A stretch of DNA of 58,027 nucleotides, filler included, from Sluysia triapertura (Eukaryota): the NCBI GenBank assembly GCA_046118255.1. It is 5 parts of 5 records of this genome, joined end to end, with 100 filler letters (N's around TTAATTAATTAA, not from the genome) between each part and the next. Parts side by side here need not be neighbours in the genome. Positions count along the whole stretch, not along the records: positions 1 to 11,056 come from JBJNIA010189552.1; positions 11,157 to 21,963 come from JBJNIA010193227.1; 3 more parts are not named here. The stretch is one strand, 5' to 3'. Within the stretch, counting starts at the first letter, position 1. Each line of letters opens with the position of its first letter. This document shows, in pieces, positions 1 to 58,027 of the stretch. Made by a program: the position numbers and the translations under genes. Below the pieces are notes generated by a model, which saw only the letters and a list, made by a program, of their open reading frames with translations, had not been told where the DNA came from and searched no databases.

Positions 1-30
1 AATCAAATTAAAATTTTTGATTATTGATTT

Positions 31-128
31 CAAATCCAACGGTTGGCCATTAAGTTTGTAAGTCCAATACGTTGGTGGACTCACTCATTTTGAAATTAAG
101 TTAATTTATTCTATACATTTTCTTGCAG
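31..128 (+). repeat. Motif A (hairpin plus mini-intron), copy 1
   Basis: CCAACG..GTAAGT..CGTTGG..ACTCAC..TTTTCTTGCAG; other copies at 35465 and 52251. Confidence 0.8.
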
Positions 129-832
129 AAATTATCTTCACTATCATCACGAGTCTGATAAGACTTTACATAGCTTAATAAGAATCTGACAGATATCTTT
201 TAAAAATGACATAAAATTTTAAACTTTATTTTATTGTTTTGTTTCTTTGTTATTTTTTGGCAATGCAATTTAAGTTCTAATTTCTGTTTAATTATTGAGT
301 CTGAAATGTTTTATCAATATATTAATTCCTAACGTTTTTGTGTACTATTTTATAAGTAGACATACAGTCACATAGCAAACATCCAATGAAATGTGAATTG
401 GCAGTGAGGTTGCAAATTCACATTCGATTGGATTTTGGTGGCATTCATATTATTTTGATAGCCATTTTCTTATAAGTAATTATTATTATTGTTATTTGTT
501 ATTATTATTACATTCGTTTAATTAAAAATGAAAAATATGCATAAATTTCTTTTTCTTTTAACATAATCTTTATGTCTTTAAATTTTTTTCAATAATCTTT
601 TATAAAAATCAGCTCAATTTGATGTTTTATTTTAATGTTTTGATTCTACTAATAGTTTTGGAACTATTTAACTCATCTATTTAACTTGTTTTCGTCTATC
701 AAAATTTAATGTACAACAATAAATAAATATTCATCTTATCTCAATTCACATTGGTTATCTAAAAATAAATATATTAAATAGATAAAATTATTATCTTACA
801 TCAATATTCTTTTAATATAATAGAAAATTATT

Positions 833-1045
833 GGTTTAGTAAATAACGATTGTTTATTGCCATAAGTACAATTTAAGGCTGTTCAGATCCATTGATTCCA
901 GAAAAATTACATTAATCAACTGAAAATACAAATACACTTAAAATCATTACTACATTTTTGCTGGCTTAAAAAATCATTCTGAAATTCCAATATCACACAT
1001 TCGGTTTTTATCGGTGTTAAAATATTTATTTTATTCATATATTGG
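833..1045 (+). pseudogene. Decayed ORF-X paralog fragment
   Basis: VNNDCLL..GCSDPLIP and HSEIPISHIRFLSVLKYLFY versus VCEEGCFL..GCEELTP and HEHQVTLYLINFKSGVEYTQY. Confidence 0.55.
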
Positions 1046-1321
1046 AAGAGTTTTGTTATTGAATTTTACAAGATTGTTACTATTTTGTTAAAGTAAATTA
1101 ATCACATTGTTGGTAATACATATTTAAAGTGTTTGAGGAATAACTGCTCGACTTACGTGTGAAACAAAATTACTCCTAAAATAGAGGGAAAGACTGACAT
1201 TATTCAAGTCTTTCGAAGTGTAAAGGTTGCAAATAAATATTTTTATTATATTATATTATATATTTTATATTTCTGTATATTTGCATATTTTATATTTTAA
1301 ACTCCAAAATCATATTATTTT

Positions 1322-1840
1322 CGTTGGTCCATAAGGCCAATTATAAAATATAAATCCACTTGACCGAGTCCTATGGCTAGATATTTTACCTAAAAAATCA
1401 AGTATTGTTACTATTATTATTGTTTATATTATTATTGTTGTATAAATTATATTTGTATATTTTATTTTTTATATAATATATAAAATTTAACTTCTATAAC
1501 TTTTGCGTTACGATATAAATCTGTTTGTAACATTATAATACTAAAAAACTTAAATTTAAATTAGTTTCGCATAAAAACACGTTGGTCACCATTGTATACT
1601 GCGTGAATTTAGATAATTTTATATCGATTTTTGGCCATGGTGTCCGTTAAGGCATTATATATAAATTAGTGACTTAGACTTCGTCCTAGTAACATTTAAT
1701 AAAGAAGTGAATCTAAAGACATTAAAGAAACACGTCATTGCACGGATATTTTTTATATCGTTACTCCTTAGCCATCGGTAAGCGGACTCTGTTAATTTAT
1801 TTTGCTGTTAGGTACGTTTTAGATAAAAGAAAAACGTCCA
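1322..1840 (+). repeat. Repeat block B; homologs at 6551-7225, 14065-14155 and 15880-15950
   Basis: Ordered anchors: ttggYc..ggYcaattataaaata, gagtc..ggctaga, cgttggtc, cgatttttg, gttaaggca, gtaa.cggactc, tttagat.aa. Confidence 0.75.
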
Positions 1841-2974
1841 GCAGAAGAAAACTAAAGCCCACTAAAATTGTAACTTTGAATTCAACCAACGATTAAGGTA
1901 ATTCAGATTTGATTAATTAAGAAGGCATAAGTTAAAGAACTATCAAAAGGTATTAAAGATCCTTGTTATTGAAATTATACGCTTCAAAAAGAATATAAAA
2001 CATATTCTGTATGTGGACCCATTTCACTAAATTAAATTTTGCGTGGATTTATTAGAAATAACCAAAATTATTATTATTTACTTTTACCTATTTTTATATT
2101 ATTATTATTTTAAATTATAAAATTATTTTATCGTTTAGATAAAATGTTTGCATTTTGCGATTACAAATTTATTTAAATACAAAAGTCAAATTTGTTTAAA
2201 TAAAGTGAAATAATAATAATATATTTCACTGCGTAAGTACTCAAAAGCGCTTAAGGTAAATCATTCACTATAATATTTCGGAAACAGAAAGAACTCTTTG
2301 CCTTTTTCTTAAATATTTCATAATCTTCAAACAATTTGACATTATCTGGTAACTGGTTGTATATTTTGAGACATAAACAGTATACAACCTATCACCTAGC
2401 TTGTTATCACTGTGGATTCTGTATAGATTATCTTGCCTCAATGAAATATTTATCTTGGTTTCCGATTTTTGTATTATTTCTAAAAAATATTCAGGACTTC
2501 CGTAATGTAAGCATTTGCAAATTATTGTAATGATTTTGAATTTTATTCTAGCTTTTATTGGCTACCAATGTAATTCCTTAAGATAAGGTGTTACATATGA
2601 TCTTCTTCCAACTTAGAGAATTAATCTTGTTGCATGATTAGTAAACAATAATAAAAGAAATTATTATTCTAAATCTAAAATTAAATGTCAGTGACTAAAT
2701 AAAAATAAATATTATAAAACCTTTTGGAATTTTGATTACTATTATCTATTTGTTATAGATAATTCTATAAATGTTTTGACTTCACATTAAAATTGGTAAA
2801 GGTGTAAAATTTTATTTTTATTTTTGTTTTTATATTTTATATTTTATTGTAAAAATTGTAAATTATTTTAAAAAAGTATTAAAAAATTACAAAAAGATTA
2901 TTAATATTATTTTTCTTTAAAAAATTACCAAAATTATAAATAAATTTTAATTAAAAAAATCTAAATTATCAAAA

Positions 2975-3120
2975 AGAATATTCAAGAACAGAGAATTATT
3001 TTAATGAATTAATTTTAATAAACGTGTCTTTATACGTATAATTATACAAAGACAAACAAAGGATGACAGACGCCATTATTAATTTACCATTTCAATAATG
3101 GTCATTGTGGTGGTACAGCC
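2975..3120 (+). promoter_or_regulatory. Diverged paralog of the 6073 promoter
   Basis: aGAAt-aTTCa-aGAAc at 2975-2989, then tgtct..tata, CGCCATT at 3071 and ggtcRtt..ggt, all aligning with 6100-6235. Confidence 0.5.
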
Positions 3121-3649
3121 TCATAGATTACATACACTACCCTTACTTTAATCAAAAATCACACTAAAATAAAGTACATTTGTAATCTTTACACTATTAC
3201 ACCTTGCATCATTAACAAAACATAGACGTATAATAAACTCTAACATTTTTTTAATATTCTGTTTATTGATATTGAAGTAACAATTGTTGTCACGTCATCA
3301 CTACGTCAACATCACTCTTTTAGTGTATCCTTTTATACAGAATTATTGTAAATGCTTTATACATCGTGTAATATTTTATATCTAAGATTTATGCAGTACT
3401 TTCATAAAGACATTTCAAGCAACTTCTTTCTCAAATGATCTTTCGTCGCATGTTTACATAAAGAATAAAAAGTATTAACAGATTTCCGAATGTCTTCACT
3501 GAAAATGCTGTTTTAAACCATTGATATATTTTATTTGGCAATAATTAAATGATCAATGTTTATTGTTGAATCGAAAACATGACTATTTTTACTGTAATAA
3601 AATAATGTTTTTTTCGTTTTAATATTCGTAGTTTAGCTTTCCACATTTT

Positions 3650-5229
3650 TTGATTAGACATGAGCAAGCGAAAGTTAAAATTAACGTAACTGATCAGTTT
3701 GTGAGATCAGTGAAAAATCAAGGCGAGAGTGAATTTAACAATTTTGATGTACCTGAATATTGTAAAAACAGCGAAGGATACAATTACATGCAACATTTAG
3801 TCAGTATGAAAGATTTTAAAAATCCAAACTTTGAGTTACCGGTAATTGATTTTCTCAAAGAATCTGATCGAAAATTCAATTTTATTTATGTTCAACATCA
3901 AATGAACAGTGCTAGTTTAGAAGTATTATATCGTAATGTGACTCGGTCATTTCAAATAACTATGGGGATAATTATAAGATATCGATAATATTACATAATT
4001 CAGATCAATTGAACAAAGAATTATTCTTAATAAATCAAATTCCACAATTTGAAATAATTTCTGAGACAGTAAGCACATTCGAATCATTATTTTCTGAGAA
4101 ATGCTTGCATGATGATGTTGTTGATGGAAGACAATCGACCATTAAAAATTGTAAATCGAAACAAGATTTGGATTATGAGCAGTGTTGTCCAAATTGTGTT
4201 TGGAGATTGTGTTTAGTTGGATGTTTAAATGATTATTTAAATTCAAATTTGCAAGCGGAAATATTAGAAATTCAACATGAGGTTTATGTATTCTTGCAGA
4301 ATCGTAATTATGAATATCCTATTAAACAAAGACAAAGTTTTAGAAATCAACGAAGCTTAAAAATTGGTCAAGTCTTAACCTTGATGGTTTAAATGGTAGA
4401 ATTAATTACCACTTGTCCACTACTGAACAGCAACGAGAAACTATACGAGATTTTAGAATTTCGATTGATAAATTTCCAGGAAACATTTAGTTATATTTAT
4501 TGGGAACTTATTTTAATAGATTATTAGAGTCAAGTAAAGTGAGACGGGCCCACGAAATATTTGTTAGATACGATAAGTGAAATATCGGATCAAGCTTTAA
4601 AGCATTTGACTGAGAATACTGATTTATGCAAAGAGTTTGAAATTCAAATACATAATAACATGTTAATTATGTCTAAAGTATGCGAAGAAGGCTGCTTTTT
4701 AACAAGTTTATTTGATCCGGGTTGTGAAGAATTAACTCCTGTTGATACTCGGAAACAAAATAATGCAGATGTAATGCTTGTGCCGTCTAAATATCACGAA
4801 CATCAGGTTACTCTTTATTTGATTAATTTTAAATCCGGTGTTGAATATACCCAATACGTGAGAGTTGAATTTACCACAAAAGATATCGTCACAACTATAA
4901 AATTTAAAGTTAAAGACAAACTTATTAGTGATAAATGTTTGTTTATAGTTTTATTTAATATATCAAATTGTCATTACGTATCAACAATAATCATCGTTTT
5001 TAATAATATAACTAATTCGTGTTATTCTTATTTTATTCGCCCTCTGAGGCACATACTAATTGTTATTAAGTGCCTTAAGCACAAAATCGTAGACACAAAC
5101 TGTAAATGTGAACCTAAATTTTGTAAATTTCATAAAATCTTTTTAAATTTTAGACGAGATATTCTAATAAAACATAATAATAATGAACATTACATAACAA
5201 ATGTAATATCAAAATTATTTCAAAATTAA
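3650..5229 (+). pseudogene. Fragmented unknown Cys/His-containing ORF ('ORF-X'), best-preserved copy
   Basis: Three consecutive long + strand ORFs in very AT-rich DNA; motifs recur in decayed paralogs at ~833-1045, ~12510-12615 and ~17380-17860. Confidence 0.65.
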
Positions 5230-6072
5230 AAGCATTATAATCGGAAAACATCATATTAAAATAAGATTGAATATTTATTATATACAATCAAAATTTAATA
5301 GCAAGCCCAGATAACAGTAATAATTATAATGATTACTGAATTATTATCATTATTAAAATTATTATTATTATTATGATTATTATTATTATGATTATTATTA
5401 TGATTATTATTATTATCATTATCATTATTATATTATTATTATTATTGTGAATTTATAAATTGCATGTACAAAATTATTATCTAAGATATTACGAAATAAA
5501 TTACATTCTAAATGACATATATTACAAATAGTACACGTACTGAATTTTTCAAAATATAGTCACACAATATATTGGGAGAAAATTAAAATTTTTGAATAAT
5601 AACCGATTGAATCTTCTCGAGTAAAAAATCAAAATAGAAGGCAAATATTTGAATTGTAACTATCTATCGTACATTGATTATTGAACTGTTCCTCTGGTAA
5701 CAATCCTCGTAGCGAAATTAACATCAGAACAATTTTCATTGTGGATATAATTGCAGTTTTTATTGACCAGGTAACACTTATTTTGTTTATCTGAGTTTTC
5801 TAAACATTCTAACTATACTATTTAAATTTACCGTCTTTGTAATTTTATATCATTTATTTATAAATTAAATGTATAAATTCATATAATTTATAAATTAATT
5901 AGAATTGTTTTACTAATAAATTTTTATTGCATATAATATGTGTGTAAAGATGTACAAAAATTTTTATATTTTAATTTCAAAAATTTATTAAATTATTATT
6001 ATTTAAAAATTTCTTATTTTAACTATATTACAATTAAAATTATTATTATTATAAATTAAAAAATAACTAAAA

Positions 6073-6201
6073 GGAAACTTCTCGAAAGAAGTTTGTTTGA
6101 TTAAATAAAACTTTTAAAAATGTCTATGCATATATAAAGATATACAAAAATAAAGAAGCCATTAGTCAATTCATCACAAAGAAACAATACTACGCCATTT
6201 T
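6073..6201 (+). promoter_or_regulatory. Pol II promoter: HSE, TATA, Inr, YY1-like site
   Basis: gGAAa-cTTCt-cGAAa at 6073-6087; TATATAAA at 6131; ATTAGTC 30 nt downstream at 6161; CGCCATTTT at 6193. Confidence 0.55.
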
Positions 6202-6550
6202 TTAATCACACATTCAATTCGGTCGTTATCGGTAAAAACAACCACTCAACGTCCCTACATCAAATTCTTTTCGAGGACTCCAGCAATTTTCAAATTCATA
6301 CTTCAATCGACGATATCGTGTCCCGCGTCTACGATTAGAGGGAATGATTTTTCATTCTCAAGAAATCAATTCTTTCGAAAGGAATGACAATCGGAGATCA
6401 CCAGCATTTATTATTAATTAATTCGTAAGTTTGTACTAAATAGTTTGTAAACTCACAATAAGATAAAATCTAGACTTAAACTATTATTTTTCACGGTTGG
6501 TCATTAAAGCCAATCACAAAATCAATTCAAAATATAAATTCATTACATTT

Positions 6551-7225
6551 TAGTTGGCCCTTCAGGTCAATTATAAAATAATTATCACAAGGTAGAGTCT
6601 ATCGGCTAGACCTTTACTATAATTTAACTATTATCTTTATTAAAATTTATTATTTTGGTGTTATAGATAATCATATTTGTCGAATTTTACAAATTTATAA
6701 TAATTTTATCTTATTTTTGTGAAATAAAAATATTAGAAGACTTCCGAATTCCTTTTTTATAATTATCCTAATGTTAACGTTTAACCTAAATTAAGTTTAT
6801 AGTCATTTTACTTTACGAATAATTCATAATTAATATATATTTTTTACATCGAAAAATTACGTTGATTCCGATATTGTTTCATTAAATTTTAATAAGAACT
6901 AGAAAATTCTAACGGTCATTATATTAGGGTTTGGAGATATAAAAAACGTTACATTGTTATACCATTATTATTCACTTGTTTTTTATATTAATTCAGATAT
7001 TCCATAAGCTAGCGTTGGTCTTGATTACTTTTAAAGCTATTTAGGTTTAGTTGACATAAACTACGATTTTTGCTCATTATTGTTAAGTTAAGGCAAAGAG
7101 TATTTTTATACGATTAATTTTGATAATTGTTTTACAGATACGCCATTAGTAAGTCGTATACTGTAAACGGACTCAGAATAATTAATTATTTTACTGTAGG
7201 TTAGGTCTTTAGATTAAGAAATTAT
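6551..7225 (+). repeat. Repeat block B, copy 2
   Basis: Same anchors in the same order as 1322-1840. Confidence 0.75.
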
Positions 7226-8186
7226 CAGTGACTCAATCAATAAATTCTTCTATTATCAATCAATAGTAACGTTAACAACGGCAGAATGTATATATTTAAA
7301 AGCAGTGGTTTAAAAAAACACTTTACAAATAAACAATGCTTAAAACAATAATTCAATGATAATAAATTATAATAATAATAATATTTATGAATATTGAGAT
7401 TGCACTTAATATTGATTTCAATATTTTAATTGGATTTTGAAGCTCCCTGTTGTGATTCTCTTTAAAAACCAACAACAATTATGAATTAACTTCCAAATGT
7501 GGAGGGTAGTATTAAATGAAAATATTATAATTTAATATTTTGAAATTTTAATTAAATAATACAAATGAATTAAACAAACGATATTTACAAAAATTAAACA
7601 ATATTTATAATTTTAATGCTATTTCACACTTTCATACTTCTGCATAGCGTTAAAATAGTTGTAAATATTATAAATATTTTAAGTATTATATTAACCCTTC
7701 CATTAAAAAGGTACAAAACTTAACAAAATAAACTTACCTATTGAAATTATGATTAAAAATTGTTGATTGAAAGTTATTGAAATTTTTTAATCTCTTTTGT
7801 AGTACTTTCCATGCAATTAACAATTATTCATTTTAAAATAAGAATTTATTTCCTACGTAATTATTTGTTTCGTAAAGCATTATTTCAATTATTTACTAGA
7901 TAATTAATTGTTTAACTATTTTATAGTTTCACTATATTTATAATTTGTACATAGATTATTTTATTATTATAAATTTTAATTTTAATGTGAAAAGATAAGA
8001 GTTTGTTTGGCACAAAAATCATTTTCTTGGATAATTGTTAATATTAAAACGGAAATTTATATTCAAATTTGATTAATAAAATTTGTCGACATAAAACCGA
8101 CTATCATGCACAATAATTAAGTCTAATTTCTGACTTCCTAGTAATTATTTGTGGTTAGTTGGGTCTTGAGTATTTATTGTTATAAA

Positions 8187-8713
8187 CAGTGGTGGCAAAA
8201 TTATCAGACTAAAACAGGAAAAATGTTTTTCTTTGGTTTTCTTAATATTTGCTACCCTGACCTGTAAACTCTCCATACGTGAATCCCATAGGAAATCTTT
8301 GGGTGATTGTCATGAGGAGAATTTCTACCCATAAACCAAAAACCAGGATGGAACTTACTCAAACCCTGATAAACGTATGGCATTACGATGACGAGACTTT
8401 AAGGATCAGGAAATTATTGGATAACAAAGGAGGGCAAACAAAATAAACTGATACAACAATTTATACATATTTGATTTGTAGTAAATTGTGTCATCACATT
8501 CGACATGAATAAAATTTCTGTATGTTTTGGATCTGAGTATTTTTATCTATTATTTTACTTTCACGAAATTTTTGTATTTTCCAATATTTTACATTTTCCA
8601 TAACAAATATCGGTAAATGGCATGTATTTATACACTTTTGATTAATAGTTTCGTAGTATCCTTGAAAATATCACAAAATGGTTGTCTTTAGTCTAATAAT
8701 TTGGTCACCATTG
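8187..8713 (+). mobile_element. Internally deleted Tc1-like transposon
   Basis: TIRs CAGTGGTGGCAAAATTATCAGACTAAA and rc CAATGGTGACCAAATTATTAGACTAAA; internal PVNSPYVNPIGNLW resembles WPxxSPDLNPIENLW. Confidence 0.85.
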
Positions 8714-9890
8714 TTTATATATGTTTTTTATCTATAAATATAGTTTAGTCTGAGGTTTATATCCCATGACGATACAGCTACAGGTCTTTTCTACTAAATC
8801 AGCTGAAAAGTTATTCGTCCAAAAGCACTGTCTAGCAAATTTATTTGCGGCGAATAGTTCCCCTTAATTTGAACTCTGAACAAATCGTATTTATGAAATA
8901 ATTCTACTCTTAGGGTATTAGTTCCTAACCGTTAAATAATTATTAATGAATAATAAACGACTTATTAAGGTTTATTAAACAAGTAAATAAAATAAAATAA
9001 AATATATATAAAATAAGAATGAGCATCTTAATCGAAGTTATTTTGATTTTAAATTTAATTTAAACCAGTATTAATTGTTGATTTTAAAAAGTTCGAGATT
9101 TTAAGTAAGATTTTAAGTCTAAAAACATAATAAAGAAAGCCTTAAGAGTAAAAAAACTTACGACTTCATGGAATATGATTGTATAAAATAAAATTTCGGT
9201 TAGTGTCGGCAATTGAAAATATCTTATTTCTTCGAATAATTAGTTTAAGAGATTAGAAATTCCGATGACGTTATTGAAAATCCTTTGCTAAGATAAGTTT
9301 TTTAACTTTTTGGAACAATAAACTTTATTTTGTTAAATCCTTTTATACATATAAAATCATAGAACTTTATTTCTTGTAATTAAAAGATTGTATAATTTTC
9401 TTTTGTAATGAAGCTTAAAATTTTTTATTACTTTACTTTCACAATTTTGATTTTAATTTGTTAAAGGAAATTTTTAAAACAACTATTTTTAAATTTTAAT
9501 TATTTTATTTTTTATATATTTTTCTAATAATTTAAAAAGATCAATAATTTTTATTAATAATATATATATATATATATATATGAAATTTTTAACAAGGTCA
9601 ATGTTCTTTTTTCTCCAGAATCATCGTATGAACTAGTATTCTAGTAATGTGTCACTGCGACTGACAGAAACAAAAACAAAATAATGCTGTTATTTTTTAT
9701 TATTATTATATTATCAACCTTATAATTATATTATTCTACCTTTATGTATTATAGGATTGTGCAAGTCTATATACTCATCGAAATAATTTTTTTAATACAT
9801 AAAACTTGACAGTAGTATTAGAAATATGAAAGAATATATTTAATTTTCTCATCTTCTTGCTCTCTCTGTCCACATTCTCATGTTTTTATA

Positions 9891-10305
9891 TGTTGGGATA
9901 AAAGGCCTAAAAAGTGCCAAGTAGTATAATTGAATATATTAAAAATGAAATTGTTAGACGGGGCTGATTGCTCACTGGTAGAGCATCGACTGCGCAGACG
10001 ATGGTCCCGTGTTCGATTCCCAATCAGTTCATTTTACGAAGTCTAACACATATATTAGAAAGTTGATTTAGTTTCATTGAATTTAGATTGAGATAGTTAA
10101 TAAGTAAAAAATAATTTGTACTAAGAGAATAGTAGACCCTCTATTAATTTTTGAATTGTGCATCAAGACTAAGATTGTCTTTTCGTAGTATTGACATATT
10201 ACTTCTATAACTAAGTCTTCCGTGAGATATAAAACTTAGATTATAGGCGAACCCAGTAAGATAATTATAATTGTCCAGTAAGAATTTTAATAAAATAACC
10301 GAACA
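9891..10305 (+). mobile_element. 5' LTR of a Ty3/Gypsy element containing a tRNA-like module
   Basis: Termini TGTTGGG...CCGAACA (imperfect inverted repeat), AATAAA at 10289, immediately followed by PBS and gag. Confidence 0.7.
9961..10031 (+). ncRNA. tRNA-like (pseudo-tRNA) Pol III module, copy 1
   Basis: Acceptor stem GGGCTGA/TCAGTTC, D arm GCTC-ACTGGTA-GAGC, B box GTTCGATTCC, followed by TTTT. The anticodon arm is irregular. Confidence 0.75.
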
Positions 10306-10311
10306 ATTATT

Positions 10312-10329
10312 TGGCGCCCGAATTGGGAC
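10312..10329 (+). promoter_or_regulatory. Primer-binding site, tRNA-Lys(UUU) type
   Basis: TGGCGCCCGAATTGGGAC matches the canonical TGGCGCCCGAACAGGGAC at 16 of 18 positions. Confidence 0.9.
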
Positions 10330-10477
10330 GAATCTATAACGATTGACGTAATAATTGACATTGATATTAACTTTTAACGTTTAAGTAGCTAAACTATTTA
10401 GGTTTAAGCATTTTTATCGCTGGATTTTTTGTAGTTTTTTAAGGATAGATATAAACGACAAAGAAAATAGAAGCGGA

Positions 10478-11056
10478 ATGCGCAGAATTAATTCTTTAGA
10501 AAATATTAAAATAAGTAGAACTAGGAAAACTAGGCAATATAAACCAAATATGGAACAAACAGCAGAAGGTTTAAGGGATTGCATTAAGCACTTATCAGTA
10601 AATATGAAACCTGCTGTTATTCTCCCAGAAATGAGGAAATTTAGTGGAAATGAAGAAGAATTATGCGATTTTCTTTATGAATATGACAGCGTTGCAGTGA
10701 ACGGCTGGTCAGAGATAGATAAAATTAAAAGAATTCAAAATTATTTGACAGGCGTCGCTATCCAGACGTACAAAGAAATTGAACCAGAGAAGAAACAAGA
10801 TTGGATTACATTTTAAAATACGTTTACAGAAGAAATTGCTTTAGATGACAGGTAAATATCATCTTAGAATGTTAAGTACTAGGAGACAAAGAGAAGATGA
10901 AACTGTTTATGAATTTGCTTGCGCGTTAAAGTGTTTAGTAATAAGGGCTAAAACATCTAATGATAAGATGGAAGCAACGTTAATAGATAAACTTAAGAAT
11001 GGTTTACGACCCGAATTACAAGTATTTGTAAGTTTAATAGATAATAAACCGTTTAA
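10478..11056 (+). pseudogene. gag: Ty3/Gypsy gag (stop plus frameshift at ~10816-10845; truncated by gap)
   Basis: FSG..E..DFL..Y...A..NGWS...K...L.G.A and RQREDETVYEF...L...LIDKLKNGL.P retrotransposon Gag motifs, downstream of the PBS. Confidence 0.88.
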
Positions 11057-11156
11057 NNNNNNNNNNNNNNNNNNNNNNNNNNNNNNNNNNNNNNNNNNNN
11101 TTAATTAATTAANNNNNNNNNNNNNNNNNNNNNNNNNNNNNNNNNNNNNNNNNNNN
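11057..11156. other. Assembly gap spacer (also 21964-22063, 34996-35095, 46781-46880)
   Basis: N44-TTAATTAATTAA-N44, a six-frame-stop linker. Confidence 0.97.
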
Positions 11157-11192
11157 CTTTCGCGGTAGATATTAGCGCAATATAAATTAATA

Positions 11193-11233
<41 letters not shown>

Positions 11234-12509
11234 GCGAAATAATTTATTAATTATATTATTGAATGAATTATAAAATTAACTATCAACAATATTAAAATTA
11301 ACTAATATAGGTTCATTGGAAAATATATTTTACTATTACAAAATTAATAAAATTACTACATAATTCAGTACTCATTGAATGATATCTACAAATTTCAAGC
11401 ATACGTCGTATTAGCGGCATATATTATTATTATTATTTTCAAACATTCATTATTCATTAAATTTTTGCATTAATTTACAGCATAGTTGAAGTGCATTCCA
11501 TTAATTTATTTTTTTACAACCACTCATTTGGTGACAAACAATATTCAACATTCTTCTAAAAGAGATTATTTATTCAGCATACAACATTTTATATTACTAT
11601 AAGCAAATATTTCATTAACACTTATTAATAATTAAATTCATTCATTAATATTAAATTCATGTATTAACAGAATTAAAATTTATCATTTACAAATTTCGGA
11701 TAATTATTCATTTATATTTATATGGAAGCATTCATTTAGATTTGTATTAGCTCATCAAGATTTAAATTTATATCGGCTCATCACGATTTAACATTTATCA
11801 CTTACATCGCCGCACTCATCATTCTCGCATTATTATATTCATTGTACATGAAAAGTTAAATAAATTACAATTAGTCAAATCAATATTGCAGGAAAAAATT
11901 AGTGCATAGAAGAAATTGACTATACTATTACTAAAATACAAACATTAAAATAATGTGATTTTAATTATAGAAAGAAATTGGCGATAAAATAGAAATTAAT
12001 TTAAAAGATGTCTTAACTAAAAAAAGAAAATTAAAAATTTAATGGCATAATTCAATAGTGAAAATATTACATAAAGCGAAGAAAAATTAATTTTGAAATT
12101 TTGTGGACAATTTTGATTTGAACGAAAAATCCGAATTAACAATATTTACAAGCGATATGAAAATGTCGAATTTGCATCTAAAAACTATTCTTTTTCATAC
12201 ATTTGAAATTTACTGTATTTAAACCCTTTATTGATCGGTAAACCGAACCACATTAATAATATTCCGCATTATTAATATTCAGACGAATGCTGATCGGATT
12301 TAAATTACACAATAAAAGAAACACACAGAATATGGAAGGTACTAAGCGATGTGATAATAAAATATCCACTAGAAAGCCAGCGAGTAACATAAAGTATAAG
12401 CCAAAAATGATTTCATCAGTTTACGACAGTTTAGAAACTCTTCATAAATTATTTTAAATACTTTTATTTTAAATTTTATCTGCCACCAAATATGTCCTCA
12501 ATACTAAAC

Positions 12510-12615
12510 CCAATTTACGATCACACTTTGTGAAATCAAATTTGATGACAAATTTACGTTCAACTTTTATTTATCTATCAAGCCAACAAATATAAACATG
12601 AAAAACCTTTCTTAA
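12510..12615 (+). pseudogene. Decayed ORF-X paralog fragment
   Basis: QFTITLCEIKFDDKFTFNFYLSI versus HQVTLYLINFKSGVEYTQYVRV; a short match. Confidence 0.35.
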
Positions 12616-13085
12616 ACCCGAAAATACCCTTATATATAATAAAGGCATATACGTTATTGTACGAAGAAATAAAGCCTGCCTGGTCAAACTTTGCAATGTA
12701 ATTTAATAAATAGCGTCGAAACGAATCTTCTTAACGAACATGTTTCTCATTGGATTGTATTTTCCAATGATATTAGCGCTACTTTAACTGTGGAATTTGA
12801 ATACAATCGAAACATGATTCAAAAATGGTTTTGGTGCAAATCATAAAATTCGAACAAAATTTTATTTATTGCATTATTTTCTCTATTATTATATATTACG
12901 TACAATATTTTATATTCATAAATGTTTTTCAGAAAATTGTTTTAATATTGGGAGATTTTAAAAGATAAATAAAAGTTTTTAAAGAGTTGACAAAGAAATT
13001 TGTTTTTAATAATAGAATCAGTAATTAATAATTCTATCATAATTGATACAATAGGCCAAAAGTTGTTATTGACAAGTCAATACAT

Positions 13086-13217
13086 TAAGGAATCTCCAGC
13101 AATCGGTTTAGCGTTTACCAGAAAAGCAAAATTCCATACAGGTGGAATTACTAAGGAATCCTTAACAATTAGTTTAGTGCTTATCCAAAAAGCAAAATTC
13201 CATACATGTGGAGCTAC
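13086..13217 (+). repeat. 66-bp tandem duplication (two units)
   Basis: taaggaatc...aaaagcaaaattccataca.gtgga repeated at a 66-nt offset. Confidence 0.85.
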
Positions 13218-16200
13218 CTTTGGAACTGTTCTCAGAAGTTTATTCTCTCTCATTAAGAAAAAGGATCATTGTATCTGTGTAATTTTTTATCACAAGTTTA
13301 ACATTTTAAGATAAAAAGATGAACAAAAATAATTACAACGCAAACGGATGTATTCATCGAGACCGTCATAGGGCTTTAAATTATTTTAAAATTCATTATA
13401 ATTATGTTATTGTTTGCCTTCTGTATGAGCGCATGCAATGAATTGATATTCGATAGAGCCATGATTTATAACGAATGTAAGTCTTATATCATTATGGTTG
13501 TTAATTTTTTTAATGTGTCACCAATTTTTGTAAAGTTCGTCTTATTTGTAGATAATAAAAATTTTTCATGTTATTTTTATTTAAAAGTTGTCCTTCATAA
13601 AGAAATTTTCGAGTGCCTTAAGCACCAATTTTGTCATAACCTTAGTCTTCATATAAATAAAATTTCTAATAATAATATGAGTAACAAAAGAAATAACAAT
13701 AATCTTAATTCTCTAAGAAATAAAACTAAATCCACAATAGCGATTTTACTCCTTAGACTTATCTTAAATTCATATTTAGTAATTCTTTTAAACCCCTATT
13801 TAATTAGGAGGAAATCTATTTTTGAAATTAATAAAAGATAAATGGCCAAAAGGCTTTAATTTAAAATTTACAATATTTTTATTTCTTTTGTAATTATCTA
13901 ATAATTCTTTTTCTTTTCATATTAAATTTTTAAAATAATTGTTTTATTTTGATTAATTTAAGATTAATATTAGAAGTTTGATATATATATAAATAATTTA
14001 GTGTTGAAATAAGCCACAGGAGCTTGACAAATTAAGAAGTTTTTTGTATTCAATAGTGTCAATTTTAGTTACAGATGTACGTCATAAGTCGTATATTGTA
14101 ACCGCACTCTGCCACAATTTATTTTGACTCGGTTAAGAGTTAAGAAAACCACAGCACGCTTTATGTAAATAAGGATATATTTTATACTTTTGTATATTTA
14201 GGTTTACAACATTAGAATGTCACCATAAACAATGCATTTTCCCGTACCATCGAGAAATATCAATTGCAGCCCTATTTTCATTTTCGTTGTTTTTACTTTT
14301 CCCGTGTGTTGCCCAACAATTTCTATAAAAAGACCTTTCGACAAGCGCATAAGTTCTTTTTTAATGAATTACCAATACCTACAAGTAGTAATGCATCAAA
14401 TGGTGCTGTAAATGTAGTTGAAACCTCGCCAATTCAATGCTAATCAAGAAGTACGTTAATGTGAGCATATCAAAGCCTAAACCCAATTTCCCACCTAACC
14501 TTACCATATCCCAAAAGCGCAATCGTCATTGATGACAATTAAAACATTACTATAAGTCACAAGTAATATTTTTGAAAGAAAAAGTAAGATTTTTCAAAAT
14601 GACATAAATAGTAAATAATAATCGCAACAGTTCGTTTCTCTCTACATTTTTAAATAGGATACAAAAATAACAAATAATCATAACATTGTAAGCTGCGGAG
14701 AAATAAGACTATTAAAGTCAATTCGGGATTCAACGATTATTCAAGAGGTCGACTATATTTTTGACTATATTTAGCTCAAATAGACAGTCATTAATAAAAT
14801 AGACGGAGATATTAATTTGTAACAAAAACCGATTCGTAATTAAGATATAATTTAAACTTTGTAAAGTTATTTGCACTAGTTTAATATATTTGCTATAAAA
14901 TCTAATCAAATTTAATATTAAATTTATTAGACTAGGTCCCATCAAATAAATCGTCATTGGAAAGGTTATATTAAATTTTAATCACCTTGTGTACCTACTT
15001 ATATACTTGTCTTTAATTGAATTTTGATAATTTGTGACTATATTAAAGTTTTACTATCACTCGTTTCATCATAATAAATATTATTTATTTATTGGAATTT
15101 TTCTAAAAGAAATAATTTTAAATTATTGTAAAATGAAAGAAAAACTTATCAGGTTTTAATTATTATCAATGTTCTAAATATTGTTTTTGATTTTCAGATG
15201 TAAAAGTGTGATGAAACGATTTTCAGACTTATTTCAGCAGCTCTTACCGTGGTCCTGTTCATCACGAATAGACTCCCAAAAATTGCACTTACACCCACGT
15301 TCATTCATCTCACGCCAGAGTTTTATGCCGAGTAATGGTCGTCCGGAACCACTTATCGTCCGTGACATGACATCGTGTTCTACGGTGTTTTTAGACAATT
15401 TCGTTAGTCGAATTACTGTTCTGATCGCAATTCTGTTATATATTGATTTAAAAGTGACGCCTGAACTAATATGTATTACGTCTTCCTTTTATATTCTTAA
15501 AATTAATAAAATATTCTTCTGTTATTTGTATTTGCATATCTGTAATAACAATTGTAACAATAAATTTTTTACGTGCCTTAAGCACCAATTTCATAATTAC
15601 AATTACGTGGATGACGATAACTTTTATAATGAACTTAATATTAGAGATAAATTTAATAATAATTATAAAAATTCATCTACAATAAGTGTCACAGTATACT
15701 TTCGTGGGATTATTGATTCATTTAGGCTCAAGGAAACATTAACAGAGAACTGATATAAGCCATTTAAAGAATCAATTAGCTAAATGAAGATAAATACCAC
15801 CTAGGTGAGGAGTAAAAGAAATTAAGGCCTCATAGGGATAGAAATAAAAAAGAAATCATTTAGGTAATCTCTCAGCAAAGAATAAATCGTATACTGTAGG
15901 TGAACCCACCACAAAATTTATTTTGTGAAATAAACTAGATAAAGAAAAATCTTGCACATAAAGTTGTTAACATCAATATATTTTTTGATCAAATTTTTTG
16001 ACCAAAATATAAAATTGTAAATTATAACAAAATTCTTAAAAATGTGAATTAGCAAAATTTTAAACAATTTTTATTGTTCTCGAATAATTTTCAAAGTTTT
16101 TTAACAGATTTCTAATTAATGAAAACTATAAAGTTTTAGATTAGTTTTAAGGTGACATTATTTTTGAATTATAATTTTGTAAAAAATCTAAAATTACAAA

Positions 16201-17379
16201 ACAAAATTAATAAAATTATATATTATTAAATAAAAGTACTTAATTAGTAAAAGTAGAGTACTTATTTGTTTAATAAGAATTATAAAACTCTATGTGAAAT
16301 TAGAATATAAAATTATATGCAATAATTAAAATATATAATTCCGTTTTTGAAAAGAAATCTATAACTAAAATCTATGAAATGATTATTGAATATTAAATAT
16401 GGAATTTATTATATAATTTATAAAATTATGAAATTATTTTATTATATTTTATAATTATTGCGGAATTAAATTTATAGTATAATAAATTAATATTGGAATT
16501 ATTGAATTTGGAATTACTGAAATAAATATTATTGGAATTTATTATGCAATAGCATATAATGACAAACAGTCTGCGTTATTATTAGGTTCATATTGAAGTA
16601 CCGAAACTTTCAACAATTAAAGTTATTGGAAATTTGTAACAATTTCTCACCGAAGCTATCGAAGACTATTGTTGGGTTTATTGAATTAAAACTTTGAATT
16701 ATATTGGATTTAATTGCAAAGTTAAACGTAGAAAGAGATTTCAACTAAGATAACATTTAAAGGAAAAATTATTATTTAAAATCACCATTAAATTACGTGT
16801 GGTATTCTTACTTTTGTTCACGTATTTTTATATAGTTTTGTGGTTAATAAAACTTTTGTTTTAACTAAGTCCTTTTTTCTTCTAAGCCTAAAAAAGGAGA
16901 AAATTCGAAATTTTAAATTCTACATCAGAGACGAATATTGTGACAATTCTAATTTTATAAAAAGTCAGTAGTAAATAACAAAGTAAAAGTTAAACGTAGA
17001 ATTGAAATTAAAGTTCAAATTCTAAGATGTAAAGTTAAAATAACATTTTAAGTGATATATTTTAAATAGTGTTTTTAAGTGACTTTGTTATATTTGAACT
17101 TTCAGATACATCTCAAGAATCTAGATGGCCTAAATATAAGACAACAAAATGAATTTTATAATTTTATTTTATTTGATGGCAATACCTCGAACTCTTACGA
17201 ATGCATCAAGTAAACATAAATTAAATATAAATATTTAAGGTAATTTTCTATCTTAATTTAATGTTAAAATGATTTGTTTAAACACTTTTGATTACTTAAA
17301 ATTAAGTGTGATCTTTTAATTGAAGTGGACTAAATTAATTAAAATATTTACGTGCTTGTGTTGAAAAAGTTGAATTGAA

Positions 17380-17860
17380 GAGCGTTTGTGTTCATGATAT
17401 TATTTTTGTAATTTGCGTAATGACAAAAGGTAATGAAATATTTGTTAATGTTGTTACTGGTGCTATGGAAGATTGTGTGTGCTTATATTATCATTTTTGA
17501 TAATTATTTAATATTAAGCGTTTTGAGTAATTGTTGCATATATATAATTACTGAACAAAGATAGTTAAAGAGCTTCTTATTGTTTTATTAATATGATTTA
17601 ATGCGAACATTGTAAGTGAAGGATTTAAAACCATAAGATAATTTAGTGGAGTATAAAAAATGTGAAAAAACATGATTACAAATTTGTCAAATTACGTTAT
17701 AATTCGAAATGATGAAGATTGAGGATTTGTTATAGCTTTTGAAGAAACTGCATGGTGTAAAAATGACAAAATTTTGTGTTAAGAGTTGAGTCACCACACA
17801 ATCCTTGTTTATAACAATGAATACAAATTATTTGATTATAAAGATTATTTAAAATAAATC
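17380..17860 (+). pseudogene. Decayed ORF-X paralog fragment
   Basis: CVHDII, CCYWCYGRLCVL and SHHTILVYNNEYKLFDYKDYLK versus CLHDDV, CCPNCVWRLCLV and HEHQVTLYLINFKSGVEYTQYVR. Confidence 0.6.
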
Positions 17861-18439
17861 CTAAAACTTTCGCGTAATTTTATTACGACGATATCAAGAA
17901 TACACATATTTTGCTTTTGTTACAGATTATTTCTATTTTGTAGTCCCACAAGCAAATTATATACAATAAATTAACAAATAATTAATCATATGAAGGAAAC
18001 AATTTTCAAAATTATGACGTTAATCATAATATACATCAAATTAACACTATCAAGTATTAAAACATCATATAGAAGTTCCGTTGAAGAAATTTCAAGTAAT
18101 GTATAAGTTACATACGTCTTATTATTTACATTTTTATTTCAGAATTTATAGTCATTAAATTACTAAACCAAGATAGGTGGTGTTGTTTAGAGAAAAATAT
18201 ATCTCGGGTGCTGAATTTGAAAATACATCACTACTCAAACGCGTAAAATTCGATTAAATAATGTCAAACTTTGTATGGTATAAAAATATCCTATTTAGCA
18301 TCAAAACAACAATGAAAGTAATTTCATTATATGTTTTAGTACAGTTAATTATTTTTCTTGCGTAAAACGATTTTTATGATTTACAATGAGCAAAATCATT
18401 TATTAAAAAATGAACCATTTATTGTTTATATATATAATC

Positions 18440-20520
18440 AAAGTTACTTATTGCAGTTGTCAACTCCTCATTTTTACATCAAAATCACAAACACATTTGA
18501 TAACAAATGAACATTTCTCACACAAACAAAGTACTCGATTCATTCAAAACATAAATGCAGTCATTGTGTATATGTTTATGTTTATTGTTATCATAATTTA
18601 TCACGAAAATAATTATCACAATAATTTTATATTACTGTAATTCTATCAACATTATCACATTAAACTGCATAATAATTCTATTATAATTTCAATCTCATAA
18701 TTGTTATTATTATAATTTTATTGTCAAAATTACTTTCTTTTCACTCTCTTCTTGTTTGTATGCATGTCTGTATGTAAAAAATGTATGTATGTGATTAAAA
18801 TATTCGATCCTAAAATGAGTGATGATGATAATACACCAATGATATCAAATGTTGTTAATGCAAAGCTGTTCCAAAAAATCGCTAAAGGATACTGAAAAGT
18901 ATATAAAACAATCATACAATAAAGTAAATCTATAAACAAAAGTTTCATGTGTAGTTTCATGTATTCAAAATGAATTAAAATTATTAAAATGATTAGTCTT
19001 ATTTGAGGTCAGATGTTATACTGTGTATTTGCATTTAAGCTGTTTGAATTGTTATTAAGTTACGAACAGGGAAACAAAATCATTCAAATATAAATACAGT
19101 AAAGATGTTAACAATTGTTAAATGTTACTAATGTTCCTAATGAATCTAACAAGGAAAATTTTCTGTTATGTAATTTTCTGTTAGATGATGAAAGTGTTTA
19201 TTTTATTATTATATAAATAAAGAAACTAATGCTAATTCAAATAAAACTCTATCAATGGAAGTCTCTAGTGAAATACATATACCAAATGTAATTAAAGGAA
19301 TTCGAAAATTCCACTTGAATTTAAAAAAGCTAATATACTCTGTAGTACTGAAGTACAAGGTCAATTAGAAACAATAAATTAGGAACTTAAAGGTGACAAA
19401 TGTAAGCATGCAATAGAATTAAAAGAAAATATTACTCGTAATATACCAAATTGTTCTGAATTAGAAAAACTGCAGATGAATCTAATTTAATTGAATCCAC
19501 AGCTCAAGACCTATCATTCGTCGATAAATCTCAAAACTATTTGTTAATTGCTGAAGCAAATAATCAAAAGTTAGAAAATGCAGAAATCCAAAAACAAGAA
19601 CAAAGTACGACAATTGTAGTGGTAACGATATAGCAGTTCGAGACAATGAAATTGTAATTGTTGAAGAATTAAATTGGGATGCCCACTTTTAATACGAATA
19701 AATCTGAATTAGAAAATTGTTATGGACAAAAAATCAATTTATTAAATTATAATGTATAAGGTAATTTTGCTGATGTTTTAATTTTTCTGTTTACATGTGC
19801 TTACCATTTGCATAAATATCGTAAAATTTCTGTCAGCTTCAAGTGGCGAATATTTTCTAAAATATTATATATGAAGATAATTTATGTGATTACAAAAGCT
19901 ACAATTACCTTTTTTGAACGAAGCTCTCGTAGCAAAAGACTTGAATATATTATTATCAATACTATTCATGGCAAATGTTTGTATTTATACATCAGTACGT
20001 GTATATATATTTGTTTATTTTATGCCTTTCTTTTTATTTAATAAAATTGTTCGTAAATTATTCAATTTGTTTGTTTTAAAGTTTTAATTGTTATAAAAGG
20101 CTTGGCGCCTTAAGTTTTAATAAGTTTGTTTACTTAATTATTTCTGAATATAAAATTTTAAAGTAAAAACCCAATTTTAATGAAATTTATAAACTTTAAA
20201 GTTTTTCGTAATTCTAACAATTTTACGCCCTCACCAAATCAACCATTTCCGATAAATATATAAATTTTTGACCAAATTCCCTTTGAAGGTTTACAGCATC
20301 TACAGCTATAAATATTCTTTCCAATTCATTTAATTATGTTGTCTTGATTAATAAATTGTACAGCATAAGGTTTTTGAAAAATCTGTCTGCAAATACTGAT
20401 GGCAATGACAAAACACGACCTCTTTGTTTTTTGATGAAAATATATTAATCTCTGAACCTGGACGTCTTTTTGTTTTCATTCTTTTTCCAATCCCAGTTCA
20501 CTATGTTTATAACTACTATA
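18440..20520 (+). repeat. 3' internal region of a large Gypsy-like element; inverted homolog at ~39000-41750
   Basis: Collinear matches: 18440-18800 with rc 41380-41740 (atgaacatttct, tcattcaaaa..agtcattgt); 20035-20120 with rc 39545-39645 (atttaataaaattgtt..aaaaggc..cgcct). Confidence 0.72.
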
Positions 20521-21162
20521 TTAACATTTACTAAAAACGTATTTAAATTTCTCCATGATTAATAAATTTGGTTTAATTTTTTTATAATTTTACTTCTTAT
20601 TTGATTTTATTTCAAAATTCATGCTTTAAAACACGAGATTTTTTCAGATTATACTGGATAATAAATTTAAACAAAGCTTAACCTAATATACGACGAATAT
20701 CCTTAATGTTTTATAGTAATAATAAATATCAAAAATATAAATTAAAATTATATCGAATATTATACCTTATCTAATCGAATCACTTATAAACACTTAATCT
20801 GATGTATAAAAATTTTAAAATAAATGCTTCAATTTTATTCGGCAATGTTCATTTATTTATATATCATTCCAATGTTGTTCCATACTGATTTAAATTAATC
20901 AAAACGAATAAAAAATGCAATCAAATAACCCAAAAAAGAATATTATAATGTGATAAATATTTTTACTTATTGTTATAATTGCTCGGACTAATTTTATTAA
21001 AAATATTGATATTTTATTATGAAATTGTAGTAGATTATCGGTTTATAAAACTAATGATAGTAGCCTTAATAATTACAATTTTGATTAATAATAAACGTGA
21101 ATGTATGTTGTTGTATATATTTATATTTGTTAACGTTTTATTTCTTATATTCTATCTCTCTT

Positions 21163-21198
21163 AAATTTGGGGACAAATTTTTATAATCGGGGAAGTGA
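21163..21198 (+). promoter_or_regulatory. Gypsy 3' internal end and polypurine tract
   Basis: AAATTTGGGGACAAATTTTT..CGGGGAAGTGA directly precedes TGTTAGG, a typical Ty3/Gypsy PPT-LTR junction. Confidence 0.7.
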
Positions 21199-21963
21199 TG
21201 TTAGGTTTCCATCAGAACCCTCTAAAACTATGTAAAATGTCATTAAAAACTTTAGCATCATTTAAAAAATATTTTAAAGCTTCCAAATTTTAAAAAATAT
21301 TTATTTTCCAAAAAAGAAAACAAAATCTCGAAAAAAGAAAATACGCTTGTACAAATAGAATAGAAGCTTCTAGAATGTTCTAGACATTTCATCTATTCTT
21401 ATTGGTTGATGACTGGTATATAAACTAGCATCAGTTCAATTACAAATACAATTTCATTATCACAATTTCGTTTTTACCAATTTTATGTAAAGAAATTAAT
21501 TAACACAAGTGCATCACTACAATTTCATTGTAACAACATAGTTTTTACAAATTTTGTGTGAACACATTATCATTATCTCAATCTCAATTGGCATAATTGA
21601 ATTTTTTTAATTTTAATCGCTTCACCGTTTATTGACGTGGTTTCATCGACGCAGTCTCCTTTTCAAATTGTGTGAAGACGGTTTATTCTCTCAATTTGAT
21701 TTCGGACTGTTTCAAAGGACTAATTGCAATCACTTTATTAGTCATTTGGTCAGGTTTATTATTATAAGAAGGTTTCAATCTAAAAAATTAAAGCATAAAA
21801 TACACTTAAATTAAATTAAGAAATTTTCAAAAACCCCGATCTACTGAGGGGAACGTTTATAAATTAAAATAGCATACATTAAAAATCAAAGATCTCTCAG
21901 ATTTTGATTTAAAATTAGTAGATATTTTAATAACTTGATCTGGTAAGTGATCTTTTCTCTGTT
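21199..21963 (+). mobile_element. 3' LTR (truncated by gap) with HSE-CCAAT-TATA promoter
   Basis: Starts TG after the PPT. HSE aGAAg-cTTCt-aGAAt-gTTCt at 21362-21381, ATTGG at 21401, TATATAAA at 21417, and a ~70-bp direct repeat at 21447-21570. Confidence 0.62.
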
Positions 21964-24900
21964 NNNNNNNNNNNNNNNNNNNNNNNNNNNNNNNNNNNNN
22001 NNNNNNNTTAATTAATTAANNNNNNNNNNNNNNNNNNNNNNNNNNNNNNNNNNNNNNNNNNNNAATTAAACATAATAATTAAACTACAGCGACTATTTAT
22101 AATTTAATGACTTACTTTATTGCATTAAATCTCCTTTTTAATTAAATATATTCATTAGATTTCCAAAAATAACAAAATATTATATTTAAATTATTGATAT
22201 ATTTAATCTTTACAAAATTGATTGTTAGAATATTTATTTAATCAAAATGTGTGTGTACATATGCATAATTAATATTGATTTGATTTGTATATTGTTTCAT
22301 TGTGTTATTGTATGTTTTTACATAGCAATAATAATGAATTATCTAATTACACATATTTACGATGCTAATAATAATAATAATAGCAGCAATTTAATTACCA
22401 TCATTCCATTTCATTCTGGAAAATTGAAATATTATATATACATTACAGTTTAAAATATTTATTACTTATAATTTAAAATATTTAAAATTAAAATATTACA
22501 AATATTACTTATAGTTTAAAATTACAGTTTTAGAATTTAAGATATTAAAATTTACGTACATTACAGTTTAAAATATTTATTACTTATAATTATAGTTTAC
22601 AGTTTATTTTACATATATTAAAGTTTATAGTTTACAGTATAAAATCTCTATGTGAATTAAGTAATAACAATTTATGGAAGTGATTATAAAATTTCACAAA
22701 ATCTTTTTACAAGTACTTTTACTACATTATAGTACTATATAAAAAGGAAAAGTTAAATTTGACACCTATTATTTCTCTACAATGTACAGACATATTTACT
22801 TAATCTTTGACAACTATTTAGCCTAATTATACTAGTTTTACTGGTTCCTAATTAAAAATGAAATATCAACGAGCAGATAAATTTATTTGATTGTTTTAAG
22901 TACGATTAATCATCATGATCGTGTAAATCATATTTGAAAACAAATATAGTAGTTCTCCACACACTTGCAGAAGTCATTTCATTGAATTCGCTAGCTCGAA
23001 TTATGTATTTTCCAAATAATGTTAATATATGGCCACTTTCTCTTAGAAATTCAGAAAGCCTAACGCGCTGAACAGATTTAAAATGAACGATAAAAACCAA
23101 TGTAATATTAATATTACCAGTACCTTGGGTTCAGATGTTCTTATGCTAAATACTGATGTTAATTTAGATCAAAGTGATAACGATATTAATAAAGATATTT
23201 TAGAATTATTTTTTACAATTACAGTTTTAACTAATTGTTTTCTAAATTCAAATAGTACTAAAGTTAAAATATGTGTTTTTAAATATGAGATAATCAAGTT
23301 CTACATGAAATTAAAATATTATCGAAAGTTAGGCGTCTACTTTTTGCTCGGTGTTACCGAACATTGATCGAAAAAACATTAGAATATCCATTTTATATTC
23401 AGTTTATGAAAGTAATATTACATTTCTAAGTATTTTTTCTACTTTCGTATTTATAAAATTTTACATTGTTGAAAGATTTATAAATTTTGTCGAAGTTTCT
23501 TGTAAAAGATACAAATACGCCTTTCATTTTAAAAGTTGTAAAGTTTTGAAACCTAATGTGATATTTGTACTAACAAAAGACCTTAAGTCTTATTGTGATT
23601 CATTTTGGTCCATTACAAAATTAAAAATTAAGAGGCTTGAGCTCATTTTGACGTTTCAAATTAGTTAAAGGCTTTAGGCCAAGAGAATGTTATTTCATTA
23701 GTCGTAAAGATATTAAAATGATCAAATTGTATGTGAGTATTCATTTTTCATTGTAGTGGCCAACTAAATGTTTTATTTCCAAAAAAAATTCACAACAAAA
23801 TCACCTTTCACAATTCATAATATTTCCAAACATAAAATTACATACCATCAAATTTACATTTAATACCGAAAATCATCAAAGATTTACTTAAAAAATTAAT
23901 TCTAAACATTGCAAACTTAATTCAACATACTTCATATAAAATCACATTCCATAACATTCTAACTATTAACCATTAAAACCTTTTTTATATTTTATTTCTT
24001 CAGATCCACTTAAACCATTTTCCATACTTCAAAACCTTTAAATTAATAATCAGTCAACATTCAATCTCTAATATCACCGAAAACATTAAATTAACACTTT
24101 GAAACCATTTTAGATAGTTTAATCAAAATAACATTCTCTAAACACTCTAGCATCGATCATCTTTATCAAACATTATCTTAACAGCTGTTTCTATAATTTA
24201 CACCTTTAACCACCAATACATTTAAAAATTTACTTAAAACAATTTTATCCTTTATCTCATAACACTAAAATCACAATCACATCCTAAATCACAAACAGAC
24301 ACCTTCAAATCAATCCAGAATATTTCAAGCTCATAATCTTTCAACAAACATTCTTTAACATTCTAAGTCAAGATCATATAATGAAACTAAATAGAAACTA
24401 AAAAGGGAAAAGAATTTTATTTATGTTAAGAAAGTAGATTAATTTTAAAAGAAAGTTTATGCATTAAAAATTATCACAAATATTCTACATAATTTTATTA
24501 TCATTATTATTAAAATTATTGTTTCTGTCATTATTTTGCCACTATTTTCAATTACATTTTATCTATACACTTTGCCATCACTCGACAGGAATCTAATTAA
24601 ATTAATTTAATCTTTCGTATTAACTGTCGATTGATGACAGTTTATAAGTTGATGTTGCCGTTATTTTTGCTTGTCACCATTTAATTATCTTAACTCTTTA
24701 GTAGTATGGTGATAAGCATGCATTTATGTAATCATGTTTGTGTTTTATGACAATTGATTAGATGTCCAATCAAATACATCTCATCTCTGCAATCTATCTA
24801 TTGGGATTGGACATCCAATCAGGGTAATCCACCTTTTTAATAATAGAATACTACTTTATCATTACAAAAAAGTTAGTTGCTGACAAGTGATTCATAATAG

Positions 24901-26386
24901 GCAATAACGAAGTGATAATTGTTTTACTCCAGATGTCTACGATAACAGAAAACATGTCAAACATTAGTAGATTCTTCTTATTTGAACCGCAATATGTGTT
25001 AATTTATGTTAATGAAATCTGTGATGAAAGTGCACTAAAGTTTTAGAATGTAATTCAATTCGATGGTTTAGATTCCTTAAGAAGCTTTATGAACATAATC
25101 ATTGCCATAATCGCATAAATAAAAATTAACTGGGTTGCTGCCATCATCAGCAGTGACATTTTAAATTGCATTTATAAGTTGTCATCACAGTGTGGTTTAT
25201 TCATCTGTTGTTTTTACTATTTATTTCGTGTGTTTCTATTGGCCGTCCAACCAGAGCTAGCATTACTGTTTTTATCATCTCAACACCTCTGGTTGGACGA
25301 CCAATCAAGAATTGCTAACTAGCAGTAAAAAATTATTAGTCAATATTAAACTCAAAAATTTTTGTGTCATGTTAATAATAATAAAGTGTAATTAAAACTT
25401 CAATCTAAAAAGTTTTAATAAAGTTGAATAATATGATTTGTAAATTTAATACAAAATATAAATTAAATTTTAATCTTAATCTAAAAGTTATTAATCTTCT
25501 TCATGGACCCCATCAATACATTTTTATTTCACGAGTTTGAATCCAAACTTAAAAAGAATCTACATAATAACATTAGACCGAAAATTCTTTTTGACAATTT
25601 TTTATTAAAGGTAATTTTTAACTATATTGCTATCAAATTAATTTATGTTGACTATTTTTATTTCAGAATTCGCAAACTGACGTTGCCGATAGCATGCCTA
25701 TAAACTGACCGAGATATTGGATATAAGCAACAATGTTTTGTTACAAATTTAAATATAATATTCAATTATATCTCAAATAAATTTATGTCATCTTTTTGTC
25801 ATTTTCTTTTGTTATTTAGTCATAAATTTTGGTTTAAAGATTCAATTAAACTTATAATTTTTAATAAAAATTTTAGAATAAATTCTAAATTTCTAATTGT
25901 TAAAGTAATAAATAATTTAAAGACTAATAACACAACATTCATAACCATTATATATCCAAATTCATTAGCGTCTAGTTTTGATCAGTAGATGCTTTTGAAT
26001 GCTTATGTCCTCGTCTTTGTGTTTGTTTTTTAATTTGAAATTTTTATCCTTTTTTCTGAGTGCTTTTTGGTGTTTAAGAATATATAATTGATATGATTTT
26101 TTAATACTATAAATTGCAATATAGTTTTCGCTCTTTTATATTTTAAAAGTGTTTAAAATGTTTGAATATTTTAAAATTAAAATTAATGTTTTAAGATGAT
26201 GAACAAAATATCTAACTTCTAAATGAGAAAACATTTTCTTATCAATTTTCTACATATTTTTATAAATTACTTGATTAAGTGAAAATTAACTAAAACTAAA
26301 ATATTAAACTAAATAATCCCGGCCTCAACTTTTGTATTATAAAAACAAAATGAAAGCATTTTGGATTATTTTTTATTTCTTCATTA

Positions 26387-26847
26387 ATGGTTTGGTGCAT
26401 AAGTTCGTGCGGTTATGAAAATGCTTACTGGTCAGGAATAAAAACCATGCAAAAAATTCCACATAACAAAATGAATTTATTACATCATTAGAAAAAAAAT
26501 ATCTCAATATCAATCGGTGAGATATTCTCCGCCACATTCGAGCACTACCTTCCACCGTTTCGGTGGTTTGTCAATCCCACGTTTGTTGATTTTTGGTCGA
26601 AAAATTCTTCGTTTTTAAATGTGAGACTTGAAAGATGATTCAATGGAGTGGAAATGATGAAAATCTGTCGGGTTTCAGTCGGGCGAATATGGGGGATGGG
26701 AAGAATTTCCAAGTCATTAGTCAACTTTGTCATTGTGGCAAAATGAGGCCGAACATTGAATAAATATAACTCAAATCATTTAAAACAAGATGTTGGTGTG
26801 TTTTCTTTGCAACAAATAAAACCGCATGAATTATTGCACCGACCTAT
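26387..26847 (+). mobile_element. Internally deleted mariner-like element
   Basis: TIRs ATGGTTTGGTGCATAAGTTCGTGCGGTT and rc ATAGGTCGGTGCAATAATTCATGCGGTT, flanked by TA; Hsmar1-like terminus. Confidence 0.8.
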
Positions 26848-26939
26848 TATTTTAGTCATCAAAATTTTATTTCGATATATATACATAACATGTTTATTTT
26901 GTTTTATTATCTTATGCTAGTCAAAAAATTGTTCATTAA

Positions 26940-27170
26940 CTCTTTCGAGCTTAATGGGTTATATATCCCATTAGTTTTCAAAAAATACTGAAGTAAACGT
27001 TTGCGAAGATCTCCCATTCATTCAATATGTTTTGTACCACCATAACTGTTTTAAAATGTGTGACTGCTGCAATCCAAGTCACTATCCAAGTTTGTTATAA
27101 GTGATTCAACTGCATATGTGACGTAGAAATTTGTAAAAAATAATTGCAAAAATAAGTCGGCACGAAAGGG
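26940..27170. mobile_element. piggyBac-like MITE
   Basis: TTAA|CTCTTTCGAGC...GCACGAAAGGG|TTAA. Confidence 0.62.
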
Positions 27171-27297
27171 TTAATGGTCAAACGACGGTTAAGTTGTATA
27201 GTTGAAAAATATTTTTTGGTACCTTTTATAATGTAAATTTTTACAAATTAATAACAAAAATATTTCGAATATAGTGAATAAAGTGATTATTTTTTAG

Positions 27298-30200
27298 AAT
27301 TTCATTGGAATGCTTAAAAATGTCTTCACAAGATTATTCATCTACCAAAGAAATAACAGAATACCTGCTGCAAAAATTAAGTAGTTGTTCAAATGCAACA
27401 TATTCGAATTTAAGTGCATCAGCACCAGATACAGAAGTAGATTATATTTTAAATGATAATGGTGCTACTGATAACATATCAGATATAGATGTCGAAATTC
27501 CAGCTAATATAGTTTCAGGGGAATTCGTAGGTCCAAATGGTGGTAGTACTTCATCCAATATATCAATAATTACAACAAAAACTATCGTCGATGATATATG
27601 TAATAAGAAGTACAGCATTTGCGATGTAAGTTTTACAATTTATTAAAACTGCTATTACGAGGTGTGTAAATTCATAAATTATTATATTTATTTAGCTATA
27701 TTTATTCTAAAGCTATTTATATTTTGAGCGTTAATTATAATTTAAAGCATTATTTAGCCAATAATAATTATTTATCCTTAGTAATTACTTAAAATCAAAA
27801 AAATAGTTTCCATATGCATAGAAAATGAACTAAAATCATAGAATTAAATATTCCAATCTGTAAAATCGCCTATAAATTGATGATTTCATGTTATTCTATT
27901 GGATAACAAATCCCTCGAGAACAATGTAGAAAACTAGTAAAATAAATAATTTGAAAAATAAACTAATTTATCAAATGGTATGTACGTTTCATCGGAGTAT
28001 ATATTTGTATAATAATAATTATTATTTGATTGATAAGATAGGTGATAAAGTTTAGCGGATTATCTTTTTAAAATGGAAAAATAAAAATTAGGACTCAGTG
28101 AAGTAATAGATTATAATAAATTGTATAAATTAGATATATAAAGTGTTTCTTTATATTTATTAGAAATTACTGCATATTTATATTAATTGATTATAACAGC
28201 TTCGCTTAATCTTTTATCACTTATACATACAAATAAACTCAGCGAGAGTAATTAACTGCACATGGTTCAAAATTCACTTTTAAAATGTTCAACTCACAGT
28301 ATTTGTGTTAAGTACAAATTTATAATATAACATATTATAATAATGCATATTGTGTTATAATAGTATAATATATTATTATCTTATATAGATATAAGAATAG
28401 GACTTCTGATTAAACTGGGAATGATACTGACCTAATGTGTGATCATCATCAACGTACATCTAATAAAGTTATAATATACTAATGAAAGTTTAAGGTTATT
28501 CGATGTCTAATTTCTTTGAATATTTCTGTTTCCATTCATTAAATGTTGAAATGAAAGAATTTGATATCTTAATAAATTATTTATTAGTATGACAATTTCG
28601 TCTTTAACCCTAACGAAAAATAGACTTGTGGTATTCAAACTTATCAACATCATTCTTTATTTTGTTACGACATTGTTGACTTACTCGTGAATTCAGTATT
28701 AATGTAGTTACATAAACACGTATATTTTTGAAGATATTTTGAATGTTTTAAGGATTTTGGAATTGTATCGCCATAACAAGCAAAAACTATAAAATTTTCC
28801 ACTTGAATTAGAATTTCTCTATTGCTTTTCCCCCTATTTAAAGTTTGGAAAACCTGGGTATTTATTTATTTTTATCTATTTTACGATTTAAATTATTTAA
28901 ATTATTCGCATTGTTATTGTATTTTTTTGTTAAAACACATTTGCATTTTATTTATTTCAGTTTTTTTATCTGATTGCACTTCATTATAGATCAAAATCTC
29001 TTCAGTTCTCTGCAATAGAATTATAACTAGGTTTGATTAAGGTTTTTCATCTTTAAAAAGTTTCATGTTTTCATTTTAATTTTATTTAATTGCTGGGTTC
29101 TTTATGACGAACTCCTAATTCGAATTAATAAGTTTAGATTGTTAACGAAAATAGCGATTAGCAATAGAGTAGAGTAAAAGAAAATATATCAACTTAAATG
29201 TTAGTAAAATACGAAGAAATAAGTTTAATTTCAATTGTCAGCAATAGATGGTGATTTTTGTCACTTATCGGGATTGAAAATTATGTGACAAACGACGGCA
29301 CTAACGTATTCTGATCACCGTTGTAATTCAACCAATTGAAAATAGCTTGGTATTTTATTCTAAATTTATTAAGACTACAGAAAAAGAAAATTTAATTAAA
29401 TAAGTAAATTAATAAAAATAATTTCACATTTTTTCAGTTCATATTTAAGAATTTCTTGTATTTAAAAATTATTTTTTGCTCTTTATATTTATTGATCATT
29501 CTCCACTCAAAGACTGTATACTATCAGCTCAATGTATAAGTAAGTCAGATTAATAACCCAATTTAAAATTCATAGAAAATATATTTCAAGATATACAAAT
29601 TAGCAATCCGACAAATTTTACTTTGGTTAAGTAAGAAAATGTAGATACTAGGCAGTAAATTGACCAGGATCTGGTATTCTATTAAATTATTATATAAAAA
29701 GATACATTTTAAAATTTAATTTTACTTAAAATTTGAAAAATTTTGTTTGGTTTTATTTCAAGAATACTCCATTTCTGTAAATGTCTCGTATTACAGAAAT
29801 AGAGGAAATATAATCCTTAATGTAATCATTTGTTTAAGAAGATAGATTCGATGTTTACTCGAATCGATAAAAAAGTTTTATTTCAGTTAGCATTATGTGA
29901 CTAACTTATTTAAATTCTAAATATTACATGATTAATTTGCATATACAGTATTTGAATATTATTAGGGGAAATTTGGAGGTTTGTTATGATAACATTGTGC
30001 ATTGTTTCAAAATTACATTAAACTTAAGTTACGAGTTTCATATTTCTTCTGAGATTTTTTAACTTGGTCTTCATCAGGTAATCGAAAATATTTATTAATT
30101 AAATTAAATCAAGTAATTATTATTCAGTTGAACTATGCACAATGTGAAGCATTACATTATTATGGATATCCAATTGAATGTTCAATTTTGGCGTTCGAAT

Positions 30201-30480
30201 TAACTCAAAAGTTTCTAGAAAAACAACCACAAATATTTGAAAGAATGTATCGTGAAGCTCGAATGTCACTTATTGAAAGTCATAAGAAACTTGCTGAATG
30301 GAGTGCTAATGGCGTTACTCAATGTTATTATACGTTATATAATTCCGTGGGATCTTTGGGATCTGTTACTTCGATGGTCAATTCCAGTAATAAACCTTCT
30401 GGTGGTAATGGTGGAAGTACGAGTTTCAAAAGTTTTCGCAGATACAGATGCAATGGCCAAAACAATTTAATGAATTGTTA
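27298..30480 (+). pseudogene. ZSWIM8: ZSWIM8/EBAX-1-like locus, apparently disrupted (exon-like blocks 27298-27625, ~27780-27977, ~28164-28291, 29966-30077, 30128-~30480)
   Basis: EYLLQKLSS..LSASAPD and TIVDDICNK resemble the ZSWIM8 LLDELLSS..GAPDP / TLTDNIKK segments. YAQCEALHYYGYPIECSILAFELTQKFL resembles AEALHAHGY..EA..L..ELA..LL. Splice sites flank the blocks, but the middle blocks contain in-frame TAA codons. Confidence 0.65.
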
Positions 30481-30504
30481 TAAATTAATTTATATTATAA
30501 TTAC

Positions 30505-30560
<56 letters not shown>
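30505..30560 (+). repeat. (AAT)n microsatellite
   Basis: Direct reading; (ATT)n tracts also occur at ~5358-5430, 11194-11232 and 52352-52418. Confidence 0.95.
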
Positions 30561-30562
<2 letters not shown>

Positions 30563-33500
30563 TTTTTATTATTATTAGTAGTAGTACTTATTATTCAGTA
30601 GGTACTAGTTACTTTTAATTTAAATATTACTTATTTTCTTTTGCATGTTTTCACAGCAATGTTTATAACAAAATGATAAACATTATAAATAAAATAAAAC
30701 TAATATCTTAGTAGTTGTAAAACAACAGCTTACATCAAGAAGTAAACAAATGAAAACAAACGCAGAATTTAAGAAAAGTGGAGTGGACATGTGAAGGATA
30801 TGGGACACTAAAAAACTTACAATTTCATAAAAATAAAGATAAAACAAAACTACACGTAACCACCTTGCGAATGTATATGAAAGGCTAAATTAGTTTATGG
30901 AAGAAAATTAATTAATATTTGGATAATTTTGGCCTTACTATCACGATAATCATACATTAAAACATTTCTTTGAAAAGAATTTGACCATGTATTAGAAATG
31001 ATTGTAAAATTGAATTGAAGAATTGAATTAATTTATTAGCCATAAATTAATATAAAATACTTTATAAAGTGGAGTTTTTCACATATAAGGATGTTAATTT
31101 CGTAGCTACAGAAAAAATGTGATAAATGATCATTACTCTTGAACATTGAATATTGATTTGATTGCCTATTTTAGTAAGTATTTTAAATATTTTAAATTCA
31201 CAAATTATTCACATAAATTTAATAAAATAATTATTTATATTATTATCAATGTACTTAAGTGTTAAATTAATTTTCGAGTGTATGGAATTAATACTTTAAC
31301 GGTTTTAATTACTTTCACCTTCTACGTTGTAGAGATTGATAGAATTTATAAATAAAATTATTTATCATATTTTAAAGTTAAGCATAATAGATGTAACAAT
31401 AAAAAATGACAAACTTATCAAAATTGTGCTGTAAGGCGAAACTCAATCACACTGTTTAAAATAAGAGATTTAGATATATTTAAATAATATCTAGATTATT
31501 GAAATATTTTTAATACAATATTGTTACTTTTTAAGAAAATATTATTTAAGTAAATATCACTGTTTCAATCAAGCGAGATCAGAAATCACCATTTACGAAA
31601 CTCGAATGCTCTTTAACCAATTATAATTTTAATATATTCTTTTTGACATTGTTTTCATTTTTATACTTTTATACTTTTTCATATTTCAAGGTAAGATATG
31701 TAAAGGAAAAAGATGTAGAATTTTCGTCAGAGAATATAAACAATTGATATATTTTTTATTATAATTTTCCATTAAAATTACTTAATATATTTTTAATTAT
31801 ACCACTTATTTATTTATTTACTGTAACAAATATTATCCTTTTGTCTAATTTTATTAGAATTACAATGTTTATTTCCATTAAAAATGAGAACTTGTCACCT
31901 TCATATATAAAAAAAACCTCATTCACTTATGTCTCCAATTAGATTATCATTAAAGCTCTGCTATTTTTACAAAAATAAGTAAAAATTAAATTTTAGGTAT
32001 TAGTAACGATATATACAACAATCGTTTAAAAATTTACAGTTTAACCTTAATGGAACACAATGAAACACTCATGGACTTTTATTCGGGTTCTATTTTTCAA
32101 ATATAGGTTCCTGGATTTTTAATTGAGTAACATATTACATTCACATAGGATACGCAAGAAGCTCAAATTAACATATTCAAGAACATTTAGAACTCGAGTT
32201 TTATTATTAAGGTTCAAAAATATAAATTTCAAAAAATATTATGTTTAGCATTTAATAAATAATTAATTAATGCTTTACTAAAATTTAAATAAATATATTG
32301 AGGTTAATAAGTAGTTCAAAATTAAAAATTACAAAATATTTCAATGCTACAAAGCTGAAAAGTTTAAAAATGTAAATTCTGACAATAAATTACAAACAGT
32401 ATCGTGAATTAAGTTGAGCTAAATTAATATATAAAGAAAATAAATTCCCAAAAACAATTATTTAATCTTACATTTGCATAAATATCTTCATACGAGTTTC
32501 CATTTAGCTCATTTACCATGTGCTCCACAATTTTCATTGGCTTCGAAATTGGCAGCTCTGAATATCTCAAATGGTAACAGTGTAGATTCTCAAATTTTGA
32601 CAATGTCAATTATGATTGAAGCAGAACAAAACTACGAAGTTTGTTTAATTATTTTAAAGAGAATACTTTTTACAAATCTCATCAAGTAGTGGTAGCAGTA
32701 GTTTATGTTTGTAATAAAATCAAATAAGGATGAATATGAATGAAAAAAACAATAGTAATTAAGACAATGAAAAATATATAAATTAAATATTAATATTACT
32801 AATAATAATTTGTTATATAAATTGCAGAACATTAATCAGAATTCATAAACTAAATACAAAACAAAAATTTTAAGACAATCACAAATTTTAGTTTAATAAA
32901 CAAAAACAAGATTTTATGTAATATTTTTATTTATCAAATTTATTATCCAATAAATAATTTTGCATCAAATTGCAAACCCTACAGAAACTTTATGAACAAC
33001 TTGTATAATTTGAAAAAAATAAAAAATCATACGAATTTGTTGAAACTTTGTTTTATGATTGAAATTAATAAACATAATACGAATACAATTTATTTTCAAT
33101 TTAAATTTGCGTTAAACATTCATAATTGGTGTACAATAAAAATTGTTTTTCCTAACTAATTAAAACGATATTCTGATTGTTATTGTTGTTAATGATAATA
33201 TCGAATATCTTATGTATAAATTAAGTATTTTCCAATTTGAAAATACCAAGTACTATACATATATTAATTATTAATGAAATATGTATGCAATAATTTTGTT
33301 TAAAACTATGACAATTTGATTGAGGTAGCAATAATTGAACTTACATTGATCTTGTAATTACAAAAATGAAAGAAAAATAAGTTCACTAACAATAACAATC
33401 ACACAATGGGAAATAAAAACTATTGTTTATGTAAAAATCAATGAAGGAAACCATTAACATAGGCTGACAGTTACACACTTTAAGTGCCTTAAGGACACCT

Positions 33501-34268
33501 ATAAAGTTTTCAGTAATTCTCCATTCAGTGCTTTGGCACACGTATGCGACAAAAATATAATTAAATCTAAAGACCATAGATATGAATCTGCAAATCTGAA
33601 GGCTGCATTTAACATCTTTAACTTTTAACATTTAAAGATTTTGTAAAACCCATCTTTCTTATTTTAAATTCATTTATTGCAAATCAATATCATTTTTATT
33701 TTAGTTACTGTGAGATATCGTATTAATTTTAATATTTTTATTACATTTTTCTTAAAAGTGATCCATATACATATTATTTTTAATCAAATGTAAATTTTGA
33801 ATGCTGTTATAAATAAAATTTCTTTAATGTTATGTTAATATGTTCACTTGGTAGTTATATTTCTCTATTATTGTACAAACTGTCCAATAATTTAACTATT
33901 ATTATTATCATTATTATATTATTTTTGTAAAATTTTTTTATTTTAATAAATGATACTTTTATAAAATTGGTGTGTGCTTCAATGAACTCTTAGTCTCTGA
34001 TGCTAATCTAAACTTAATAATCTTTTCACTTTATATTACCACTTAAATTTAACTGGAAGTACAATCTTTTCTTAATGCAAATTTCCTCTATCAATTAACT
34101 CTGTAAGTAATATCTATACTTTTTCTATTTTTGCTTTATCTGGAAGTGTGAACTCGAATACTCGTCTCAGTTATTCGAGATAGAAGTTCTCAAGAAAAGT
34201 TCTACTACTTTAAAGTTAAAAAATTACTTTAAGAAACTCAATTTATTCGATTTTATAAAATTTTAATT

Positions 34269-34995
34269 TCAATATACTTTGTAAAAAACCTTAAAAGTTT
34301 TCTTCTTTAATTTTAACCTACAGTGTATGGGAAATGCTTTTTGACGTGATTTTAAAATGTTATGATGACCGAGTGTTATGGTATATTTAAAGCGTTTGGA
34401 TTGAAGAAGAGGTTCATTTGATTGACATTCGTTATCTAAAGGGTTAATCATAGTTGTATTGTTTTCAAAAATCAAACTGTAGTGTAAGATTTTGTGATAA
34501 ATATTTATCATTATCATATCAGTACTCGATTTTGTCTTAGAATAAAATTTTTTCTTTAAAACATTTAATAGTAAATTTTCAAATTTAAAAATTAAATCAT
34601 TAAAATGAAAATGTTTCTTGAAAATATTTATTAACATGACACAAAATTGAAAAAAATAGAAATTGTTGTCGTGGCTACACCTCAGCGATATCTTCTTCTT
34701 CGTGGGTTCAGGTTCCTGATATATACGTCTGGAATAAAGACAACAAAATAAAACATAGTCAGTGCTTATAGATGAATTATTAGAATAAAAATTCTTACCT
34801 AATAGTAATCTAAATGCGCCATTCGAATTGTTCACATAATTCATACTTGCATCGATGCCAAATATATAGTTCGATTCACCTTTCAGACTAATTGCAAGAC
34901 TCACACATTTTCTAACACTGAATATTTGATTCAACAAATCATTGAGGGTATTTACACGTTTCAGGTTTATACTAACATTGTATTTACATCGCTCA
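34269..34995 (-). CDS. Unknown ORF of about 240 codons, open up to the gap; probably element-encoded
   Basis: Stop-free far beyond chance expectation at this AT content; contains CSHD...FCVMLI, weakly reminiscent of ORF-X. Confidence 0.45.
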
Positions 34996-35464
34996 NNNNN
35001 NNNNNNNNNNNNNNNNNNNNNNNNNNNNNNNNNNNNNNNTTAATTAATTAANNNNNNNNNNNNNNNNNNNNNNNNNNNNNNNNNNNNNNNNNNNNTTCAT
35101 CGAAAAATCATATTTAAAATTATTTTGAAAGTGAAGAATTGATTAATTCTGTCGTAACACTGTATATTTTATAATTATATAATTTCTTTTTATATACGTA
35201 AAATTTTATTGTAAATAATAAATCTTCGAGTTAAATTCATTGTTTTTCGAATTATAATAACTTCTATAGTCTCAACTATAAAATAACCACTTAAATAGAT
35301 TTGTTATAGTATAATTCTAACGGTGTAAACTAATTATTCCGATCCTGTTTCAAAGGATCATCGAAAAATCATAATTAAAACTATTGAGTAAATTTTACCT
35401 TTAAAATATCTGACATAACCTTAAGATTTTCTAAATTTTGTTAACCTCCAATACTTTCACTCTA

Positions 35465-35553
35465 CAAATCCAACGGTTGGCCCTAGCTGGTAAGTCCAGT
35501 ACGTTGGTAAACTCACAATTTTAATTCAACTTTTATTCTGCATTTTTTCACAG
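35465..35553 (+). repeat. Motif A, copy 2
   Basis: CCAACG..CTGGTAAGTCCAG..CGTTGG..ACTCAC..TTTTTTCACAG. Confidence 0.8.
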
Positions 35554-36669
35554 TTTTGATGTTGATTTTTTAGTTTTATATGTGATTGCATAATTTTTTG
35601 GTATTTTGTTTATTTTAATTATTTTATATTTATGAGATTTTAGTTAAATTTTAAATGAAAGGTATGAACACCACAATATTAATAAATGATGACTTTTGGT
35701 TCAATACTCAAAACGTTAATGGTACGTCACAGGCGTCAATTTCAATGATCTCATGGATTTAGAATGATAACATAATTTTATTATATATGCCCATTAGAAT
35801 ACATGTAAATTTAACTTTATAAAGAAAATTAATTCAAACCGATTATTCTACATTATCTAAGTTGATACAATTCATAATTGTGCTTCATTATATGTCATAC
35901 CCGCTCCAATGCAAACATCACACGAAATTTTATTGATTTTCAAACAATATAATTAAATTAATTAATAAATATACATATGAATGTTTATTTAAACTTTAGA
36001 AATAAATAAATATATTTATATTTTATTTATTTATTTTTTAAAATAATTTTTAAAACTGTTTTTATTTGAGATTAAAATCAGTTTTATTTTTCATTAACTG
36101 TGACTAAATATTGTTGTGACTAGTCACTAAACACAGCATGAAATTACTAATAATAAATTAAAATTTTGATAGGCATTCATAAGCTGTTTAGTAACTAAAA
36201 AGACTGTCAGTGGTTGTATTGTATACTAAGCAACTGTCATTATTCGACAGTTTAGCAGGTGGTATGGATTGATTTTAAATAAAACTTTTGGCTAATGACA
36301 GGTGTAGGGAAATCATATGAAATTAATCATACTTTATCACATAAAAACATCACTTGCATACACAGAACGTTAAACAAACTACTATGCTCCTTCAAAAAAC
36401 AAACATAACATTTATACATAATTATCATGAACTATACCTATTGTTATTATAATTCCAGTCGTATTAAAATATATAATAATTATTAGGATTATTATCGTAT
36501 AATATAATTGCCACGAGTGTCACAATAACTGTCATATCAATATCATCAACAATACCATTATTTTAAAACATATAATAATTATTATATTGTTATTGTTATT
36601 CTTATCATTATTATTTATTTTATCCTTATTATCAACCTTTCTTCTTATTTTTTTGTTTTTTCCAAGACA

Positions 36670-39000
36670 ATACAATATCATTTAACCGGAGTAGCGATAC
36701 AAACGTATAAGGAAATAGGTAATGTATAGAAACAAAATTAGAATACGTTTGTTGATATATTTACTGAAGAAATAGCATTGAAGATATAGGTAAATATTAC
36801 GCAAAGATGCTTAATATAAGAAAACAGAAACCCAATTAAACAGTTTACGAATTTGCTTGTGCACTTAAAAGTTTAGCATCAAGAACCAAAATTTCAGAAT
36901 AAAAAATAAGCAATTAATAGATAAATTTAAAAGTGGCCTATGCCAACAATTACGAATTTATCTAAGTCTAATTAAAAATTTACCATTTAAGGATATTGTT
37001 AGGAAATTAAGAAGAATGGAATGACAAGGAAATGAAGAAGGAAATAATATAAGTTATATAGATGATAATAATAAGAATATAGAAAATAATTCCAGTGAAC
37101 GCCCTAGGCATAAGTATATGGGATATGTGCAAACAATATCTACAAAGGCTCAAAAGACCAATGGTAAATTTCAGAATAAATTGTGGATTGGTCTCATCAT
37201 TAATAGACACGGGAGTAGTGGCCTTTCTAATTAACGAAAATTTCTTAACTAGAGAAGAATTAAAAAACTATTCTAATCAAACATCTCATTTATCAGGAGT
37301 ACAGGTGATGCATTTAATATAATCGGTGTAATGAAAGCTATTTGTGAAGTTAGAAATTAAATTATTGTTATGAATAAATGTCCGGAGAAAATGATAATGG
37401 GAATGGGTATATTATCACAATTAAAAGGAATTATATTAGATTTTGTTCAAGTAAGGTTTATGCATAGTCGATCAAAAAGTTCTATTGATAATGATGATGT
37501 ATATGTAGACGAATCACTTTGGCTATTAAATGCCAGCTAAAACAAATAGTCTATTAACTAGCTGTATTATGTTTATTGTATCTGAGATATAGGAATAGCA
37601 AGTGCAGTGTGTAACAATTGTGAAGTAAATATGTCTGTTCGCATTATAAATTATACAAATGATAAAAAATGGCTTCATACTGGTACAAAGTTAAGAAAAT
37701 CGTTAAGTATAAAATACCTATGCATATTAATATGATAGCGGAAGATAAAAATAAAAATAAAAATAATATAAAATTATAACGTGAAGTACAAAATGAAGGC
37801 TATGGTGAAATTGAAATCACTAATAAAAATTTGACGAAGATGCAAATAAATCAGTTAGGTAGTGACATTTATCTTTACCCAAGAGCAATAGCTAAAAATA
37901 ATTATGATATTAGAGACTCAATAATAATTAAACATGAGATACCATTAATAATAGACAACTTAATTCGTAAAAAGCCATACAGAATACCAATATGTAATAA
38001 AAAAGAAATGCAGGATCAAATAGATACTATGGAAAAGGCCGGCGTAATAAGGCCAAGTTTCTCACAATTTTCTTCTTCAGTTTTATTAGGGATTTTTTTA
38101 GACTTTAGGAAATTAAATAGGATAACAGGAAAATATGTATAGAAAAAATGTATATTTTACAACTAATGATTTACAAAGCGGATACTGGCAAATAGAAATT
38201 GCCAAAAAAGATAAGCATAAAACTCAATTTACTTGTGGTGATGAATTATACAAATATGGAAAAATTCTACTTGGATTGACTGGAGCACCTTCAACGTTTC
38301 AGCGGTGCATGGGTTTCGTACACTCAGGATGTAAAAATGTTATGGTATATATCGACGATATAATAATATTTTCTAAAGATTTTCACACACGGAAAGGATA
38401 TTGACAATATTATAAATAGATTAGAGTTTGTTTGGGCTGAGGAGAAAGTCGAATTTTTAGGACATATAGTGTCGAAAGATGGAATAAAGCCAAATCCGAA
38501 AAATAGTGAAAAATTGGTCAAATTCGCACAGCTAGGTAACGTAAAAAATGATTCAAAGTTTCATAGGATTAGCCAATTATTGTAGGAGATTTATTAAGAA
38601 TTTCGCTAAAATAGCTCAACCACTTAGAAAGTTAACGAAGAACGATGTTGAATTTAGATAGGCGGATGAACAGATAATAGCATTTAAAGAATTAAAATAG
38701 AGGTTAACGACGGCAGTGATATTATTTTTTCCAGATGTCAATAAATCATTTGTATTCACTACGGATGCTAGTAATTATGCTATCGGAGCAGTGATTGCGT
38801 ACACCAGTCGACATTTAAACAAGCCAAAATGAATTACTCTACAATGAAAAGGAATTTTTAGCTATAGACATTACCTATTAGGACAAAAGTCTATTTATAT
38901 ACAGACCACAAACCACTAACATATTTGTACAATCATAAAGATGAAGTTAGTAGACTGACTGGGTGGTTCAATAAGTTATCAGAATTAGATTTAGAAGTTA
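36670..39000 (+). mobile_element. pol: Degenerate Ty3/Gypsy gag-protease-RT-RNase H
   Basis: gag LTGVAIQTYKEI identical to the 10478 copy; protease LIDTG; RT KPYRIP, DFRKLN, DLQSGYWQI, GLTGAPSTFQR, YIDDIIIFS; RNase H TDAS and TDHKPL. Many stops and frameshifts. Confidence 0.93.
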
Positions 39001-41750
39001 TCCCTACCTCACTTGACAACTTTTTTATTTCTGAACTTGGGACGTTGAAACAGTGGGACCTCTTATACCAACGTTCTTCCCTTTCTGTCTTCGATGAGGA
39101 TAGACTGCTTTTGTAGCGTATCATTACGCTGTTGATTTCAGCAATCAAACCCAACTCACTGGTATTGCTTGCACTCCACGCAGCAAGCAATTCCATTCCG
39201 AGGTGTGAACAAAGCCTCGTAAAAAATTTCTTACGATACATACAACTAATTTCCGCAAAAGACCTCCAGTTGGGTAAGGATATCGATAGCGTCAAACCTT
39301 ACCTTTTAAATTTATTCCATAATAAAATATTTGTACCACTTAATCCCCCATTAATTATCCAAGTATTGGGTATCCCCTTTGGCTGGTTGAGAGGTATTAT
39401 GAACCTAACCAACCACAATCTTTTACCTCTTAGAGGCATTCCTAAGGGCAAGGCAAACTTTAACATTACTATACCCAGTAATTTTAATAAAACTTTAAAA
39501 TTTTTAACTTTAATTACATATTAGAAAAAAATGAATTAACGAGATTATTAAAAACACTAGGCGTAAGGCCTTTTAAAACATTAAAACACTTTAGAAACTT
39601 TTAAAAAACAAATTATACAGTTGTAAAACAATTTTATTAAATGAATCAAAACTTATAAAATATAAATATACATAAAGATACGATAAGAAGAGTATATGTC
39701 AATGATAGCACATACGACCTAGCGCATAAAGTTTTTAGTAAAAATTTAGTAAATAAATAATTTATTGTTTTACATAATGTATTGGAATCCGTTTGATACT
39801 TAAAACTCGAGTTATTTAACTTTAATGAATGGATCATCTTTTTGCATATAATTTGTAAATAATCGTAAATAATTTATTCATTTTTTAATTATGTCTCTTA
39901 GGCAATAAATTAATATTACTTTTTTGTATTTTAACTTTATTTCCAGGTAGGATGAAAAATTAGTGGTAGCAGCATTAGCAACAGCAGCGATGGAAGCAAT
40001 AAAAGTAACATTAATGGTAGGTGTTATAGTAGTATTAGTAGTAGTAATAGTAGTATTAGTAAGAAATTACTAAATCTTTGATAAATAAATAAATAATAAT
40101 ATTAAATTAAAATTAAAATAAAATTAAATCTATAAATTACTGGTTATTTCTGGCTTATTTCTGGCACCCTTTTACATAGAAATTTTGAAAATTGTCACAT
40201 ACGCCTTATACGAGGATTTTGCAAAGAATAAAATATTTAATTCAATTAATTCAAGGAGAAGTGATTGCTGAAGAAGAGAATGAAATGGAAGGAGCTGATT
40301 TAGTTAATCTTCATCCTGTGATTTCTCAATGCTTTGATTCAGATATGGATAATGAAAATTTTGATATATTTAATGAGGAGAAACTTTAATAAATGAAAAT
40401 TGAGAAGTTCTAATTTTATTGTTAGCTGGGGTGCGCCTTATACACTGATCCACCTTATACGTGGATTTTGCAAAGAAAAAGTGATTTTTGAAGGGGTCGC
40501 CTTATAGGTCGAAAAATACGGTATTTGTCTTAAACCATACAGTAAGAATATATATTAACTTGATTTGATTATATTGATTGATGTAACTTCCTAAATTGCA
40601 CAATATCTACTAGCTAGGTTTGGTTTAAATTTCTCTTATAAATTGCTGAGCTCATTTCCAAAGACTCAAAGACCGTTTACTATGTGCCAATTTATTTGCT
40701 GCATAACTATACATCAAAAAGTACATTGTATGTGCATAAGGTCTTTCGAAGTGGTCTAATTCTGAGTTGACACTCTTATGAAGTATTTCTCGTTTCTCCT
40801 TTAACACAACCAATTTACTTTCCAATGTTAAAATATTATTTTTCAATTTTTGAATTTAACCATAACTTTCAGATTCCGTAGGATGTTTTGAAACTTCACC
40901 TTTATAGATTGAAACATACGTTGATGTCGTGGTTGTCCAGAGGATGTAGTTATTTCCCAATATTTTACAATAATGTTTTTATACTTTTCATTAATAGTTT
41001 CAGAGTAACTTTGAACAATGTTGAATTTTATCACAAAAATGTTCTTTCGTGTAGTAATTTGGTCATGATTAGAATTCAGTACAAGACGAGATAAACTTAA
41101 ACGAATTATACTGTTCATATTATTGTAATAATAGTAATGTTCTCTAATCTATTTTTAATGTAACAATAATTATATTTCATATTTAGATCGAATTCTTGTT
41201 TGAGTTATACAATTTTTTTAGCAGATATTTGAAAAATATTGATATAAGATCTAATTTGAAGAATGCGGAGTTGATACAGATTAAAATCGTATTAAAATCA
41301 TAGTGGATAAATAATCTCGACAAAATAATAAAAAATAAAAGGAAAAGTGAAAAAGAATAAACACACATACAAAAGTGCAAACATATAAACATAATTACAT
41401 ATAGATATACGTACAAACAAAAGGGAAGTGAAAATAATATAGTTGTAATAATAATAAAATTATAATGATAACAATAGTAAAAATGAAGTTTAAATTGAAT
41501 TTTTACATAATTTAACATGATGATGTTGATGGAGTTGCGATGATAAGAAATTACCATGAAAGTTATTATTGTTATGGAGGTTATGATAACAATAAATATA
41601 GTAAATGATAATTATGTACAATGACTATGTTTATTTTTGAATGAGTAGAGTAGTTTATTTAGTGTTTTGTTTATGTAAGAAATGTTCATATGCGATGAAG
41701 TGTGTTTGCAATTTTATGTGAAAATGTGGGGTTCCCTACATTGTGTACAA
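39000..41750 (-). repeat. Inverted diverged copy of the 18440-20520 element region, interrupted by a pogo fragment
   Basis: Same collinear nucleotide matches as listed for 18440-20520, plus similarity between the encoded peptides. Confidence 0.68.
40170..40523 (+). mobile_element. pogo/Tc2-like DNA transposon right end
   Basis: Terminus GTCGCCTTATAGGTCGAAAAATACGG|TA, subterminal CCTTATAC..GGATTTTGCAAAGAA repeats, and acidic tail FDSDMDNENFDIF like pogo transposase C-termini. Confidence 0.78.
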
Positions 41751-44332
41751 GATTTGTTACTGTTATCATCAATTTTTTGAACACTGCGTAAATGTCATGA
41801 TATTAAATTTTTATGTTGGAATCCGCCAACTGTGGCATAGAAGATGGATGGAAACGCAGGAAATTACAAAAGCATAAAGAATTAATGAAAACGATGAATA
41901 GAAACAAGAAAGTATTGTTAGAGTAAGAATGATAAAAACGGAAATAATTATAGTTGTGTTGAAAGATGAAGAATACCTTTGACTTTCAAAGATCTATATA
42001 AGGTGTTGAGGCCTTGGAGAACCTGTGAAGGCATTAGAAAAACTTTGAACCTTGAGATCATATAATACTTTATTAACCTTTAAATATTATTGAAAACTTG
42101 ATAAGAATCTAAGATCATCGGGTAATATTATAAAATATATAAAATCTTTAAAATATATAAAATATATAAAATAAATAAAATCATTGTCCAAAATAATAAA
42201 GATAAGTTTAACAAGGTAATAATTAACCTGAAGGAAAAACAGGAATAAGAGAGGTGAATTTGAAAACCTCTAGATCCTCCTGAATGTCTTATAAATTACT
42301 AAATCGCTTTAAAACCTCAATGAAACCTTTAAACATAGAATAAGATTCAGTATAAAAACAGATTAATTAAATAAAATCTTAATTAACTTAATTAAGAAAA
42401 AGTATTTTTTCTGAAAAACTTTTGAAAGCGGAATGTTATGTTGTATTTGTTTTGAAAAGACCTTTCGATGAAGTTATGGTTTGAACGAGCTCATCAAGGA
42501 AAGCTTTTATATTGAGAAAAGTCAAATTTTAAATAATTTTTAATTATGGAATATTGAATTTTTAATACTTGGAGTGATGCAAATGTGAAGAACGAAATAT
42601 AACATGATTACTAAGAAAGAGGATAATCTATAAGTGAGTTCGAAATGTCTTGTAAAATTGATCGCTTGAAAATAAGAACCTTAAAACATTTTTATTAGGA
42701 AACTGGGTGAAAAAATCGAAAATCAATTAAATTCTAAAAAGTGAAATTAAATTATTATTTTTATATATGGTAACAATATTGTTGATTGTTATTTTAATGT
42801 GAGAAGTAATTTAAGTAAAAATAGATTGAGTAGAGTAAAAGGAAATGATGGTTGATAATAAATCAGATTTCTATATTTTGTTCCTAATGAAGTTTGACAG
42901 ACTGTACCATGTAGTTGTCAAAGTTGTTATTATCACTTTGATTCTTAAAGAAGTTTGGATGATTTGTGTAAGAGAGTGTTTAGTTATGTGACTTCGAATT
43001 GATTGGATGATGATTTTTACAACACAATCGTACAATTAAGAAGATCCATGCTCGTGGTAGGGAAATTTTATTATTTTAATATCGTTAATATTGTTATAAT
43101 ATTCTGATTATTATTATCATTATTATTTCATCTGTTTTTAAGGGATTTTAATACATTTTGTGGGAGACTCCCTATGCAATATTTTTTTGGGATTTTAAAA
43201 TTAGTTTTGTAAGAGACACCCTACACAATTTACTTTTCAAATATTAATTTTTTTATATATTACTGTCAAATTTTAGGAAGAATATCTACCGAAGTTTTTG
43301 TTATAATATTTAATAGTAATTACGTTTGGGCAATATCATTTTCTTCACTTTCTACATATTGATATTTTTAGTGTTACTCCTGGTTTATTCAGTTATGTTG
43401 TAGTGTCCTTAATATTATTATAAACATTATTATTAATCTTGACCTTTTTAGCCAGTTTAAATATTGTTTAGTAGAGATTTATAACAATAATAAATTATAT
43501 TTTGATTTTTGTTTAATAGTAAATTATTATGTTATTTTTGATTTGATTTCAAGAGTTTAATAATTATTGATATTAAGTAAGAGAATTACTGGAAAATTAT
43601 ACTTGATATACTGACTACTTAAATTATTAAGATTTTTTAAGCTAATTAAAATAATATTGAGTTATCATAACTAATAATTTTTAAAGACGCAACAATACAA
43701 ATTTATAAAAACTGCAAATTTTACTGAAACAGATATTTAAACTCAACACTGCCTACATAAACCATTTTTTATAAACAATCATACTGTTTATGGGACGATT
43801 TTTTATTCATAAAAATTATGAATTAAATTTTATAAATGTTAGATATGTACAACATTTATAACATTAATTTAAATGTTATATTTACCTAACATTCGTAAAA
43901 TAAATGTTAACTTTAATTATATAGCTTAGTTTTTATTAAAATATTAATTTTATATGAAAAATTATCATCAAGAAAATTTAAAATAATTGCCAAAAGCATA
44001 TGCATATTTTAAGTATCTAAACAAGTATAAATTCACGATAATAATAGTATTTACACTAAGTAAATGTTTCATTTATTAGGCTTAACGCGTTTCTCTCTAA
44101 ATACAAAAGTTGCATTATTTATATCTAATAATTCAATCTTACATATTGACTTATAACGATGGTACAGAGTGAAAGGTTAAATTATTGGTGAAGATAAGCT
44201 GTTAGTGGATAACACAGAATACATTACTCAAAGTATCAGTATTATGATTATTCAGAAATTACAAGCTGTCACGAATTAATTTAAGTTATATAAAATGATT
44301 TTAAGAAATCCAACAGTGCCAACTCATCACAT

Positions 44333-44488
44333 TGTTAGACTTCGTAAAGTGGACTGACCGGGGATCGAACCCGGGACCATCGCTACGCAGTTCGATTGCA
44401 CTAACACTGAGTTATCAGTCCCGTCTAACAATTTTAGATTATTATCGTCAATATACCATCATGGCACTTTAGACCTTTTAACCCAACA
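44333..44488 (-). mobile_element. Second copy of the LTR 5' segment plus tRNA-like module (solo or partial LTR)
   Basis: Reverse complement TGTTGGGTTAAAAGGTCTAAAGTGCCA...TGTTAGAC-[tRNA]-GTCTAACA aligns with 9891-10048. Confidence 0.7.
44350..44421 (-). ncRNA. tRNA-like (pseudo-tRNA) Pol III module, copy 2
   Basis: Perfect acceptor stem GGACTGA/TCAGTCC and perfect T arm CCGGG-TTCGATC-CCCGG; homologous to 9961-10031 including flanks. Confidence 0.75.
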
Positions 44489-45125
44489 AATTATCACTTT
44501 ATTTAATTTCATAATTGATCGTACAAGTTAAATTACTATTTCTAAAATAATATAACACATATCGATAAATAGTATCAATATTTAAATGCATTCAAAAAGA
44601 GTTCGAATTCAGGTCAAAACAGAAATCATAAGATGATAAAAACAATTTTTTGAAGCTAAAAAAATTTTAATTAATTTTTTTCATTCGAAAAACTGAAAAC
44701 CCAAATAACATCGCAATTTTCTTTAATTTTTATTGATACTATTTAGCGAGATACTTTGTCTTATTTTTCATTACTTAATTTGATAAAATCTATCAAGAAA
44801 TTTTAATTTTTATTTAAACTAATTGACAGAATTTGATAAACCTATTCGATATCATATGATTAAATTATTGTTATAATAATATTTATTTCATTTAAGTATT
44901 TTTCTATTTTTCCTATTAAAAGTGTAATTATTTTTATTTACAATTTTCTCATTATTCATAAAAATTTTACAATTTACATTATCATTATAATAAATTTTTC
45001 ATATGAATATTTTCTGCTAATTTTTTCTTTATATTTATTGAGAAAGATACTATATTACCTATCGTTAAAGTATAATTATTTATAATGTTTTAATAATATT
45101 TCTCTTAGAATATTCGGCGCCAAAC

Positions 45126-46583
45126 ATGACTTTTTGCGATAAATCAAGTATACAAAAAAGCCTTTCTGATTTTTATAATAACGGTAAATTTGGTAAAATA
45201 CTTGAATCAGAATTGAATGAAAGTTTGCTAAATAATCGTATTGTGTCTGATGAAAATTTTGGAACAATTAAATTTGTTGGTAATTTACCAAAAAGTAATG
45301 GAATTTGGCTTGGAATAGATTGGGATGATCCTTCAAGAGGTCGACATGATGGCTCGTATAATGAAGTTAAATATTTTCTAACATGTGGACCTAAATCTGG
45401 ATCTTTTGTTAGGTTAGTTTCATTCGTTAGAATTGATTTTGCTTATGATGTGTTTGGATTATTTATGTAATTCGTAATTATATGTTAATAGGCCAAATAA
45501 AGTTTCACGAGGTTTATTATTAGAAGAAGCAATTGACATGCGATACGGAGAAGTTAATGAAGAATTCGCGAATGTTATGCTAGAAGAATTTTATTTAGAA
45601 AGTAGTGGTAGTGAAGATGAATGTGGTAGAACTGTAAAAAATCGGAAGCTTTATAATCAAGGACATCAGAAAGTTAAGGTATATAATACAATTTTATAAT
45701 AAAATTATATTCCAGTAACATTTAATCTCTTTAAATCCATAAGTATAATTTGTAACATGTTATTAGTTTTTAATGTCCACTATTCAATACTTGAGATTTA
45801 GTTAAATAAATTTTTTATTGTAATGTTAGTTTTGTAGCAATATGAAGGAACTTAAGTTGAAAATGTTTATTATTGAAACTTATTTATTTATGTTATTTTC
45901 AATTAGGTTCATATCACTGGTCCAGCAACTTCTGCATTCAGTGTCAATATGGGTATGCTGGATAAACTGAAATCTTTGGTACTACATTCATTACCAGTAT
46001 TCAGATGCATGACTGCTGAAGAAGGCGGGTGTAAATTGATTGAAATAGTTCCGTCAGTACAAGAATTAGATTTAGCACAAACCCTTATTAATGATTGGCT
46101 TAATGTTGCTAAGGTTTTTTAATTATTGTAAAATTATTACTAGAAGTGTAAGTCGGGGACTTTTTGAAAAACTAAATTCGATTCCCATTTTAATGCTTTT
46201 ATAGTACAAATATTTTTATATTAATGTTTACATTTAATACTAAGTTCTATATTAGTCTCAAAAAATGTTCTTCCGAAGGTTTTCTAATATTGTGTTTTAT
46301 ATATATAAAATATTTTAATATATTCTATTAATTTATATTTTAGATTTGCGTTCAATTACCATCTTTGACTAATTTGACTATTAGTGATAATAAATTTATT
46401 AGTCTTTTTCCAAAGCTTGTGAATGATCCCGATGATACAGATATTCGCATTGAATTGTATAAAAAAGGATTCCTAAATATTAAAAACTTAGTAATGGTTC
46501 GTTTCTATTACAGCTGGACAGAATTGCGAAATCTTTATAATTATTTTCCTAATTTACAACACTTATGTTTGGCTTATAATAAA
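45126..46583 (+). CDS. TBCE: Tubulin-specific chaperone E, 5' part; exons 45126-45412, 45492-45678, 45907-46113, 46344-46583 (rest not found after the 46781 gap)
   Basis: CAP-Gly motif GTIKFVG..GIWLGIDWDDPSRGRHDG..YF..SGSFVRP, followed by LRRs (VQELDLAQTLINDW, LPSLTNLTISDN, FPNLQHLCLAYN). All introns are GT-AG, phases are compatible, and there are no internal stops. Confidence 0.92.
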
Positions 46584-47314
46584 GTTAGTTTTCCCTTTTA
46601 CTGTTTTTAAACATTATTTTAAACCATTAATCTTTATACCATTGAGCTTGTAGTGTCCAACTCATTCACCATCCTCTAACAAACGCAATCACAAATGTTA
46701 GTATTTTCCTTATTCCTAACAAATTATCTGTAGGGTCAGTTCGCTTAGTATATACGTTTTATACCAAACTTGGAGACGTANNNNNNNNNNNNNNNNNNNN
46801 NNNNNNNNNNNNNNNNNNNNNNNNTTAATTAATTAANNNNNNNNNNNNNNNNNNNNNNNNNNNNNNNNNNNNNNNNNNNNGTTTAATTTTATATAGTGAT
46901 ATAAATTTCGATTTGGGGAAGATTTTTAAGTAAGTTGAATCGTGTTTAATTAAAGTGAAGTTACTTTGTTTAAAATTAAAATTTAATTTATTAGTAGAAT
47001 TTAATTCAAAATTTAACAAAATAACACAAGATTTTTGCGGGTGAACTACCAAGAAAGTAAAATTCATAACAGTTATAAACAAAGACAGTTACAATAATTT
47101 TTTATCAATACTGAAAATAAATTACATGTGCTAATAATGGAACTGTAACAGTATTACAAACCAATTACACAAAGAAAAGAAAGTCTACAGATGAAGCAAA
47201 AGATAAATTTCCACATTGAAAAAGCTAAAGAATCTATTTTAATTTGAAGTTGAGGTTGTATTTACAATTAAATTTAAAATTTCAATTAAAAGTTAATGTG
47301 TCCGGTTGTTGTAG

Positions 47315-49290
47315 TGTTTCAACCACGCACTATAATCTCATTGTCGTTCTTATACATAAATGCATGCAAGTCATAATTAAGTCATACATAATTTACATAT
47401 AAAACATTTTCCTCATATCACTACTTCAAAAAACCTACAATAAAATATATTTAAGTTATTAACCGCTAAAATTACCAGCAAATAAACATCACATTATTAA
47501 TTCATTGTACGCAACACAATTCATGAATTATAAAGCTTCAAACCACAAAATCTTATAATAAAATCAAATTAACTAGATCAAATTATAATAACCCAATATG
47601 TTAAAATTATGCTATTTATCGCCATTACAGCTATCGTTTTTTTATTTTTTGCTAATGTACTAACCTCAAAGCATAACATTTTTATAACAATTTTAAGTAT
47701 TAAACAATCAGGACTCCAAATTCTACGTAATAAATGAATGCTTTTGTCAAAAATGAATGTTTTTATTAAAAATTGGGTTTTAATTAAAAGTTTGCATTAA
47801 TAGAACTTATATATTAATTAAAAATTATGCATTAATTAAAAAATTACAATTAATAAATCATGCATTCTTTTTGTTTGAATGCGTGATTACTTCCTTATTG
47901 AAATTATAATTTTTTTATAATTTTTCTTTTATTTTTATTATAATTTATTTTTAATTTTACTAAATTTTTAGTATTCAAAAATTATTCAATTTAATTTTGT
48001 TATATATTTTATTATGGAAAAGTGAAAAAATTGTAATTAATAATTAATCAAGCAGGACTAATTCTCCAAGTTTGAAGATCTTATGTAACACTTTATCTTA
48101 AAGAATTACATTGATTGCTAATAAAAGCAATAATAGAATTTTAAATCATTACGGAAGTCCTAGATATTTTTTAGAAAATTGGAAACCAAGATGAAAGTTT
48201 CATTGAGGCATGATAATCTATACAGAATCCACAGTGATAAGAAGCTAGGTGAGTTTTATGAGTTTTCTTATGCAAGTTTTAAACAGATTTAGAATAGATT
48301 ATGATGTTGTTAGAGATGAAACATTTCTTAGAATGGAATCTGTGAAGGATTCTAGAAGAATTCAAAATCTTATTAGAGATATCACTAATTTTAAAAATTG
48401 TTCTCAACCAGATAAAAAATGTTTTGAAAAATTGTTGATTATATTTATTGTATGTTAAATAACGTAGTTAAATGCTACAAATTGCTTAATTTGTAGGATA
48501 AATTAAAACATAATGAACGCTCTCAAAGTTTATTACTTACTTAATTTCCGTGTTTCTTTTTTCAAAATTTTTAGACAGAGTTCTCGAGCAAATTTTGTAA
48601 AGTCCGTTGCACATTTGACAACAATTATGAAACGTGTAACCACACGTGCAACACTAAGAACATTGTGTAACATTAAATTAATTAACCATAATAAGATTTC
48701 TATGTCGATAGCAGTACTGCCTTTAAAAAAAGACTAGTTAAAGTTTTAAATTTGATTTCACATGAATTAAAGACTAAAAGACTGGATTATTGTGATGTTT
48801 TGCAGAAAAAGATTAGTATTTTAATGAAACAAGCTTTTGGACGGTTCATGGTGTCAGTTAGAGAATACGATACCGTTATGTTTTATTTAGAGTCACTTAA
48901 ATTATTGAGCTTTACTATAGATGTGTTTGATAGTATCGAAGAATTGGTAACTAGGTTGTTAATGAGGCAAGAAAATCGCTCGGAAAATATAGCAAAACCT
49001 ATATTTGTGTTGCCGAAACGTCGTTTATTGCCGAAGATTGATTTTCTATGTTGGACATTGTATCTTACATAATCAAACGAACAATAATGTTTGTTATTTT
49101 ATCTATTATTGTCGTTTTTGCCAATTCATATAATTTTTTGTGTTTTTGTGTTTTCTTGTTCCATTTATATGATTAAGGAACTTAAGCCCACTTTTAGAAA
49201 GATAAATGTTTTAATAGTCTATAAATTTCATAATGGTTATCATAAATTAATTTTTTAATCAAATTAACAAAATACTAAGTGTAAAAACAT
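47315..49290 (+). repeat. Dispersed repeat copy 1 with decayed ORF (C.V.CTFDNN.ETCNH...ELKTKR...LMKQAFGRF)
   Basis: Aligns with 55316-56555; about 800 bp in the middle is absent from copy 2. Confidence 0.85.
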
Positions 49291-49899
49291 TAAAGTTGAC
49301 ACGTATGGTACTTCAGAAGTTAGTTTAATATTAATTTAAGGTACTTAATTAATATAATCAACTAAACTTCACGCTTATTATTATACAATTTTAAATCATA
49401 ATGACACTTCAGGTCCTTAGATGAAATAAATACAAACTTAAGGTCTTTACTGAAATTAACTTTAAAATTGTGCGACTTAATTTTGTATATGCGAAAATTA
49501 AATAAAACTTATGGATAAAGAAATCATAGCACAACAAATATAAGCAACATTTATTCACAAAAAAAATTAACAATTGGACAAAACATAAAAATAATTTTAA
49601 AATTTTCTTTAAAGGCTTTATTATTTTAACAAAAACGTGAAGACAATTACCCGTAATCATTTTAAACCTCAAAGTTTTTGAATTTTCAAATATATAGTAC
49701 AATCTTTAATGTGATTAAAAGCTAACCATCTTTAGGTATTTGAGTTATTTGATGACCGACGTGAAATTCAGCATCGTATATCTGTAAATAGATTTGATAT
49801 CTATTGAAATCGAGCAAGGAATACAACAGTTGATTTCCTAAGTCAATGGCTTGATTTCTAAAAGCTTCATTCGCAAAAACCATGTAATATCAATTTGCT

Positions 49900-50530
49900 G
49901 ATAAGTATTCAGTAAAATATCCTCGTTGTGATAATATATAACAAATCAGTCCAAAAAATTAGTCTTAAATGCTGCACTAATAAATTTAATAACGCTTCTA
50001 ATAAAAAATTTAAATTTATTAACACTTTCCTAAATCTACTCATTTCGTCTGTGTTTATGATCCTTATATAATTAAATTTTTTATCCTAACAGACGATGCA
50101 TAAATAGTTTTCTCTCGATTGATGAATAATTCATTTTTGCTTTCTTTTATCTTTGACTTGCCATGATACAACTCCTCCGATTTTTTTTCGTCCTAATATT
50201 GCAAAATTACTAGCATACTGTGTTAATATAAGTGGTTTTTATAATCTGGAATATATTGCTTCAGTCAATTTAAATTCTATATTCTTTTGTTATAGTACGC
50301 TTAGTAGTCGAGCAATTCGATTTTATTCTTTATTAATTCGCATGTTTTTAATTATCCTATTATCTCTATTTTATTCACTGTAAATCCTATTAAATATGAG
50401 TGATTCATAGTAGTTACCATCACATAAAGGCTACTATTCTTGCGTCTACTAATTCTGATATTATTCTTCCGTTTATCATTGGTTTTCTAACACTATTATA
50501 ATTATGATTTGCACATATCTTAATTGTTTC
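49900..50530 (-). mobile_element. Heavily deleted relic of the same Gypsy family (protease, RT end, RNase H)
   Basis: The reverse complement aligns by eye with 37120-37230 (gatatgtgcaaa...accaatg...tagac) and with 38600-38980 (ccagat...tgctagtaatt...aaaatgaattaYtc). Confidence 0.7.
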
Positions 50531-52250
50531 TCTTGTTATTTTGATTTGTTATTGCTTGTAATGTAATTTCTTCGTTTGTTTTCATTTGTGTTCGAACCCA
50601 TTCAATTCATTCATTTTGGTTTCAAGTACAAATAAAACACCAGCATATTTTATGTATTGTCTATGTTTATAATATTAGTTCCATTTTATTTATTATATAA
50701 AAATTTTTTTAATTCTTTGATTATTGCTAATTGCTGCGTTGAATAATGATTGTTTAATATAAAAAATGTACATATCTAAATTTTGATAATGATAGCAATC
50801 TACCAAATAGTCGTAAATAAGTTGATGTATAAATATAAATATATAATAAAACAAAGGCTCTAAGATTTTAGGGGCACTCGGTTAATTTAACCACTTCGCG
50901 CATCTCGCCAATCCGAGCACTGCGCGTCTGTTTCGACTTGTTTGCCTTTCATAAGATAAAGAAACGAAAAACTTTTCGAAACAAACAATTTTTAAAATAT
51001 CTAAAAAAAACCTTATGGTTCTTGTACCAGTAATTCATGCATTAGGTATTTAACTTAATTTAATTTGGCAAAATCTATAGATGTACTTACTGTAAGGTTG
51101 TATAAAATTTAATTATGTTTAATTATATTTTACTATTTATATTTTATATTTTGTCTTGTGTAAAGAAATTATGAATATTGTAAAAATTAAAAATATTATT
51201 AAAAATTATAAAAATTATTATTACTTAAAAATTATAATAAAAATTGCGTTAAAAATTATAATTAACATTAAATTACTTTTTAGAAAATAACATTCTAGAA
51301 TTTAATCGTTTTAATAAACTGTTGACATTAGAACTTTGTTTATGAATTTAAACTTGGATGATATAATTTTTATGGAATATTTTATATGAATTATTATTGA
51401 ATTATATATATTATATTTATTTTAATGAGAATTATAAAATTACTTTATGGAATCTTTAAAAGTATGATTTTTATTATAAATTCTTAGTATAATTTTAAAT
51501 TTTATTACATTAAATTAACGTGATTAATAGAAAATTGAATTAAATTATTGTTAAATTAAAATCTTAAAAAATTAAATTTGTTTAAAATACAACCAAGGTC
51601 AATAAAATTTACTATTTAAATAACACAATTTTGTTCACAAACTCTCAGTAAATGTACACACATTATTACACATATTTTGACAAATGCAAATTTATTATCA
51701 GTTCCCTCTCTTTAATAGTTGTTACAAGTCTCTTGGAGACAATTCAATTCAGTTTGACAAATTTATTAGATATTTTATTTTGATTTAAAGGATCACGTTA
51801 GTTTAATTATTTTAAGATTTGATATCTCTATATCTATCTACGAAAAATCTTTTAATAGATCCAACGAAAAATATTTCAATAAAATCTTTTATATTATTCA
51901 TTAAATCAAAGAGTTAATTATTGTAAATTATTATTATTATTTGCCACTTGTACACTTCTAAGTAAACGTTTCTAAATAAATCATTCATAATTAATTTTTG
52001 TTTACAATTTACATAGTTTTAATTATAAAATTTATCGCTTAGAAAAGTTTTCCCAAAGTTAGAATTTAAATCTAACAACGCAAAATAAATTTCAAGGAAT
52101 CCACGAAAAATCACCCAATTAACATTATTATTACTTTTGATAAAATAATTCAATTAATAATTCTGACTTACCTCCAAACAGTTAAATGTATAATCAAGCA
52201 TTGAGGTCCTCGAGCATTTTCTTGAGCATCACTTGAAACTTTTTGATTTA

Positions 52251-52345
52251 CAAAATCCAACGGGTGGCTCTAACCGGTAAGCCCAGTACGTTGGTTAACT
52301 CACGTTAAACTCTTGCTTTATTCTATCTTTATTTTTGCTTCACAT
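52251..52345 (+). repeat. Motif A, copy 3 (acceptor degenerate)
   Basis: CCAACG..CCGGTAAGCCCAG..CGTTGG..ACTCAC. Confidence 0.75.
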
Positions 52346-52350
52346 TCTCG

Positions 52351-52420
<70 letters not shown>

Positions 52421-52461
52421 AAATTGTTAAATTTATTTTAACAATGTTTATTTCGTTTTAG

Positions 52462-54114
52462 CGACGATTAAGAAGAGCTGCTAAAAAGGCACTAAAAAAA
52501 ATTCCACTAAAATTTTTAAGTAGTGATGATCCAGAAGTAGAAAATGAAAATTATAGATGTGCAATATGCATTGATGTTTTCAAAGTAAATGAAATTGTTC
52601 GTACACTACCATGCAAGTAAGATTGATGATTATAATGTAAAATATTTTGAATTTGAAATTAATTTGTATGTATTATATTATTTTATTGATTATTAATCCT
52701 TTGACTGGAATATGTGTGTAAAAGAAATATTTTTATTTACATTCAATAACGAAGAAGGAGGTTGTTTGACCATATTTGTTGACAGTTTATTAAATTATGT
52801 GAAAATGTTACATTAATAAATAAATTGGTTATTTTATTTCAGATGGTTTTGTTTCAAACATGCTTGTATTCTATAAACTATATTTAATTAACTTGTTGTG
52901 GTGCAGTAATTTTCTTAGAATGCTGGTAGCTTGGTTTAAGTTAATTTTAGAATGAATGTATGTCAATGAAATATATCCAGTGATACCGAATATTACATTT
53001 GAAAAATATGAAAATGCGAATTAAAAATTATCAAAAAATTTACGTGCTTTTAAAGAAGCGTGTGTGCAAAGCACAAAACAAAAATTTGAAATGCATTGTT
53101 AGGCACTGAAAATGCAGATAAATAACTTATCAAAATACAGACAATTAATAATACTAAAAAAACTGACTAATGTCAGTAAAACATTAACTAGGAAAGAAAT
53201 ATATTCAAATAACTGAAAACTAAGATTATAAAAACTTTTACCTCCACTACCTCAATATGATTTTAGTAATTTTGTCATTAGCCCCCAAAATTTCACTTTT
53301 ATCTGATACTCGCCCGCAGTTATGAAGTTTTACTATAAAAATTACGAAACAAATAAAAATCAATAACAGATGTGCCGAATATTTAGAATTTGTAAATATT
53401 CTAAAAATAGGTAAAAGATTTCCGATCATGAATCTATCCTATCTAACCATAAATTTATCTGTCTATTAATTATATTATATTATTTAGACACATTTTTCAT
53501 AAAGCCTGCATAGATTGTTGGTTACTGGGACAACGAAGTTGTCCAATGTGTAAACTAGATATACTTAAAGAATATGGATTCAATGAAATAACTGGTACTT
53601 TCCCAAACAATGATGACGACGACGACGACGATGAAAACAACGATTTAACTCGTCAATCCGCATCTGGTCATTTGAATAAGTTACGTGACGAATATTTCTA
53701 TATTTATAAACCGAATTGTGAGTCACCCACCAAACTGCATTATAATGAGGTTTTGCAATTATTAAAACACAGTTGCCGTCATGCTAAAAGATGCCGTGAT
53801 TGTCGACACAAACATAATATGAATGATAAAAGGTATAATATTAAGCTTTATTTTCATTTATATATTTTTTCGTTAAATATATTCTACAAATTAAAAGTAT
53901 TATAGTTTTACTAATTACGTAGTACAGGTAGTCATGTCACAAATTTATTCAACTATTTTAATTATTTTTTAATTCATTTTTAATATTTTCATGCATTTTT
54001 TAATTTTATTTATATTTTAATTATTATATAATTAGAGACGTACAATCCTTTTTTGTGCCACATCCGTATCATCAAAGAAGTTCACCAAAATTGATAATTG
54101 TGTTTAGCGTCTAG
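52462..54114 (+). CDS. PA-TM-RING (Goliath/RNF130/RNF150-like) E3 ligase, 3' exons 52462-52616, 53488-53832, 54036-54114
   Basis: [15 protein letters not shown]...[20 protein letters not shown]|[26 protein letters not shown] is a RING-H2 with the Goliath-family flanks. Introns are GT-AG and in phase. The last exon is less certain. Confidence 0.87.
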
Positions 54115-54332
54115 TTTGCCAAGTTGTGTCTGAAATGTGCTTAGTTGCACAACGCATAGAAATTGTTGAAATAATGATGGTATTAAATCTCACTATCATA
54201 AATTAAGTGACATAATCCTTCTACAGAAGTTGCTAGTCGCAATCGTATTACATGCCACACTTGGTGTGGTGTGACCCAACTCGTAATATATAATTTACAA
54301 TTACCTCTCAAGCACAAATTTACAATCTTTAA

Positions 54333-54477
54333 CGCTTTCAATACGACTTTTGGCCAGTGAAGATATTTGTGTATAATTGAACTAAATGTGCTGTAAAAAT
54401 AAGTAAAGGAACATGTTTAGGTTTTTAGAAAATATGTACATTCTCTGGAACTTATATATCCCCGCAGTATTGAAAGG
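54333..54477. mobile_element. piggyBac-like MITE
   Basis: TTAA|CGCTTTCAATAC...GTATTGAAAGG|TTAA. Confidence 0.58.
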
Positions 54478-55199
54478 TTAAATATATCACATGAAACTAT
54501 CAACAATAACATTCAACAATTCATCACAGAACACATCAAACTCAGCTTATTAATAACACACTTCGAAAATCACCAACATTATCTGATATTAAGCACTTCA
54601 ATTTGTGTTTTCAGTCATTTCTATTATTCAAGAATCACCTTTTACTTAACAAACAATTTCAACCAGAACAACTTAATTCATGATATTATTAAACTCTTCA
54701 TATCTATGATAAGTTTACTTTTTCAAACAAATCACAAGAATATCAAACAATTGTACACTTATTTCATAACTTTGACAATTTTAGATCGCACAGTCATTTC
54801 ACAAAGCTATCAATTATTACGTACCAAATTACCACATAATCTCACTATTTGTAATTGTTTCACATACTTCCTTTTTACTGTAAAACGTAGATATTATCAA
54901 AGCAACCCCCACGATTTATTCACTTAAATACCCTTGAACATCTCAATTTTAATACATTGTATTCATAAAAATATATTTTATTCACAAACCTCATTCATTC
55001 ATTTTTATCTTCAATTTTTAAGTTTTAATGACAATATCATGTTTATCACAAAAAAACAAAGTAAACAGTTTAAAAGAATACATTATAAAGCTTTAATGCA
55101 TTTTTTAATTAAACTGTTAGATGGAAATTTTAATACTGTTATTTACGCAAATGTCAAAAAATTATATTTTAATAGTGATAATAATAATAAATATATTAA

Positions 55200-55268
55200 C
55201 CCCTTAATGCACAATTTTTAAAAAAAACCGTGCACGCCCGTGTTAATACGTTTCTGCGCTTTAAGGGG
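55200..55268. mobile_element. 69-bp piggyBac-like MITE
   Basis: TTAA|CCCCTTAATGC...GCTTTAAGGGG|TTAA. Confidence 0.7.
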
Positions 55269-55315
55269 TTAATAAATATTATATAAATAAAAATGTTAAA
55301 CTATATATAATGTGG

Positions 55316-56555
55316 TGTTTCAATCGCACACTATAATATTGCTGTCAATCTTATACACAAATTCATACAAAGTCATAATTCAAGTCATACCTAATTTACG
55401 TATAAAACATTTTCTACATATCGCTAAATCAATTTACTTAATACAAGAATCTTACAATAAAATATATTTAAGTTATTAATCGCTAAAATTACCAGCAATT
55501 GTACACATTATATCAAATAAACGTCACACATTATTAATTCATTGTACTCAATACAATTCAGGAATCAAATTATAATAACCAAATATGTTAATATTATGCT
55601 TTTTTTGTTACACGAGTCCTCACGATCGTTTATCATTATCAGTTATCATTGATTTTTTTTAAGTTTTAGTTATGTATCAATCTTCAAGGCATAACACTTT
55701 TAGGACAATTTCAATTTATTGAACAATCAGGATTCCAAATTCCAAGTAATAAATTAATTCATCTCAATATTCGTAATACTAAATTATGTTTAGAAAATTT
55801 AGATTTATCAAACAAAATTTGTAAATTACGCAACAAAGTGTATTACGTACTGAATTTTCATGTTTCTTTTCAAAATTTTCAAACAAAAATGTGTGACGTT
55901 CCATGCACATTTGACAACAATTGTGAAACGTGTAATCACATGAGCAACACTATGAACTTCGGCAGTGCTCTATCTAAAAAATGAAAATTAGTGAAAATTT
56001 TAAATTTGAATATAAATGAATTAAAGACAAGAAGAGTATATTTTTATGATGTTTTGCAAGAAAAGACAAGTAATTTAATGAAACAAGCTTTTGGACGTTT
56101 CATAGTCTTGATTATAGAACATGATATGGTTTAAATTATTGAGCTTTAGTATAAACACGTTTGGTTGTATCGAAGAATGGCAACTAAATTGTTCATCATG
56201 GTGCAAGAGAATCGCTTAGAAAATATATTAAAACCTATATGTTTTGTCGCTGATTGCCAAAACTTAATTTTCTATGTTGGAAATGGTTTCTTACTCAATC
56301 AAATAAGCATTAGTATTTGTTATTTTATGACTGTCGTTTTATCCTGCCAATTCGTGTAATATATAAGGACCTTTCGTGTTTCTGTTGTTTGATTTATATG
56401 ATTAAATGTTTTAACAGTTCATGGGTTGAAATATTGTAAATCTTTTAATTTTAAATATAATTTTAATTTTTACGAAAGTTTTCATAAATTTAATAATGTT
56501 TATCACAAAGTATGTTTTATATACGAATTAATAAACAACCAATGATAAAAACATT
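55316..56555 (+). repeat. Dispersed repeat copy 2
   Basis: Shared blocks such as tgcacatttgacaacaatt and ttaatgaaacaagcttttggacg. Confidence 0.85.
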
Positions 56556-58027
56556 AAATACAAAACTATAATAGCTAGTACACACTTTGTCATCTTACAT
56601 ATGCAAATAATTAGCCAATATGAGAAGGCGAAAGTTTGTGTACCTATAAATAATTATGCAATATAAAAAATGATTAATATAACACAAAAAAATTGTGTAC
56701 TGCGCAATTGCTGGAATTATTTATTTAGTCATTTTTTATATTAGCTTCTTAAAAGTTTATCACTTCATCGTCATCATTTCTGAATAAAAGTTCAACAAAA
56801 TCTCAATCGAATATCTCATCAAATTAAGTAGAACCAATTAGGAGTTTATCGGAAGTATGCATTAATTCAGAGTTTTTACCTTTACCGGCTTCGTTAAATC
56901 ATCTGTTTGAGTCACCTTGACACTAACGGACAAATAAATTTTGGTCTATTCAGATGAAGGAATTCTTAAGATACAAGAACTGAAACATCTTAATTGTACT
57001 AATTTTATAACCATCGAGAAAAAGTAAAGTTGCATTGGTTGGTCCACCTACATTTCCTTTTAAATCAATATTGAGTGACTCAGAACCTTTCAAAGGCTTG
57101 AAACAAACTTTACCAAATATAGTTATTTAATTATTTCTTGGTAAAGATTCGTGTTTAATTTATTTTGGCCATTCTGGATCAGAAAAAGAAATGGCTCATG
57201 TTAAAGAAAATTTAAAAAAATTAATCCACTTAATACTAAAGGTGAGGATAAATTATTTTCCAGCTGCAACTGCATACTAATGAGGCATCAATAATCCCAC
57301 TTCAAAACGTTTTAGTTTATATAATTTTAATGGCAAATTTTATAATGAGAATCATTTTGTTTTCTTAAACGTATTTCCGCATAATCTACGTTTTTGTTTA
57401 TTTTAGGGATGCATCAAGTCGACGTTGACATTGTAAATGAAATTTGTATGAAATTGAACAATAATTTTAAAATGAATCTGATCTATTGTAAAAGAAAATC
57501 ATTTATCGTGTGATAATATCCGTTTATAATAATAGTCATAACTCTAAGTGCAACTTGTATGTATGTGGTGAACCAGATTCACCCAGTTGAATTCATTCAA
57601 AGTTATTTAAAAAAAGTTATTATATGTAATTTAACAACTTTAGCATTACGAACTGCGAAATGTATCTTATTAGTTATTCCTTTTATCAAATCATTACGGC
57701 TAATAATAGATTAAATAATTTCAGGTCACATTAAGTTCGATAGTAATAAAGTCAAAACGTTTCGTTTTGTAAACTTGGAACAATTCTACATTTACAAAAA
57801 TTAACTCTTTAGTGTGCATATTAGTCTGATGGCAAAGTTGGGCCTTATTTTTTCGAGAATTTTGTTACTCTGAGTTGGGAACTCTACATAACAAAAAATG
57901 ATTACCGATTTTATGGAACTAATTAGATTATTCGATATATTATAGGACATGTGTAGGGAACTCGTCATATGGTATTCACCATAATTCATCACATAATATT
58001 CACCATAACTCATCTCATATAGTTCAT

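Follow-up and report, generated by a model that had tools for sequence, protein, structure and literature searches.

The window, 58,027 nucleotides of Sluysia triapertura DNA with filler included, joins five contigs (1-11056, 11157-21963, 22064-34995, 35096-46780 and 46881-58027) from an animal that is probably a flatworm. GC content of the source is 25%, and the host genes in the window contain introns. The span considered here, 31-21963, covers two contigs, rather than the three across which a sequence-only reading had distributed its modules, and comprises five or six old, diverged and co-oriented cassette pieces (Table 1). Transposon debris, including a gag with a primer-binding site (PBS), a Tc1 remnant, a SINE and other LTR-like repeats, is interleaved with these pieces, and at least five other unrelated repeats lie within the span. 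The recurrence of modules on the plus strand, as earlier proposed, held for HSE plus TATA (three times), a hairpin (three) and block B (two), but not for four copies each of ORF-X and block B or for mini-introns. Block C (four), repeat E (three) and, weakly, block D (two) also recur, all on that strand.

Table 1. Features in the two-contig span, all on the plus strand; positions count along the whole window.
Feature	Position	Strand	Description
Repeat E	31..128	+	Hairpin around GTAAG, followed by ACTCAC and a pyrimidine tract; further copies at 35465-35553 and 52253-52345
Block B copy 1	1296..1456	+	Stem-loop 1323-1341, loop CATAA
Block C copy	1776..1834	+	E 0.001; weaker trace at 1995-2046
Promoter P1	2976..3080	+	Perfect 3-unit HSE 2976-2988, TATA-like ~3034, CCATT initiator-like ~3072; putative function
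ORF-A	3660..5229	+	Broken, intronless orphan ORF, ~520 codons; tail with CYxY...CLKH motif and H1
Hairpin H1	5070..5082	+	GTGCCTTAAGCAC; arms GTGC and GCAC around CTTAA; in frame as CLKH
Promoter P2	6074..6200	+	Perfect HSE 6074-6086, TATA ~6130, CCATT ~6168
Block B copy 2	6495..6680	+	Stem-loops 6495-6515 and 6551-6573 (loop CTTCA)
Block C copy	7092..7221	+	E 7e-5
PBS-like TGGCGCCCGAA and broken Ty3/Gypsy gag	10312..11054	+	Outside the cassette; 67% like 36664-36990
ORF-X copy X13	13425..13841	+	138 aa without stops; N-half hydrophobic, CYxY...CLKHQF motif and Asn-rich tail; H2 at 13613-13625
Block D copy 1	13763..13887	+	z 6.6 targeted against copy 2; overlaps X13 end
Block C copy	14026..14145	+	E 6e-5
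ORF-X copy X15	15367..15753	+	128 aa, counted from the ATG that aligns with X13; H3 at 15573-15585
Block C copy	15882..15925	+	E 0.033
Candidate polypurine tract (PPT) and TG start of LTR	21189..21201	+	GGGGAAGTGA|TGT
Promoter P3	21363..21460	+	4-5-unit HSE, TATA 21417, TCATT ~21452
Block D copy 2	21805..21936	+	Just before the contig end

Promoters had been predicted at three sites, and each contains a perfect nGAAnnTTCnnGAAn (2976, 6074 and 21363), where about 1.1 are expected per whole window. These are the only perfect HSEs in the window, and all fall in contigs 1-2. A TATA-like box lies 40-47 nt downstream of each on the plus strand, a combination with a null mean of 0.075; 0 of 200 simulated windows contained three. 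Three cases were found of a canonical HSE upstream of a TATA box, the arrangement that characterizes heat-inducible LTR families of the Macrostomum/ONSEN type. Homology among the promoters is unsupported, with leave-one-out recovery in 1 of 4 cases and at E 0.075 only. The region upstream of P2 weakly resembles P1 (z 4.4) and a P1-like head recurs on other contigs, whereas P3 has no detectable sequence homology to P1 or P2 and is tied to other modules only through the weak block D. Structure in the GC-richer segments past the promoters is not unusual (z -1.1 to +1.5), and the frames scanned downstream of the HSEs contained no Hsp or other Pfam family.

The proposed 13-nt hairpin was likewise found three times (5070, 13613 and 15573; H1 to H3), and it is the only 13-mer with at least five G/C to occur that often (0 in 40 nulls). 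All three copies read in frame as CLKH inside the three longest open frames of contigs 1-2, where four frames of at least 150 codons were observed against 0.03 expected. The proteins encoded by X13 and X15 are 32% identical, with island-like conservation and an alignment score of 104 against 40±7 (0 of 2,000 shuffles); the X15 frame is open from 15178, over 191 codons. The 111 aligned codons contain no stop; four non-coding repeat pairs have 8-9 even in their best frame (the alignment of a fifth control pair extended over 19 codons only). Identity at the three codon positions is 30/50, 39/49 and 29/49; a gag control is instead lowest at position 3. Four copies of ORF-X had been counted, but significant similarity holds for these two only: scores of the candidates at 3.3, 6.2, 14.2 and 21.6 kb stayed in the control range, and an X-like trace past P1 (score 61) fell under the controls (63). 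No HSE promoter is in view for X13 or X15. AT-rich stretches with triplet bias elsewhere in the window (41183-41611 and 54421-54927) hold long open frames as well.

Each of the four hairpin codons is a minority choice in host exons (8/21, 9/55, 7/42 and 2/11), and together with the preceding wobble G they are identical in all three copies. Alternatively, the 13-mer could be a miR-124 site, GTGCCTT being given as a 7-mer site in part of bioRxiv 2020.06.01.127126, but this would account for only the first 7-8 of the 13 conserved bases, and the 13-mer sits in coding sequence. Use as a Ty1-type +1 slip site is disfavoured: the +1 frames stay open for just 4, 11 and 34 codons, and the Ty1-type site is CUU-AGG-C (PMC12719033, in part), here CTT AAG C. 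Database searches with ORF-X gave no exact match for any of four start variants, no PDB or NCBIfam match, and one sub-threshold Pfam match (otubain, E 0.013). None of 340 viral pattern matches was a relative, the hairpin DNA pattern had no matches in viral contigs, and the ORF-X structure model reached a pLDDT of 36.

Frame breaks interrupt ORF-A close to its start and again near 3.99 kb, and three in-frame stops lie at 4.39-4.54 kb; the count is 3 stops in 318 codons against 28 expected. As protein, its tail is not significantly similar to X13 or X15 (243 and 1,169 of 2,000 shuffles, respectively). Parts of ORF-A returned no homologues among 371 and 19 candidates in a 5.8-billion search, ORF-A had no matches among 1.84 billion representatives, its first frame had no usable Atlas match, and the 83 metagenome sequences matching its pattern included no homologue; its single-sequence model had a pLDDT of 34. 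Other gene-structure claims of the sequence-only reading were not borne out. For the spliced leader placed before ORF-A, the stretch from start site to acceptor holds no GT[AG]AG donor; for mini-introns as a class, an acceptor is nearby for 4 of 14 plus-strand donors versus 3 of 10 on the minus strand; and the antisense ORF amounts to one 84-aa frame (15237-15488, minus strand) that shows no conservation, having no homologue elsewhere.

ORF units arranged head-to-tail in one orientation with hairpins, together with an orphan, intronless ORF-A, would also suit another kind of mobile element: a Helitron, an array of ORFs in one orientation like those of Penelope/Terminon elements, or a large DNA virus that became endogenous. 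HSE-carrying Helitrons are described in Caenorhabditis (PMC6927752, in part) and co-oriented ORFs in Terminons (PMC6431247, in part). We nevertheless consider this origin very unlikely, as CTRR follows within 30 nt of the hairpin in 0 of 9 cases, 1-21963 contains no hammerhead core (CTGANGA...GAAA) and no Rfam match, and viral contigs yielded no relatives.

The span had been read as ending at a Gypsy PPT-LTR junction at 21199. The motif is present and P3 lies 164 nt inside it, but PPT|TG alone is at chance (1.65 expected per window); with an HSE within 300 nt, the joint expectation is 0.015. A polypurine tract precedes P3 only, one TG start lies at 21199, the contig ends 765 nt later, and the window holds no second copy of the region. 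We found no paired LTRs in the two contigs, and six scans for TGT/ACA pairs with a repeat returned 9 against ~4.6 expected, all with A/T-only repeats and none with clear TIRs. Neither a convincing 4-5-bp TSD nor a PBS after any unit was found; the only clear PBS-like site (10312) precedes an unrelated gag and follows at most a trace of block C (E 0.6-1.7). This gag and PBS, the only ones in the span, have their own short upstream region, and the gag's relative, a compact gag-PR-RT-RH element at 36.7-39 kb, lacks a Burro-like insert. No pol was found within the two 11-kb contigs, and no RT or IN in the frames scanned.

Missing LTR ends and TSD would be expected if the copies belonged to the host, as small heat-inducible genes of a tandem family specific to this lineage in a transposon-rich setting, with X13 and X15 intact, the other copies pseudogenes, and the PPT|TG before P3 either part of a separate solo LTR or a chance match. 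Frames that stay free of stops despite deep divergence suit old paralogues under selection, the HSE-TATA-Inr geometry is canonical, the copies are in tandem and co-oriented, and the lack of homologues in every library searched is expected for orphan genes. Against this, no Hsp or other Pfam family follows the HSEs in the frames scanned, ORF-A is intronless and decayed whereas host genes here bear introns, and the units are chopped, with transposon pieces between them. On balance, we regard a host family as rather unlikely.

The non-coding modules bear on whether the pieces belong together. Two copies of block B were found where four had been claimed, and 31-128 is a separate repeat, E. Between 1296-1456 and 6526-6680, block B is identical at 108 of 161 positions (nhmmer E 1.6e-4; 0 control matches in 159 tiles), and the stem of copy 1 differs from that of copy 2 on both arms with pairing kept. 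Leave-one-out recovery was 3/3 each for C (7132, 14070 and 15882), H and E. A single-sequence tile scan missed C, D and H, and the three are individually marginal in an unbiased all-against-all test, in which the best plus-strand pairs (34.4 and 33.1) barely exceeded the control maxima (32.8, 30.0 and 29.9; 5,778 pairs each). The order of hairpin then C is retained in four units, all on the plus strand, and the B and H loops match a common pattern (8 sites against 0.17 expected, with the pattern set after 6 had been seen). Repeat E is weakly linked to the cassette through a trace at 6443-6498 (E 0.2); one copy lies just upstream of a host RING gene exon, and its DNA pattern had no matches in metagenomes.

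These modules might instead form an unlinked mosaic of separate families gathered in the same heterochromatic contigs: the ORF-X/H/C repeat, block B, repeat E and three LTR heads that carry HSEs independently. The non-homologous promoters (1/4), the dependence of P3 on D as its sole, weak link, the location of E mainly elsewhere and the further unrelated repeats all fit such a mosaic. It nonetheless appears unlikely given that every module is on the plus strand in both contigs, that the downstream distance to C is similar for B hairpins and H hairpins, that B and H share their loop pattern, and that the window has its three perfect HSEs here.

The sequence-only reading had favoured a giant or cargo-carrying LTR element present in nested, decayed copies. 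At ~55-67% identity as DNA and 32% as protein, with islands conserved, the copies have diverged too far for one family, and a single giant element with splicing is not established. The earlier view of an accessory gene set of an LTR element survives in part, in the repeated, co-oriented HSE cassette amid decayed transposons, and fails for splicing and the antisense ORF. Because the cassette lies amid decayed transposons and P3 is 164 nt inside a PPT|TG, a retroelement origin of the heat-shock-promoter cassette is plausible. We tentatively favour old LTR/accessory cassettes derived from several related HSE-bearing, heat-inducible Ty3/Gypsy lineages, rather than copies of one element.

Pieced together, such a cassette would run from an AT-rich upstream region through HSE, TATA and initiator to a coding region whose last part is ORF-X with its hairpin or, alternatively, to non-coding block B with a similar hairpin, with blocks D and C ~320-610 nt beyond; promoter, intact ORF-X and C occur together in no single unit. 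The embedded hairpin would present a C-U/A-U-A/C-A pentaloop, and the cassettes would have piled up in a repeat-rich region of the flatworm genome. By analogy with PMC12801592 (in part), heat-activated HSF may bind the HSE, and the observed geometry would place the Pol II start ~30 nt past the TATA. Open frames and homology between two copies predict that the RNA encodes a hydrophobic 130-190-aa protein with a Cys/His motif. The hairpin, constrained at the nucleotide level, may be an RNA signal overlaid on coding sequence and recognised by a protein, perhaps for localisation, packaging or translational control.

Comparable features are distributed among several known systems, as described in parts of the sources cited. 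In Macrostomum lignano, HSE-containing Ty3/Gypsy families of the Mag, CsRN1 and Gmr1/Osvaldo clades have their HSEs within LTRs; the elements are complete, encoding RT, RH and IN, and their induction by heat has been demonstrated (PMC12801592). The cassette shares with these a probable flatworm host and a canonical nGAAnnTTCnnGAAn upstream of TATA, in one case inside a PPT|TG junction, but shows no LTR pair or pol and adds a small ORF with an embedded hairpin. Burro, a giant planarian Gypsy element with decaying fragments reported in Dugesia japonica, encodes a single polyprotein of ~4,900-5,100 aa in which MATH, BCL2, BIR, env-like and ankyrin domains accompany gag (PMC6431247). Such elements exceed 30 kb, have LTRs of several kb and thousands of copies, and carry these inserts between gag and pol. 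An AT-rich flatworm genome, accessory ORFs and decaying fragments are common to both; however, the relative of the local gag passes directly into PR-RT-RH, and the 29+18 frames scanned had no Pfam match to MATH, BCL2, BIR, ankyrin or env-like domains. Extra ORFs of unknown function and long LTR or pol-to-LTR regions are shared with plant Ogre/Retand (Tat) and rotifer LTR elements (PMC6431247, PMC11963269, PMC5408684). Unlike Retand, whose extra ORFs are conserved and antisense, located between pol and the 3' LTR, no conserved minus-strand ORF was found here, nor did we detect the env, GDSL or DEDDy of rotifer ORF3s. HSEs of ONSEN (Arabidopsis Copia) and C. elegans Helitron1 drive heat-induced transcription (PMC12801592, PMC6927752), and those here similarly lie in a probable transposon setting, although the superfamilies differ and no Helitron ends were found.

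No published account of the cassette was found in the literature searched, which comprised freely accessible main texts. A giant flatworm retroelement lineage with tandem, separately promoted heat-inducible small genes (the ORF-X family and ORF-A), each mRNA carrying a pentaloop hairpin in its coding sequence, is quite improbable; if real, it would be a stress-switched accessory set organised unlike the single polyprotein of Burro. A host family would make the locus an orphan heat-inducible gene cluster. In any case, GTGCCTTAAGCAC in frame as CLKH provides a concrete motif for locating the family and testing its role. If the cassettes are transposon-borne, this would be a second flatworm lineage in which Ty3/Gypsy elements hijack the heat-shock response, and they would add a small-protein cargo of unknown kind with a dual-coding RNA hairpin.

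Contigs 1 and 2 carry a real but faint family of cassettes, marked by heat-shock promoters and by a hairpin that is dual-coding, for which we found no earlier description in the literature searched; the finding spans these two contigs rather than the three first claimed. The promoters proposed near 2975, 6073 and 21362 by the sequence-only reading were borne out, each combining a perfect heat-shock element (HSE) with a TATA-like box. These HSEs (2976, 6074 and 21363) are the only perfect three-unit examples in the window, and each is followed on the plus strand by the TATA-like box 40-47 nt 3' and by YCATT about 30-38 nt beyond that box. Three HSE-TATA pairs occurred in 0 of 200 Markov windows (mean 0.075). 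Homology among the promoters could not be demonstrated: leave-one-out searches recovered one of four, at an E value of only 0.075.

The 13-mer hairpin GTGCCTTAAGCAC does occur three times, as had been reported, and is the only such triple in the window (0 in 40 nulls). The frames that hold its copies are the three longest open ones in contigs 1 and 2 (228, 191 and 153 codons). All copies share one phase, reading CLKH downstream of a CYxY motif, and the conserved stretch coincides exactly with a 4-bp stem and its CTTAA loop. Judged from the sequence, constraint on the 13 bases goes further than the protein requires: each of the four hairpin codons is a minority choice in host exons, and the wobble G preceding them stays the same although three different amino acids are encoded there. 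Stems in repeat block B are 7-9 bp long, with loops CATAA and CTTCA, and their arms differ yet still pair. The loop pattern, set after six sites had been seen, matches 8 sites against 0.17 expected. Two other readings of the hairpin, as a +1 slip site or as a miR-124 site, fit less well.

Frames of at least 150 codons number 4 in contigs 1 and 2 against 0.03 expected, an argument limited by the triplet-biased AT-rich DNA that yields long frames elsewhere in the window. Two copies of ORF-X, X13 (138 amino acids) and X15 (128), are 32% identical over an alignment that begins at an ATG and runs almost to their ends, with a score (104 versus 40±7) reached by 0 of 2,000 shuffles. Their 111 aligned codons contain no stops, whereas four non-coding pairs have 8-9; of 204 aligned bases, 161 fall in phase. 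One caveat is that identity by codon position (30/50, 39/49 and 29/49) lacks the third-position dip of a gag control. A cluster of host paralogs is a somewhat unlikely source of such units. Further ORF-X candidates at 3.3, 6.2, 14.2 and 21.6 kb failed to beat controls, so the proposed four copies are not confirmed. The third hairpin-bearing frame is the tail of ORF-A, which is intronless and broken, with 3 stops in 318 codons versus 28 expected; at the protein level the tail shows no significant similarity to either X13 or X15, and the parts of ORF-A searched gave no homologue.

Pieced together, the putative order starts with the promoter, continues with a coding region that contains the hairpin (or with block B), and ends with block D and block C. 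The hairpin precedes C in four units, at a spacing of 320-610 nt; P1, the first promoter, lies upstream of ORF-A and the hairpin, P2 upstream of B and C, and P3 upstream of D. No single unit has the complete set. An unlinked mosaic of modules is an unlikely reading. Block B has two copies (E = 1.6e-4 in an nhmmer scan of 159 tiles, 0 control matches) rather than four, the stretch at 31-128 being repeat E. Leave-one-out profiles recovered C, the hairpin and E in 3 of 3 cases each, with a fourth C copy at 1776. We take the similarities of C, D, the hairpin and the promoters to be old and faint, because the best C and hairpin pairs scored 34.4 and 33.1 against control maxima of 32.8, 30.0 and 29.9 (all-against-all, 5,778 pairs each) and single-sequence nhmmer tile scans missed all four. 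Mini-introns as a class were not supported (donor-acceptor pairs 4/14 on plus versus 3/10 on minus); only repeat E keeps a donor, a branch-like ACTCAC and a pyrimidine tract across copies. The supposed spliced leader lacks any GT[AG]AG donor between P1 and ORF-A, and no minus-strand frame is conserved as the antisense ORF would require.

Five contigs, each about 11-13 kb long, make up the window, with N spacers between them; G+C is 25% and CpG is not depleted. On the strength of one gene, its host is probably a flatworm, because proteins of the fluke Trichobilharzia top the matches of a CAP-Gly exon at 45.1 kb (tubulin-chaperone-E, the best two of 10 matches; 53%, E = 4e-22). Contigs 1 and 2 are crowded with decayed repeats, namely a broken gag, a Tc1-like remnant, a tRNA-derived SINE and repeats F, L2 and J, the last three being common to other contigs also.

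Coordinates of cassette components, neighbouring repeats and side observations
Feature	Position	Remarks
Hairpin	5070, 13613, 15573 (+)	
ORF-A	3660-5229 (+)	
X13	13425-13841 (+)	
X15	15367-15753 (+)	
Open frame just upstream of X13	12991-13314	107 codons; internal 66-nt (22-aa) tandem repeat; no Pfam/NCBIfam match
Coding-like stretches	17333-17989, 18820-19730 (+)	heavily decayed; no Pfam match; may be additional accessory ORFs 5' of the PPT
Long open frames	34272-34994 (-), 54421-54927 (+), 41186-41611 (-)	241, 168, 142 codons; strand-biased AT-rich DNA; no credible Pfam match
More CTTAA-loop hairpins, contig 3	33481-33501, 23577	one shares first 10 bases of the 13-mer
P1-like AT-rich head	51071-52345	one-mismatch HSE at 51288; the span includes the U35+E repeat that comes next
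U35+E repeat	35097-35553 ~ copy within 51071-52345	the copy after the P1-like head lies close ahead of a RING-H2 host gene exon (52462-53833)
Tubulin-specific chaperone E host gene	45111-46610	CAP-Gly; short introns
C-like trace	46769-46716 (-)	E 0.047; beside chaperone E gene
Decayed compact Ty3/Gypsy	36664-39116	gag, protease, RT (Pfam E 2e-13), RNase H pieces
Tc1/mariner-like deletion derivative	8181-8719	33-bp inverted repeats, 29/33 matching; part matches 40974-41070; remnant at 8261-8440 presumably resembles DDE transposase C-terminus
tRNA-derived SINE	9888-10048, 44333-44491 (-)	80% alike; 44.3-kb copy called tRNA-Ser by ARAGORN and Rfam
Repeat L2, three copies	18456-18792, 41381-41739 (-), 36306-36661, 57955	starts TGTAGGGAA; probably another LTR family
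Block J	19995-20233 ~ 39681-39443	about 1.2-1.7 kb after L2
Gag-like frame after J	39475-38940 (-)	degenerate; by eye; no Pfam match
Repeat F	2392-2654, 48031-48252 (-)	73% alike; hairpin kept by two-sided change; second copy interrupts repeat G
Repeat G	47310-49294 ~ 55311-56558	residual coding similarity between copies

A single giant LTR element, as originally envisaged, is not supported: contigs 1 and 2 show no paired LTRs, convincing TSD, PBS after any unit or pol. One bearing an array of heat-switched accessory genes is doubtful. At the Gypsy junction placed near 21199 a candidate PPT|TG is present and paired LTRs were not found; PPT|TG at 21189 has a chance expectation of 1.65 alone, and of 0.015 when an HSE must lie no more than 300 nt away. 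We ourselves, rather than a tool, assigned the presumed labels PBS, PPT, Inr, Tc1 DDE remnant and goliath-like. The broken gag follows a PBS-like site at 10312 and its Atlas matches are gag-like; judging from a relative at 36.7 kb (67% alike) that leads directly into PR, RT and RH, it is part of a compact Gypsy, unlike the Burro anatomy in the portion of PMC6431247 consulted. Other mobile elements are improbable, with no CTRR, hammerhead or viral relatives.

The units, at about 55-67% DNA identity, are not one family under the 80% rule as stated in part of PMC12801592. A retroelement origin is nevertheless the likeliest single reading, held tentatively at less than even chance, because of context, decay, the P3 junction and the HSE-bearing Ty3/Gypsy LTRs validated in Macrostomum, as described in that part of PMC12801592. 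In these cassettes, heat-activated HSF would drive transcription from the promoters, whose geometry is seen in the sequence; the transcript may encode, in its open frames, a small hydrophobic protein with a Cys/His motif; and a protein would read, in the mRNA, the stem-loop that shows nucleotide constraint.

Follow-up and report, generated by a model that had tools for sequence, protein, structure and literature searches.

We analysed a 58,027-nucleotide window of DNA from Sluysia triapertura (assembly GCA_046118255.1), in which five parts of the genome are joined end to end. The window is AT-rich, with a GC content of 21-31%. The gaps between the parts (11057-11156, 21964-22063, 34996-35095 and 46781-46880) are identical, each consisting of 44 N, a 12-nt AT-only palindrome and another 44 N, and they are artefacts. 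Near the end of the first part lies a 158-bp unit bounded by TGTT and AACA, which contains a tRNA-like unit and an 8-bp inverted repeat, here called the clamp. The initial annotation had placed this cassette in the LTR of a gag-encoding Gypsy element and had reported a second copy on the minus strand. The features of the 158-bp unit and its second copy are as follows.

9887-9890, + strand: left flank TATA, candidate target-site duplication (TSD), 3/4 match to the right flank
9891-10048, + strand: probable Helenus-type TRIM solo LTR, 158 bp, TGTT...AACA, delimited by homology to the second copy, contig joints and the layout of Helenus LTRs
9952-9959, + strand: left clamp arm TGTTAGAC, complementary to the LTR 3' terminus, at the end of the inferred U3
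9960-10031, + strand: tRNA-like unit, worn in the first copy; A box at 9968-9978, B box at 10011-10019
10032-10035, + strand: T4 run TTTT, candidate weak Pol III terminator (TTT only in the second copy)
10041-10048, + strand: right clamp arm GTCTAACA, identified as the TRIM LTR 3' terminus by copy homology and contigs
10049-10052, + strand: right flank CATA, candidate TSD with one mismatch, from flank comparison
44333-44488, - strand: 156-bp second copy, likewise a probable solo LTR of this TRIM family, flanked by AATT and ATGT

We compared the two copies to define the ends of the unit. The second copy (44488-44333) aligned to the first with 80.7% identity over 161 columns (E 1e-31), which bears out the earlier report. 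Homology begins at TGTTGGG (9891) and ends at GTCTAACA (10048), sharply in both copies, and the 400-bp flanks of the two copies were no more alike than shuffled sequences (87/300 and 296/300 shuffles reached their scores). The order within the unit is 69 nt, the tRNA-like unit, the T-run, 13 nt and AACA. The flanks TATA and CATA match at three of four positions; the probability of this is about 0.10 by chance and 0.40 for a TSD that has decayed by 10% on each side. The flanks of the second copy match at two of four, and no TSD is apparent there. Within the window, we found no third copy of the 158-bp unit and no full TRIM copy with two LTRs and an internal part, and beside the second copy (44333-44488) there is no PBS, PPT or gag.

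We also aligned contigs from four public runs (X1-X4) to positions 9500-11056; the details given here come from 40 of the 280 variant rows, 15 of the 30 joints, 24 of the 654 loose ends and 32 of the 7815 pieces. The share of sampled words was 0.54 for X1, which may be the window's own source, and 0.04-0.06 for each of X2-X4. A separate scan of metagenome contigs with the unit pattern gave 0 matches.

The tRNA-like unit with A and B boxes was confirmed. Its acceptor stem retains 7/7 pairs in both copies, and the G-U pairs of the first copy stand where the second has G-C or A-U, as the initial annotation had described. The other stems differ between the copies: the D stem has 4/4 pairs in the first and 2/4 in the second, and the T stem 2/5 and 5/5, respectively. 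Rfam tRNA and ARAGORN both detected the second copy (44421-44350, 35.1 bits, gathering 29), but the tRNA-like unit of the first copy was missed by both. Folding of either copy was little better than that of shuffles (z -1.1 to -1.7). The first copy deviates from the tRNA pattern at two positions of the A box and four of the T stem; in X1, the tRNA-type letter made up 88-99.7% of the summed depth at these positions, indicating that the family retains the putative promoter and that the first copy is worn. The T-run after the unit was also as described (TTTT at 10032-10035).

The perfect inverted repeat was likewise upheld: TGTTAGAC and GTCTAACA form 8/8 pairs and are invariant between the two copies. 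As both arms are invariant, there is no covariation to support the pairing. The clamp duplex has a predicted energy of -8.6 kcal/mol, compared with -5.5 for the true termini. Perfect 8-bp inverted repeats with similar spacing number 173 in the window; six have at least three G/C, two of which are these clamps.

We next consider what lies beyond the ends of the unit in the contigs. Comparison with Helenus families was made by eye against parts 1, 5, 6, 10 and 11 of the 11 parts of the Kojima 2024 supplement (PMC10886601) and with one motif search of that supplement. In one X2 contig, position 10048 is followed by 83 unrelated loose nucleotides starting with TT-TGGTGAGCCC. This loose end begins with a Trp-like PBS placed 2 nt past 10048, agreeing with nine of the first ten bases of the Trp-type PBS in Fig. 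S2 of that supplement, and it is unlike the Lys PBS. A search for the Trp-like PBS within the window gave only one match at two mismatches, which is chance level, and none at either copy of the unit. In one X1 contig, 10048 rejoins 9891 head to tail through 34 nt with a purine-rich end and no clear PBS, and another X1 contig passes from 10048 to 9942 through 17 nt. The second PBS and the head-to-tail joint were seen in one contig each. At the opposite end, a different flank enters the unit start in three X3 contigs. The empty-site joint 9890-10053 was absent among the 15 of 30 joints listed.

One further X1 contig joins gag position 10680 to 9888, at the unit start. This arrangement fits either nesting in gag or a deleted element whose 3' LTR begins with the unit. 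As a second case of the unit beside the same Gypsy family, it could hint at targeting.

Downstream and upstream of the 158-bp unit, we identified the features of a Gypsy element.

9602-9890, + strand: putative 5' part of the Gypsy LTR, opening with TGTTC, an inverted match to the GAACA terminus at 10305
10053-10305, + strand: 3' part of the Gypsy LTR, with TATAAA at 10228, AATAAA at 10289 and the end CCGAACA at 10305
10312-10329, + strand: Lys-type primer-binding site, matching a PBS in Fig. S2 of Kojima 2024
10550-11056, + strand: broken Gypsy-type gag that carries a stop (10814-10816) and a frameshift (near 10850) and breaks off at the gap at 11057

The Lys PBS held up, with 16/18 bases identical to the PBS given under tRNA-Lys in Kojima Fig. 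S2 and none of 100 shuffles matching. The claim that the cassette lies inside the LTR serving gag was not confirmed: a second ACA end (10305) lies 257 nt past the unit, the PBS lies 263 nt past the unit and follows that LTR end, and the homology between the copies stops at 10048.

The extent of the Gypsy LTR was assessed from its termini and from the contigs. The + strand of the window holds 41 occurrences of TGTTC, of which just two, at 9602 and 10010, fall between 8500 and 11000; the chance of finding it in the 9602 bin is about 4%. The X1 summed depth was 2 in the bin 9552-9603 and then 1258-2533 over 9604-9863, part of which is inflated by ATT repeats at 9690-9740; X1 variants were found in 53 contigs at 9639 and in 57 contigs at 9812. 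The TGTTC start and the rise in depth suggest an LTR of about 540 bp (9602-10305 minus the unit) that is interrupted by the unit. The stretch from about 10205 to 10329 is repeated in X1, X2 and X4 contigs. Summed X1 depth ranged from 88,000 to 1,900,000 across the unit, dropped to 248-518 in 10072-10175 and stood at 28,000-193,000 in 10176-10331, a weak hint, given that summed contig depth cannot rank parts. Contigs of X2-X4 barely cover 10072-10175, and we give this no weight. No contig was seen joining 9602-9890 to 10049 or beyond, and neither 9602-9890 nor 10049-10305 has a second copy in the window. One score for the Gypsy LTR parts exceeded the shuffles (44 vs a maximum of 36), with the ATT repeats as the probable source. 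A weak match at 21002-20975 was rejected, as no PBS lies behind it.

The gag named in the initial annotation is present, though broken. Its first piece matched proteins P0001 and P0002 in HMMER (E about 1e-5, 1.84 billion proteins), and its second piece matched P0002 with 34% identity over 58 aa; P0002 carries Pfam Retrotrans_gag, and the gag pieces of the window had no Pfam match by themselves. P0003, an FG-GAP repeat protein (E 7.6e-4) and one of the three HMMER matches, was discarded as spurious. The stop and the frameshift were mostly not shared by the contigs aligned there. Among 401 metagenome and 164 viral candidates, no gag relative with flanking DNA was confirmed, and word-index protein searches passed 0/33, 0/1 and 0/88 candidates.

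A decayed relative of this Gypsy element was found at 36600-39000 on the + strand, with a gag of 67% DNA identity to 10732-11056 followed by protease (weak), RT and RNase H fragments in that order, as recognised by Pfam. It is 5'-truncated and adjoins no LTR, PBS or tRNA-like unit. We assign these elements to Gypsy rather than BEL from RT and RNase H motifs together with the Pfam matches. Overlapping the RNase H fragment and continuing behind it, where an integrase would be expected, two overlapping frames of 121 and 135 aa lie on opposite strands (38933-39524); this segment is more GC-rich, the + frame has no Pfam match, and the segment is possibly another insertion.

Taken together, the unit's own 3' end, the other PBS behind 10048 and the limits of the second copy indicate that the 158-bp unit is separate from the Gypsy LTR. 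We consider it a Helenus-type TRIM solo LTR that landed, in the same orientation, in or directly beside the LTR of an unrelated Lys-primed Gypsy element, with a probability of about 0.8. Our confidence is held at this level because no empty site was seen, the second copy has no TSD, the start at 9891 agrees with the end at 10305, one contig joins gag to 9888, and the second PBS was seen in a single contig. Of the two placements, nesting inside the Gypsy LTR is clearly the more probable, and adjacency takes the remainder.

The assignment to Helenus was examined against the animal families in the covered parts of Kojima 2024 (PMC10886601). Animal Helenus elements (TRIMp3) have LTRs of 104-323 bp, a 4-bp TSD, solo LTRs and Gypsy-type PBSs including Trp, the class used by Helenus-2_SyJa; most of the LTRs consist of a TG start, a short 5' part, a tRNA-like unit, a T-rich stretch and an ACA end. 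The 158-bp unit resembles them in several respects. It is a TG...CA LTR whose copies, at 158 and 156 bp, fall within that range; its tRNA-like unit lies near the LTR 3' end and is followed by a T-rich stretch and the terminus; the A and B boxes are kept and the anticodon arm is not tRNA-like; and it occurs as probable solo LTRs, the first with a near 4-bp candidate TSD, and, in one contig, with a Gypsy-type PBS of the Trp class. It differs from them in carrying, inside the LTR, an additional 8-bp inverted repeat of its terminus, and in that the first copy lies within or next to the LTR of a different element. No direct relative among the Helenus families is apparent in the parts of the supplement compared, and each clamp motif occurs once in the supplement, in unrelated contexts; flatworms are missing from its Table S1, and if the host belongs to that phylum, the host group could be new to the 2024 list. 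The unit is likely a member of Helenus/TRIMp3, a kind described in 2024. Among other TRIMs, Cassandra and Ajax share with the unit a small-RNA-derived Pol III promoter within the LTR, but theirs derives from 5S and the one predicted for the unit from a tRNA (PMC10886601, covered parts). The neighbour resembles Ty3/Gypsy elements with a Lys-type PBS in having an LTR end with a TATA box, a poly(A) signal and ACA, a PBS 6 nt downstream and a Retrotrans_gag-type gag; unlike typical members, its gag is broken, its pol is hidden by the gap, and its LTR is likely interrupted by the TRIM LTR.

The initial annotation had proposed that a Pol III cassette may lie in the U3 of a coding Gypsy lineage. This would correspond to a gag-coding sub-lineage whose 415-bp LTR (9891-10305) opens with the tRNA-bearing unit; the sub-lineage would either have given rise to the TRIM or be a chimera that spread following a TRIM insertion. 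We regard this as improbable. The TGTTGGG start at 9891 does match the end at 10305 at 6/7 positions, as good a match as a true 415-bp LTR would give, one contig connects gag 10680 to 9888, and the 15 of 30 joints listed include no empty site. However, the unit ends at 10048 in the second copy and in three contigs, one of them with a different PBS; a near-TSD flanks the unit; and the repeat signal extends upstream to TGTTC at 9602. The idea of a coding lineage is not supported, given that the unit has an LTR 3' terminus of its own at 10048, directly followed in another copy by a separate PBS. Kojima's argument on Pol II partners also speaks against it: in the covered parts of PMC10886601, autonomous partners are held to need Pol II promoters and to be unlikely to share long LTR stretches with TRIMp3. 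If such a chimeric lineage were real, a Helenus-type LTR would have been incorporated into a Gypsy LTR, and this would be the first case of a Pol III cassette of tRNA origin in the LTR of a coding retrotransposon; for strand transfer, the RNA would be cyclised through the 8-bp clamp. Even so, unlisted precedents may exist, given that the same parts of the paper mention "not a few" Repbase LTRs with tRNA-like sequence and that only those below 1000 bp were analysed. Judged from titles and abstracts in the literature covered, we found no paper on a coding element with a tRNA-cassette LTR.

An independent SINE or MITE, in particular a tRNA-derived SINE or MITE-like insertion, would account for the tRNA-like core with A and B boxes, the dispersed copies with unrelated flanks and the internal 8-bp inverted repeat, and the pattern named for it in the initial annotation, with independent ends and heterogeneous flanks, was found in part. 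The features of the element nevertheless point to a TRIM LTR: the tRNA part begins 69 nt inside and not at the 5' end, the termini are TGTT...AACA with a fixed AACA end and no simple-repeat or A tail, one contig carries a PBS past the 3' end, a head-to-tail pair is present, and the perfect inverted repeat is not terminal at the left. We consider a SINE or MITE very unlikely.

Just as unlikely is a 97-bp mini-LTR running from TGTTAGAC to GTCTAACA and captured into a longer LTR, with the clamp as its terminal inverted repeat, for although the perfect 8-bp match is retained in both copies and the shortest animal Helenus LTR listed in the covered parts of PMC10886601 is 104 bp, the 61 nt upstream are present in both window copies (43/61 identical) and in the aligned contigs, among them one starting at 9890 and the joint back to 9891, so that such a mini-LTR would at most be an ancestral stage of the 158-bp LTR. 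Of the earlier suggestion that a tRNA-containing mini-LTR of about 100-160 bp was captured, the mini-LTR itself stands, as the 158-bp Helenus-type LTR, but a one-off nested insertion fits better than capture into a lineage.

For a TRIM solo LTR beside a Gypsy element, a working model can be drawn by analogy with known systems. The first 69 nt would serve as U3, the tRNA-like unit as R and the last 13 nt as U5. By analogy with Cassandra as summarised in the covered parts of PMC10886601, Pol III would start at the tRNA-like unit of the 5' LTR; for Helenus itself, Pol III transcription is unproven in that source. The polymerase might sometimes pass the weak T3-T4 run and stop at the matching run of the 3' LTR. 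A Gypsy helper would supply Gag, RT and integrase, packaging and reverse-transcribing the TRIM RNA and integrating it with a 4-bp duplication. Common TGTT...AACA ends are expected for elements using Gypsy integrases. The helper would likely be Trp-primed, because Helenus families and their candidate partners have the same PBS class (PMC10886601, covered parts), and hence would likely not be the Lys-primed neighbour. LTR-LTR recombination could then leave solo LTRs like the two in the window, and the Gypsy gag may have broken after the TRIM insertion.

The clamp calls for a separate explanation at its left arm. As the layout of the unit fits a Helenus LTR, the right arm is merely the LTR terminus. 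The left arm might descend from the start of an older LTR of 97 bp, or it might take part in U3-U5 pairing in the full-length RNA like CYC5/CYC3 of Ty1; both suggestions are tentative, and we favour neither. In the covered part of PMC3592414, Ty1 likewise has short complementary motifs near the PBS and the RNA 3' end, but there the pairing is experimentally supported and CYC5 lies inside the element beside the PBS. The clamp pairing, in contrast, is a prediction; its arms do not vary between the two copies, and one of them is the LTR terminus. Conserved U3-U5 complementarity could be new and offers a candidate cis-element for TRIM replication.

If the reading as a nested or adjacent TRIM LTR holds, the locus contributes a further Helenus-type family together with a nested insertion. 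Its main value is as a caution: short tRNA-bearing LTRs resemble tRNA genes and, once they lie inside another LTR, look like a coding element that has a Pol III promoter. In the literature covered, which leaves most subscription journals and Repbase outside, we found no paper besides Kojima 2024 on Helenus/TRIMp3, save one mention in a sugar-beet preprint, and none on Helenus in flatworms.

Several other observations were made elsewhere in the window. A CAP-Gly exon lies at 45069-45470 on the + strand (Atlas score 0.92), with the second-copy LTR about 580 bp away on the opposite strand; we take this exon to resemble tubulin-folding cofactor E. An exon at 53453-53560 is RING-H2-like, under the Pfam gathering score. 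At 30066-30152 on the - strand, there is a weak Rfam match to the snoRNA snR60/Z15 (31.2 bits, gathering 41, E 0.34), which is probably due to chance. The segments 47422-49102 and 55439-56328 share direct-repeat pieces of 67-153 nt with 78-87% identity, 7.2-8.0 kb apart, representing an old duplication or a repeat pair. Finally, a tandem duplication of 66 nt with 79% identity lies at 13086-13217.
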